Positions 1 through 35,352 of a DNA stretch of 35,352 nt are shown here, piece after piece. Position numbers and translations under genes: made by a program. Origin of the DNA: Chloroflexota bacterium. GTDB lineage: Bacteria > Chloroflexota > Limnocylindria > Limnocylindrales > CSP1-4. The stretch covers positions 1 through 35,352 of the forward strand of contig JBAWVU010000001.1 in the NCBI GenBank assembly GCA_037147135.1, in the 5' to 3' direction. How positions within the stretch are numbered: the stretch's first letter is position 1; each line of letters opens with the position of its first letter. Under the pieces are notes generated by a model that saw only the letters and a program-made list of their open reading frames with translations, ran no database searches and was not told the origin of the DNA.

Positions 1-690
1 GCCGGCGCGGTCCATCGCCGCGCTCACCGTCTCGACGAGCCACGCGGATCTCTCGTCGATCTCGGCTGTCGAGTCGCCTCCGACGATGACCCCGTGGTTC
101 TGCATGAGGGTGATCGCGGGGGCCGTCCGGCCGGTGCGCTCGACGTGGGCCCGGCGAGCTTCGAAGATGGCCTGGGCGAGCGGGAGGCCGGGATCGGCGT
201 ACGGGACCCACAGCGCCGCCTCGCCGAACAGAAGTCCGGCGAGGGCAGGGCCGTCGCTGTTGCACGTGACCGCATTGATGACGAGGGGGTGCGTGTGCAC
301 CACGAATCGCTCGGGCAGGAATGCGTGGAACAGCAGCTCCACGGAGGGCCGCCGCCCGCCGGCGTCGGCCAGGCGGGCCGCCATGGCCGTGCGCATGACC
401 GGATCTCCGAGCGCGTCTCCCTCCATGTCGGCTGTCGTGCCGGGTGAGTGGAGGAGCGCGAGCAGCGGCTCCATGTCGAGCGGCACGAGGTCTCCCGCGG
501 CGAGCGTCGCGAGGGCCACGCCGCTCGGCTTGATGTAGAGGACGCCGTCGACCTTCGCCGATGCGTTGCCACCTCCACCCCGCGCGAATTCCGGGTCGCG
601 GCCGAACCGCCGCGCGGCCTCGATGAGCTCGTCGAGCGTCGCGACCGGCGTCGGGGGCAGCTCGCGCCGGCCGGACTGTCGGCCGCTCAT
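1..690 (-). CDS. rhaD: Class II aldolase-domain protein, 5' part only (runs off the left edge). Probably the N-terminus of a bifunctional L-rhamnulose-1-phosphate aldolase/short-chain dehydrogenase.
   Basis: Absent from the ORF track because it has no stop in the window. My own translation of the minus strand from ATG 690-688 is open down to base 1 (no tta/cta/tca triplets in plus frame 1). It reads MSGRQSGRRELPPTPVATLDELIEAARRFGRDPEFARGGGGNASAKVDGVLYIKPSGVALATL...RFVVHTHPLVINAVTCN...ITLMQNHGVIVGGDS. The GGGN-S-K, IKPSG, HTHP and NHG pattern is as recalled for class II aldolase/adducin domains of RhaD/RhaEW fusions. ATGA overlap with the upstream gene (687-690). Rhamnose gene context. Confidence 0.75.
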   Translation of the reverse strand, partial: MSGRQSGRRELPPTPVATLDELIEAARRFGRDPEFARGGGGNASAKVDGVLYIKPSGVALATLAAGDLVPLDMEPLLALLHSPGTTADMEGDALGDPVMRTAMAARLADAGGRRPSVELLFHAFLPERFVVHTHPLVINAVTCNSDGPALAGLLFGEAALWVPYADPGLPLAQAIFEARRAHVERTGRTAPAITLMQNHGVIVGGDSTAEIDERSAWLVETVSAAMDRAG

Positions 691-1928
691 CGGGCCATCG
701 CCGGGGAGGCTGCGTGGACCAGCTCCGCCCCTTCCTCGGCGAACCAGCGGATGCGCGTCTCGCCGTCCGGGAAGCCCGGGTCGAGTCGGCCCTCACGGTC
801 GACGTAGCCCTGTCTTCCGGATGCCCGGAGACGCTGATGGGCGGCCACCACGCACGTGGCCTCCCAGAACGCCGCGCGCGCGACAGGCGACGGGAGCGAC
901 CCGTCGACACAGCGGGGCTCGAGCGGGATCCGCTCCCGCGTGTTGTGCTCCGTTCCGGCCATCACGACGATGCCGACATCACGGAACGCCGCGACATACG
1001 CGTCGACGACCGCGGGCTGGTTGCGGTTCGGGATGAGCTCGGCGACGTGGATCCCTCGCCCGAGCACGCGCTGCGCGAGCGCGTCGGGTGGCTCCTCCCA
1101 CGGGCAGACCGGCGACGCGCCGTCGGCAAGCGTGGTGTAGCAGGGGATGCCGTCCAGCTCGAGGACCAGCCGGTAGGCGTCGTCGAACGAGACCGGCGAC
1201 TCCGGCACGAACGCCGGCCGTCCCGACTTCATGAGCCTCGAGCGGATCTCGCCCTGGATGGCGATCGGCTCGTCGACCGGGGCGTCGACCGGCCCTTCGA
1301 ACGCCCTGGCCAGCAGCGCGCGCCGCCCCTCGGGAGCCACGATCCGGAAGAGCGCATCCTGGAAGGCCATGGCCACGTGGCGCTCCTGGAGCACGACCCA
1401 CTCGCGCGGGACGCCGGCCCGTTCCGCGACCTCGTCGGCGATGCTCTCCGCGTCGAGCCCGGTCTGGAGGCCGGCCCGTGTGAAGCAGGCGTCGAGCAGC
1501 GGCACCATGGCGCGCATCCGGTCCGCGTCGGCGGCGCGGACCCGTGCCAGGAGGCGTGCCCCGGCCGCCGTGGGGGTCGCGAAGGGGTCGATCCCCTTCC
1601 CGGAGAGGTACATCCGCCCGGGGTTCCCCGGGTCGTTCACCCTTGTGCCTGCGTCGCGCAGCGAGTCGTCGACGCTGATGACCTCCAGGCCGAACAGCGG
1701 GACGATGCCCGTCACCTCGGCGGCATCGGCGAACCGACGATAGATCCGATGGTCGTGGAAGTTGGAAGCGCCGAGGACGAGGATGCCCTCCGCAGCCGCG
1801 GTCTCGACGGCGTCCTCGACGGTGTCGAAGGCCGAGAAGTTGGGCGGCAGGTGAACGTGCGTGTTCGGGATGGGTCGCCGGGTCCCTGGGACCTGCCCTC
1901 CGCCGCTGCGATCGCCTGCCACGTCCAT
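687..1928 (-). CDS. PHP/amidohydrolase-like metal-dependent phosphoesterase of unknown role (413 aa)
   Basis: The track ORF 687..2384 is trimmed to ATG 1928-1926 (MDVAGDRSGG...), which is preceded by ggagcaggaag. The upstream extension is Arg/Pro-rich junk that crosses a 240-bp gap. Motifs: NTHVHLPPNFSAF (HxH near the N-terminus), GLEVISVDD, and MAGTEHN near the C-terminus. Its stop overlaps the aldolase start. That this is a gene is confident; the function is not. Confidence 0.6.
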   Translation of the reverse strand: MDVAGDRSGGGQVPGTRRPIPNTHVHLPPNFSAFDTVEDAVETAAAEGILVLGASNFHDHRIYRRFADAAEVTGIVPLFGLEVISVDDSLRDAGTRVNDPGNPGRMYLSGKGIDPFATPTAAGARLLARVRAADADRMRAMVPLLDACFTRAGLQTGLDAESIADEVAERAGVPREWVVLQERHVAMAFQDALFRIVAPEGRRALLARAFEGPVDAPVDEPIAIQGEIRSRLMKSGRPAFVPESPVSFDDAYRLVLELDGIPCYTTLADGASPVCPWEEPPDALAQRVLGRGIHVAELIPNRNQPAVVDAYVAAFRDVGIVVMAGTEHNTRERIPLEPRCVDGSLPSPVARAAFWEATCVVAAHQRLRASGRQGYVDREGRLDPGFPDGETRIRWFAEEGAELVHAASPAMAR

Positions 1929-2017
1929 CTCGCTTCCTGCTCCTCGTGCCTGGGTGCCGTCGGGCCGGCTCCGGGGCGCCATCCGGTCCGTGTCGGACAC
2001 ACTCGTTCTCTTATGAC

Positions 2018-2040
2018 TGGTTGCGATTCGTTGCACAAAT
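2018..2040 (-). promoter_or_regulatory. Candidate DeoR (RhaR) operator upstream of the PHP-aldolase transcription unit
   Basis: tggttgcgatt (2018-2028) is identical to 11036-11046, which lies upstream of the DeoR regulator gene. GTTGC occurs at 2020-2024 and 2030-2034, exactly 10 bp apart. It sits in a locally AT-richer patch of the 240-bp rhaI/PHP gap. Confidence 0.4.
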
Positions 2041-2169
2041 GACAGTGTACGCGATGCGCCGGTCGCCTTCGCCGACAGGAGCCGGGAGCTCGGTGAGGTC
2101 GGGACGCGGTTCGTCGAGCGCCATCCCGGTCTCCCGCGATGAGGCGTGGGCTCGCGGTTCGGCGTCGTC

Positions 2170-3390
2170 TCAGCCCCAGCCGGCCGCTGCGCCGCCGGCC
2201 CGGGCGGCCGCCCGGGCCTCGGCCTCGCCGCTGTCGAGGTAGGCCCGGAACGGATCGGCCGGCAGGCCGCGGGCCGTGCGCAGCTCCGAGAGGAGCGGCC
2301 GGACGTCGGTGGAGAAGGCGTCCTGCAGGAGCCCGTTGGCCTCGAGGACATCGCCCGCCGCCTGCGCCAGCAGGAGCGCATCACGGTCGACGAGGAGTGC
2401 CTTCGCCATCGTCTCCTGGAGGTTCATGACCGAGCGGATCATGGCCGGGATCTTCGGCTCGATGTTGTGGCACTGGTCGAGCATGTAGACGACCTCGCTC
2501 GCGCAACGCTGCGCGACAGGGTCGCCGTCGTCGCGCATGGCGTTGACCAGCTCGTGCGCGATCCGGAACAGCTGGTACGGGTCGATCGAGCCGACCATGA
2601 GGTCGTCGTCGCCGTACTTCTTGTCGTTGAGGTCGAAGCCGCCGAGGCGCCCCACCGCCAGGAGGATCGCCACGATCTGCTCGATGTTGACGCCCATCGC
2701 ATGGTGGCCCGTGTCGACGCAGACGGTGGCCTGCTCGCCGACCGCGTCACATACCGACAGCGCCTGGCCCCAGTCCTGGACGTCGGTGGAGTAGAGGGCC
2801 GGCTCGTAGAGCTTGTACTCGAGGAACATCCGCACGCCCGCCGGCAGGTGCGGGTGGATCTCGCGCAGGCCCTCCACGAGGCGGTGGCGGCGCCAGCGCA
2901 TGTCGTCCTGGCCCGGGTAGTTGGTCCCGTCGCCCAGCCAGACCTTGACCACCTGCGAGCCGGTCGCAGCCGCGATCTCGCAGCATTCGACGATGGCCCG
3001 GACGGCCTTGGCCCGCACCGTGGCCGACGGGTGGCAGAGCGAGCCGAACTTGTAGTCCTCGTCCTGGAACGTGTTGCTGTTGATGCCGCCGATGCGGAGG
3101 CCGCGCTCCGCCGCGTAGGCCGTGAAGGCCGGCCAATCGTCCACCCGGTCCCAGGGGACATGGAGGGCGACGGAGCCCGCGATCCCCGTATACCGGTTGA
3201 CGGTGGCCGCGTCGTCGACCTTCTCGAACGCGTCGCGCGGCACGCCCGGCTGCGGGAAGACCCGGAAGCGGGTGCCGGTGTTGACGAAGCCCCACGACGG
3301 CAGCTCGATGGCAAGGCCGCTCACGGCCCACTCGATGCGATCGAGCGCGGAGGCGGTGGCGGGTCGGGTCACGGACTCGTTCAGGGCCAC
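2170..3390 (-). CDS. rhaI: L-rhamnose isomerase (xylose-isomerase-like TIM barrel type)
   Basis: 406 aa. GTG start 3390 is preceded by ggaaggag. Sequence: ...ELPSWGFVNTGTRFRVF...ALHVPWD...NSNTFQDEDYKFGSLCHP...VWLGDGTNYPGQDD...FLEYKLYEPALYSTDV...DTGHHAMGVNIEQIV...FDLNDKKYGDDDLMVGS. This matches my recollection of actinobacterial/Pseudomonas-type RhaI. Rhamnose context. Confidence 0.9.
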   Translation of the reverse strand: MALNESVTRPATASALDRIEWAVSGLAIELPSWGFVNTGTRFRVFPQPGVPRDAFEKVDDAATVNRYTGIAGSVALHVPWDRVDDWPAFTAYAAERGLRIGGINSNTFQDEDYKFGSLCHPSATVRAKAVRAIVECCEIAAATGSQVVKVWLGDGTNYPGQDDMRWRRHRLVEGLREIHPHLPAGVRMFLEYKLYEPALYSTDVQDWGQALSVCDAVGEQATVCVDTGHHAMGVNIEQIVAILLAVGRLGGFDLNDKKYGDDDLMVGSIDPYQLFRIAHELVNAMRDDGDPVAQRCASEVVYMLDQCHNIEPKIPAMIRSVMNLQETMAKALLVDRDALLLAQAAGDVLEANGLLQDAFSTDVRPLLSELRTARGLPADPFRAYLDSGEAEARAAARAGGAAAGWG

Positions 3391-3435
3391 GATGGTCTCC
3401 TTCCAGGCCGGCGGTCCCGGCCGCGTGTGGCTCCG

Positions 3436-4947
3436 TCAGGACGTGGCGGACGCCGGTGCAGGCGAGGGCGAGCGGCGGGCGGCGAGCATGGCTCCGAAGC
3501 GCGCGCGGGCCTCGGCCCAGTCGCCCTCGGGCTCGAAGGTGGTCACGGTGAACGACCGGGCGATGAGCGCGCGGGCTTCGGCCACGTCCGCCAGCTCGCC
3601 GGCGGCGATGGCCTGGACGGCGAGGTTGCCGATCGCCGTCGCCTCGACGGGTCCGGCCCGGACCGGGAGGCCCGTCGCGCCCGCGGTCAGCCGGCACAGC
3701 AGTCGGTGGTTCGACCCGCCACCCACCACGTGGATCGCCTCGACGAGATGGCCAGAGGCCCGCGCGAGCTCGTCGACCGCGACCGCGTAGCGGAGCGCGA
3801 GGCTCTCGAGGAGCACCCGGACGAGGGTCCCGACATCGGTGGGTACCGGCTGGCCGGTCTCCGTGCAGAACGCGCGCACCCGCGCCGGCAGGTCGCCGGG
3901 GCGCAGGAAGCGCTCGTCGTCGGGGTCGATGAACGCCGTGAAGGCCGGGGCCGTCTCGGCGAGCGCGGCCAGCTCCTCGTACGAGGGGGCGTCGCCCCCC
4001 GGCCAGATCGCACGACGGCTTTCCTGGACCAGCCAGAGGCCCATCACGTTCCGCAACAGGCGCACCGTGCCCGCGACGCCGCCCTCGTTGGTGAGGTTGG
4101 CGGCCCGAGTCGCCTCGGTGATCACCGGGGCGGGCATCTCCAGGCCGATGAGCGACCATGTCCCGGAGCTCAGGAACGCGGTCGTCGGGCCGGCGAGCGG
4201 CGCCCCGACCACGGCGGAGGCCGTGTCGTGCGAGCCCGGCGCCACGACGCGGGCGCCGCGCAGGCCCGTGTCCGCCGCCACGTCCGCGCGCATGGGGCCC
4301 AGGTCGGTTCCCGGCGCGACGATCGGCGGCAGGATCTCGGTCGGGATGCCGAAGCGGGCGAGCAGGGGCCGCGCCCAGTCGCGGGCGACCGGATCCAGGC
4401 ACTGGCTGGTGCTGGCGTTCGTGTACTCGGCGACCGCGCTTCCCGCCAGGAAGTGGTGGAAGAGGTCGGCCATCATGAGCAGCCGGTCGGCCTGGTCCAG
4501 TAGCGGGTCGCCCGCGCGGACCATCGAGAGCAGCTGGTAGAGCGTGTTGATGGGCATGAGCTGGATGCCCGTGGCGGCGTAGATCTCGTCGCGCGGCACG
4601 ACCGCGAACGCGAAACCGGGCATCCCTTCGGTGCGCCCATCCCGGTAGTGCACCGGGTTCGCCAGGAGGCGGCCGCGGGCGTCGAGCAGCCCGAAGTCGA
4701 CGCCCCACGTGTCCACGCCCACCGACGCCACGGGCCCGTCGGCAGCGGCCCGCCGGAGGCCGGCGGTCACCTCGCCGAAGAGGCGGAGGAAGTCCCAGTG
4801 GAGGGTGCCCGCGAGCGTGACCGGGACGTTCGGGAACCGGTGAACGTCCTCGAGGGCCAGGCGCCCGCCATCGAAGGTGCCGACGACGACGCGCCCGCTC
4901 TCCGCGCCAAGGTCGACGGCGGCCATCCGGAACGGGGTGTCAGTCAA
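3436..4947 (-). CDS. rhaB: Rhamnulokinase (FGGY family)
   Basis: Motifs: AAVDLGAESGRVVVG, GVDTWGVDFGLLD, ANPVHYRD, PINTLYQL, HVVGGGSNHRLLCRLTAGATGLPV. The start is ambiguous: TTG 4947 (8-nt overlap with rhaM) or ATG 4926 (MAAVDLG). Confidence 0.85.
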   Translation of the reverse strand: MTDTPFRMAAVDLGAESGRVVVGTFDGGRLALEDVHRFPNVPVTLAGTLHWDFLRLFGEVTAGLRRAAADGPVASVGVDTWGVDFGLLDARGRLLANPVHYRDGRTEGMPGFAFAVVPRDEIYAATGIQLMPINTLYQLLSMVRAGDPLLDQADRLLMMADLFHHFLAGSAVAEYTNASTSQCLDPVARDWARPLLARFGIPTEILPPIVAPGTDLGPMRADVAADTGLRGARVVAPGSHDTASAVVGAPLAGPTTAFLSSGTWSLIGLEMPAPVITEATRAANLTNEGGVAGTVRLLRNVMGLWLVQESRRAIWPGGDAPSYEELAALAETAPAFTAFIDPDDERFLRPGDLPARVRAFCTETGQPVPTDVGTLVRVLLESLALRYAVAVDELARASGHLVEAIHVVGGGSNHRLLCRLTAGATGLPVRAGPVEATAIGNLAVQAIAAGELADVAEARALIARSFTVTTFEPEGDWAEARARFGAMLAARRSPSPAPASATS

Positions 4948-5254
4948 GGCGGAAGACCTCGTCGAGGCGGCGGTGGAAGCCCGTCTCAGGATCGGTGCAG
5001 GGGTCGATGAGCGCGGCCATCTCGGCCTGCCAGCGGGCGTTGACCGGGGATGCCGCCATCAGCGCCCGGAAGGCGTCGAGATCGTCGACCTCGAAGCAGC
5101 CGAACAGGTCATCGTCGCGGACGTAGATGGAGTAGTCCCGGCACCCCGCGGCACGGAGAGCATCGAGCATCTCCGGCCACACCGCTGCGTGGCGGCGCCG
5201 GTACTCCGTCTCCGCCCCGGGCAGGAGCTTCATCGTGAAGGCGACGCGTTCCAT
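4940..5254 (-). CDS. rhaM: L-rhamnose mutarotase
   Basis: 104 aa from ATG 5254, preceded by ggaggag. MERVAFTMKLLPGAETEYRRRHAAVWPEMLDALRAAGCRDYSIYV...ARWQAEM...LDEVFRLD resembles E. coli RhaM (YiiL). The longer track ORF (to 5308) would run through the hairpin at 5272-5306. Confidence 0.9.
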   Translation of the reverse strand: MERVAFTMKLLPGAETEYRRRHAAVWPEMLDALRAAGCRDYSIYVRDDDLFGCFEVDDLDAFRALMAASPVNARWQAEMAALIDPCTDPETGFHRRLDEVFRLD

Positions 5255-5271
5255 CGTGGCTCCTCCGAATC

Positions 5272-5306
5272 GGAGAGCCCCGGAAGCGTGGCCTCCGGGG
5301 CTCTCC
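5272..5306 (-). terminator. Intercistronic stem-loop between rhaS and rhaM (attenuator or mRNA-stabilising hairpin)
   Basis: Perfect 13-bp stem, ggagagccccgga (5272-5284) / tccggggctctcc (5294-5306), with the 9-nt loop agcgtggcc. It lies in the 94-bp gap after the binding-protein gene. No U-tract. Confidence 0.5.
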
Positions 5307-5348
5307 ACTGCGTTCGCCGAAGGTGGACCGGCGCTCGTCGAGGTGTGG

Positions 5349-6413
5349 CTAGAAGTCGAAGCTGTCGACGTTCGTCGCGTCGAACCGGAACGCCGGCCCG
5401 AGGATGACGACGCCGTCCGCGCCGATCGTGTACGGCTGATCGCCGTTGAGGCCCTTCACGGTGAAGGTCTCGCCTGCCTTGCCGGTGATCTCGCCGCTGA
5501 CGAGCTTGTTGGCGACCATGTAGGAGAGGTAGCCGAGGTCCGGGACGCTCCACAGCCCGAAGACCGGGGAGGTGCCGTCCTTGACGAAGGGCTTCATGTC
5601 GTTGGGGAAGCCGAGCCCGGTCACCTTGACCGCGCTGCCGGCCTGCTTGACGACCTGGGCGGCCGCGAGGATGCCGACGGTGGTCGGGGCCACGATGACC
5701 TTGAGGTTGGGGTACTTGGTGAGCAGGGCCTGGGCCTGGGTGGTGCTCTTGGTGGCGTCGTCGTCGCCGTAGACGACGTCGACGAGATTGAGACCCGCGT
5801 ACTTGGGGAGCTTGAGGGTCGTCTTCATGAGGTCGATCCAGGCGTTCTGGTTGGTCGCCGTGGCGGCCGCCGACAGGATCGCGATCTCGCCGGTGCAGTT
5901 GGGGGCGAGCTCACAGGCCCAGTCGGCGAGGTTCACGCCGACACCGCTGAAGTCGACCTGGTTGACGAAGACGTCGTACGCGCCGACCGCCGGGCTCGAG
6001 TCGAAGCCGACGACCTTGATGCCCGCCTTCATCGCCTCCTTGAGGGCCGGAGCGACCTCGTCCTTGCCGTCGGCCGAGATGATGATCGCGTTGACGCCCT
6101 GGGTGGTGAGGTCGGTGATGAACGGGATCTGCAGATCGGCCTTGGCCTCGTTCGGCCCGACCTGGATGACCTTGCCGCCGGTCTCGCTGGCAGCCTTGTC
6201 GACGCCGGTCTTCGCAGCCGCGAAGTACTGGTTGACGATGTCCTTCGGCAGGTAGCCGACGGTCATGGCGCCGGCAGCGGCAGACGCTGCAGCCGAGGGC
6301 GCCGCCGACGCGGCTGCCGACGGGCTCGGCGATGAGCTGCTCGAGCAGGCCGCGAACACCAGCACCGCGACACCTGCGAGGGCGACGAACCGCCCGTTCG
6401 ATCTGAGCTTCAC
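5349..6413 (-). CDS. rhaS: Rhamnose ABC transporter substrate-binding lipoprotein
   Basis: GTG start 6413 with gaggaggag upstream. Signal peptide plus lipobox, VLVFAAC, followed by a Ser/Ala-rich linker. Periplasmic-binding-protein type I body (GYLPKDIVNQYF...IISADGKD...VVGFDS...). Adjacent to the permeases and ATPase. Confidence 0.85.
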   Translation of the reverse strand: MKLRSNGRFVALAGVAVLVFAACSSSSSPSPSAAASAAPSAAASAAAGAMTVGYLPKDIVNQYFAAAKTGVDKAASETGGKVIQVGPNEAKADLQIPFITDLTTQGVNAIIISADGKDEVAPALKEAMKAGIKVVGFDSSPAVGAYDVFVNQVDFSGVGVNLADWACELAPNCTGEIAILSAAATATNQNAWIDLMKTTLKLPKYAGLNLVDVVYGDDDATKSTTQAQALLTKYPNLKVIVAPTTVGILAAAQVVKQAGSAVKVTGLGFPNDMKPFVKDGTSPVFGLWSVPDLGYLSYMVANKLVSGEITGKAGETFTVKGLNGDQPYTIGADGVVILGPAFRFDATNVDSFDF

Positions 6414-6430
6414 GAAGGCTCCTCCTCTAT

Positions 6431-7483
6431 CTACGACACAGCGGTCTCACCATGGGTGATCGAGTCGGCCGGCGGGGGCCGGCCTCCACGAACTCGATCG
6501 AGAGCCGACTTGGCCTGGTGAGCGAAGGTTGGGACGACGACCGAGAGGATCAGGAGCAGCCCGAGGGCGATGCTCTGGATCTCGACCGAGACGCTGGCGA
6601 GGCGAAGGGCGTTCTGCATGACCGCCACCGAGAGGACGGCGAGAACGACGCCCGGGATCGTGCCCGAGCCGCCGAAGGCGCTTGCGCCGCCGAGCAGGAC
6701 CACGGTCACGACGGTGAGGGTCATGCCCTGTCCGGCATCGGCGCGGGCGCTCGACAGGCGCGACGTGAGGATGACGCCGGCCAGGGCCGCGACCAGCCCG
6801 GACAGGACGAACAGGCCGGTCCTGACCCGGGTCACCCGCACGCCGGAGAAGCGGGCTGTGCCCGGATTCCTGCCGATGGCATAGATCTGGCGGCCCACCC
6901 AGGTCCTGTGGAGCACGATGCCGAGCAGGACCGCCAGCAGGACGAAGATCACGAACGGCCATGGAATCAGCGTCCCGGGGACGTGACCGAAACCCAGCTC
7001 CGTGAACGCGGCCGGGAAGTCGCTGACGCCGCGCGGTCCGAGGACGATGAGGGCGAGGCCGCGGAAGAGGGCGAGGGTTCCCAGCGTCACGACCAGCGAC
7101 GGCAGGCCGCCCCAGGCGATGAGCAGGCCGTTCATGAGCCCGCCCAGGGCTCCGACGACGAGGACCACGGGGATCCCGATCCAGAGCGGCACGCCGGCCG
7201 CCCAGAGGAACCCGAGGATCGCGCTGGCGAGGCCGGCCATCGACTCGACGGACAGGTCGATGTCGGCGGTAACGATGATCAGGAGCATCGGCAGCGCCAT
7301 GATCGCGACTTCCATCTGCGCGGCGACGAGGTTCGAGAAGTTGCCCGGCGTCAGGAAGAACGGCGACAGGTACGCACCGAGCACGACGAGCCCGACCAGT
7401 GCGGCAAGGAGCAGGGCCTCCCAGCGCGCCAGCAGGCGCGTCCACCGGCCCAGGCCGGTCGTGGATCCACCGATGGCGCTCAT
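6431..7483 (-). CDS. rhaQ: Sugar ABC transporter permease (second permease of the rhamnose system)
   Basis: The track ORF 6431..8455 is trimmed to ATG 7483 (MSAIGGSTTGLGRW...). From there the sequence is hydrophobic multi-helix (ADIDLSVESMAGL, GRQIYAIGRNPGTARFSGV, LLGGASAFGGSGTIPG). The upstream 320 aa are Arg/Pro-rich and out of frame with rhaP. ATGA overlap with rhaP (7480-7483). Confidence 0.8.
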   Translation of the reverse strand: MSAIGGSTTGLGRWTRLLARWEALLLAALVGLVVLGAYLSPFFLTPGNFSNLVAAQMEVAIMALPMLLIIVTADIDLSVESMAGLASAILGFLWAAGVPLWIGIPVVLVVGALGGLMNGLLIAWGGLPSLVVTLGTLALFRGLALIVLGPRGVSDFPAAFTELGFGHVPGTLIPWPFVIFVLLAVLLGIVLHRTWVGRQIYAIGRNPGTARFSGVRVTRVRTGLFVLSGLVAALAGVILTSRLSSARADAGQGMTLTVVTVVLLGGASAFGGSGTIPGVVLAVLSVAVMQNALRLASVSVEIQSIALGLLLILSVVVPTFAHQAKSALDRVRGGRPPPADSITHGETAVS

Positions 7484-8517
7484 CTGGTGCGCCGCCCGGC
7501 GGTCGCCCGCTGGATCCGTCGCAGGATGATCGCGTCGGCGCTGACGGCGACGAGGATCACGACGCCGTAGATGGCCTGCAGCCAGAACTGCGACAGGCCG
7601 ACCAGGATGAGCGCGTTCGCGATGAACCCCAGGAACAGCGCGCCGAGCGCGGCGCCCGCCAGCGTCCCGGAACCGCCGGAGATGCTCACGCCCCCGACGA
7701 CGACCGCGGCCACGACCGACAGCACGACGCCGGTCGCGGACGTCCCGTTGATCGTCCCGAACTCCATGACCCACAGGATCCCGGCGACGCCGGCGAGCAG
7801 GCCGCACAGCGAGAAGGCCGCGAAGACGACGAGGCGGGAGGGGATGCCGAGGATGGCCGCGGCCTCCGGGTTGCTCCCGACGGCGTAGATCTGCCGTCCG
7901 AACCGTGTCGACCGGAGGACGACGCTCCCGATGACCACGACGACCACCGCCACGAGGACGAACATCGGGATGCCGAGGATGGTGTCGCGCGCGGGGTCTG
8001 TGAAGCCGGGCGGGAGGCCGGCCAGCGGGACCTGGTGGCTTCCGGCGACCAGGTAGTCCACGCCCCGGAAGATGCTCAGCGTCCCGAGCGTGGCGACGAT
8101 CGACGGAACCCTGAGCACGGTGACGACCACCCCGTTGATCATCCCGAGTCCGAGCCCGATCCCGAGTCCGAGTGCGATCGCGGCCGGCGGGTCGAGCGCT
8201 TGACGCTGCAGGACGATGGCCACGCTGTAGGCGACCAGTCCGATCATGGCTTCGACAGAGAGGTCGATGTTCCGGGTGATGACGACGAGGGCCTCGCCGA
8301 CGGCCGCGACGGCGATGATCGACGCCAGGACGGCGACCTGGCTGAGGTTCGAGACCGTCAGGAACTGTGGGGCCGTGATGGACACGAGCCCACCGAGCAC
8401 GAACATGATCGCGACGAGGCTCAGCTCGCGCTGGCGCGCGAGCGTGGACACCCACTGTCTCCGGGTGCGTCCCGCGCCCACCGTGCCGGCCGCGCCCGAT
8501 TCAGCCATCGAGGCCAC
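7480..8517 (-). CDS. rhaP: Sugar ABC transporter permease (first permease of the rhamnose system)
   Basis: 345 aa, hydrophobic. Motifs: RNIDLSVEAMIGL, GRQIYAVGSNPEAAAILGIP, VVGGVSISGGSGTLAG. The start is GTG 8517 or ATG 8508; both overlap the ATPase stop (8501). Confidence 0.8.
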   Translation of the reverse strand: MASMAESGAAGTVGAGRTRRQWVSTLARQRELSLVAIMFVLGGLVSITAPQFLTVSNLSQVAVLASIIAVAAVGEALVVITRNIDLSVEAMIGLVAYSVAIVLQRQALDPPAAIALGLGIGLGLGMINGVVVTVLRVPSIVATLGTLSIFRGVDYLVAGSHQVPLAGLPPGFTDPARDTILGIPMFVLVAVVVVVIGSVVLRSTRFGRQIYAVGSNPEAAAILGIPSRLVVFAAFSLCGLLAGVAGILWVMEFGTINGTSATGVVLSVVAAVVVGGVSISGGSGTLAGAALGALFLGFIANALILVGLSQFWLQAIYGVVILVAVSADAIILRRIQRATAGRRTR

Positions 8518-10096
8518 TGCCGGCTGCGTCGAGGGCGGCTTCGGTGACCGCCGTCGGCTCGTCGTCGCCGGCCACGTTGCCGGTCGCGGCGAACATCACC
8601 CGCTCCTGGGTCGCGAGAGCACGCGGGATCTCGGCCGTCATCCGCCCCTCGTGGAGGACGAGGATCCGGTCGGACATTGCGAGCACTTCCGGCAGGTCGC
8701 TGGAGATGAGGATGATCCCGAGCCCGGACGCTGCCAGCTCGGAGATGATCCGGTGGACCTCGACCTTGGCGCCGATGTCGATCCCGCGCGTGGGCTCGTC
8801 CAGGATCAGGACCTTGGGCCCGGAGGCCAGCCACTTCGCCAGCACGACCTTCTGCTGGTTGCCGCCAGACAGCGCCTCGACGAGCTGATCGACCCCGGTC
8901 ATCCTCACGTTGAGCTGTTCCGTGTACCCGGATGCGACCTTGCGCTCCGTGGCGGAGCGGATGAGGAACCGGGGGAACAGGCGCGGCAGGATCGGCAGGG
9001 TCACGTTCTGGGCGATAGAGAAGCCTTCGACGAGGCCCTCCAGGTGGCGGTCCTCGGGGAGGTACGCGATCCCGGAATGCATCGCGGCTGACGGGTTCGC
9101 GAAGTCGACCGGCGCTCCGCCGAGCCGGATCTCGCCGCCGTCGCGCCGGTCGATCCCGAAGAGCACCCTGGCGACCTCAGTGCGACCGGCGCCGACCAGC
9201 CCGGCGAACCCGACGATCTCGCCTGCGCGGACGGAGAACCCCACGTCGCGGAAGGCTCCGGCCTTCGTCAGGCCACTGACCTCGAGGAGGACGTCGCCGA
9301 TCGGCGTCTCGACCTTCGGGAACAGCGACACGGCCCGTCCGACCATGTACCGCACCAGGTCGGCCGTCGTCAGCTCGCTGGTGGCCGTCGTGACCACGTG
9401 CCGGCCGTCCCGGAAGACGGTCGCACGGTCGCACAGGTCGAAGACCTCGACGAGTCGATGGCTCACGAACAGGACGGAGACCCCGCGGTCGCGGAGCCGA
9501 CGGACGATCGTGAACAGGCGCCCCACCTCATGGGCGGAGAGCGAGGCCGTCGGCTCGTCGAGGATGAGGACGCGCGCGTCGAGGGACAGGGACTTCGCGA
9601 TCTCGATGAGCTGCTGGTCGGCCATCGAGAGGCCCCGGACCGGCGCCCCGACGTCGATGTGCACGTCGAGCTCGGCGAACAGTGCCTGCGCCGCCCGGCG
9701 CGTGCCGCCCCAGTCGATCGTGCCGAGGCGACCGGACGGGGCATGCCCGATGAACACGTTCTCGGCGACGGTCAGGTCCGGAAAGAGACGAGGCTCCTGG
9801 TGCACGACCGCGATCCCGAGCGAGCGCGAGTGGGCGGGGCCGTGGATCTGCGTCGCCTCGCCGTCGAGCAGGATCGTCCCGCTGTCGGCTTGATAGACGC
9901 CGGCGAGGACTTTGACCAGCGTGCTCTTCCCGGCACCGTTCTCGCCGACGAGGCCGTGGATCTCGCCCGCGCGAAGGTCCATCGAGACGTCCGTCAGGGC
10001 GGCGGTCGCCCCGAAGTGCTTGGATATCCCGCGGAGCTCGACGCGGGGAAGGGTCGGAGCGGCCGGCGTGGCCGCGAGGGCGACCGGGAGTGTCAC
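8501..10096 (-). CDS. rhaT: Rhamnose/sugar ABC transporter ATP-binding protein (duplicated ATPase, CUT2 type)
   Basis: Trimmed to GTG 10096 (VTLPVALAATPAAPTLPRVELRGISKHFG...), which overlaps the regulator stop as GTGA. Walker [10 protein letters not shown], signature-like LSMADQQLIEIAK and [13 protein letters not shown], Walker B LILDEPT twice. Confidence 0.85.
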   Translation of the reverse strand: MTLPVALAATPAAPTLPRVELRGISKHFGATAALTDVSMDLRAGEIHGLVGENGAGKSTLVKVLAGVYQADSGTILLDGEATQIHGPAHSRSLGIAVVHQEPRLFPDLTVAENVFIGHAPSGRLGTIDWGGTRRAAQALFAELDVHIDVGAPVRGLSMADQQLIEIAKSLSLDARVLILDEPTASLSAHEVGRLFTIVRRLRDRGVSVLFVSHRLVEVFDLCDRATVFRDGRHVVTTATSELTTADLVRYMVGRAVSLFPKVETPIGDVLLEVSGLTKAGAFRDVGFSVRAGEIVGFAGLVGAGRTEVARVLFGIDRRDGGEIRLGGAPVDFANPSAAMHSGIAYLPEDRHLEGLVEGFSIAQNVTLPILPRLFPRFLIRSATERKVASGYTEQLNVRMTGVDQLVEALSGGNQQKVVLAKWLASGPKVLILDEPTRGIDIGAKVEVHRIISELAASGLGIILISSDLPEVLAMSDRILVLHEGRMTAEIPRALATQERVMFAATGNVAGDDEPTAVTEAALDAAGSGLDG

Positions 10097-10980
10097 GCGA
10101 CGACCTCGCGCCCGATGGCGGAGTGCGACCGCTCGCGGGCGGAGCCGGACCGCCCGAGGGCCGCTGCGGGGCGTCCGGCCCCGGCGTCGTCGCCCGGCCC
10201 GATCTCCAGGACCTCGGTGCCTGCCGCGGTGAGGGCCGCGACCATGTCCGCCGGTGCCTCGCCGTCCGTGAACACCCCGGTGAGCCGGTCCGCCCGGCAG
10301 AACGTCGCCGACGCCACGCGGCCCCACTTCGTGTGGTCCACGACGGCGTAGACCTCCCGGGCCGCGGCGACCATCGACCGCTTGATCTGGGCCTCCTCCT
10401 CCATCGCGTCCGAGAGGCCGGCCTCGATCGTGAACCCGGCGGCGCCAAGGAACGCCTTCTGCACGTTCACCCGGCGGAAGACGCCGCCGCCCAGGGGGCC
10501 GACCACCGACAGGGCCTCCCAGCGGACCCGGCCGCCCAGCATGAGGACGGTGATGCCCGGGTGACCCGCCAGCTCAGACGCGATTCGGATGCTGTTCGTC
10601 ACGACGGTCAGCCCGTGCCAGGTCTCACGGGCCTTGAGGTGGCGGGCGACGCTCAGGGCCGAGGTGCTGGCGTCGAGCACGATGCTCTCGCCGTCGACGA
10701 CGCGGGCCGCAGCGACGGCTCCCATCCGGAGCTTCTCGCTGCGCTGGAGGCGTTCCCGGAGCTCGAAGGCGAGCTCCGGCCGATCGTCGGGCGGGGCGAT
10801 CGCGCCTCCGTGGGTGCGGATGACGCGGCGTTCGCCTTCAAGGATCAGGAGGTCCTTGCGGATCGTGACAGCGGAGACGCCGAAACGCCCGGCGAGATCG
10901 GTCACCCTGGCGCGCCGGTCGTCCTCGACGATCCGCGCGATCCGATGCTGGCGCTCCCGCGCGAACACGCCATCGGGCAC
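10093..10980 (-). CDS. rhaR: DeoR-family transcriptional regulator (probable rhamnose repressor)
   Basis: HTH ERQHRIARIVEDDRRARVTDLAGRFGVSAVTIRKDL, then a DeoR C-terminal sugar-phosphate sensor domain (VLDASTSALSVARHL...VVTNS...). I chose GTG 10980 because the shared operator-like motif (11036-11059) would otherwise be inside the gene. ATG 11061 and the track start 11127 are alternatives. Confidence 0.75.
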   Translation of the reverse strand: MPDGVFARERQHRIARIVEDDRRARVTDLAGRFGVSAVTIRKDLLILEGERRVIRTHGGAIAPPDDRPELAFELRERLQRSEKLRMGAVAAARVVDGESIVLDASTSALSVARHLKARETWHGLTVVTNSIRIASELAGHPGITVLMLGGRVRWEALSVVGPLGGGVFRRVNVQKAFLGAAGFTIEAGLSDAMEEEAQIKRSMVAAAREVYAVVDHTKWGRVASATFCRADRLTGVFTDGEAPADMVAALTAAGTEVLEIGPGDDAGAGRPAAALGRSGSARERSHSAIGREVVA

Positions 10981-11035
10981 GTCGGCGGCTTTCGGGCTCA
11001 AGGCATCTCGCTCCGGCTGGAGAACAGCCTTCGGT

Positions 11036-11059
11036 TGGTTGCGATTGCGCACACATTGC
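11036..11059 (-). promoter_or_regulatory. Candidate DeoR (RhaR) operator upstream of rhaR-rhaTPQS
   Basis: tggttgcgatt (11036-11046) is identical to 2018-2028. [A/G]TTGC is repeated at 11038-42, 11044-48 and 11055-59 (the last two 11 bp apart). It lies 56-79 nt upstream of the proposed GTG start. Confidence 0.4.
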
Positions 11060-11368
11060 ATCGGAACTGTGCCGAATGTCAAACCGACGTGACCATGTGT
11101 CGCCGCCCCGACCTCCGTCCGCGGCACGCCGCAGCCCGCGCCCGCATCCTCTCGGCGGAGACGCGACCGCGACCCGGTTCAGCGGCCCAGGTCCCGGCCA
11201 CGGCGTCCCCGGAGCGCCCCCGCGAGCCGCGCCCCGGCCTCGGTATCAGGCGTCGATCCAGCCACGGCGACTACGCGTGCGCGGGCCCCCTCGCCTGCCG
11301 GCGCGCCCGGGGCCCGAGCCGGCGTGAGACGCGCGGGGGCATTGACAGGGGGGCTAATCTTCGAGTGT

Positions 11369-11380
11369 GTTATCGATAAC
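11369..11380. promoter_or_regulatory. Candidate LacI-family operator in front of the fucose-type ABC operon
   Basis: Perfect 12-bp palindrome gttatcgataac with a central CG, the classic LacI/GalR operator architecture. It lies 92 nt upstream of ATG 11472. A TTGACA hexamer at 11342-11347 and a TAATCT (TANNNT) hexamer at 11355-11360 lie just upstream. Confidence 0.5.
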
Positions 11381-11471
11381 CCACATCGAGACACCCGCGC
11401 GTTCCCCGCGGACCCGGCACCTGGTCCTGGACATGTCGAACCAGCCCACGCGACCCTAGGGAGAACGGGCG

Positions 11472-12986
11472 ATGGCTGAGCCCCTGGTCGAGATGACCGG
11501 CATCAGCAAGAGCTTCCCCGGCGTCCGCGCGCTTGACGACTGCCGTTTCGAGCTCCTCCCCGGCGAGGTCCATGCCCTGGTCGGCGAGAACGGAGCCGGC
11601 AAGTCCACGCTGATGAACATCCTCGCGGGCATCTACCACCGGGATGCCGGCACGATCCGGGTCAAGGGCCAGGAGGTCGAGGTCGCCTCGCCTCGGGCCG
11701 CGCAGAACCTCGGGATCAGCATCATCCACCAGGAGCTCAACCTCATGGGCCACCTTACGGTGGCCCAGAACATCTTCATCGGGCGCGAGCCGCGCGGCGT
11801 GGCGCCCTTCGTCCTTGACGAGAAGCGTCTCAACGCGAAGACCCGTGAGCTCCTCGAGACACTCCACATCAAGCTCGACCCACGCGCCCGCGTATCCAGC
11901 CTCGCGGTCGCCCAGCAGCAGATGGTCGAGATCGCGAAGGCGCTCTCGTTCAACTCGGACGTGCTCATCATGGACGAGCCGACGGCGGCCCTCACCGATA
12001 CCGAGATCGACGAGCTCTTCGGGATCATCCGCCACCTCCGCGAGCGCGGGGCGGGGATCGTGCACATCTCGCATCGCCTCGAGGAGCTGAAGCAGATCTC
12101 GGACCGCGTGACCGTGATGCGCGACGGCCGATACATCGACACCCTCAGGACCGCCGAGGCGGATATCGGGTCGATCATCAGCATGATGGTCGGCCGGACG
12201 ATCTTCGATGCGACCCCGGAGCTTCCGGAGCACCCCGACCCGGACGTCGTCCTCGAGGTGCGCGACCTCAACCGGGGCCGGGTGGTCCGGGACGTCAGCT
12301 TCCAGCTGCACCGGGGCGAGATCCTCGGCTTCTCCGGCCTCGTGGGAGCGGGCCGCACGGAGGTGGTCCGCGCCGTCTTCGGCGCCGATCCCCACGACTC
12401 GGGGGAGATCCTTGTCCACGGGAAGCCGGTCACCATCCGGACCCCGGCGGACGCGGTCGCCCACGGCATCGGCTACCTCTCCGAGGACCGCAAGCAGTAC
12501 GGGCTCGCCCTCAAGATGGACGTCGAGGCCAACGTCGTGCTCGCCTCCCTGCGCCGCTTCACCGGCCGGCTGGGCCTGATCAAGTTCGGCCGCACCAGGG
12601 CGGTCGCCGAAGAGCGCGTCAAGAGCCTGGCGATCAAGACGCCGAGCATCGCCCAGCGGGTCCGGAACCTCTCGGGCGGGAACCAGCAGAAGGTCGTCAT
12701 CGCCAAGTGGCTCACGGCCGAGACGGAGATCCTCATCTTCGACGAGCCGACCCGCGGCATCGACGTCGGCGCCAAGAGCGAGATCTACCGGCTCCTCAAC
12801 GACCTCGCCCAGCAGGGCCGGTCGATCATCATGATCTCGTCCGAGCTCCCCGAGATCCTGCGCATGAGTCACCGCATCCTCGTGATGTGCGAGGGGCGGA
12901 TCACGGGCGAACTCAGCTCGGCTGAGGCGACCCAGGAGAAGATCATGACCCTCGCGACCCAGCGCGAAGCCATCGCCGCGGCGTAG
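11472..12986 (+). CDS. Sugar ABC transporter ATP-binding protein (duplicated ATPase, ribose/xylose/fucose CUT2 type)
   Basis: 504 aa, with RBS agggaga upstream. [49 protein letters not shown]. Confidence 0.9.
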
Positions 12987-13034
12987 CAGACCAGCCGCGA
13001 ACCCCGCCGGGACCCAGGACGAGGCAGCACTTCG

Positions 13035-14021
13035 ATGCAGACGACCACGGCGAAGGGACAGTCGCGGGCGCGGGCGCTGGCCAGCGGCGACTCGGTGCAG
13101 CGCCTCCTGGCGCTCGGAGCGCTCCTCATCCTGCTCGCCTTCTTCTCGGTCATCTCGGAGCCGTTCCGGACGCCGGACAACTACGTCTCCATCCTCGTCG
13201 CGACCGCCGTGAACGGCGTGCTGGCGATGGGCGTCACGTTCGTCATCATCACCGGCGGCATCGACCTCTCCGTCGGCACGAACATGACCTTCTGCTCGGT
13301 GATCCTCGGCCTGGTGGTCACGAACGCGGGCTTCCCGCTCTGGATCGGCATCCCCTGCGCGCTCGCGGCGGGCGCCCTCGTGGGCGCGGTGAACGGCACC
13401 CTCATCGCGAAGGCCAAGATCCCGCCGTTCATCGCCACCCTGGGCATGCTCAATGTCTGCCGCGGGCTGGCCCAGATCCTCTCGGACGTCAAGCCGATCT
13501 ACTTCGAGGGCACCCCGCAGTTCTACGAGCTCTTCATGGGCAAGTCGCTTTTCGGCATCCCGAATGTAGTCTTCATCATGTTCGGGGCCGGGATCCTCGC
13601 CCACCTGGTCCTCACGAGGACGACCCTCGGTCGGTACACCTTCGCCCTCGGCTCCAACGAGGAGGCCACCCGCCTCTCCGGCGTCAACGTCGATGGTTGG
13701 AAGATCGCGGTCTACGGTGTGGGCGGCCTCTTCGCCGGCCTCGGCGGCATCCTCATCGCAGCGCGCATGACCTCCGCCCAGCCCTCGGTCGGCATGGGCT
13801 ACGAGCTCGACGCCATCGCGGCGGCTGTCATCGGAGGCACCTCGCTGAGCGGCGGCGAGGGCAGCATCGTGGGCACGATCATCGGGGCCTTCATCATCAG
13901 CACCCTGACGATCGGCCTTTCCATCCTCGGAGTACCCGACCAGTGGAAGCTGGTCATCACGGGCCTCGTCGTCATCGGCGCGGTCTGGCTCGACGTCCTT
14001 CGACGCCGCGGTCGCGCGTAG
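13035..14021 (+). CDS. Sugar ABC transporter permease (RbsC-like)
   Basis: 328 aa, hydrophobic. GGIDLSVGTNM, TLGRYTFALGSNEEATRLSGV, IGGTSLSGGEGSIVGT. Confidence 0.9.
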   Translation: MQTTTAKGQSRARALASGDSVQRLLALGALLILLAFFSVISEPFRTPDNYVSILVATAVNGVLAMGVTFVIITGGIDLSVGTNMTFCSVILGLVVTNAGFPLWIGIPCALAAGALVGAVNGTLIAKAKIPPFIATLGMLNVCRGLAQILSDVKPIYFEGTPQFYELFMGKSLFGIPNVVFIMFGAGILAHLVLTRTTLGRYTFALGSNEEATRLSGVNVDGWKIAVYGVGGLFAGLGGILIAARMTSAQPSVGMGYELDAIAAAVIGGTSLSGGEGSIVGTIIGAFIISTLTIGLSILGVPDQWKLVITGLVVIGAVWLDVLRRRGRA

Positions 14022-14111
14022 CGGCCGGCGCCACCCTTACCCCGGGCCACACGCCGGCCCCGAGCCATCGAGGTCGGCAGATCGGTCAAGTCTCACGCAC
14101 GGAGGAGAGCA

Positions 14112-15110
14112 ATGAGGTTCACGCGGATCTCCGGCCTGGCGGCCGGAGGCATGGCGCTCGCCCTGGTGGTCGGCGCATGCAGCAGCAGCAGCAGCCCGGC
14201 CCCGTCGAGCGGCGCCGCTGCGAGCGCCGGCACGGGGAGCGCGCCGTACATCGCCATCGTCTCGAAGGGCTCCCAGCACCAGTTCTGGCAGGCCGTCCAG
14301 AAGGGCGCCACTGATGAGGCGGCGGCCAAGGGCGCGACGATCACCTACGAAGGCCCTGCGTCCGAGTCCGAGGTCGACAAGCAGCTCACCATGCTGCAGA
14401 CGGCCCTCGACAAGCATCCGCAGGCGATCTGCTTCGCTGCCCTCGACAGCAAGGCTGCGACCCCGCTCCTCGAGAAGGCAAAGGCGGCCGGGATCCCGGT
14501 GGTCGGGTTCGACTCGGGCGTCGACAGCACCATCCCGGTGACCACCGTCGCCACGGACAACATCGCGGCCGCCGCCGTCGCAGCCGACCAGATGGCGACC
14601 GCCATCGGCGGGTCCGGCAAGGTGGCCCTCATCGTCCACGACCAGACCAGCCAGACGGGCCAGACCCGGCGCGACGGCTTCGTGAACCAGATCAAGGCCA
14701 AGTACCCGAACATCCAGATCGTCGACATCCAGTACGGCGCCGGTGACCCGGTCAAGTCGGCCGACATCGCCAAGGCGATCATGACTGCGAACCCCGACCT
14801 GAAGGGCTTCTTCGGCGCCAACGAGGGCTCCATCAAGGGCGTCCTCAACGCGCTCAAGGAGACCGGCAAGGAGAACTCGGTCATCGCGATCGGCTACGAC
14901 TCCGGCCAGCAGCAGATCGACGCGATCAACGCCGGCGTCGAGTACGGCGCGATCACCCAGAACCCGGTCGGCATCGGCGCCAAGTGCGTCGACGCCGCGC
15001 TCGATGCGATCGCCGGCAAGACCCTGCCCAAGACCATCGACACCGGCTTCTACTGGTACGACAAGACCAACATCAATGATCCGAACATCCAGGCGGTCCT
15101 CTACAAGTAG
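14112..15110 (+). CDS. Sugar ABC transporter substrate-binding lipoprotein (RbsB-like)
   Basis: RBS ggaggag. Lipobox LVVGAC followed by a Ser-rich linker. PBP type I body (IAIVSKGSQHQFWQAV...VVGFDSGV...IGYDSGQQQIDAI). Confidence 0.9.
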   Translation: MRFTRISGLAAGGMALALVVGACSSSSSPAPSSGAAASAGTGSAPYIAIVSKGSQHQFWQAVQKGATDEAAAKGATITYEGPASESEVDKQLTMLQTALDKHPQAICFAALDSKAATPLLEKAKAAGIPVVGFDSGVDSTIPVTTVATDNIAAAAVAADQMATAIGGSGKVALIVHDQTSQTGQTRRDGFVNQIKAKYPNIQIVDIQYGAGDPVKSADIAKAIMTANPDLKGFFGANEGSIKGVLNALKETGKENSVIAIGYDSGQQQIDAINAGVEYGAITQNPVGIGAKCVDAALDAIAGKTLPKTIDTGFYWYDKTNINDPNIQAVLYK

Positions 15111-15174
15111 AGGGTCCCGCGTCTGACCTCGTGTCACGACCGGGGCCAGGCGAGGACTCCTTGGGGATCACCGG

Positions 15175-16236
15175 ATGAGCACGATCAGCGACGTCGCGCG
15201 GCGGGCCGGCGTATCCGCCATGACCGTCTCGCGCGTCGTCAACAACTCCGGGTATGTGAGCCACGAGACCCGTGCGCGGGTGGTAGCCGCGATCGCGGAG
15301 CTCGGCTACGTCCCCAACGCCCTCGCCAGGCAGTTGCGATCCAAGCGTACGAAGACGCTCGCCCTCGTCGTGTCGGACATCTCGAACCCGTTCTTCACCA
15401 CGATCGCCCGCGGCGTCGAGGATGTCGCCGTCCGGCACGGGTTCTCAGTCATGTACTGCAACACGGACGAATCCGAGACCGAGGAGGCGCAATACCTCCT
15501 CATGCTCATCGAGCGCCACGTGGATGGCGTGCTGCTCGTCCCCGCCGGGAGCTCCGGCACGTCCTTCCGGTTGCTGCAGGCCCACGGGATGCCGCTGGTC
15601 GTGCTCGACCGCCGCCTCGCGACGCGCCGCGTCGACAGCGTGCGCTGCGACTCGGAGGCGGGTGCCCACGCGTTGACGCGCCACCTCATCGAGCTCGGGC
15701 ACCGCAGGATCGCGGTGCTCACCGGCCGGCGCGCGATCTCCACCTCCGTCGACCGCGTCGCCGGCTGCCGCCGCGCCCTCGAGGAGGCGGGGCTGGCCCT
15801 CGACGACGATCTCGTTTTCTACGGCGGCTACAACTTCGGCAACCTCAACCAGGCCGACGGTCATTGCATGGCAGAGAAGCTGCTCGCCTCGACGTCGGAC
15901 CGACCGACCGCGATCTTCGCCGCGAACAACTTCATCGCGTTCGGCGCGATCCGTGCCCTCCGCGAGGCCCGGCTCCGGGTCCCGGAAGACATGTCGATCG
16001 TGGCCTTCGACGACCTGCCCGTGGAGTGGGTGAACGATCCATTCCTCACCGTCGCCACGCAGCCTGCCTACGAGATCGGGCGCCGCGCAGCCGCGATGCT
16101 GCTGGAGCACCTCTCCGGCGAGCGCGCCGCCGGGGGCGAGGACGTGGTCCTCCCGTTCGACCTCATCATCCGGCGTTCCAGCGCTCCGCCGCGCGTCGCC
16201 CCCGAGGCGGTCGCGCTGGTGGGAGCCGTCGGATGA
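15175..16236 (+). CDS. LacI-family transcriptional regulator (paralogue 1)
   Basis: MSTISDVARRAGVSAMTVSRVVNNSGYVSHETRARVVAAIAELGYVPNALARQLR is a canonical LacI HTH. A PBP-like effector domain follows. Confidence 0.9.
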   Translation: MSTISDVARRAGVSAMTVSRVVNNSGYVSHETRARVVAAIAELGYVPNALARQLRSKRTKTLALVVSDISNPFFTTIARGVEDVAVRHGFSVMYCNTDESETEEAQYLLMLIERHVDGVLLVPAGSSGTSFRLLQAHGMPLVVLDRRLATRRVDSVRCDSEAGAHALTRHLIELGHRRIAVLTGRRAISTSVDRVAGCRRALEEAGLALDDDLVFYGGYNFGNLNQADGHCMAEKLLASTSDRPTAIFAANNFIAFGAIRALREARLRVPEDMSIVAFDDLPVEWVNDPFLTVATQPAYEIGRRAAAMLLEHLSGERAAGGEDVVLPFDLIIRRSSAPPRVAPEAVALVGAVG

Positions 16237-16282
16237 CCGGCCCGCGCCCGTGTTCGGCCCCGACCGCTTGCAGGAGCTCACG

Positions 16283-16702
16283 ATGCTGAAGACCCGCCTG
16301 CTCCACCCCGCGATCCTGGAGGCGCTCGGCGAGGCCGGCCACGGCGCCCAGGTCCTCATCGCGGACGGCAACTATCCCCTGCTGACCCGGTCGAACGAGG
16401 CCGCCCACCGCGTCTACCTGAACCTGGCGCCGGGCCTCCTCACCGTCACGGACGTCCTTGGGGTGCTGATCGACGCGATCCCGATCGAGGCGGCGCACGT
16501 GATGGCCCCCGACAGCGGCGAGGAGCCCGGCATCTTCGCCGAGTTCCGCGAGATGCTGCCAGGCACCCCGCTCCAGGGGCTCGGGCGCTTCGGGTTCTAC
16601 GACATGGCGCGCGGCCCCGACCTGGCGCTTGCCATCGCCACCGGCGAGCAGCGGATCTACGCCAACCTCCTCCTGACGATCGGCGTGGTGATGCCCGAGT
16701 AG
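16283..16702 (+). CDS. fucU: L-fucose mutarotase (RbsD/FucU family)
   Basis: Trimmed to ATG 16283, preceded by aggag. MLKTRLLHPAILEALGEAGHGAQVLIADGNYP...ATGEQRIYANLLLTIGVV parallels E. coli FucU (MLKT...GHGDEI...TGERAKYGNILLKKGV). It lies immediately upstream of fucI. Confidence 0.85.
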   Translation: MLKTRLLHPAILEALGEAGHGAQVLIADGNYPLLTRSNEAAHRVYLNLAPGLLTVTDVLGVLIDAIPIEAAHVMAPDSGEEPGIFAEFREMLPGTPLQGLGRFGFYDMARGPDLALAIATGEQRIYANLLLTIGVVMPE

Positions 16703-16771
16703 CGGTCGGCTGGACCAGGCGGCGCTCGCTCGCTGCCGCGGTGCACACCATTCGGACGAGAGAGGGACCCG

Positions 16772-18574
16772 ATGACGACGATCGACACCACCGGCCGCTT
16801 CGTGGGCGACTGGCCCAGGATCGGCATCCGCCCGGCCATCGACGGCCGGATGCACGGCGTGCGCGAGTCGCTCGAGGCGCAGACGGCGGCGATGGCGCGC
16901 CGCACGGCCGACCTCCTCGTCGCGAACCTGCGCTACCCGGACGGGACGCCCGTCGAGGTCGTCGTCCCCGACCACACCATCGGTGGCGTGTACGAGGCCG
17001 CCAAGGTCGCCGAGCTCTTCCGCAAGGAGGGGGTGGGAGTCTCCATCACCATCACGCCGTGCTGGTGCTACGGCTCTGAGACGATGGACATGGATCCCCT
17101 CACCCCCAAGGCGGTCTGGGGCTTCAACGGCACCGAGCGCCCGGGTGCGGTCTACCTCGCGGCCGTCCTCGCGGCCCACACGCAGAAGGGCCTCCCGGCG
17201 TTCGGCATCTACGGGCGCGACGTCCAGGATGCCGACGACGGGACGATCCCGGCCGACGTGCAGGTGAAGATCCTCCGGTTCGCCCGGGCCGGCCTCGCGG
17301 CGGCGATCCTGCGCGGCAAGTCGTACCTCTCGCTCGGCGGCGTCTCGATGGGCATCGCCGGCTCCATCGTGGACCAGGCGTTCTTCGAGAAGTACCTCGG
17401 CATGCGCGTCGAGTGCGTCGACATGTCCGAGCTCACGCGCCGTCTCGACGAGGGGATCTACGACCCGGTCGAGCTCGACAGGGCGCTCGCCTGGACGAAG
17501 GCGAGCTGTCGCGAGGGCACGGACCGCAACCCCGCGGACAGGGCCAAGAGCCGCGAGGAGAAGGACCGCGACTGGGAGACGGTGGTCAAGATGACCCTGA
17601 TCACCCGCGACCTCCTCGTCGGAAGCCCGCGCCTCGCCGAGCTCGGGTTCGGCGAAGAGGCGATGGGTCGCAACGCGATCGTCGGCGGCTTCCAGGGCCA
17701 GCGCCAGTGGACCGACCACGCCCCCAACGGCGACTTCATGGAGGCGATCCTCAACTCGTCGTTCGACTGGAACGGGATCCGGGCGCCGCACATCTTCGCG
17801 ACGGAGAACGACAGCCTCAACGGCGCGACGATGCTCCTCGGCTACCTGCTGACGAACCGTGCCCAGATCTTCGCCGACGTCCGCACGTACTGGAGCCCGG
17901 AGGCCGTGAAGCGCGTCACCGGCCACGACCTCGAGGGTCGAGCCGCGGGTGGCTTCATCCACCTCATCAACTCCGGTGCTGCCACGCTCGACGCGACCGG
18001 CGCGATGGAAGCCGATGGCCAGCCGGTCATGAAGCCGTTCTGGGAGATCACCGAGGGCGACGTGCAGGCGGCCCTCGCGGCGACCACGTGGTACCCGGCC
18101 AACCGGGGCTACTTCCGGGGCGGCGGGTACTCCTCGCAATTCGTGAGCAAGGGCAGCATGCCCGTCACCATGGCCCGCCTCAACCTGGTCTCCGGCGCCG
18201 GGCCGGTGCTCCAGATCGCCGAGGGCTGGACGGTCGACCTGCCGCGGGATGTCCACGACATCCTCGACCAGCGCACCGACCCGACGTGGCCGACGCACTG
18301 GTTCGTGCCGCGCACCAACGGCGTCGGCCCGTTCCGCGACGTGTACGCCGTCATGGCGAACTGGGCCGCCAACCACGGCGCGATCAGCTTCGGCCACATC
18401 GGGGCCGACCTCATCAGCCTCGCGTCGATCCTCCGGATCCCGGTCCACATGCACAACGTGCCGGAGGAGGACATCTTCCGGCCGAGCGCGTGGGCCAACC
18501 TCGGCACGGCCGATCTCGAGGGCGCCGACTTCCGTGCCTGCGCCGACTTCGGCCCGCTCTACGGCCGCCGCTGA
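16772..18574 (+). CDS. fucI: L-fucose isomerase
   Basis: 600 aa. [107 protein letters not shown] and [11 protein letters not shown] are colinear with E. coli FucI as I recall it. Confidence 0.95.
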
Positions 18575-18685
18575 GACGGCCCGGCTGGGCGGGCCGCTCC
18601 GGCGACGGAGCCGGCCCGGTCCCGGTCCGGGGTCTCTGGCTCCGGGTCGCCTCGCGCGCTCGCCGTCGGCCGGGACCCCAGCGGG

Positions 18686-19543
18686 TCAGTAGCCGCGCAG
18701 CTCGGTGCTGGTCCGCCGCGGCAGGTCCCCGTGCGGTCGGCGCTCGAGCACGACGTACTCGAGGCCGTGGGCCCGGCAGAAGTCGCGCTTCTCGGGTTGA
18801 TCGCCGTCCTCGTTCACGACGTACAGGTGTGGCGCGATCGCGTCGATCTCCGGCTCGGCGTCCATCCAGCCCTTCCCGGTCGAGACGAGGCCGCGATGCA
18901 CGCTGCGCACCGCCCGGACCATGTACTGCCGCTCTTCCTGCCGCTGGAGCGGATGCCCGGGGCCCTTGAGCAGCCCGACGTTCCTGTCGCTCCCCACGAT
19001 CACGTAGAGGTCACCCAGCGCGGCGGCATCCCTGAAGAACTTGACGTGCCCCGAGTGGAGCCAGTCGAAGCACCCCGTCACCACGACCCGCCTCCTGCCG
19101 CTCGCACCTCCGGGGCCGTTGGTGCCGGGCTCGGGGAATCCGGCGATGTCCGGAGGTCCGATGACGCGGTAGTCGACGCCACGAGCACCACAGCGGGCGC
19201 GGATGTCGGGATCGTCCTCGTCCGCCGGGACCACGAGGGCGCCGAACTCGGTCGCGAGACGCGGGACCGCGAGCGAGAGTGGCAGCCGCACCATGGCGGC
19301 ACTGCCCACGTGGCGCAGGGATCGCGCGAGGAAGAGCCGCTCTGCCTGTGGAAAGCTGGGCGGGAACCCGCTGCCGGACTCGACGAGCGCGTCCGACGCG
19401 AGTCGAACGTGGACGGTTCCCAGGCGCGCGGCCTCCTCGAGGAACCGGACGTGCGAGGACCGCAGCTGGTCCAGGCTCATCGCCACGACGACCCTCGGTG
19501 GGCTCCCGCCGCGGCCTGCATCCGGCGGGCCGGCGTCGATCAT
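18686..19543 (-). CDS. Tandem cytidylyltransferase-fold (HIGH-motif) nucleotidyltransferase. The N-terminal copy is degenerate and the C-terminal copy is canonical.
   Basis: The start is taken as ATG 19543 (MIDAGPP), 10 nt after the upstream stop. The C-terminal half reads RRVVVTGCFDWLHSGHVKFFRDAAALGDLYVIVGSD (GxFDxxHxGH as in TagD, RfaE domain II, HldC and RibL). The N-terminal half reads PRVVVAMSLDQLRSSHVRFLEEAARLGTVHVRLASD and aligns to it, but lacks GxFD and the first His. Confidence 0.7.
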   Translation of the reverse strand: MIDAGPPDAGRGGSPPRVVVAMSLDQLRSSHVRFLEEAARLGTVHVRLASDALVESGSGFPPSFPQAERLFLARSLRHVGSAAMVRLPLSLAVPRLATEFGALVVPADEDDPDIRARCGARGVDYRVIGPPDIAGFPEPGTNGPGGASGRRRVVVTGCFDWLHSGHVKFFRDAAALGDLYVIVGSDRNVGLLKGPGHPLQRQEERQYMVRAVRSVHRGLVSTGKGWMDAEPEIDAIAPHLYVVNEDGDQPEKRDFCRAHGLEYVVLERRPHGDLPRRTSTELRGY

Positions 19544-19553
19544 CGGGTGCCCC

Positions 19554-20432
19554 CTACCGTGTCCGTACCGAGACGCGGGACGACCCGGGGACCACTTCCT
19601 TTGATGCGACGACCAGGTAGCCGCCGCCGCACCCCGAGTACATGGCTCCGTCATACCTCGCCTGGTACCAGCCGAGCAGCGACTTGAGGTCGATCGTGAT
19701 CGCCGGGTGCGCGAGGGTGTGGGGCAGGAGGGCGTCCCAGCACGTCGAGCATTCGTTCATGGAGGCTCCCAGGGCGACGACGTCCTGCCGGATGATCGCG
19801 TCGTAGCAGTCCGTGCCGCTCTGTCCCAGCCGCCTGACCCAGTCCGGATCCAGGCGCTTCACCCCTAGAGGGGTGTAGCCGGGAGACCGGGGGGACACGG
19901 CGACCAGGTGGATGGCCCGCTCCAGCCATCGGGCTGCCGCGGGATCGCAGGTGGACTCGATGTGGCACGGGAACCAGCCACCTGCGACTGACGCGTCGTA
20001 GTCGAGGCGGCTCACGCCCGGGAAGACGATCCCGCACATGTCCTGCGAGCCGGACGGCTCGGCCTTCGCCGCGTTCTCGGCGGCGTAGAGCTCGCGGACC
20101 AGGTCCATGGGTCGGCGGTCGGCGGGCAACCCGTCGCCCCACAGCGCGAAGGCGCTGGCTCGCGTGCCCGTCGCCATGCCGCTCCGGTCCATGTAGCGGA
20201 CGGACGGCTCCAGCGAGACGACAACCATGGAGCCGGGCGGTTCCGGGTCGTGGCCAGAGACGAAGGGCTGATCGATCCAGCCCCCCGCGAGCTGGAGGCG
20301 GTAGGGCAGGCGACCGATGATGTCGCCGAGCTCGGGCACGGGTGGCACGGCATCATCGCCGGGCAGGTCCGGGGCGCGACCCGCGGTGCTTTCGAGATCC
20401 ACCGGTGGCCCGGATGGCGGACGCGACACCAC
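19554..20432 (-). CDS. GHMP-kinase-like sugar kinase, compact, of the fucokinase/HddA-like subgroup
   Basis: RLPYRLQLAGGWIDQPF (cf. RI-LAGGGTD), DRSGMATGTRASA (a divergent version of the PxGSGLGSSSA phosphate loop), GSQDMCGIVFPG (cf. the G-x-QD motif of HddA/fucokinase), and the C-terminal MYSGCGGGYLVV (cf. SGAGGGGF). GTG 20432 is 1 nt after the epimerase stop. The Pro-rich first ~35 aa make the start uncertain. Confidence 0.55.
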   Translation of the reverse strand: MVSRPPSGPPVDLESTAGRAPDLPGDDAVPPVPELGDIIGRLPYRLQLAGGWIDQPFVSGHDPEPPGSMVVVSLEPSVRYMDRSGMATGTRASAFALWGDGLPADRRPMDLVRELYAAENAAKAEPSGSQDMCGIVFPGVSRLDYDASVAGGWFPCHIESTCDPAAARWLERAIHLVAVSPRSPGYTPLGVKRLDPDWVRRLGQSGTDCYDAIIRQDVVALGASMNECSTCWDALLPHTLAHPAITIDLKSLLGWYQARYDGAMYSGCGGGYLVVASKEVVPGSSRVSVRTR

Positions 20433-20433
20433 G

Positions 20434-21519
20434 TCAGCCCTCCACCACGGCCCGGCCCGCCTTGCGCGCCGCGTACTGGTCGGCGATCCAGCTGTACGTC
20501 GCCGCCATGCCGACCCGCAGCGGCGTGTTGGGCTCCCAGCCGAGGACGCTGCGGATGAAGGTGTTGTCGCTGTTGCGGCCGGCGACTCCCTTCGGCGCGT
20601 CCGGATCGTACGAGCGCTCCAGCGTGATGCCGGCGATCTCCTCGACGATCGACACGAGCTCGTCGATGGAGACGAGCTCGCTGGAGCCGAGGTTGATGGG
20701 CGTCGCGATGAGCGCGTCGCTGTGCATGATCCGGTCGATCCCGACCAGGCAGTCCTCGATGAAGCAGAAGCTGCGGGCCTGCGTCCCGTCGCCCCATATC
20801 TCGATCCGCAGGTCGTCGGCGTCCTGTGCCTCGATCACCTTGCGGCACATGGCGGCGGGCGCCTTCTCGCGGCCGCCGAACCACGTCCCGTTGGGACCGT
20901 AGATGTTGTGGAAGCGCGCGATGTGCGTCTCGAGCCCGCGCTCCGCCCAGTACTCCTGGCAGAACATCTCCGAGATGAGCTTCTCCCATCCGTAGCCGCG
21001 CTCGGCCATCGCCGGGTATGCGTCGGATTCCTTGAGGGCCAGGGCGTCGGGCGTCTTCTGGAGATCCGTGTTGTACGCGCAGGCCGACGACGAGAAGAAG
21101 TAGCGCCGCACGCCGGCCCGGTACGCGGCCTCGATCATGTTGGTGTTGATGAGGATGCTCCGCAGGCACATGACCCGGAAGCGCTCGATGAAGCCCATCC
21201 CACCCATGTCGGCGGCGAGGTTGTACACCTCGACGGCGCCTTCGACCGCACGGATCGCGTTGGCCTCGTGGCCCAGGTCCATCGACAGGCACTCCACGCC
21301 GGGCACGCGCTGGTACCACTCGGGGAGCGGTTTCCGATCGACGGCCCGGATGCGCGTGTGGCCCAGGTCGTGGAAGTACCGGGCGAGCGAGCCCCCGATG
21401 AACCCGCCGGCGCCGGTGATGACGATGAGGTCGTCGCGATCGAGCCCGCGCTCGATGTCGGTGCCGGGCACCGTGCCGTTGAGTCCGATGGTCATCGCCG
21501 CATCGCCTTTCCTGTTCAC
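20434..21519 (-). CDS. gme: GDP-D-mannose 3,5-epimerase homologue (extended SDR)
   Basis: ITGAGGFIGGSLA, NLAADMGGMGFI, YFFSSSACAYN, LKESDAYPA...GYGWEKL, ARFHNIYGPNGTWFGGREKAPAAMCRK, IWGDGTQARSFCFIEDC and GVAGRNSDN are colinear with plant GME as I recall it (NLAADMGGMGFI, SSACIYP, RFHNIYGPFGTWKGGREKAPAAFCRK, WGDGLQTRSFTFIDEC, GVRGRNSDN). The catalytic Cys, Tyr and Lys positions are retained. The start is GTG 21519 (GTGA overlap with lacI) or ATG 21495. Confidence 0.85.
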   Translation of the reverse strand: MNRKGDAAMTIGLNGTVPGTDIERGLDRDDLIVITGAGGFIGGSLARYFHDLGHTRIRAVDRKPLPEWYQRVPGVECLSMDLGHEANAIRAVEGAVEVYNLAADMGGMGFIERFRVMCLRSILINTNMIEAAYRAGVRRYFFSSSACAYNTDLQKTPDALALKESDAYPAMAERGYGWEKLISEMFCQEYWAERGLETHIARFHNIYGPNGTWFGGREKAPAAMCRKVIEAQDADDLRIEIWGDGTQARSFCFIEDCLVGIDRIMHSDALIATPINLGSSELVSIDELVSIVEEIAGITLERSYDPDAPKGVAGRNSDNTFIRSVLGWEPNTPLRVGMAATYSWIADQYAARKAGRAVVEG

Positions 21520-22535
21520 ATCGAAGGTGGGGGGACGCCCCGGGGATCACCACTCGAGCGTCGAATCACCAGGTGGGTGGGCAGGACGACCTCGCGGAAC
21601 CCCGGCGCCGGGCCGAGAGAGAGACGCTCGAGCAACATGGTGACGCTCCGCTCGCCCATCTCGTGCGCCGGCTGAGCCGCCACGGTGAGGAACGGGAACG
21701 TGACCATGGCGGGCGGCAGGTCATCGAAGCCGACCACGGCCACGTCCCCCGGCACGCGGACCTTCATCTCGTCGAGAGCCTGCAGCGCGCCGATCGCGAT
21801 GAAGTTGTTGGCGGCGAAGAGAGCCGTGGGCCGAGGCCTCGCCGATGCGGCCAGCCTCGCCATCTCCCGGCCGCTCTCGATGGTGAACGCGCCACGATAG
21901 ACGCGAGGGGGCCGGCGTCCCGCCCCGACGAGCGCCTTGCGGAAGCCGGCCACGCGGTCGGCGGCCGTGGACACAGCACGGGGCCCACTCAGCACCGCGA
22001 TCGACTCGTGCCCCAGCGACACGAGCAACCGGGCCAGCTCGATGGCGCCGCCTCTCGAATCGCCACGAACGACGTCGGCCGCGCGCCGGGTGAGCCGCCG
22101 GTCCACCACGACGACCGGCGTTCCGTGGAGGCGACACTGCTCGATCGCGGCGGCGCCGTGTCGGGCGGGCACGAGGAGGATCCCGTCGACGCGCCGCTGC
22201 AGGAGCATCCGGACGTAGCGCTGCTCGTCCGCCTCGCGCTCGTCCGTGTTGCAGATGATGAGCATCATCCCGGCATCGCTCGCGGCATCCTCGACACCAC
22301 GCGCGACGGTGGTGAAGAAGGGGTTCGTCATGTCAGTGACGATGAGCGCGATCGTGTCCGTCCGCCTGGAGCGGAGGCTTCGGGCGACGGAGTTGGGCAC
22401 GTAGCCGATCTCGGCGATGGCCAGTTCGACCCGGGCTCGGACCTGTCCGCTCACCGGGCCGGAGCCGTTCACGACACGAGACGCGGTGATGGCCGCGACG
22501 CCGGCGCGGTTCGCCACGTCCACGATCGTCGGCAT
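21516..22535 (-). CDS. LacI-family transcriptional regulator (paralogue 2), first gene of the epimerase operon
   Basis: MPTIVDVANRAGVAAITASRVVNGSGPVSGQVRARVELAIAEIGYVPNSVARSLR. About two-thirds identical by eye to the LacI at 15175 over the first ~120 aa. ATG 22535 is preferred; GTG 22541 is possible. Confidence 0.9.
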   Translation of the reverse strand: MPTIVDVANRAGVAAITASRVVNGSGPVSGQVRARVELAIAEIGYVPNSVARSLRSRRTDTIALIVTDMTNPFFTTVARGVEDAASDAGMMLIICNTDEREADEQRYVRMLLQRRVDGILLVPARHGAAAIEQCRLHGTPVVVVDRRLTRRAADVVRGDSRGGAIELARLLVSLGHESIAVLSGPRAVSTAADRVAGFRKALVGAGRRPPRVYRGAFTIESGREMARLAASARPRPTALFAANNFIAIGALQALDEMKVRVPGDVAVVGFDDLPPAMVTFPFLTVAAQPAHEMGERSVTMLLERLSLGPAPGFREVVLPTHLVIRRSSGDPRGVPPPSM

Positions 22536-22612
22536 CGACACGGGCTCTGCCCCTCGGATGACTTCCCCCTGCCCCTGGCGCCGGGAGCGGCCAGGAGTGG
22601 CAGCGCGAGCGG

Positions 22613-22626
22613 TGGTAACGCTACCA
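22613..22626. promoter_or_regulatory. Candidate LacI-family operator in the divergent lacI2 / FGGY-kinase intergenic region
   Basis: tggtaacgctacca is a 14-bp inverted repeat with a central CG and 12 of 14 positions symmetric. It lies 78 nt upstream of ATG 22535. Confidence 0.45.
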
Positions 22627-22870
22627 TGCAGGGTGCCGCCAGTCTCCCTGAGGAGCGAGCGACCGGCGTCGCGCTCTACGGCCGCCGCTTATCCATCGCC
22701 GCTGGCCGGGGCCGGTCAAGCACGGCGGTCCCGCGCGGCCGCCGGTGGGATCTATCCTTGGTCGGGCCGCGAGGTCTCCGGCCAGCGCCGGAGCCACCGG
22801 CTCGGGCGGGCACCGGCGGCACGGGACGCCGGCGAGCAGATCCCGTATCGACAGCAGCCGAGGGAAAGCC

Positions 22871-24370
22871 GTGAGTGACCTGTTGCTCGGTGTCGACATC
22901 GGCACGTCGAGCTCCAAGGGCGTGCTGGTCCGGCCGGACGGAACGATCGTCGCGACGGCCCAGCGACCGCACCAGCTGTCGCTTCCCCGCCCGGGCTGGG
23001 CGGAGCATGACGGCGAGACGGTCTGGTGGGCCGACTTCGTCGCGATCGCTCGCGAGCTCGCGGCCCACGAAGGGGGTCGGATCGCCGCGGTCGGGGTCAG
23101 CGGCATCGGCCCGGCCGTCCTGCCGGTCGACGAGGCCGGCCGATCGCTCCGGCCCGCGATCCTGTACGGCATCGACACCCGCGCCACCCGGGAGGTCGAC
23201 GAGATGACCGACCGCTTCGGGGCGGACGCCATCCTCGCCCGCGGCGGGACACTCCTGACCTCTCAGGCCGCGGGACCCAAGCTCGCCTGGATCCGTCGGA
23301 ACGAGCCCGACGTCTGGGCTCGGACGCGCCGCTTCCACATGGCCCATTCGCTCGTCATCGAGCGCCTGACCGGCGAGTACGTCCTGGACCACCACTCGGC
23401 GAGCCAGTGCGACCCGCTCTACGACATGACGGCGGCCGCGTGGGCGACGGACTGGGCGGAGGACGTCGTGCCCGGCGTGGAGCTCCCACGGCTCGCGTGG
23501 TCGAACGAGGTCGCGGCCCGCGTGCACGCGGAGGGCGCCGCGGCCACGGGCATCCCGGAAGGCACTCCCGTCGTCGCGGGCACGATCGACGCCTGGGCCG
23601 AGGCCCTGAGCGCGGGCGTGCGCGACCCGGGCGACACGATGCTCATGTACGGCACGACGATGTTCATGGTGGAGATCGCCCGAGCGTTCCGCCCCGAGGC
23701 CAGCCTCTGGACCACCCAGGGCGTCTTCGAGGGGACGTGCACCTACGCCGCCGGCCTCTCGACGTCGGGAGGCCTGACGGTCTGGCTGCGCGACATCGTC
23801 GGCCTGGAGTTCGAGGCCCTCATCGTCGAGGCGGCGCAGACGCCGCCCGGCGCCGATGGCCTCGTCGTCCTGCCCTTCTTCGGCGTGGCGCGCTCGCCCA
23901 TCTTCGACCCCCGGGCTCGCGGTGGGATCTTCGGCCTGACGCTGAGCCACGGCCGCGGCCACCTGTATCGCGGGCTGCTCGAGGGCTCTGCCTACGAGGT
24001 CCGCCACAACCTCGAGGTGATGGAGGCCGCGGGTGCCGCGCCAGAGCACCTGACCGCTGTCGGCGGAGGGACGAAGAGTGGCCTGTGGACCCAGGTCGTC
24101 TCAGACGTCACCGGGCTCCGGCAGGTCATCCCCGCGGTGACGATCGGGGCGAGCTACGGCGATGCCATGCTCGCAGGTGACGGTGCGGGCCTGGTCGCGG
24201 CCGATGCCCGATGGAACGCGCCCGCCGACACCCTCGTGCCCGATGGTCGCGCCGGCGCCCGGTACGACGAGCTGTATCGCATCTACCGGGCCCTCTATCC
24301 GGCGACGCGGGAGCTCGCCCACGCGATCGCGCGGGTGCAGGAGGAGACCGCCGAGGCGTCGGCTCGTTGA
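22871..24370 (+). CDS. FGGY-family carbohydrate kinase (xylulokinase-like; substrate unknown)
   Basis: Trimmed to GTG 22871, preceded by gagggaaag. LLLGVDIGTSSSKGVLV, PGWAEHD, GVSGIGPAVLPVD, VVAGTIDAWAEALS, TAVGGGTKSGLWTQVVSDVTG. Confidence 0.85.
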   Translation: MSDLLLGVDIGTSSSKGVLVRPDGTIVATAQRPHQLSLPRPGWAEHDGETVWWADFVAIARELAAHEGGRIAAVGVSGIGPAVLPVDEAGRSLRPAILYGIDTRATREVDEMTDRFGADAILARGGTLLTSQAAGPKLAWIRRNEPDVWARTRRFHMAHSLVIERLTGEYVLDHHSASQCDPLYDMTAAAWATDWAEDVVPGVELPRLAWSNEVAARVHAEGAAATGIPEGTPVVAGTIDAWAEALSAGVRDPGDTMLMYGTTMFMVEIARAFRPEASLWTTQGVFEGTCTYAAGLSTSGGLTVWLRDIVGLEFEALIVEAAQTPPGADGLVVLPFFGVARSPIFDPRARGGIFGLTLSHGRGHLYRGLLEGSAYEVRHNLEVMEAAGAAPEHLTAVGGGTKSGLWTQVVSDVTGLRQVIPAVTIGASYGDAMLAGDGAGLVAADARWNAPADTLVPDGRAGARYDELYRIYRALYPATRELAHAIARVQEETAEASAR

Positions 24371-24380
24371 TCGCGCCACC

Positions 24381-24404
24381 GGGCGCGCCTCGCGGGCCGC
24401 GCCC
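24381..24404. terminator. Possible bidirectional hairpin between the convergent FGGY and PfkB kinase genes
   Basis: gggcgcg (24381-87) / cgcgccc (24398-404), a 7-bp GC stem with a 10-nt loop, in a 48-bp convergent gap. Weak evidence. Confidence 0.3.
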
Positions 24405-24418
24405 GCAGTATCGGTCCT

Positions 24419-25360
24419 TCAGGCCGGGTCGGACTCGTCCATCTCGGCCCGCGTCGGTGGCTGGGCGCCTGCCCGCGTGCAGGTGATCGCCGCCGCCCGG
24501 TCGGCGCACGTCAGGGCCTCGCGCAACGCGTCCGCCGGGATCTCCCGGATGCTCGCTCTCTCGAGCCGGCCGGCGGCGTGCAGCCACGCGAGGAGGCCCG
24601 AGGTGAAGGCGTCACCGGCGCCCACGGTGTCCGAGACCACGACCGGCGTTCCTGCGACGGCGACGCGGTCCCGGGCCGTCAGGCCGATGGAGCCGTCGGC
24701 TCCCCTCGTGACGACGACAAGACCGGGACCGCGCGCCAGCCACGCCTCAGCCGCCGCGTCCGGTGCCGTCTCCGGGTAGAGCCACGCGAGATCGGCACGG
24801 CTCACCTTCACGACGTCCGCGAGCGAGACCCACCCTTCGAGGCGGGCGACGTAGGCCGGACGATCACCGACGAGGCTCGGGCGGACGTTGGGATCCAGGC
24901 TGAGCACCCGGCTCCCGTGCTCCCGGCGCATGACCGCCTCGAAGGCCGACGCCCCGGGCTCGCGGACCATCGAGATCGAGCCGAAGTGCAGGGCGGTGAC
25001 CTCCGAGGGAAGGACGGCGGGGAGGTCGTCGACGCGGAGCATCCGGTCCGCGGCGTTCACGTCGTGGAACGTGTACACCGGTTCGGCCCCCGTCTCCAGG
25101 TGGACGATGGCCAGGGTCGAGAGCTCGTCGCCCTCCTGCACGAGCCGGCAGTCCACCCCGTCGGCCAGCAGGCGCCGGCGCAGCATCTGCCCGAACGGAT
25201 CCCGGGAGACCCGCCCCATGAACCCGACGGGGATGCCCAGCCTGCCGAGGCCCACCGCCACGTTGAACGACGAGCCGCCGGCCCGCGCGACGTAGGCCGG
25301 CTCGTCACCCTGCGACAGCGGGACGAGATCGATGAGCGCCTCGCCACAGACCAGGATCAT
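24419..25360 (-). CDS. PfkB-family sugar kinase (fructokinase-like)
   Basis: MILVCGEALIDLVP...AGGSSFNVAVGLGRLG, LSLDPNVRP, DTVGAGDAFTSGLL. RBS gggggaga. Confidence 0.85.
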   Translation of the reverse strand: MILVCGEALIDLVPLSQGDEPAYVARAGGSSFNVAVGLGRLGIPVGFMGRVSRDPFGQMLRRRLLADGVDCRLVQEGDELSTLAIVHLETGAEPVYTFHDVNAADRMLRVDDLPAVLPSEVTALHFGSISMVREPGASAFEAVMRREHGSRVLSLDPNVRPSLVGDRPAYVARLEGWVSLADVVKVSRADLAWLYPETAPDAAAEAWLARGPGLVVVTRGADGSIGLTARDRVAVAGTPVVVSDTVGAGDAFTSGLLAWLHAAGRLERASIREIPADALREALTCADRAAAITCTRAGAQPPTRAEMDESDPA

Positions 25361-25426
25361 CTGTCTCCCCCACGGTCGACCGTGCGTGACCGCCTGCCTC
25401 GAACGCTCGGCGGCCGCCGTCGCCCT

Positions 25427-26719
25427 CTAGGCGCTTCCCACATCGCGGCGCAGCGACGCCGCATCCTCGAGGCGCCGCCGGATGGCCCCGAGGAACCGCG
25501 CCCCCAGCTCGCCGTCGACGAGCCGGTGATCGGCTGACAGCGTGAGCTTCATGACCGACCGGACGGCGATCCCGTCGCCGAGCGCCACCGGCGTGGGGAC
25601 CGCGCTCGCCACGGCGAGTATGGCCGCCTCGCCCGGGTTGATGATCGCGCTGAACTCCTCGACGCCGAACATGCCGAGGTTCGACACGGTGAACGTGCTC
25701 CCGGTCATGTCGTCGACCGGCAGCGTCCCGTCCCGCGCCGCGGCCGCGAGCGCCGCAGCCTTTCCGTGGAGCTCGTCGATCGCCAGCCGGTCCGCGTCGC
25801 GGATGACGGGCACGACGAGCCCGGCCGGCACCGTCACCGCGAGCCCGAGGTGGACGCGGCGCCTCGTCCAGACCGAGACGCCGTCCGTCCGCGAGTTCAC
25901 GTCGGGCATCTCGGCAAGGGTCTGCGCTGTCGCGAGCAGGATGAAGTCGGTGACCGTGTAGCTCCGGCCCGCCGCCTTGAGCTCCTCTCGGAGCGCGAGC
26001 AGCCGCGTGACGTCCACGGCGACCGTCACGGTGAAGTGGGGGATCGTCGCGAAGCTCTGCGTGAGGCGCTCGGCGATGACGCGCCGCATCCGGCTGAGTG
26101 GGCGCGGCTCCTCCTCGCCGTCGACGGCCGCGACGAAGGCCACAGGCGTCGGCGCGGCGGCCGCAGGGGAGACCGGCGCGGCGGTCCCAGGCGTCGGCGC
26201 CGCGGTCGCGATGTCGCGCGCGGCCATCGCAGCACGGACGTCCCGCTCCACCACCCGTCCTTCCGGCCCGGTGCCGGCGACCGCCCGGGGGTCGAGGCCG
26301 GCGTCCGCGGCGAGTCGAGCGGCACGCGGGCTGATGCGCAGCCGCGCGGACATGTCGGTCGGCGTGGCCGGAGCCACCGGGGCTGGTGGAGCGGCAGCGG
26401 CGGCCGGGATCGTCGCGACAGGCTCGACCGGGGTCGCGGGCGCCGGGGCGGCCTCGGGCGGTGCCTCGGGGATGTCCTCGCCGGGCATGCCGACGTACGC
26501 GCAGACCGTGTTGACCGGGACCGTCTCGCCCACTTCCACGAGGCGCCGCAGGAGGACTCCCTCGTCGAACGCCTCCACGTCCATGACCGACTTGTCGGTC
26601 TCGATCTCGAAGAGGACGTCACCCCGATGGACCGGGTCGCCCTCGTTCTTGTGCCAGGCGACGACGACGCATTCCTCGGTCATCTGCCCGGGCTTCGGCA
26701 TGAGGATCGGATGGACCAT
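25427..26719 (-). CDS. Dihydrolipoamide acyltransferase (E2) of a 2-oxoacid/acetoin-type dehydrogenase complex
   Basis: Lipoyl domain with IETDKSVMDV, Ala/Pro linkers, a peripheral-subunit-binding domain (ISPRAARLAADAGLD), and a catalytic domain ending LTLSADHRLVDG. RBS gagggaa. Confidence 0.9.
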   Translation of the reverse strand: MVHPILMPKPGQMTEECVVVAWHKNEGDPVHRGDVLFEIETDKSVMDVEAFDEGVLLRRLVEVGETVPVNTVCAYVGMPGEDIPEAPPEAAPAPATPVEPVATIPAAAAAPPAPVAPATPTDMSARLRISPRAARLAADAGLDPRAVAGTGPEGRVVERDVRAAMAARDIATAAPTPGTAAPVSPAAAAPTPVAFVAAVDGEEEPRPLSRMRRVIAERLTQSFATIPHFTVTVAVDVTRLLALREELKAAGRSYTVTDFILLATAQTLAEMPDVNSRTDGVSVWTRRRVHLGLAVTVPAGLVVPVIRDADRLAIDELHGKAAALAAAARDGTLPVDDMTGSTFTVSNLGMFGVEEFSAIINPGEAAILAVASAVPTPVALGDGIAVRSVMKLTLSADHRLVDGELGARFLGAIRRRLEDAASLRRDVGSA

Positions 26720-26776
26720 CGGGGTTCCCTCGGCGACTTGGACGGATCGGGCGATCCTGGAAGTGCGGCAGCTCGG

Positions 26777-29080
26777 CTACACGAGCGCCAGGACGGCGTG
26801 GACGATGTCGTCGGCGTTCGGGAGGAACGCCTTCTCGAGGCCCTCGGCCTGCGGGGAGATCCCGTTCGCGGCCCCGATCCGCCCCACCGGGCCGTCGAGG
26901 AAGTCGAAGGCCTCGAGCTGGATCCGCGCGACGACCTCGTTCACGAAGCTGCCGACGAGGACCGCCTGGCTGGCCACCACGCAGCGGCCGGTCTTGCGGA
27001 CGGAGGCGAGGACGGTCTCGATGTCGAGCGGGACGAGGCTCCGGAGATCGATCACCTCCGCGGAGATCCCATGCGCGGCCTGCAGCGTGTCGGCGGCTGC
27101 GAGCGCGTCGAGGACCGCGGGCCCCCACGCGACGAGCGTCGCGTCGGTCCCGTCGCGCGCGACGCGCGCGACCCCCAACGGCACGAGATGCTCCCCCTCG
27201 GGCACGACGCCCTTCGTCGTATAGAGCCCCTGGCCCTCGACGAACATGACCGGGTTGTTCGTCCGGATGGCCGACTTGAGGAGCCCCTTCGCGTCGGCCG
27301 GCGTCGCCGGATAGACGATGTAGAGGCCCGGCAGGTGGGTGAAGATGCTCTCGAGCGACTGCGAGTGCTGGCCGCCGTAGCCCTTGCCTGCGCCGACGGA
27401 TGCGCGGATGACGAGGGGAACCTCGACCTGCGCCCCGCTCATGTAGTGCCACTTCGCAGCCTGGTTGGCGATCTGGTCCGAGGACATCAGGGCGAAATCC
27501 ATGTACATGAGCTCGACGACCGGTCGAATGCCGACGATCGCCGCGCCGACCGCCGTCCCGCAGATGCAGGCCTCCGAGATCGGCGTGTTGAACACGCGGT
27601 CCCGCCCGAACGACTCGAGGAGCCCCTTCGTGAGCTTGAACGCGCCGCCATAGTCCGCGACATCCTCGCCGTAGAAAATGACCCGTGCGTCGCGCGTCAT
27701 CTCCTCGACCATCGCCTCGCGGAGGGCGTCCTTGTAGCTGATCCGGCCGTCTGCGTCCCGGCTGGTGGCGGGCGGCGGCGCGTGGGTCACGCTCTCCCGC
27801 GCTCGGGCCGGCACCTCGTCCGCCGCCGTGTCCGTGTAGAGGTACCGCAGGACGTCGGCAGGATCCGGGTCGGCCGCCCCGGCCGCCCGGACGGCGGCAC
27901 GCGCATTCCGATCCCGCGCCCCGGCCTCGACCGCTGCGAGCCCATCGGCGTCGGCGACGCCGCTCGCGACCAGCTGGGTCCTGAGCCGCTCGATCGGATC
28001 GGTCGCCTTCCAGGCGGCTTCCTCCTCCCGCGTCCGGTACTCGTTGCGCGGGTCGGACAGCGAGTGACCGTAGTAGCGGTACGTGCTGGCCTCGATGAGG
28101 ACCGGCCCCTCGCCGGCACGGCAGAGTGCCCCGGCTCGGCGGACGGCATCGCGTACGGCGAGCACGTCCATCCCGTTGACGACCTCCGCGTGCATCCCGT
28201 CCTCGGCGAAGCCGGCGCCGCGCCGTGCGAGGTGGCGGATCCCCATGACCTCGTCGTCGGTCCGGCCGGTCATCCCGTAGTGGTTGTTCTGGATGAAGTA
28301 GATGATCGGGAGCCCGTATGGGTGGTCGCCCGCGAGGTGGTTGGTCCACTGCGCCTGCGCCGCCCAGTTGAGCGACTCGAGCACGACGCCGTTCGCGTAC
28401 GCGCCGTCGCCGGCGAAGCAGCACACGACGCGGTCCGACCGTTCGTAGCGGGCGGCCATCGCGGCCCCTGTCGCGATCGGCACGCTGCCACCGACGATCG
28501 CGTTCGCGCCGAGGTTGCCGGTCGCGAAATCGCCGATGTGCATCCCGCCGCCGCGGCCGTGGGAGTAGCCCTCCTCCTTGCCGAAGAGCTCCGCGATCAC
28601 CCGGTACACGTGCTCCTCGAGAGCCTCTTCGATGAGCTCGTCGTGCGTCGTGGCCGTCGTGCCCGGCACGCGTGCCCGGAGCTCCTCGTCGCTCATGTGG
28701 CGGATCGCCGCGAACCCCTTGGCGATCGCGTCACCGTGCCCGCGATGGGAGCTGGTGACCTGGTCGTCCGGGCGGAGGGCGGTGCACGCTCCCACCGCCG
28801 TGCCCTCCTGCCCGATCGAGACGTGGGTGGGGCCGCGGTAGTCGTACCCCGGCAGCGCGTCGTAGCCGCCCGATCTCAGGCGGACGATCATCTCCTCCAG
28901 CTCGCGGATCGCGAGCATGTCGTCGAGGAGGGCGAGCGCCTCGGCGGGGTCGATCCCGCCGGCGCCGAGCTCCGAGGCGAGGTCGCCCGCGTACGCGAAG
29001 CCGACGACGGAGCCGCAGGACTCGTCGAAGGGCGCGAAGTCCGGTCGCGTGTCGCTCTTGTAGGTCGGCTCCGCTGTCAT
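26777..29080 (-). CDS. Fused E1 alpha + E1 beta thiamine-diphosphate-dependent dehydrogenase (acetoin/2-oxoacid dehydrogenase E1 type)
   Basis: 767 aa. The alpha part (residues ~1-430) has SHRGHG, the ThDP motif FAGDGAYANG...IQNNHYG, and TYRYYGHSLSD. The beta part starts near residue ~446: ISYKDALREAMVEEM, GEDVADYGGAFKLTKGL, FNTPISE, ELMYMDF, EVIDLRSLVPLD. RBS ggagg. Confidence 0.9.
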   Translation of the reverse strand: MTAEPTYKSDTRPDFAPFDESCGSVVGFAYAGDLASELGAGGIDPAEALALLDDMLAIRELEEMIVRLRSGGYDALPGYDYRGPTHVSIGQEGTAVGACTALRPDDQVTSSHRGHGDAIAKGFAAIRHMSDEELRARVPGTTATTHDELIEEALEEHVYRVIAELFGKEEGYSHGRGGGMHIGDFATGNLGANAIVGGSVPIATGAAMAARYERSDRVVCCFAGDGAYANGVVLESLNWAAQAQWTNHLAGDHPYGLPIIYFIQNNHYGMTGRTDDEVMGIRHLARRGAGFAEDGMHAEVVNGMDVLAVRDAVRRAGALCRAGEGPVLIEASTYRYYGHSLSDPRNEYRTREEEAAWKATDPIERLRTQLVASGVADADGLAAVEAGARDRNARAAVRAAGAADPDPADVLRYLYTDTAADEVPARARESVTHAPPPATSRDADGRISYKDALREAMVEEMTRDARVIFYGEDVADYGGAFKLTKGLLESFGRDRVFNTPISEACICGTAVGAAIVGIRPVVELMYMDFALMSSDQIANQAAKWHYMSGAQVEVPLVIRASVGAGKGYGGQHSQSLESIFTHLPGLYIVYPATPADAKGLLKSAIRTNNPVMFVEGQGLYTTKGVVPEGEHLVPLGVARVARDGTDATLVAWGPAVLDALAAADTLQAAHGISAEVIDLRSLVPLDIETVLASVRKTGRCVVASQAVLVGSFVNEVVARIQLEAFDFLDGPVGRIGAANGISPQAEGLEKAFLPNADDIVHAVLALV

Positions 29081-29135
29081 CGTCTGCCTCCGGGTGTCTG
29101 TGTCGGGGCTGTCTGGCGGGTCGCGTGGTGGCGGG

Positions 29136-29939
29136 TCACGCGGTGATCACCCGGATCCCGCGCCGCTTGAGCGTGCGCGCAGTCCGCTCGTCGATCCCCG
29201 TGTCGGTCACGAGGACGTCGATATCGCCGATGCTCCCGGCGCTCACGAACGAACGGGTGCCTATCTTCGTGCTGTCGGCGAGGAGGATCACCTCGCGGGC
29301 CCGCCGCATGACCAGTTCCTTCGTGTACGCCTCCGATGGATCGGTCGTCGTGAGCCCATCCTCGACGGAGAAGGCGAACGTTCCCATGAGCGCCCGGTCC
29401 ACGTTGAGGGTGTCGAGGAGCAGGCGAGAGAGCGGCCCCACGAGCGCACGGCTCGTCGCCCGCAGCTCCCCGCCGATGACGATGAGGCGCGGGCCGCGCC
29501 CGGCGAGCTCGTTCGCCGCAGGGAGGCTGTTCGTCACGACGGTCAGGCGCGTCCAGCCGTGGAGCAGCCGGGCGGCCGCCAGCACGGTGCTGCCGCTGTC
29601 GAGGTACACGGTGTCGTCCGGCGCCACGAGCTCGACTGCGCGCTGCGCGATGCGAAGCTTCTCGTCGGCCGCCGTGGACGCCTTCGCGTCGAAGTGCGGC
29701 TCGTCGAGGTGCTCGTCGACGGCGACGGCTCCTCCGTGCACGCGGCGGAGGCGACCGGTGGTGGCCAGCGCGTCGAGGTCGCGGCGCACGGTCGCCTGCG
29801 ACACCCCCAGCACGGCACTGAGCTCCTCCAGGCGTGCGGCGCGCCGCGAATCGACGATCTGGCCAAGCCGCTGGCGGCGGCGCGCCGCTAGATCGTGCGC
29901 CGGGGCAGGTGTGTCGTCATCGTGCAGGACCTTCCCCAT
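29136..29939 (-). CDS. DeoR-family transcriptional regulator
   Basis: RRRQRLGQIVDSRRAARLEELSAVLGVSQATVRRDLDAL is the HTH. The sensor domain reads VYLDSGSTVLAAARLL...VVTNSL. ATG 29939 is preferred (see the -10 at 29949-54); GTG 29948 is possible. Confidence 0.85.
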   Translation of the reverse strand: MGKVLHDDDTPAPAHDLAARRRQRLGQIVDSRRAARLEELSAVLGVSQATVRRDLDALATTGRLRRVHGGAVAVDEHLDEPHFDAKASTAADEKLRIAQRAVELVAPDDTVYLDSGSTVLAAARLLHGWTRLTVVTNSLPAANELAGRGPRLIVIGGELRATSRALVGPLSRLLLDTLNVDRALMGTFAFSVEDGLTTTDPSEAYTKELVMRRAREVILLADSTKIGTRSFVSAGSIGDIDVLVTDTGIDERTARTLKRRGIRVITA

Positions 29940-29948
29940 ATCGCGCAC

Positions 29949-29954
29949 ATTCTA
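29949..29954 (-). promoter_or_regulatory. -10-like hexamer TAGAAT directly upstream of the DeoR gene (possible leaderless or short-leader transcript)
   Basis: Plus-strand attcta is minus-strand TAGAAT. The ATG at 29939 lies 9 nt downstream of it. One of the few AT-rich hexamers in this region. Confidence 0.3.
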
Positions 29955-30040
29955 GCGTTATCTTGCAGGAACGTGCTCGCGACGATCTCGCGCCGCCACC
30001 TCGCGTGGCCGAGCGGCAGCGGCCCCGTGGATCGCGGCCC

Positions 30041-30718
30041 TCACCCGGGCAGCGTGACCCCCAGCTCGTCGAGCGAGTCGAGCATCTCCAGCGGGTCCCG
30101 GTAGACGCGGAACGCCCCGGCCCGGGTCAGCTCGTCCTCGCCGTACCCACCACTCAGCAGGCCGATGCTCAGCATCCCGGCTCGGCGTGCCGCGAGCAGG
30201 TCCCAGACCGCATCGCCGACCACGTAGCAGTCCTCGCGCCGCACGCCCATCTGCTCCTGGCAGGCGAGGAAGAGGTCCGGCTCGGGCTTCGCGCGCAGGA
30301 CGACGTCGCGGTCGATGACGACCACGTCGGCGGGCACCCCGAGGACGTCGAGGGAAGCGTCGATGTCCGGGTGCACACCGGATGTGGCGATGCCGTACGG
30401 CACGTCCGCCTCGTGGAGCCGTCGAAGCAGATCCCGTGCGCCGGGCAAGGGCCGCCGCTCCGGCAGCAACTCGACGTACAGCTCGCCGTGTCGCCGCTGC
30501 AGCCACTCCTGCTCTTCAGCCGTGACGGGCCGGCCGATCTCGCGCGCGACCGCGCGAGTAAAGAGCCCGCCGCTCATGCCGACGCGGCGGTGGATGCGCC
30601 GGCCGTCGATGACGATGCCGACTTCTTCAAGGGCCCGCTGCCAGGCCAGGACATGGGCGTAGACGGTGTCGACAAGTGTCCCGTCGAGGTCGAAGATGAA
30701 GGCGCGCACGGGAGCCAT
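30041..30718 (-). CDS. HAD-superfamily hydrolase, subfamily IA (phosphoglycolate/sugar phosphatase-like)
   Basis: Trimmed to ATG 30718. MAPVRAFIFDLDGTLVDT (DxDGT motif I), IATSG (motif II), KPEPD...VVGDAVWD (motifs III/IV). Confidence 0.85.
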   Translation of the reverse strand: MAPVRAFIFDLDGTLVDTVYAHVLAWQRALEEVGIVIDGRRIHRRVGMSGGLFTRAVAREIGRPVTAEEQEWLQRRHGELYVELLPERRPLPGARDLLRRLHEADVPYGIATSGVHPDIDASLDVLGVPADVVVIDRDVVLRAKPEPDLFLACQEQMGVRREDCYVVGDAVWDLLAARRAGMLSIGLLSGGYGEDELTRAGAFRVYRDPLEMLDSLDELGVTLPG

Positions 30719-30946
30719 TCTGTCATGTGCCGCTTCGGTCCTTCCGGCTGGCCCGACACATGTGCTGGGCAACGACGCCGAGGGGCTTGCCAACGCATGC
30801 GACGCCCGACTGCGCAGATCGGGAGACCGCCGCCAGTGACCAGCGACCAGTGGCCCGTGCACCCGTGCCATTTGTCACACGTGCTTGGAGCATCCGTCGC
30901 TTGGCCTGACCCCCGCATACCGGTAGTGTTAACTTCCACCAGTCGA

Positions 30947-30980
30947 CTGAGCAATTGCTCAGCACCCGAGCAATTGCTCG
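30947..30980. promoter_or_regulatory. Two tandem perfect palindromes sharing the core GAGCAATTGCTC (candidate operator pair)
   Basis: ctgagcaattgctcag (30947-30962, 16 bp, perfect) and cgagcaattgctcg (30967-30980, 14 bp, perfect). The cores are 19 bp apart. They sit in the 370-bp divergent gap between the HAD-IA and SorC genes. Confidence 0.5.
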
Positions 30981-31089
30981 ACAGCGCTACATCCCGGGGG
31001 GTCCTGGCATTCGCACCGCAGAAGCCCTATCTGCGCGGGAACACCTGGTCCGTCAGCGTGGCGGTGTGTCGACGCGGCCGCCTGGCGGG

Positions 31090-32094
31090 GTGACGTCGGC
31101 CCATGTCGAGTTCGAGCTGTTGGCTCGCATCGCCTCGCAGTACTTCCTCCAGGACCGCACCCAGGCAGACATCGCCATCGAATACGGGCTCTCCCGCCAG
31201 AAGGTACAGCGCCTGATCCGCCGAGCACGTGAGCAGGGGATCGTGGAGATCCACGTCCATTCTGCGCCCGTGCTCCACATCGAGCTTGAGAACAAGCTCC
31301 GGACGACATTCGGCCTGCAGGACGCCCTGGTGGCCACGTCCCATCCGGACGAGTCCGTGTGCCGCAGCCTGGTGGCGCGGGCAGCGGCCGAGTACCTGGT
31401 TCGCCACCTGACGGACGGGAGCGTCGTGGCCATCGGTCTTGGGCGCAACACGAGCGCCGTCGCCGGCGCATTCGACCCACCTCGGCCGCTGGGCGCCACA
31501 TTCGTCAGCGCCATGGGCGGCTCGCCTGGGTTCACGGCCTCCATCAACCCGAACGAAGTCGGCTCGGCGTTCGCCGCCCGGTCGGGAGGGTCGGCCCAGG
31601 CGCTGTTCGCACCCGCATTCGTCGAGGACGCGTCGCTACGGGCCGGCCTCTTGGGCCAGCAGGCGATCGCCCAGACCCTCGACCTGGCGCGCCGGTCCAC
31701 AGGGGCGATCGTCGGCATCGGGACTGCGGCCGATGAGTCGATCCTGGTGCACGCCGGCTGCCTCTCGAAGGATCAGGCCCGGGCGCTTCGTGCCGCGGGT
31801 GCGGTCGGTGAGATCAACGGCAACTACTACGACGTCCACGGTCGCCCCATCCCCTCGACCACGCAGGAGAGCCTCATCGGCCTGACCCTGGCGGAGCTCG
31901 AACGCGTCCCCCTGGTCGTCGCCGTCGCCGCCGAACCGGGGAAGGCCACCGCGATCCTCGGGGCGCTGCGAAGTGGCGCCATCCGCGTGCTGGTCACCGA
32001 GTGTCGCAATGCTCTCGAGGTGCTGCGACTCGCGGGAGTGACCGATCTCGAAGAAGAGGCATCGCTCCTGGGGGGAAAACGTGACTGCTGGTAG
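31090..32094 (+). CDS. SorC/DeoR-type sugar-binding transcriptional regulator
   Basis: ELLARIASQYFLQDRTQADIAIEYGLSRQKVQRLIRRAREQGIVEIHV is a SorC-family N-terminal HTH. The sugar-phosphate-binding domain reads AIGLGRNTSAV...IVGIGTA...GEINGNYYDVHG...VVAVAAEPGKATAILGALRSG. There is no in-frame ATG. GTG 31090 is chosen and GTG 31066 is possible. The track start 30955 lies inside the palindrome. Confidence 0.8.
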   Translation: MTSAHVEFELLARIASQYFLQDRTQADIAIEYGLSRQKVQRLIRRAREQGIVEIHVHSAPVLHIELENKLRTTFGLQDALVATSHPDESVCRSLVARAAAEYLVRHLTDGSVVAIGLGRNTSAVAGAFDPPRPLGATFVSAMGGSPGFTASINPNEVGSAFAARSGGSAQALFAPAFVEDASLRAGLLGQQAIAQTLDLARRSTGAIVGIGTAADESILVHAGCLSKDQARALRAAGAVGEINGNYYDVHGRPIPSTTQESLIGLTLAELERVPLVVAVAAEPGKATAILGALRSGAIRVLVTECRNALEVLRLAGVTDLEEEASLLGGKRDCW

Positions 32095-32431
32095 CGAAGG
32101 TTTCGTGTTCGTCCTGCAACACCGCCACGAGCGCTTCGATCTGATGCCATTCAGCATCGCTCGCACCTGGCGCGAGGAGATGGGTCTGGACGTCGCCCTG
32201 TACGCGATGTACGACGCGGTCGAGCTGCTGAAGAAGGACACCATCGTCGAGTACCCGGAGATCCGCGAGGCGGTGGATGCGCTGTTGGCCGACGGCGTTC
32301 CCGTGTATGCCTGCGGCTTCTGCTCCCGCGCCTGTCAGCTCGCGGCCGATGACTATTACCCGGGCGTTCAGCTGGGCAATCGCCATATCTTCCTCAAGCT
32401 CATGATGGAGCGCCAGTCTCTGTACTACTAG
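32081..32431 (+). CDS. DsrE/DsrF/YchN-like small protein (116 aa), function unknown
   Basis: GTG start preceded by ggggga. It overlaps the SorC gene by 14 nt. An N-terminal beta-strand GFVFVLQH, then ...DVALYAMYDAVELL...GVPVYACGFCSRACQL...GVQLGN...LMMERQSLYY. This fits the DsrE-fold pattern (first strand, central Cys-containing 'vyvC' segment, C-terminal strand) as I recall it. The family call is tentative. Confidence 0.6.
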   Translation: MTAGSEGFVFVLQHRHERFDLMPFSIARTWREEMGLDVALYAMYDAVELLKKDTIVEYPEIREAVDALLADGVPVYACGFCSRACQLAADDYYPGVQLGNRHIFLKLMMERQSLYY

Positions 32432-32467
32432 GCGCAGCAGCGGTCAGGGTCCGCATGTCCCGTATGC

Positions 32468-33370
32468 ATGGATGAGAGGTTTCGCGTGCAGCCTGTAACG
32501 GATCGCGGTGTCGTCGCTGAGGACCTTGTCAAGGTGCCGCAGCGGATGTACGACGGATACATCTTCGACCTGGATGGCACGATATATCTCGGCAGTGCTC
32601 TGCTGCCAGGCGCCTATCGGCTCATCATCAAGCTGCGTGAGCTGGGCAAGCGCGTGGTATTCCTCTCGAACAACCCCACTCGCGATGTCCAGATGTATGT
32701 GGACAAGCTGACCAAGCTGGGGCTGCCCACACCGTCAGAGGAGATCGTCACCACCGTCTTCACCACCACGCAATGGCTCCTGCAGAACGCTCCGGATGCA
32801 GTCGTCTTTCCGATCAGCGAGGAGCCCCTCATCCGTTCGTTCCGCGAGAACGGCATCAAGATGTCGGAGAACCCGGAAGAGATCGACATCGTCGTCGCCA
32901 GCTACGACCGGACGCTGACCTGGAAGAAGCTCCAGATCGGCTTCGAAGCCATGTGGTACTACCGGCGGGCGAAGCTGATCTGCACGAACGCCGACCACTT
33001 CTGCCCGTTCCCCGGCGGGCGGGGCGAGCTGGATGCCGGGGCGGTCGTCGCTGCCCTGGAAGACGCGACCCAGATGAAGCTGGCGGTCAACTGCGGCAAG
33101 CCCAGCCGAGTCATGCTGGACACGATCATGAACGTGGTCGGGCTCAAGACTTCGCAATGCATCACCACCGGTGATCGTCTCTACACCGAGATCAAGATGG
33201 GGATCGACTCGGGCATGGACACCGCCGTGGTGTTCACGGGCGAGACCTCTCCCGAGATCCTCGCGGGATGGCCCGCCGAAGGCCAACCCACGTATGCTCT
33301 TGACCGGATCGACCGGCTGATTCCGCTTGCCCTGTGGCAGGATTTCGGCTGGACGGACACGAACGGCTGA
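32468..33370 (+). CDS. HAD-superfamily hydrolase, subfamily IIA (NagD/AraL-like sugar phosphatase)
   Basis: YIFDLDGTIYLG (motif I), VFLSNNPTR (motif II), CGKPS (motif III Lys), TTGDRLYTEIKMGIDSGMDTAVVFTGET (motif IV, GDRxxTDI-like). The alternative start GTG 32486 has a better RBS (gagagg). Confidence 0.85.
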   Translation: MDERFRVQPVTDRGVVAEDLVKVPQRMYDGYIFDLDGTIYLGSALLPGAYRLIIKLRELGKRVVFLSNNPTRDVQMYVDKLTKLGLPTPSEEIVTTVFTTTQWLLQNAPDAVVFPISEEPLIRSFRENGIKMSENPEEIDIVVASYDRTLTWKKLQIGFEAMWYYRRAKLICTNADHFCPFPGGRGELDAGAVVAALEDATQMKLAVNCGKPSRVMLDTIMNVVGLKTSQCITTGDRLYTEIKMGIDSGMDTAVVFTGETSPEILAGWPAEGQPTYALDRIDRLIPLALWQDFGWTDTNG

Positions 33371-33571
33371 GTCGACACTCCTTGGCCGCTTCGACGACCG
33401 CATCCGAGTACAGCTCCGTGAGGAGGTGATCGTTGCTCTCAACCAGGTGACAAGGACGTGACCATCTGCGCGGGTGCTTCGGGCAGGCGCTCGTACGGTC
33501 GGAGTCGCGTCACTGGGTAGCACGCCAGCTCTGGGATGTCTAGACCACACCTAGGGAGGACCAGACTCAAC

Positions 33572-35134
33572 ATGGCGCAGAAGTATCTTCTCGGACTTGA
33601 CAACGGCACCACCGGCGTCAAGTGCAAGATCTATGACCTTCAGGGCAACATCATGGGCCAGGGGTACCGCGAGTACTCGTGCGTCTACCCGAAGCCCGGC
33701 TGGACCGATCAAGACGTCAACATGCTCATGGAAGCCAACTTCCAGGCGTTGGCGGATGTCCTGAAGGCCAGCGGCGTCAATCCGGAAGATGTCGCCGGCA
33801 TGGGGCTGTCCACGCAGCGCGCGCTGCACCTGTACGTCGATAAGCAGGGCAAGGTCCTGCGCGACGGCATGGGCATCTCCTGGCAGGACGGTCGGCACAC
33901 CGAGCAGCTCGCGTGGATGCGTGATGTGCTGCCCGAGAGCCGGTACTTCAAGATCACCGGATTGCCCGTCGGCCAGATCTGGTCCGCCGGCAAGATCAAG
34001 TGGGTGATGGAGAACGAGCCGGAAGTCTTCGACGCCGCGGACAAGGTGCTCCTCACGCAGGAGTACTTCCTCCACGAGCTCGGCGCGAAGGACGGCTGGT
34101 TCGACGACTGGTCCAACGCCTCGCTGTACGGGCTGATGGACATCCAGTCGATGGAGTGGAGCAAGGAGCTCTGCGACGACTTCGGCATGCCGATGGACAA
34201 GCTCCCGCAGCTGGTCGGATCGGGCTGGCAGGTCGGCACCATCGACAAGTACGCCCACGAGCGGACCGGCCTGCCGATCGGTATGCCGATCTGCACGGGT
34301 GGTGGCGACCAGCAGTGCGCCGCGATCGGTGCTGGCGTGATCGACGAGGGGCTGTGCGAAGTCACCTTCGGCACGGCGGGCGTGAGCGTCGCCCACCTCA
34401 ACTCGCCCAAGTACGACGAGACCATGGCCGTCAGCCTGTCGGCGCATGCGTTCCCGGTCAAGACGTGGGAGGCCGAAGGCATCCAGGCAGCGGCCGGCGG
34501 CGCGTATCGCTGGTTCCGCGACAACGTCGGCCACATGGTGAAGCTGGTCGAGCCCTTCACGAAGGTCGATCCCTTCGTGATCATGAATGAGCATGCCAAG
34601 TCCGTGCCGGTCGGCAGCCACGGCGTGTTCTTCCATCCGTACCTTGCCGGCTCGGTTGCGCCTCACTATGACAACCTGGCGCGTGCCGGCTTCTTCGGCC
34701 TGAGCTTCAAGTCCGAGTTCGGCTCGATGGCCCGAGCGGTCATGGAGGGCGTCACCTTCGAGGCCCGTGACATCGTCGAGGCCTTCCAGCGGTTCGTGCC
34801 GCAGCGCGAGATCATGATGAGCGGCGGATCGACCAAGTCCCCGCTCTGGTGCCAGATCCAGGCCGACATCTACGGCAGCCCCACGTCTTCCATGCAGGAA
34901 GGCGAGTGCACGGTCATCGGCGCGGCCATCCTGGGCGGCGTCGGTTCCGGCGTGTTCAAGACAGTCGCAGAAGGCTGCGATGCGATGCTCCACAAGACCG
35001 GGACCTATGAGCCCGACGCGAAGAACCACGAGATCTACAACGAGCTGTACGAGCTCTGGAGGGAGTCCTACACGGCCCTCGCCGAGTCGGGCTTCTACAA
35101 GAAGCTGAACAAGTTCCAGCTGGCGAACGGCTAG
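33572..35134 (+). CDS. FGGY-family carbohydrate kinase (substrate unknown)
   Basis: Trimmed to ATG 33572, with agggagga 12 nt upstream. YLLGLDNGTTGVKCKIYD, PGWTDQD, GLSTQRALHLYVD, ICTGGGDQQCAAIGAG, MMSGGSTKSPLWCQIQADIYG. Confidence 0.9.
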   Translation: MAQKYLLGLDNGTTGVKCKIYDLQGNIMGQGYREYSCVYPKPGWTDQDVNMLMEANFQALADVLKASGVNPEDVAGMGLSTQRALHLYVDKQGKVLRDGMGISWQDGRHTEQLAWMRDVLPESRYFKITGLPVGQIWSAGKIKWVMENEPEVFDAADKVLLTQEYFLHELGAKDGWFDDWSNASLYGLMDIQSMEWSKELCDDFGMPMDKLPQLVGSGWQVGTIDKYAHERTGLPIGMPICTGGGDQQCAAIGAGVIDEGLCEVTFGTAGVSVAHLNSPKYDETMAVSLSAHAFPVKTWEAEGIQAAAGGAYRWFRDNVGHMVKLVEPFTKVDPFVIMNEHAKSVPVGSHGVFFHPYLAGSVAPHYDNLARAGFFGLSFKSEFGSMARAVMEGVTFEARDIVEAFQRFVPQREIMMSGGSTKSPLWCQIQADIYGSPTSSMQEGECTVIGAAILGGVGSGVFKTVAEGCDAMLHKTGTYEPDAKNHEIYNELYELWRESYTALAESGFYKKLNKFQLANG

Positions 35135-35146
35135 TCTCGCACCGGT

Positions 35147-35182
35147 CTTTGCGTGGCAGCCGAAGTCGGCTGCCACGCAAAG
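35147..35182 (+). terminator. Intrinsic-terminator-like hairpin after the FGGY kinase gene
   Basis: Perfect 16-bp stem, ctttgcgtggcagccg (35147-62) / cggctgccacgcaaag (35167-82), with a 4-nt loop aagt, starting 13 nt after the stop codon. There is no downstream T-tract, which is common in high-GC Gram-positive lineages. Confidence 0.6.
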
Positions 35183-35352
35183 CCACCAGATCCAACAAGG
35201 CACATGCCGAAGCGGACGTTTCTCACCCCACGCGAGAGGTGGGTGACCCACCTGATCTACCCGCGATGAATGCGCGGTGGCACGGTGGCCTCCCTGACCG
35301 GACAATCCCACCTTGCGCCGCCCTGGTCAGGCGCCCGAGATCGGCAGATCAC

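Follow-up and report, generated by a model that had tools for sequence, protein, structure and literature searches.

The catabolism of L-galactose in Bacteroides is reportedly oxidative, with an L-galactose dehydrogenase, a lactonase, and an L-galactonate dehydrogenase acting by way of L-galactonate and D-tagaturonate. GME, the 3,5-epimerase of GDP-mannose, belongs to the Smirnoff-Wheeler pathway of plants, and the physiological roles described for it are all biosynthetic (PMC8787198). The only bacterial GME characterized to date was assigned to LPS synthesis, and the GME equilibrium holds 80% GDP-mannose (80:15:5) (PMC6678494). FKP, the L-fucokinase/GDP-fucose pyrophosphorylase of Bacteroides, binds fucose through R592, W599, D601, and T602, with micromolar affinity; it also accepts L-galactose, with millimolar affinity, and phosphorylates D-arabinose (PMC11982464). 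The genes described here lie in a 35,352-nt window (the whole stretch of DNA that was analyzed) from a member of the Chloroflexota, in which a LacI-family repressor, a GME homologue, a GHMP-fold protein, and a tandem cytidylyltransferase (CT)-fold protein are encoded together (Table 1). No published description of the GME-kinase-CT block was found. We propose, with moderate confidence, that the block is a repressor-controlled, Leloir-like module for the activation and epimerization of a free L-galacto sugar, probably L-galactose, to GDP-mannose.

Table 1. Features of the locus within the 35,352-nt window
Feature	Position	Strand	Basis or remark
lacI2, LacI-family repressor, first gene of the operon here	21516..22541	-	Pfam LacI HTH (PF00356) and Peripla_BP_1/3/4
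GME homologue	20434..21519	-	Best PDB match 2c59 (Arabidopsis GME)
GHMP-fold protein, unannotated, predicted anomeric kinase	19554..20432	-	Structure prediction
Tandem CT-fold protein, 285 aa, predicted sugar-1-phosphate nucleotidylyltransferase	18686..19543	-	Pfam, AF2/Foldseek
Candidate LacI2 operator, palindrome TGGTAGCGTTACCA (consensus TGGTANCGNTACCA)	22613..22626	.	Motif comparison across relatives
fucU (RbsD/FucU mutarotase)	16250-16702	+	Convergent with operon
fucI (L-fucose isomerase)	16772-18574	+	Convergent with operon; NCBIfam equivalog
Ribose-type sugar ABC importer, ATPase	11472-12986	+	Pfam
Ribose-type sugar ABC importer, permease	13035-14021	+	Pfam
Ribose-type sugar ABC importer, binding protein	14112-15110	+	Pfam
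Second LacI-family regulator, upstream of fucU-fucI	15175-16236	+	Pfam

The four minus-strand ORFs of the original prediction are present at its coordinates, all with coding-type GC3 (0.86-0.95), and the junction sequences read as described, with 1 nt between the GME and kinase genes and 10 nt between the kinase and CT genes. The predicted GTGA start/stop overlap of lacI2 and GME stands as the sequence reads but is lost if the ATG eight codons downstream is the start; the public annotation of this contig starts the gene at this ATG, at 21495, with a protein of 353 aa and a 20-nt gap to lacI2. A longer CT ORF (the longest, to 19654) was rejected as the gene; a protein identical to the CT protein of the window (P0121) is annotated in NCBI with 285 aa.

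The epimerase matched PDB entry 2c59 with an E value of 4e-80 (272 bits, 47% identity over 316 aa), while other SDR families reached at most 83 bits. The catalytic and binding residues named for GME (PMC8787198; Arabidopsis numbering), S143, C145, Y174, K178, N203, K217, R243, and R306, were invariant in all 67 sequences compared, comprising the window protein and 66 orthologues. With all eight residues kept, its description as a genuine-looking GME is supported. Within the block, GME also shows the highest conservation (57-85% identity). The expectation that such enzymes are uncommon in bacteria, in contrast, did not hold, since the gene for the partner kinase occurs in 586 confirmed genome stretches and adjoins GME in 74 of 83 loci.

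The product of the kinase gene had no sequence-model match in Pfam, NCBIfam, or PDB, and every one of its more than 7,000 homologues is named "hypothetical." Its AF2 model (pLDDT, 77) has a predicted GHMP fold, and the best Foldseek match was the fucokinase domain of FKP with beta-L-fucose-1-phosphate (9iip; E value, 1.8e-6), followed by the heptokinase WcbL. In a profile alignment, R45, W52, D54, and Q55 fall on the four fucose-binding residues of FKP, so that Arg, Trp, and Asp are identical and Thr602 is replaced by Gln. The predicted function as a GHMP sugar kinase is thus retained; the proximity to FKP and the three identical residues make an L-galacto-configured sugar a better fit than the proposed analogy to heptose kinases. 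We regard the protein as a predicted anomeric kinase for a sugar of L-fucose/L-galactose configuration. Four motifs are conserved (GGWIDQPF, GMATGTR, PSGSQDM, and SGCGGGY). Against this assignment, the phosphate loop (GHMP motif II) has an unusual sequence, GMATGTR rather than GSGLGSS, and is poorly modeled, with a pLDDT of <50 at residues 81-86.

In the CT protein, Pfam CTP_transf_like covers residues 155-225, and the top NCBIfam match was rfaE_dom_II. Foldseek aligned the entire AF2 model (pLDDT, 86) with human ethanolamine-phosphate cytidylyltransferase (ECT; TM, 0.70-0.75), which bears out the tandem CT fold, and the C-terminal domain with HldC and TagD. The N-terminal domain is degenerate and without HxGH; the C-terminal domain keeps the HxGH and RTSTxLRG motifs (HSGH and RTSTELRG in the window). 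Together with the gene exchange and fusions described below, these motifs support a predicted function as a nucleotidyltransferase. GTP is most likely its nucleotide, as we infer from context alone; against this, characterized CT-fold enzymes use, to our knowledge, CTP or ATP and not GTP.

The block was found in hundreds of bacterial species from soil and water, and the order GME-kinase-CT occurs in at least six phyla (Chloroflexota, Acidobacteriota, Planctomycetota, Verrucomicrobiota, Latescibacterota, and Armatimonadota). The 83 loci come from other genomes; the kinase gene has GME immediately upstream of it in the 74 mentioned above and CT immediately downstream in 65. Among clustered ORFs, all GME (70/70) and CT (54/54) genes share the strand of the kinase. 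The arrangement is far beyond chance. In six Acidobacteria loci, CT is replaced by a PF07959 fucose-1-phosphate guanylyltransferase gene (FKP-type), and the GME of these loci retains 71-80% identity to that of the window in five cases and 57% in the sixth (L068). Across the 57 loci with full flanks, CT was present in 48, the PF07959 pyrophosphorylase in 4, and both in none. This exchange of CT for a guanylyltransferase next to a little-changed GME argues for a GDP-sugar. In a paralogous family, CT and kinase form one protein (for example, L060:5563-6717), a fused paralogue matches the NCBIfam FKP model (E value, 9.5e-15), and one triple fusion joins CT, kinase, and mutarotase.

LacI control of the operon, as predicted, is supported by a 14-bp palindrome in the stretch between lacI2 and a divergent FGGY kinase gene, at 72 nt upstream of where lacI2 starts; it is the sole match to the operator consensus in the window. 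With one mismatch tolerated, the consensus had 35 matches in 37 kb upstream of GME or LacI genes in related loci versus 11 in 1,184 kb elsewhere, an approximately 100-fold enrichment upstream of the block. Of 74 related loci, 28 have a LacI2-type gene (at least 45% identity) no more than 5 kb from GME, placed either ahead of GME or behind CT, and the palindrome TGGTANCGNTACCA was present in 24 of these 28 versus 3 of the 46 without such a gene. In one locus (L033), an ABC importer gene has a LacI2-type operator immediately upstream, and similar sites lie near the ABC importer genes of two others (L017 and L022). The lacI2 product scored under all NCBIfam equivalog cut-offs.

The testable parts of the Leloir-like L-sugar route survived and the comparative evidence agrees with it; we infer what each enzyme does, that the sugar is L-galactose and the nucleotide GTP, and that the product is catabolized. 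A FucU-type mutarotase, found next door or within the operon in many genomes, would supply the beta-anomer, which the fucokinase-like GHMP protein would phosphorylate at C1 with ATP. The C-terminal domain of CT would then join the beta-L-sugar-1-phosphate to an NTP, most likely GTP, and the GME homologue would invert C3 and C5 of the NDP-L-sugar, yielding with L-galactose the thermodynamically favored GDP-D-mannose. This could enter the general pool; alternatively, ManC and the pyrophosphate of the nucleotidyl transfer step could turn it into mannose-1-phosphate and GTP, for a net conversion of L-galactose and ATP to mannose-1-phosphate and possibly onward to fructose-6-phosphate. LacI2, bound to the palindrome TGGTAACGTTACCA upstream of its own gene, would repress the operon until its effector appears. 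A ManC-type guanylyltransferase gene is the commonest enzymatic neighbor (21 loci, 16 of them co-stranded), usually directly after CT, a position it takes in about a quarter of loci. However, most loci, the window among them, lack ManC, and the block has no linked gene for phosphomannomutase or phosphomannose isomerase.

The other recurrent annotated neighbors are FucU, GH29 fucosidase, FucP, fucI, sugar ABC importers, and LacI/AraC regulators. In the window, the fucI product scored 1,044 bits against an NCBIfam equivalog cut-off of 775; a FucU-type gene was present in 17 and fucI in 7 of the 57 loci with full flanks, and the ABC-LacI-FucU-FucI set also adjoins the module in five other loci (L003, L004, L012, L025, and L047). 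These genes could also belong to L-fucose salvage for glycans, a fairly unlikely alternative, in which kinase and CT make GDP-L-fucose as Bacteroides FKP does and GME serves surface polysaccharides, converting either GDP-L-fucose into GDP-D-rhamnose, GDP-6-deoxy-L-gulose, or GDP-6-deoxy-D-altrose or GDP-mannose into GDP-L-galactose. L-Galactose is far rarer in nature than L-fucose, whose abundance would account for the wide distribution of a module surrounded by "fucose" genes, and no feature of the sequence distinguishes a 6-hydroxy from a 6-deoxy sugar. The closest structural relative of the kinase prefers fucose (PMC11982464), and the LPS assignment of the sole characterized bacterial GME (PMC6678494) points the same way. 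Fusions with GT2 or TcdA-like glycosyltransferases are present in some distant relatives within the kinase superfamily, so that the wider family includes anabolic uses. Yet no glycosyltransferase or polysaccharide-export gene, the kind of neighbor that the original prediction had named as evidence for biosynthesis, was among the recurrent annotated neighbors in the 83 loci; uptake, fucose, and regulator genes were, and the block stands under LacI/AraC regulators beside importers and glycoside hydrolases. In one locus (L085), the module shares its strand with ManC, FucU, FucI, FucK, and FucA, the only case with fucK and fucA and thus the full fucIKA catabolic set. Furthermore, an epimerase is superfluous for plain GDP-fucose although GME is the block's most conserved gene, and the ManC linkage matches GDP-mannose rather than 6-deoxy products.

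It is improbable that the same enzyme logic operates with another nucleotide (a CDP- or ADP-sugar), another sugar (L-gulose, D-arabinose, or another L-sugar), or both. The best matches of the CT domain are to HldC/RfaE-II, which use ATP, and to TagD and ECT, which use CTP, but the GME homologue retains the diphosphate- and sugar-site residues of, and 47% identity to, a plant enzyme that depends strictly on GDP, CT gives way in Acidobacteria to a fucose pyrophosphorylase of the GTP type beside a little-changed epimerase, and the commonest enzymatic neighbor acts on GDP-mannose. FucI-type isomerases also act on D-arabinose, as in the E. coli fuc system. This sugar is a substrate of FKP as well (PMC11982464), but C5 epimerization is impossible for a pentose. 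A biosynthetic direction, in which ManC would make GDP-mannose and GME would convert it to GDP-L-galactose or GDP-L-gulose as the end product for an L-sugar lipid, glycan, or ascorbate-like metabolite while kinase and CT just recycle free L-sugar, is very unlikely despite the biosynthetic roles of described GMEs (PMC8787198) and the frequent adjacency of ManC, since the equilibrium lies against L-sugars, no consuming enzyme (glycosyltransferase, GDP-L-galactose phosphorylase, phosphatase, or dehydrogenase) is conserved beside the block, and sugar-responsive repressors, importers, and fucosidases suit the use of an external sugar.

Read as a module for L-galactose activation, the block shares only its purpose with the oxidative route of Bacteroides, which proceeds without phosphorylation or a nucleotide sugar and whose enzymes are not encoded here. 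Heptose activation (HldE/RfaE, with a kinase and a CT-fold adenylyltransferase; the GHMP kinase HddA with HddC) likewise pairs or fuses an anomeric or sugar kinase with a CT-fold nucleotidyltransferase. Among single-domain proteins, HldC and RfaE-II match the CT domain most closely, and in structure WcbL and HddA-type heptokinases come second among the matches to the kinase. The block, however, has no GmhA or GmhB, its kinase sugar-site residues match fucokinase, its epimerase is of the GME and not the HldD type, and its regulation is by a sugar repressor. With the Smirnoff-Wheeler pathway and GM35E of Methylacidiphilum fumariolicum, it has in common the epimerase family, identical catalytic residues, the ManC link, and the interconversion of GDP-D-mannose with GDP-L-galactose or GDP-L-gulose. 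The proposed flux is reversed, from L-galactose to mannose, and in place of GDP-L-galactose phosphorylase, phosphatase, and dehydrogenase, a kinase and a nucleotidyltransferase would feed in the L-sugar. FKP salvage (Bacteroides; plants; FUK and GFPP in mammals) shares the kinase fold, the fucose-contacting Arg/Trp/Asp, a subsequent nucleotidylyltransferase step, and, in the Acidobacteria variant, a true PF07959 GFPP-type gene. In contrast, the kinase of the block is too divergent for any Pfam or NCBIfam model, the pyrophosphorylase of most lineages is an unrelated tandem CT-fold protein, and an obligatory GME partner is added in a catabolic rather than glycan-synthetic context. The Leloir pathway (GalM, GalK, GalT, and GalE) has the same succession of mutarotase, GHMP anomeric kinase, nucleotide activation, and extended-SDR epimerase leading to a mainstream NDP-sugar, with two protein superfamilies in common and a repressor-controlled catabolic operon in both. 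The block differs in using an Isselbacher-like CT-fold pyrophosphorylase (with ManC where present) instead of a HIT-family transferase, a FucU-type mutarotase instead of GalM, and presumably GDP instead of UDP as the carrier, and its epimerase would invert C3 and C5, turning an L- into a D-sugar, where that of the Leloir pathway inverts C4.

The window has a G+C content of about 70% and is dense in sugar-utilization genes. Four minus-strand open reading frames, all with coding-type third-position GC, occupy positions 18686-22541 and encode LacI2, a homologue of GME (the 3,5-epimerase of GDP-mannose), a protein originally predicted to be a GHMP sugar kinase (the middle protein), and a tandem cytidylyltransferase-fold protein (CT). 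Reading of the junctions bore out the 1-nt gap predicted between the GME and middle-protein genes and the 10-nt gap predicted ahead of the CT gene. The GTGA overlap of lacI2 and the GME gene is also present in the sequence; however, the public call on this contig starts GME at an ATG eight codons downstream, so that the junction can be read in either of two ways, one of which gives the overlap. A CT start at 19654, which would give the longest open reading frame, was rejected because an identical deposited protein, named [quoted passage not shown], has 285 residues. The loci closest to the block in the window belong to Chloroflexota MAGs. An actinobacterial origin, to which the high G+C had first pointed, was rejected on the strength of these loci and the identical deposited protein.

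Features of the window, in order of position
Feature	Position	Strand	Remarks
L-rhamnose-type cluster	687-11127	-	DeoR regulator, ABC importer, RhaM mutarotase, FGGY kinase, xylose-isomerase-like TIM barrel
565-aa open reading frame of the L-rhamnose-type cluster	687-2384		No Pfam hit
FGGY kinase	3436-4947		Best match in the window (44%) to fucK of locus L085
LacI1	15175-16236	+	Accompanies the ABC-FucU-FucI set
CT, cytidylyltransferase-like, 285 aa	Start 19543, end 18686	-	
Middle protein, 292 aa	19554-20432	-	No family hit in sequence models
GME homologue, extended-SDR epimerase	20434-21519	-	Pfam Epimerase PF01370, PDB match
LacI-family regulator lacI2	21516-22541	-	Pfam LacI HTH and sugar-binding domain; accompanies the GME block
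Candidate LacI2 operator TGGTAGCGTTACCA	22613-22626		LacI-type palindrome with central CG, 72 nt upstream of lacI2
FGGY-family kinase	22745-24370	+	XylB-like, below equivalog cut-off; public call has a later start, 499 aa
Dehydrogenase set	24419-29948	-	PfkB sugar kinase, 2-oxoacid dehydrogenase E2, 767-aa fused E1 alpha-beta, DeoR regulator
Low-G+C end	32001-35352		DsrE-like protein, HAD hydrolase, FGGY kinase

The GME homologue (E 1.4e-33 to its Pfam model) has Arabidopsis GME as its closest solved relative (PDB 2c59 and related entries; E 4e-80, 272 bits, 47% identity across 316 residues) and scores 271 bits against PDB 8sg0, whereas other SDR families (MoeE5, GDP-fucose synthase, UDP-xylose synthase/UXS, and GalE) reach at most 83 bits. 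GMEs are defined, and set apart from GalE and GDP-fucose synthase, by the residues S143, C145, Y174, K178, N203, K217, R243, and R306; they employ a Cys145/Lys217 acid-base pair with Arg306, in contrast to the Cys/His/Lys of GDP-fucose synthase (PMC8787198). All eight residues are found in the window protein and are invariant across its 66 orthologues from related loci (67 sequences), among them the S143/Y174/K178 triad of extended SDRs, the Cys, Lys, and Arg of catalysis, N203, and the diphosphate-binding R243. Because both the bit scores and these residues point to GME, the protein does not cluster with another SDR specificity, and the genuine-looking GME of the original prediction was borne out. 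A search of the GME papers for residues touching sugar C6 or the guanine base, which might have told 6-hydroxy from 6-deoxy sugars and GDP from other nucleotides, found none. GME has so far been described only in biosynthesis (PMC8787198), and its measured equilibrium of 80:15:5 favors the GDP-D-mannose side (PMC6678494).

Searches of the middle protein against Pfam and NCBIfam (E <=0.01) and against the PDB with phmmer gave nothing significant, the Pfam GHMP_kinases_N/C models and the NCBIfam model for FKP, an L-fucokinase and GDP-fucose pyrophosphorylase, included, and every name attached to its more than 7000 homologous database clusters is "hypothetical protein." The protein was therefore placed through structure prediction. 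An AlphaFold (AF2) model from 32 homologues (pLDDT 77, pTM 0.78) gave 57 Foldseek matches in the PDB at E <=0.001; nearly all of the 50 matches listed are GHMP-family proteins, and the predicted fold is the two-domain GHMP fold. The top match was Bacteroides fragilis FKP, in its fucokinase part and with beta-L-fucose-1-phosphate bound (9iip, E 1.8e-6), followed by the heptokinase WcbL, HddA-like kinases, and then mevalonate-diphosphate decarboxylases (MDD) and galactokinases (GalK), with homoserine kinase also listed. A family profile searched against PDB sequences ranked FKP first, but with a nonsignificant E of 0.28. This alignment set R45...GGW52-I-D54-Q55-P on R592...GGW599-T-D601-T602-P of FKP, four residues of which (R592, W599, D601, and T602) touch the ring of fucose (PMC11982464), and likewise set an invariant SGCGGGY, the family's version of motif III (GAGGGG), on AGGGGY of FKP. 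Fucokinase sugar-binding motif I is represented by G50, G51, W52, D54, Q55, and P56, invariant in 32 sequences. Also invariant are SGSQD (G128, Q130, D131) and E119, at a spacing comparable to that in FKP; they probably correspond to the catalytic G-x-Q-D and Glu of FKP (G759/Q761/D762 and E751), a match that we infer, as no tool aligned these residues. The position of the phosphate-binding motif II (PxGSGLGSSA) is occupied by a conserved but atypical GMATGTR rather than GSGLGSS, and the phosphate loop was modeled with low confidence; for these reasons, kinase activity is likely but not certain. The assignment as a GHMP sugar kinase thus holds for the fold and the fucokinase sugar-site residues but fails in the GHMP and FKP sequence models. 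Substrates of FKP also include L-galactose and D-arabinose (PMC11982464).

The CT protein matches Pfam PF01467 (E 6e-12). Its AlphaFold model (pLDDT 86) resembles human ethanolamine-phosphate cytidylyltransferase over its full length (3elb, 4xsv; TM 0.70-0.75), and matches of the C-terminal half are HldC (heptose-1-phosphate adenylyltransferase), TagD, CCT, and other single-domain enzymes. In an alignment of 31 homologues, H163-S-G-H166 and R277-T-S-T-x-L-R-G of the C-terminal domain are invariant or nearly so, providing the HxGH and an RTxGxST-type C-terminal motif, which in this family reads R(T/S)STxLRG. The N-terminal domain has SLDNLRSxDVRFL in place of HxGH and is probably noncatalytic. 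CT is thus a pseudodimeric tandem protein with one probable active site, HxGH being kept C-terminally and lost N-terminally. Context, namely GME, a ManC-type mannose-1-phosphate guanylyltransferase (ManC), and the GTP-dependent pyrophosphorylase found instead of CT in some lineages, suggests that the nucleotide is GTP. We know of no CT-fold enzyme that uses GTP rather than the CTP or ATP expected of the family, which counts against this assignment.

Six Acidobacteria loci lack CT and encode instead a protein of ~570 aa with a fucose pyrophosphorylase domain (PF07959, 200 bits; NCBIfam FKP model, 172 bits); in locus L037, a fucose pyrophosphorylase gene lies directly upstream of GME. In the set of 57 loci flanked by 3 kb or more on each side, CT is present in 48, fucose pyrophosphorylase in 4, and both in none. 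Since GME remains 71-80% identical to that of the window in five of the six pyrophosphorylase loci (57% in L068), this displacement argues that CT would do the same job as the PF07959 pyrophosphorylase and that the carrier would be GDP. A second line of evidence comes from locus L060, where a 384-aa protein (5563-6717, minus strand) fuses a single CT domain, 48% identical to the C-terminal domain of the window CT (E 2e-41), to a kinase domain 35% identical to the middle protein (E 3e-44). The kinase part of this fused paralogue is recognized by the NCBIfam FKP model (E 9.5e-15) and, with family members bearing PF08544, provides the only link between the middle protein and the GHMP and FKP sequence models. 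A kinase-family profile found 791 representatives in a representative library (E <=0.001), with architectures including tandem CT plus kinase, RhaM mutarotase plus CT plus kinase, and phosphorylase-superfamily domain plus CT plus kinase; a few are glycosyltransferase-kinase fusions. Displacement and fusion each tie the kinase to the transferase independently of the other, and the CT-kinase fusions are probably single-protein sugar-activating enzymes. The fusion family is very large, with proteins of ~380 aa annotated just as "cytidyltransferase-like"; beside the L060 protein, its members and variants include P0241-P0360, P0366, P0380, P0399, P0408, P0457, and P0462. In locus L084, the gene for a CT-kinase fusion has a sugar ABC importer on one side and a LacI gene on the other.

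A census in which one genome per species was scanned confirmed at least 586 genome stretches encoding the middle protein. The best 80 of these come from Chloroflexota, Acidobacteriota, Planctomycetota, Verrucomicrobiota, Latescibacterota, and Armatimonadota and include a cultured carrier, the planctomycete Fontivita pretiosa; in strain B-254, the locus (L073) has the order AraC-GME-kinase-CT. GME lies directly upstream of the kinase in 74 of 83 related loci and CT directly downstream in 65 of 83, the shortfalls being mostly due to contig ends; among clustered open reading frames, all GME genes (70/70) and CT genes (54/54) share the strand of the kinase. Every open reading frame of the 83 loci was clustered, and recurrent clusters were annotated. 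Twenty-one loci encode ManC, 16 of them on the same strand, and the gene typically comes directly after CT; regulators beside the block are of the LacI (35 loci) or AraC (6 loci) type. Ribose-type ABC importers are among the recurrent neighbors, and RbsD/FucU mutarotases (two clusters, 12 and 10 loci), fucI (8 to 10 loci), GH29 alpha-L-fucosidase (7 to 8 loci), and FucP-like MFS transporters (4 loci) are found near the block. In locus L085, kinase, CT, ManC, FucU, FucI, FucK, and FucA are encoded on one strand, and in one Verrucomicrobia locus the block is surrounded by sugar transporters and by genes of families GH3, GH10, and GH29. No glycosyltransferase occurred among the annotated recurrent neighbors in the 83 loci, which speaks against a purely biosynthetic block consistently embedded in glycosyltransferase/exopolysaccharide clusters. 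In Latescibacterota genomes, extra DNA separates kinase and CT (L065, 10805-11941, and probably L077), with CT ~2 kb further downstream; in L065, the insert encodes a C-5 cytosine DNA methylase.

LacI2 combines a helix-turn-helix and a sugar-binding domain with an upstream central-CG palindrome, the arrangement of a LacI repressor operon. This candidate operator, spotted by reading the sequence and confirmed by pattern search, was missed by a generic inverted-repeat search and is the sole site of its kind in the window; the putative LacI2 target sequence is TGGTAACGTTACCA. Upstream regions of GME or LacI genes in the related loci, 37 kb in all, contain 35 copies of the consensus TGGTANCGNTACCA at up to one mismatch, compared with 11 in 1184 kb elsewhere. 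Of the loci that have a LacI2-type gene, 24 of 28 carry the consensus, and of those that lack such a gene, 3 of 46 do. Conservation of the consensus upstream of the block, a form of phylogenetic footprinting, thus supports the predicted LacI control. In L033, a site of this type immediately precedes an ABC importer gene in the gene row leading to the block, and similar sites lie near ABC importer genes in L017 and L022. Scans of 18400-22900 for sigma-70 promoters and intrinsic terminators gave nothing above shuffled expectation. LacI1 and LacI2 are paralogues, ~50% identical and encoded 5 kb apart, with orthologues in relatives at 63-77% and 56-78% identity, respectively. As each has its own orthologue and its own gene set in relatives, this pairing suggests that two related sugars are each served by a separate regulon.

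The FGGY-family kinase divergent from lacI2 shares the operator-bearing intergenic region with it; this gene was rejected as part of the module, and seems genome specific, because none of the 83 related loci contains a counterpart. The dehydrogenase set, which may be of the acetoin or pyruvate type, also adjoins the module in L004, the closest relative. No fuculose-phosphate aldolase or other class II aldolase (fucA) was found in the window, and the steps after fucI may therefore be shared with the L-rhamnose-type cluster. Over the last 3 kb, G+C drops from ~0.70 to 0.61-0.65, and this DNA may be of different origin.

In the proposed pathway, a beta-L-sugar, possibly supplied by FucU, would be phosphorylated at C1 by the fucokinase-like middle protein, and CT would convert the sugar-1-phosphate to an NDP-sugar, probably a GDP-sugar. 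The GME homologue would then epimerize the latter at C3 and C5. With L-galactose as the sugar, the product would be GDP-D-mannose, on the favored side of the equilibrium; ManC could regenerate GTP from the released pyrophosphate, giving mannose-1-phosphate, so that the whole would form a Leloir-/Isselbacher-like cycle at a cost of one ATP. L-galactose is favored over L-fucose because epimerization of GDP-L-fucose gives GDP-D-rhamnose, which has no obvious onward path, and because the ordinary fucIKA fucose route is often encoded in the same loci. However, L-galactose is rare in nature, FKP prefers fucose ~100-fold, and the C6 substituent is not read out by any sequence. The main rival is salvage, in which fucose or L-galactose would enter the pool of nucleotide sugars used for glycan synthesis; it has its first two steps in common with the L-galactose route, the fate of the product being the only difference. 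L-fucose catabolism through the module was rejected on chemical grounds, since a path through GDP-D-rhamnose would be no shorter than the colocated fucIKA route.

Collectively, we give slightly less than an even chance to the reading that the block encodes an unrecognized, widespread Leloir-like path from L-galactose through GDP-L-galactose to GDP-D-mannose, represented by at least 586 kinase-encoding stretches in at least six phyla and composed of a fucokinase-like GHMP kinase, the first CT-fold sugar-1-phosphate guanylyltransferase, and a GME working "backwards." On this same tentative footing, ManC would close the GTP/pyrophosphate cycle, the CT-kinase fusion families would be a large, still untapped source of enzymes that activate sugars within one protein, and the carriers would be polysaccharide-degrading soil and water bacteria. 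If true, the L-galactose path would be a new, nucleotide-sugar-mediated entry of an L-hexose into central metabolism and the first catabolic role for GME, so far confined to vitamin C, cell-wall, and LPS synthesis. It would give a function to thousands of "hypothetical proteins" and to a large generic "cytidyltransferase-like" set, and it would explain the use of L-galactose/fucose-type sugars, derived from plant, algal, and microbial glycans, by Chloroflexota, Acidobacteriota, Planctomycetota, and Verrucomicrobiota, which are abundant but poorly cultured in soil, peat, and freshwater. The compact bacterial kinase/nucleotidyltransferase/epimerase sets, natural fusions included, could also make expensive GDP-L-sugars. 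The route is open to testing, given its small genes, the cultured carrier F. pretiosa, and purchasable substrates.

Within the incompletely covered literature, we found no description of the block, of a bacterial L-galactose 1-kinase, or of GDP-L-galactose-mediated catabolism; the nearest publications are plant ascorbate papers, a GME review, and FKP papers, and the middle-protein family is absent from the paper on FKP phylogeny. The Leloir logic of the original prediction survives in function, as the module would work like the Leloir/Isselbacher route, but not in membership: the HIT-family GalT-type transferase is absent, with no HIT-domain protein among the scanned window genes or the annotated recurrent neighbor clusters. 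Similarly, the module would work like FKP salvage without being a member of that system, since its kinase fails the sequence models while matching in fold and sugar-site residues, and its pyrophosphorylase is, in most lineages, of an unrelated fold.

Follow-up and report, generated by a model that had tools for sequence, protein, structure and literature searches.

The DNA analysed here (the window, 35,352 nt) comes from an uncultured soil Chloroflexota bacterium with an 86%-complete assembly. Four genes lie in a row on its minus strand in the order DeoR-family regulator, fused E1 alpha-beta, E2 and PfkB kinase, separated by 55, 57 and 66 nt, and a GGAGG-like ribosome-binding site stands ahead of each, matching the earlier note's description of four minus-strand genes with 55-66-bp gaps and ribosome-binding sites of their own. 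They are predicted to be co-transcribed. The operon and its context comprise the following features:

1-4947, minus strand: end of a rhamnose-type operon (context), with RhaEW-like, PHP, RhaI and rhamnulokinase genes
1-792, minus strand: N-terminus of the RhaEW-like aldolase/SDR protein, Aldolase_II domain at 34-630
687-1928, minus strand: PHP phosphoesterase, PHP fold
2170-3390, minus strand: RhaI (NCBIfam RhaI_grampos, 560 bits, above cut-off)
3436-4947, minus strand: rhamnulokinase (NCBIfam, 454 bits)
16250-18574, plus strand: FucU mutarotase and L-fucose isomerase (context), Pfam RbsD_FucU and Fucose_iso domains
24381-24404, no strand assigned: GC-rich hairpin (GGGCGCG, 10-nt loop, CGCGCCC), read from the sequence
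24419-25360, minus strand: PfkB-family fructokinase-like sugar kinase, last gene of the operon, PF00294
25427-26719, minus strand: E2 dihydrolipoyl acyltransferase with lipoyl (PF00364), peripheral-subunit-binding (E3-binding, PF02817) and catalytic core (PF00198) domains
26777-29080, minus strand: ThDP-dependent fused E1 alpha-beta, 767 aa, Pfam E1_dh, Transket_pyr and Transketolase_C
29136-29948, minus strand: DeoR-family regulator, first gene of the operon, HTH_DeoR and DeoRC, GTG start at 29948 and in-frame ATG at 29939
29920-29995, minus strand: conserved promoter and candidate DeoR operator, three same-strand repeats and a TAGAAT -10 box

The hairpin sits between the convergent PfkB and FGGY genes and is possibly a terminator without a T-run; a terminator scan that required a T-run did not call it. 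At the left edge, the rhamnose operon seems to continue onto contig C360, which carries the rest of RhaEW and a long MDR dehydrogenase. FucA was not found in the 86%-complete assembly, whose sole class II aldolase domain belongs to the RhaEW-like gene at the left edge of the window, bearing out the earlier remark that the fucose module lacks its aldolase step.

Alignment with human E1 revealed the motifs GDGAYANG...NNHYGM and YGHS in the alpha part and PISE and QHSQ in the beta part, and all catalytic residues are retained (GDG...NN, the alpha GHS histidine, the beta ISE glutamate and the beta QHSQ histidine). E2 carries TDK at its lipoyl site and DHRLVDG as its catalytic motif, and its best solved relatives are mitochondrial-type PDH E2 proteins. 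The locus thus presents the ThDP motifs of E1 and the domains and DHRxxDG core of E2 that mark a 2-oxoacid dehydrogenase complex, with E3 available in the genome. No lipoamide dehydrogenase gene lies in the window, and all genome-wide matches to TIGR01350 are on other contigs; two Lpd genes, on contigs C285 and C547, score above its cut-off, and lipA is present as well. Moreover, E2 and E3 are fused in frame in 8 of 81 orthologous loci. The earlier description of the operon as one 'without E3' is therefore correct for the window and does not extend to the system, and the missing local E3 has no functional meaning, because two Lpd genes lie elsewhere in the genome and E3 is joined to E2 in some relatives. 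Just after the Lpd gene on C285, where the contig ends, 83 aa are encoded with 71% identity to the other E2 of Limnocylindria (best model SucB_Actino); this is probably a second E2 truncated in the assembly. AceE was found in the source genome and in all five other Limnocylindria genomes tested.

All three parts of the complex missed the NCBIfam PDH equivalog cut-offs (alpha, 262 versus 394; beta, 355 versus 454; E2, 312 versus 445). The best model for the alpha part is PDH_E1_alph_y, and this part scores 152 bits against human PDH structures and 84 bits against BCKDH; the beta part passes the PDH-beta subfamily model (357 versus 321), which an AcoC-linked beta subunit passes too. With the available models, the earlier label 'acetoin-type' for E1 and E2 is thus indistinguishable from 'PDH-type', and sequence cannot tell 2-oxoacid decarboxylation from hydroxy-ketone cleavage by E1. 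E1 has 412 relatives in the search; identity is 76-89% for the best 80, almost all of which are labelled Chloroflexota or Limnocylindria. In a tree whose comparison set held one PDH, one BCKDH and AcoC-linked E1s, the window E1 occupied a long branch apart from S. meliloti PDH, S. meliloti BCKDH and the AcoC-linked E1s of Aminobacter and S. meliloti, and the E1 of the Limnocylindria lpd-E1a-E1b-E2-lipA operon fell outside its clade. The sister clade consists of fused E1s, three of five adjoining sugar genes: two in alpha-proteobacterial sugar kinase/transporter operons that lack an aldolase and one in a rhamnose operon. Three insertions in E1 are common only to the fused clade of the pRL8 type.

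Orthologues of the E1 module occur in 24 of 121 family genomes. The gene immediately ahead of E1, and on its strand, encodes a regulator of sugar-phosphate type in 62 of the 81 orthologous loci (39 DeoR, 23 SorC), so the link of E1 and E2 to sugar metabolism drawn in the earlier note is real and conserved. The sugar association of the fused-E1 lineage recurs in distant phyla, in Chloroflexota and alpha-proteobacteria. E1 stands apart from the compared dehydrogenases and this linkage is conserved, so neither of the outcomes that the earlier note named as evidence against its idea was seen. The kinase fared differently: PfkB follows E2 in just 5 of the 81 loci, and the proposed DeoR-E1-E2-PfkB neighbourhood held up for regulator and E1 while its kinase end proved lineage-specific. 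The best solved relatives of PfkB are the Brucella PfkB entries 4U7X and 4WJM (245 bits), and its identity is 47% to the S. meliloti kinase adjoining pgi, 45-48% to alpha-proteobacterial Frk-like kinases (Brucella, Sinorhizobium) and 42% to the kinase that neighbours a fused E1 on pRL8. It looks fructokinase-like and resembles an ordinary fructokinase, although the fructokinase equivalog NF006957 gives it 176 against a cut-off of 450; it may have joined the operon late, as a lineage-specific addition.

The regulator combines an HTH domain (PF08220) with a DeoRC sensor domain (PF00455), and its best NCBIfam model is haloarchaeal GlpR (202 bits, under its cut-off). Its orthologues directly 5' of E1 in the 39 DeoR-type loci are 62-74% identical. 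The repeats TGCAAGAT, TGCGCGAT and TGCACGAT start at 29967, 29947 and 29926, with a spacing of 20-21 bp, and the TAGAAT -10 box lies about 7 nt ahead of the DeoR start codon; the sequence suggests that the operon mRNA is leaderless. Upstream alignment of 40 DeoR-type loci gave the conserved pattern TTGAC..CGCAAGAT..TGCTAGAAT..start..TGAGCGAT, and the segment 29920-29995 is the sole cluster of at least three such repeats in the window. We infer that these repeats are the DeoR operator. Regulation by DeoR is favoured by the conservation of promoter and repeats in 40 loci, by the uniqueness of the cluster in the window and by an experimental precedent, the acoRABCL operon of C. difficile, in which the gene of a DeoR-family regulator shares a transcript with Aco-like genes (Wetzel et al. 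2023, bioRxiv 10.1101/2023.07.28.551048). DeoR probably represses its own transcription unit, and a sugar phosphate would release the repression.

E1 and E2 would then form a lipoate-dependent complex of the pyruvate/acetoin-dehydrogenase lineage that operates conventionally: ThDP bound to E1 would make an acyl-anion equivalent, the acyl group would move oxidatively to the lipoyl arm of E2 and on to CoA, and E3 encoded elsewhere would reoxidise the lipoamide with NAD+. Conventional chemistry is expected because the catalytic motifs are complete, E2 has an E3-binding domain, E2-E3 fusions exist among the orthologous loci, and two Lpd genes plus lipA are encoded in the genome. The complex would be an accessory catabolic module and not the main PDH of the cell, since AceE is present, a second E2 probably lies on C285 and orthologues are limited to 24 of 121 genomes. 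The reading that we favour, at a probability of roughly 45%, is that it is the end module of deoxy-sugar catabolism and forms acyl-CoA from a lactaldehyde-derived C3 unit.

Several neighbourhoods argue for this deoxy-sugar role. Within 11 kb of the orthologous loci, RhaEW, the long MDR and the PHP protein occur in about 16 of 81 and FucI in 6 of 81. The orthologue of the long MDR dehydrogenase is confined to E1-positive genomes (9/9, spanning at least five genera; Fisher p = 1e-7 with no phylogenetic correction). The closest relative (G006) has E1-E2 and a PHP-RhaEW-MDR-ZnADH-RhaR operon transcribed divergently, and other Chloroflexota carry fused homologues of 43-48% identity inside rhamnose gene clusters, the fullest of which reads DeoR-RhaB-RhaI-aldolase-MDR-SDR-E1 before its contig ends. 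Consistently, an acetoin-dehydrogenase-like enzyme in the rhamnose cluster of C. bescii has been predicted to take the final lactaldehyde step (Rodionov et al. 2021, PMC8579813). The substrate would most likely be an L-lactaldehyde-derived three-carbon fragment from rhamnose/fucose-type catabolism: either pyruvate, if the co-occurring dehydrogenases first oxidise the fragment, or else unaltered lactaldehyde, a nor-methyl analogue of acetoin. On the other side, a RhaW-like lactaldehyde dehydrogenase domain is already encoded in the rhamnose operon and could consume lactaldehyde before it gets to E1. Of the 24 genomes with an E1 orthologue, 16 lack RhaI, and E1-RhaI co-occurrence is weak (8/25, p = 0.08); the predicted DeoR operator was not found upstream of the rhamnose and fucose genes in the window, the transketolase, transaldolase and GntR neighbours are left unexplained, and pyruvate as substrate would make the complex redundant with AceE.

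The known substrates of E1/E2/E3 complexes are very few, namely pyruvate, 2-oxoglutarate, branched-chain 2-oxoacids and acetoin. It is conceivable, though we lean slightly against it, that the present complex uses no 2-oxoacid and converts a sugar-derived alpha-hydroxy-carbonyl directly into acyl-CoA, releasing an aldehyde or an aldose phosphate, with L-lactaldehyde or a 1-deoxy-ketose phosphate from the adjacent kinase as candidate substrates. If so, it would be a lipoate-dependent stand-in for an aldolase or aldehyde-dehydrogenase step and an undescribed entry to central metabolism.

A rather unlikely alternative to the deoxy-sugar end module, the earlier note's idea in a more specific form, is that E1 cleaves a phosphorylated keto-sugar next to the carbonyl and loads the acyl group on lipoyl-E2. 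The best chemical fit would be a 1-deoxy-ketose phosphate, such as 1-deoxyxylulose 5-P (to acetyl-CoA and glyceraldehyde 3-P) or 1-deoxyfructose 6-P (to acetyl-CoA and erythrose 4-P), with the PfkB or FGGY kinase making the substrate and transketolase and transaldolase absorbing the aldose phosphate. The commonest neighbours, at 31-34 of 81 loci, are genes for a transaldolase, a GntR regulator and a split transketolase. The split transketolase is at most 11 kb away in 31-33 of 81, and 16 loci have an accessory transaldolase after E2, which is enriched among E1-positive genomes (6/8, p = 7e-4). The sister-clade operons of R. johnstonii pRL8 and Pleomorphomonas pSM30-1 join a sugar ABC transporter, a kinase, E1, a lipoyl protein, an AcoC-like hydrolase and SorC without an aldolase, and S. 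meliloti has an unfused analogue; the regulators before E1, the likeness of PfkB to the pRL8 kinase and the missing FucA point the same way, as do the C. difficile aco genes, which are headed by a DeoR-type regulator and not acetoin-induced (Wetzel et al. 2023). The literature searched contained no description of a pathway with ketose-phosphate cleavage by such a complex, which we counted in favour of this alternative; the reaction is, however, without precedent. Moreover, PfkB rarely follows E2 and is as like a housekeeping fructokinase as the pRL8 kinase, the rhamnose operons with fused E1 homologues do have an aldolase, a natural source of 1-deoxy-ketoses is uncertain, and fuculose or rhamnulose 1-phosphates would give chemically awkward products. 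For the rhamnose/fucose neighbourhoods, a lactaldehyde-derived C3 unit fits at least as well as ketose (phosphate) cleavage.

We regard as improbable an ordinary second PDH or acetoin dehydrogenase with no dedicated sugar pathway, tuned by a CggR- or GlpR-type sensor of glycolytic flux, whose sugar neighbours would reflect its location in a mobile sugar-utilisation island. The regulator-first layout is like that of cggR-gapA in Bacillus subtilis, the neighbours of E1-E2 differ much between loci, even within a genus, and the closest models and structures are those of PDH. These similarities are offset by the failure of every PDH equivalog cut-off and by a beta subfamily model that also accepts AcoC-linked, acetoin-type E1 beta; the long E1 branch with its three clade-specific insertions, the AceE already there, the confinement of the long MDR to E1-positive genomes and the repeated sugar association in distant phyla likewise count against it. 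A branched-chain 2-oxoacid dehydrogenase, as in the source annotation '2-oxoisovalerate dehydrogenase E1 component' and the JGI names of many homologues, which follow the KEGG group for fused E1 proteins, is highly improbable given the preference of the alpha part for PDH over BCKDH structures, the placement of S. meliloti BCKDH and of the Limnocylindria lpd-E1a-E1b-E2-lipA operon outside the E1 clade, and the lack of amino-acid catabolic genes among the neighbours in the window and at the 81 orthologous loci.

What emerges is a distinct fused-E1 lineage repeatedly tied to sugar regulators, sugar kinases, transaldolase/transketolase and rhamnose/fucose genes. A sugar-derived hydroxy-carbonyl as substrate would mean a new reaction for the E1/E2/E3 enzyme class and would fill an unexplained last deoxy-sugar step in organisms without the usual enzymes; pyruvate would reduce the complex to a spare PDH under sugar control, unusual for its fusion of E1 alpha with beta and, in relatives, of E2 with E3. 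Since cultured carriers exist (R. johnstonii 3841 with pRL8, and S. meliloti), the substrate question is directly testable.

Among known systems, the alpha-proteobacterial/mitochondrial PDH with heterotetrameric E1 provides the best models and structures for both E1 halves and E2, and shares the catalytic residues and the E3-binding domain, whereas the window complex scores under all equivalog cut-offs, lies apart from S. meliloti PDH and is accessory beside AceE. AcoABCL (Bacillus subtilis, Cupriavidus necator, Pelobacter carbinolicus) has a ThDP E1 of the same broad lineage, transfers its acyl group via lipoate and cleaves an alpha-hydroxy-carbonyl instead of decarboxylating; the alpha motif HRGHG of the window E1 is also found in the compared AcoC-linked E1s. 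However, AcoABCL is acetoin-induced through sigma-54 activators, while the window operon has a sugar-phosphate-type regulator, a fused E1, three insertions and sugar neighbours; neither an AcoC-type E2 nor acoL with acetoin-responsive regulation was found, the AcoC model matching E2 through the lipoyl domain alone and the rest of E2 being canonical, the regulator being DeoR and no acoL lying in the window. Clostridioides difficile acoRABCL (CD0035-CD0039) likewise places a DeoR-family regulator first in a co-transcribed Aco-like E1-E2(-E3) operon (Wetzel et al. 2023), but has separate E1 subunits, E3 (acoL) in the operon, no kinase and a sporulation phenotype. The pRL8 (Rhizobium johnstonii 3841) and Pleomorphomonas pSM30-1 operons, annotated and uncharacterised, encode a sister-clade fused E1 (about 40% identical to the window E1) with the three shared insertions and an adjoining sugar kinase and SorC; they differ in splitting the E2 role into an 80-aa lipoyl carrier and an alpha/beta hydrolase and in having a sugar ABC transporter in the locus. 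Finally, Caldicellulosiruptor bescii Athe_0702-0704, matched by description and itself a prediction, is an E1/E2-type ThDP/lipoyl set in a rhamnose cluster regulated by the DeoR-family RhaR2 (PMC8579813). That enzyme has three subunits and belongs to a Firmicute anaerobe without lactaldehyde dehydrogenase and reductase (PMC8579813), whereas in the window E1 is fused, a RhaW-like domain is present and the operon stands separate from the rhamnose genes.

Domain matches, intergenic gaps and ribosome-binding sites all bear out the observation of an earlier note that four genes on the minus strand form a set:

29136-29948, minus strand, DeoR-family regulator
26777-29080, minus strand, fused E1 of 767 aa, with an alpha part (E1_dh) and a beta part (Transket_pyr and Transketolase_C)
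25427-26719, minus strand, E2 (lipoyl domain, E3-binding domain, catalytic core)
24419-25360, minus strand, PfkB kinase

The genes are separated by 55, 57 and 66 nt, and each is preceded by a GGAGG-like ribosome-binding site. The fused E1 keeps GDG...NN as well as the beta-subunit glutamate (PISE) and histidine (QHSQ), and its alpha-subunit histidine of YGHS aligns with the catalytic histidine of human E1; E2 keeps the lipoyl lysine (TDK) and DHRLVDG. Judged from sequence, the chemistry of the E1–E2 complex would be conventional. The feature is real and conserved, and the fused E1 is strongly so: the species collection has 412 relatives of it, the top 80 being 76-89% identical. The nearest relatives of the window's genes come from metagenome-assembled genomes labelled Chloroflexota or Candidatus Limnocylindria, and the source genome is itself a draft (3.1 Mb, 573 contigs, 86% complete). 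The G+C content of the window is 70%; it falls from about 70% to 61-65% in the last 3.4 kb (32000-35352), the SorC / HAD-IIA / FGGY region.

The upstream regions of 40 DeoR-type loci align to one shared promoter, made up of TTGAC, CGCAAGAT, TGCTAGAAT, the start codon and TGAGCGAT. The DeoR start codon lies about 7 nt past a conserved TAGAAT -10 box (window 29920-29995), a layout kept in the 40 loci, and this short distance suggests that the DeoR transcript may be leaderless. In the window, same-strand repeats begin at three positions (29967, 29947 and 29926), and the 35 kb hold no other such cluster. The strict consensus TGCNNGAT proved too strict as the operator of all loci, most of which have no or one exact copy, and the alignment shows the repeat to be more degenerate than TGCNNGAT. 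No comparable promoter was found in the 55-nt gap between DeoR and E1, and a scan with promoter and terminator consensus sequences found nothing in this 70% GC region. We infer that DeoR, E1, E2 and PfkB would be expressed as one autoregulated transcript.

The set had been described as lacking E3, and indeed no lipoamide dehydrogenase (Lpd) gene lies within the window, but the function is not missing. Two Lpd genes score above the model cut-off elsewhere in the source genome (contigs C285 and C547), which also has a lipA gene; E2 carries an E3-binding domain; and in 8 of the 81 loci orthologous to the window's fused E1, the gene after E1 is a single open frame of about 900-950 aa that combines E2 and Lpd. 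In this frame a short linker joins the E2 core (DHRIVDG) to a complete Lpd (GAGTGGY ... CLHRGC), as in three loci where it directly follows the fused E1:

L094, 12287-15124, E2–E3 fusion
L100, 6136-8874, E2–E3 fusion
L111, 12290-15028, E2–E3 fusion

With such a fusion the whole complex would consist of two polypeptides; we know of no described E2–E3 fusion. Taken together, the Lpd genes, the E3-binding domain and the fusions argue that the system would use an ordinary E1–E2–E3 redox cycle.

The complex is not the main pyruvate dehydrogenase (PDH) of the cell. Homodimer-type AceE scores above its cut-off in the source genome, as in all five of the other Limnocylindria genomes tested, and relatives also carry an lpd-E1a-E1b-E2-lipA operon, the E2 of which best matches the actinobacterial SucB model. 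In the source genome, an 83-aa stretch after the Lpd gene closes contig C285; it shares 71% identity with the E2 of the lpd operon and is probably a second E2 truncated by the assembly. Orthologues of the fused E1 (at least 71% identity) occur in 24 of the 121 genomes of the family and no more, and in a sample of 400 Chloroflexota they were limited to this family and one genome of a sister family.

A regulator lies directly upstream of E1 on the same strand in 62 of the 81 loci (a DeoR orthologue in 39, a SorC-family protein in 23); since both occupy this position, two unrelated families of sugar-phosphate sensors swap there. E2 comes after E1, and the next gene is a canonical transaldolase at 16 loci, Y_phosphatase3 at 8 and PfkB at 5. 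The PfkB linkage is therefore a minority arrangement, and the part that the earlier note had assigned to the kinase was not borne out. The Brucella PfkB entries 4U7X/4WJM are the nearest to the window's PfkB, which is 47% identical to an S. meliloti kinase adjoining pgi. Within 11 kb of E1 we found a GntR regulator at 34 loci, a split transketolase at 31-33, a second transaldolase-like gene at 15, rhamnulokinase and RhaI at 8-10, FucI at 6, and a set made up of a RhaEW-like aldolase/SDR, a 575-aa MDR dehydrogenase (the long MDR) and a 413-aa protein at about 16. Neighbours differ even inside the genus: three relatives (G001, G002 and G005) have SorC-E1-E2, and in G006, the closest relative (89% identity), E1-E2 runs divergently from a PHP-RhaEW-MDR-ZnADH-RhaR-ABC operon. 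At one locus (L035, contig C30 of G023, 1277-17463), a long co-directional cluster holds a transaldolase-like gene, a five-gene HAAT-type ABC transporter, a split transketolase, DeoR, E1, E2 and Y_phosphatase3, with a GntR gene on the opposite strand between the split transketolase and DeoR; it suggests that an imported substrate is processed by transketolase and transaldolase together with E1/E2.

Co-occurrence was scored across the 121 family genomes. By Fisher tests, which overstate the case because they ignore relatedness and physical linkage, the long MDR orthologue is present in 9 genomes, all 9 with E1 (p = 1e-7) and covering at least five genera, the accessory transaldolase in 8, 6 of them with E1 (p = 7e-4), and RhaI in 25, 8 of them with E1 (p = 0.08), so that co-occurrence of rhamnose isomerase was set aside as weak support. 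The trend is nonetheless plain: the MDR/RhaEW-like set seems to depend on E1, which also occurs without that set. The transaldolase after E2 is accessory, not housekeeping, being rare in the family and enriched among genomes that carry E1:

L070, 13646-14743, canonical (mycobacterial-type) transaldolase, co-oriented directly after E2, as in 15 other loci

The 413-aa protein is conserved and is encoded beside RhaEW:

687-1928, minus strand, 413-aa PHP protein with an N-terminal NTHVHLPPNFSAF motif

No Pfam family matches it significantly. Structure prediction (pLDDT 85) gives it the fold of a PHP metal-dependent phosphoesterase, with Foldseek hits to 3O0F and 2YB1 at E about 1e-10, an assignment that is informative without fixing the pathway. 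The longest open frame of the gene (565 aa, start 2384) overlaps rhaI, and the start at 1928 fits the homologues. In G006 the PHP gene comes first in the operon that includes the RhaEW-like gene, the long MDR and ZnADH. The window begins inside the RhaEW-like aldolase/SDR gene (1-792), and another contig of the source genome, C360, which carries the C-terminal part of this gene and the 575-aa MDR, probably abuts the window's left end.

In other classes of Chloroflexota, fused homologues (43-48% identity) sit in rhamnose gene clusters, the fullest of which reads DeoR-RhaB-RhaI-class II aldolase-long MDR-SDR-E1 up to the contig end; two further clusters read MDR-SDR-E1-E2. These operons, the fucose neighbours, the MDR dependence and a prediction made for C. 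bescii favour a reading, to which we give a probability of roughly 0.45, in which the complex would end deoxy-sugar catabolism by converting a lactaldehyde-derived three-carbon unit to acyl-CoA. The substrate would be either pyruvate, reached by way of the RhaW-like and MDR dehydrogenases, or directly lactaldehyde, which is acetoin minus one methyl group. This reading does not account for the transketolase and transaldolase neighbours; also against it are 16 genomes with E1 but without RhaI.

Related gene sets are found on alpha-proteobacterial plasmids of cultured hosts. Downstream of a fused E1 of 821 aa, these encode a lipoyl protein of 80 aa, an AcoC-like alpha/beta hydrolase and a SorC regulator. 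The pRL8 locus of R. johnstonii 3841 adds a sugar ABC transporter, an RbsD/FucU protein, a sugar-phosphate isomerase and a PfkB kinase that shares 42% identity with that of the window, and on Pleomorphomonas pSM30-1 the set is accompanied by an FGGY kinase. S. meliloti has an unfused analogue within a sugar ABC / FGGY kinase / SDR operon:

L175, CP090106.1, 3518000-3527000, chromosomal, S. meliloti operon

Its gene order is sugar ABC transporter, E1 alpha, E1 beta, small hypothetical protein, alpha/beta hydrolase, carboxymuconolactone-decarboxylase-like protein, FGGY kinase and two SDRs. CP090106.1 is labelled pSymB, yet at 3.7 Mb and with pdhA, pgi and bkd genes it is the chromosome. The operon is a tractable model for sugar-linked Aco-like systems. 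No aldolase was found in the pRL8, pSM30-1 or S. meliloti operon, which speaks for the keto-sugar cleavage proposed in the earlier note, as do the kinases and sugar-phosphate regulators and the accessory transaldolase and transketolase. Best specified, a 1-deoxy-ketose phosphate would be cleaved to acetyl-CoA and an aldose phosphate; such a reaction has no precedent and the rhamnose operons do contain an aldolase, and we consider it somewhat unlikely.

A maximum-likelihood tree of the alpha and beta cores was built from 44 rows by a quick, short search with S. meliloti BCKDH as root; it has SH-aLRT support only, and two of its long branches are unreliable. In it the window's E1 clade (support 99) stands behind a branch of 0.53 as sister (support 100) to a pRL8-type clade. 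Besides pRL8 and Pleomorphomonas, the pRL8-type clade includes three members from Chloroflexota: the first belongs to a rhamnose cluster next to E2 and Lpd, the second has a transaldolase-like gene nearby, and the third (L159) has no sugar context. Only the two sister clades carry three insertions, of 7 aa ahead of the GPTH motif, 33-45 aa following HRGHG..KGF and 12 aa within the ThDP motif. The fused E1s of rhamnose operons form a separate clade, so alpha and beta were fused on at least two occasions. S. meliloti PDH, S. meliloti BCKDH, an AcoC-linked Aminobacter E1 and the Limnocylindria lpd operon all fall elsewhere. That the complex is a spare PDH or acetoin dehydrogenase merely residing in sugar islands appears distinctly unlikely. 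The branched-chain annotation (JGI name) is highly improbable and was rejected from model scores and the tree. Two markers were also discarded: a pass of the NCBIfam 'PDH E1 beta subfamily' model as evidence for PDH, as an AcoC-linked (acetoin-type) beta scores higher on it, and the alpha motif HRGHG versus YRxHG, which sets apart the one PDH clade but decides nothing between Aco and PDH because most unfused Chloroflexota E1s lacking assigned function also carry HRGHG.

A literature search returned nothing on lipoate-dependent sugar cleavage, deoxyxylulose catabolism, Limnocylindria PDH or the pRL8 locus, and RhaEW was characterised with no mention of E1/E2 (Rodionova et al. 2013). The sugar association is partly anticipated in print. 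C. bescii is described as having neither lactaldehyde dehydrogenase nor reductase, and an acetoin-dehydrogenase-like enzyme of its rhamnose cluster was predicted to take the final lactaldehyde step (Rodionov et al. 2021, PMC8579813). In C. difficile, where no acetoin use was detected and acetoin represses rather than induces acoRABCL, these genes form one transcript headed by a DeoR-family regulator (Wetzel et al. 2023, bioRxiv 10.1101/2023.07.28.551048).
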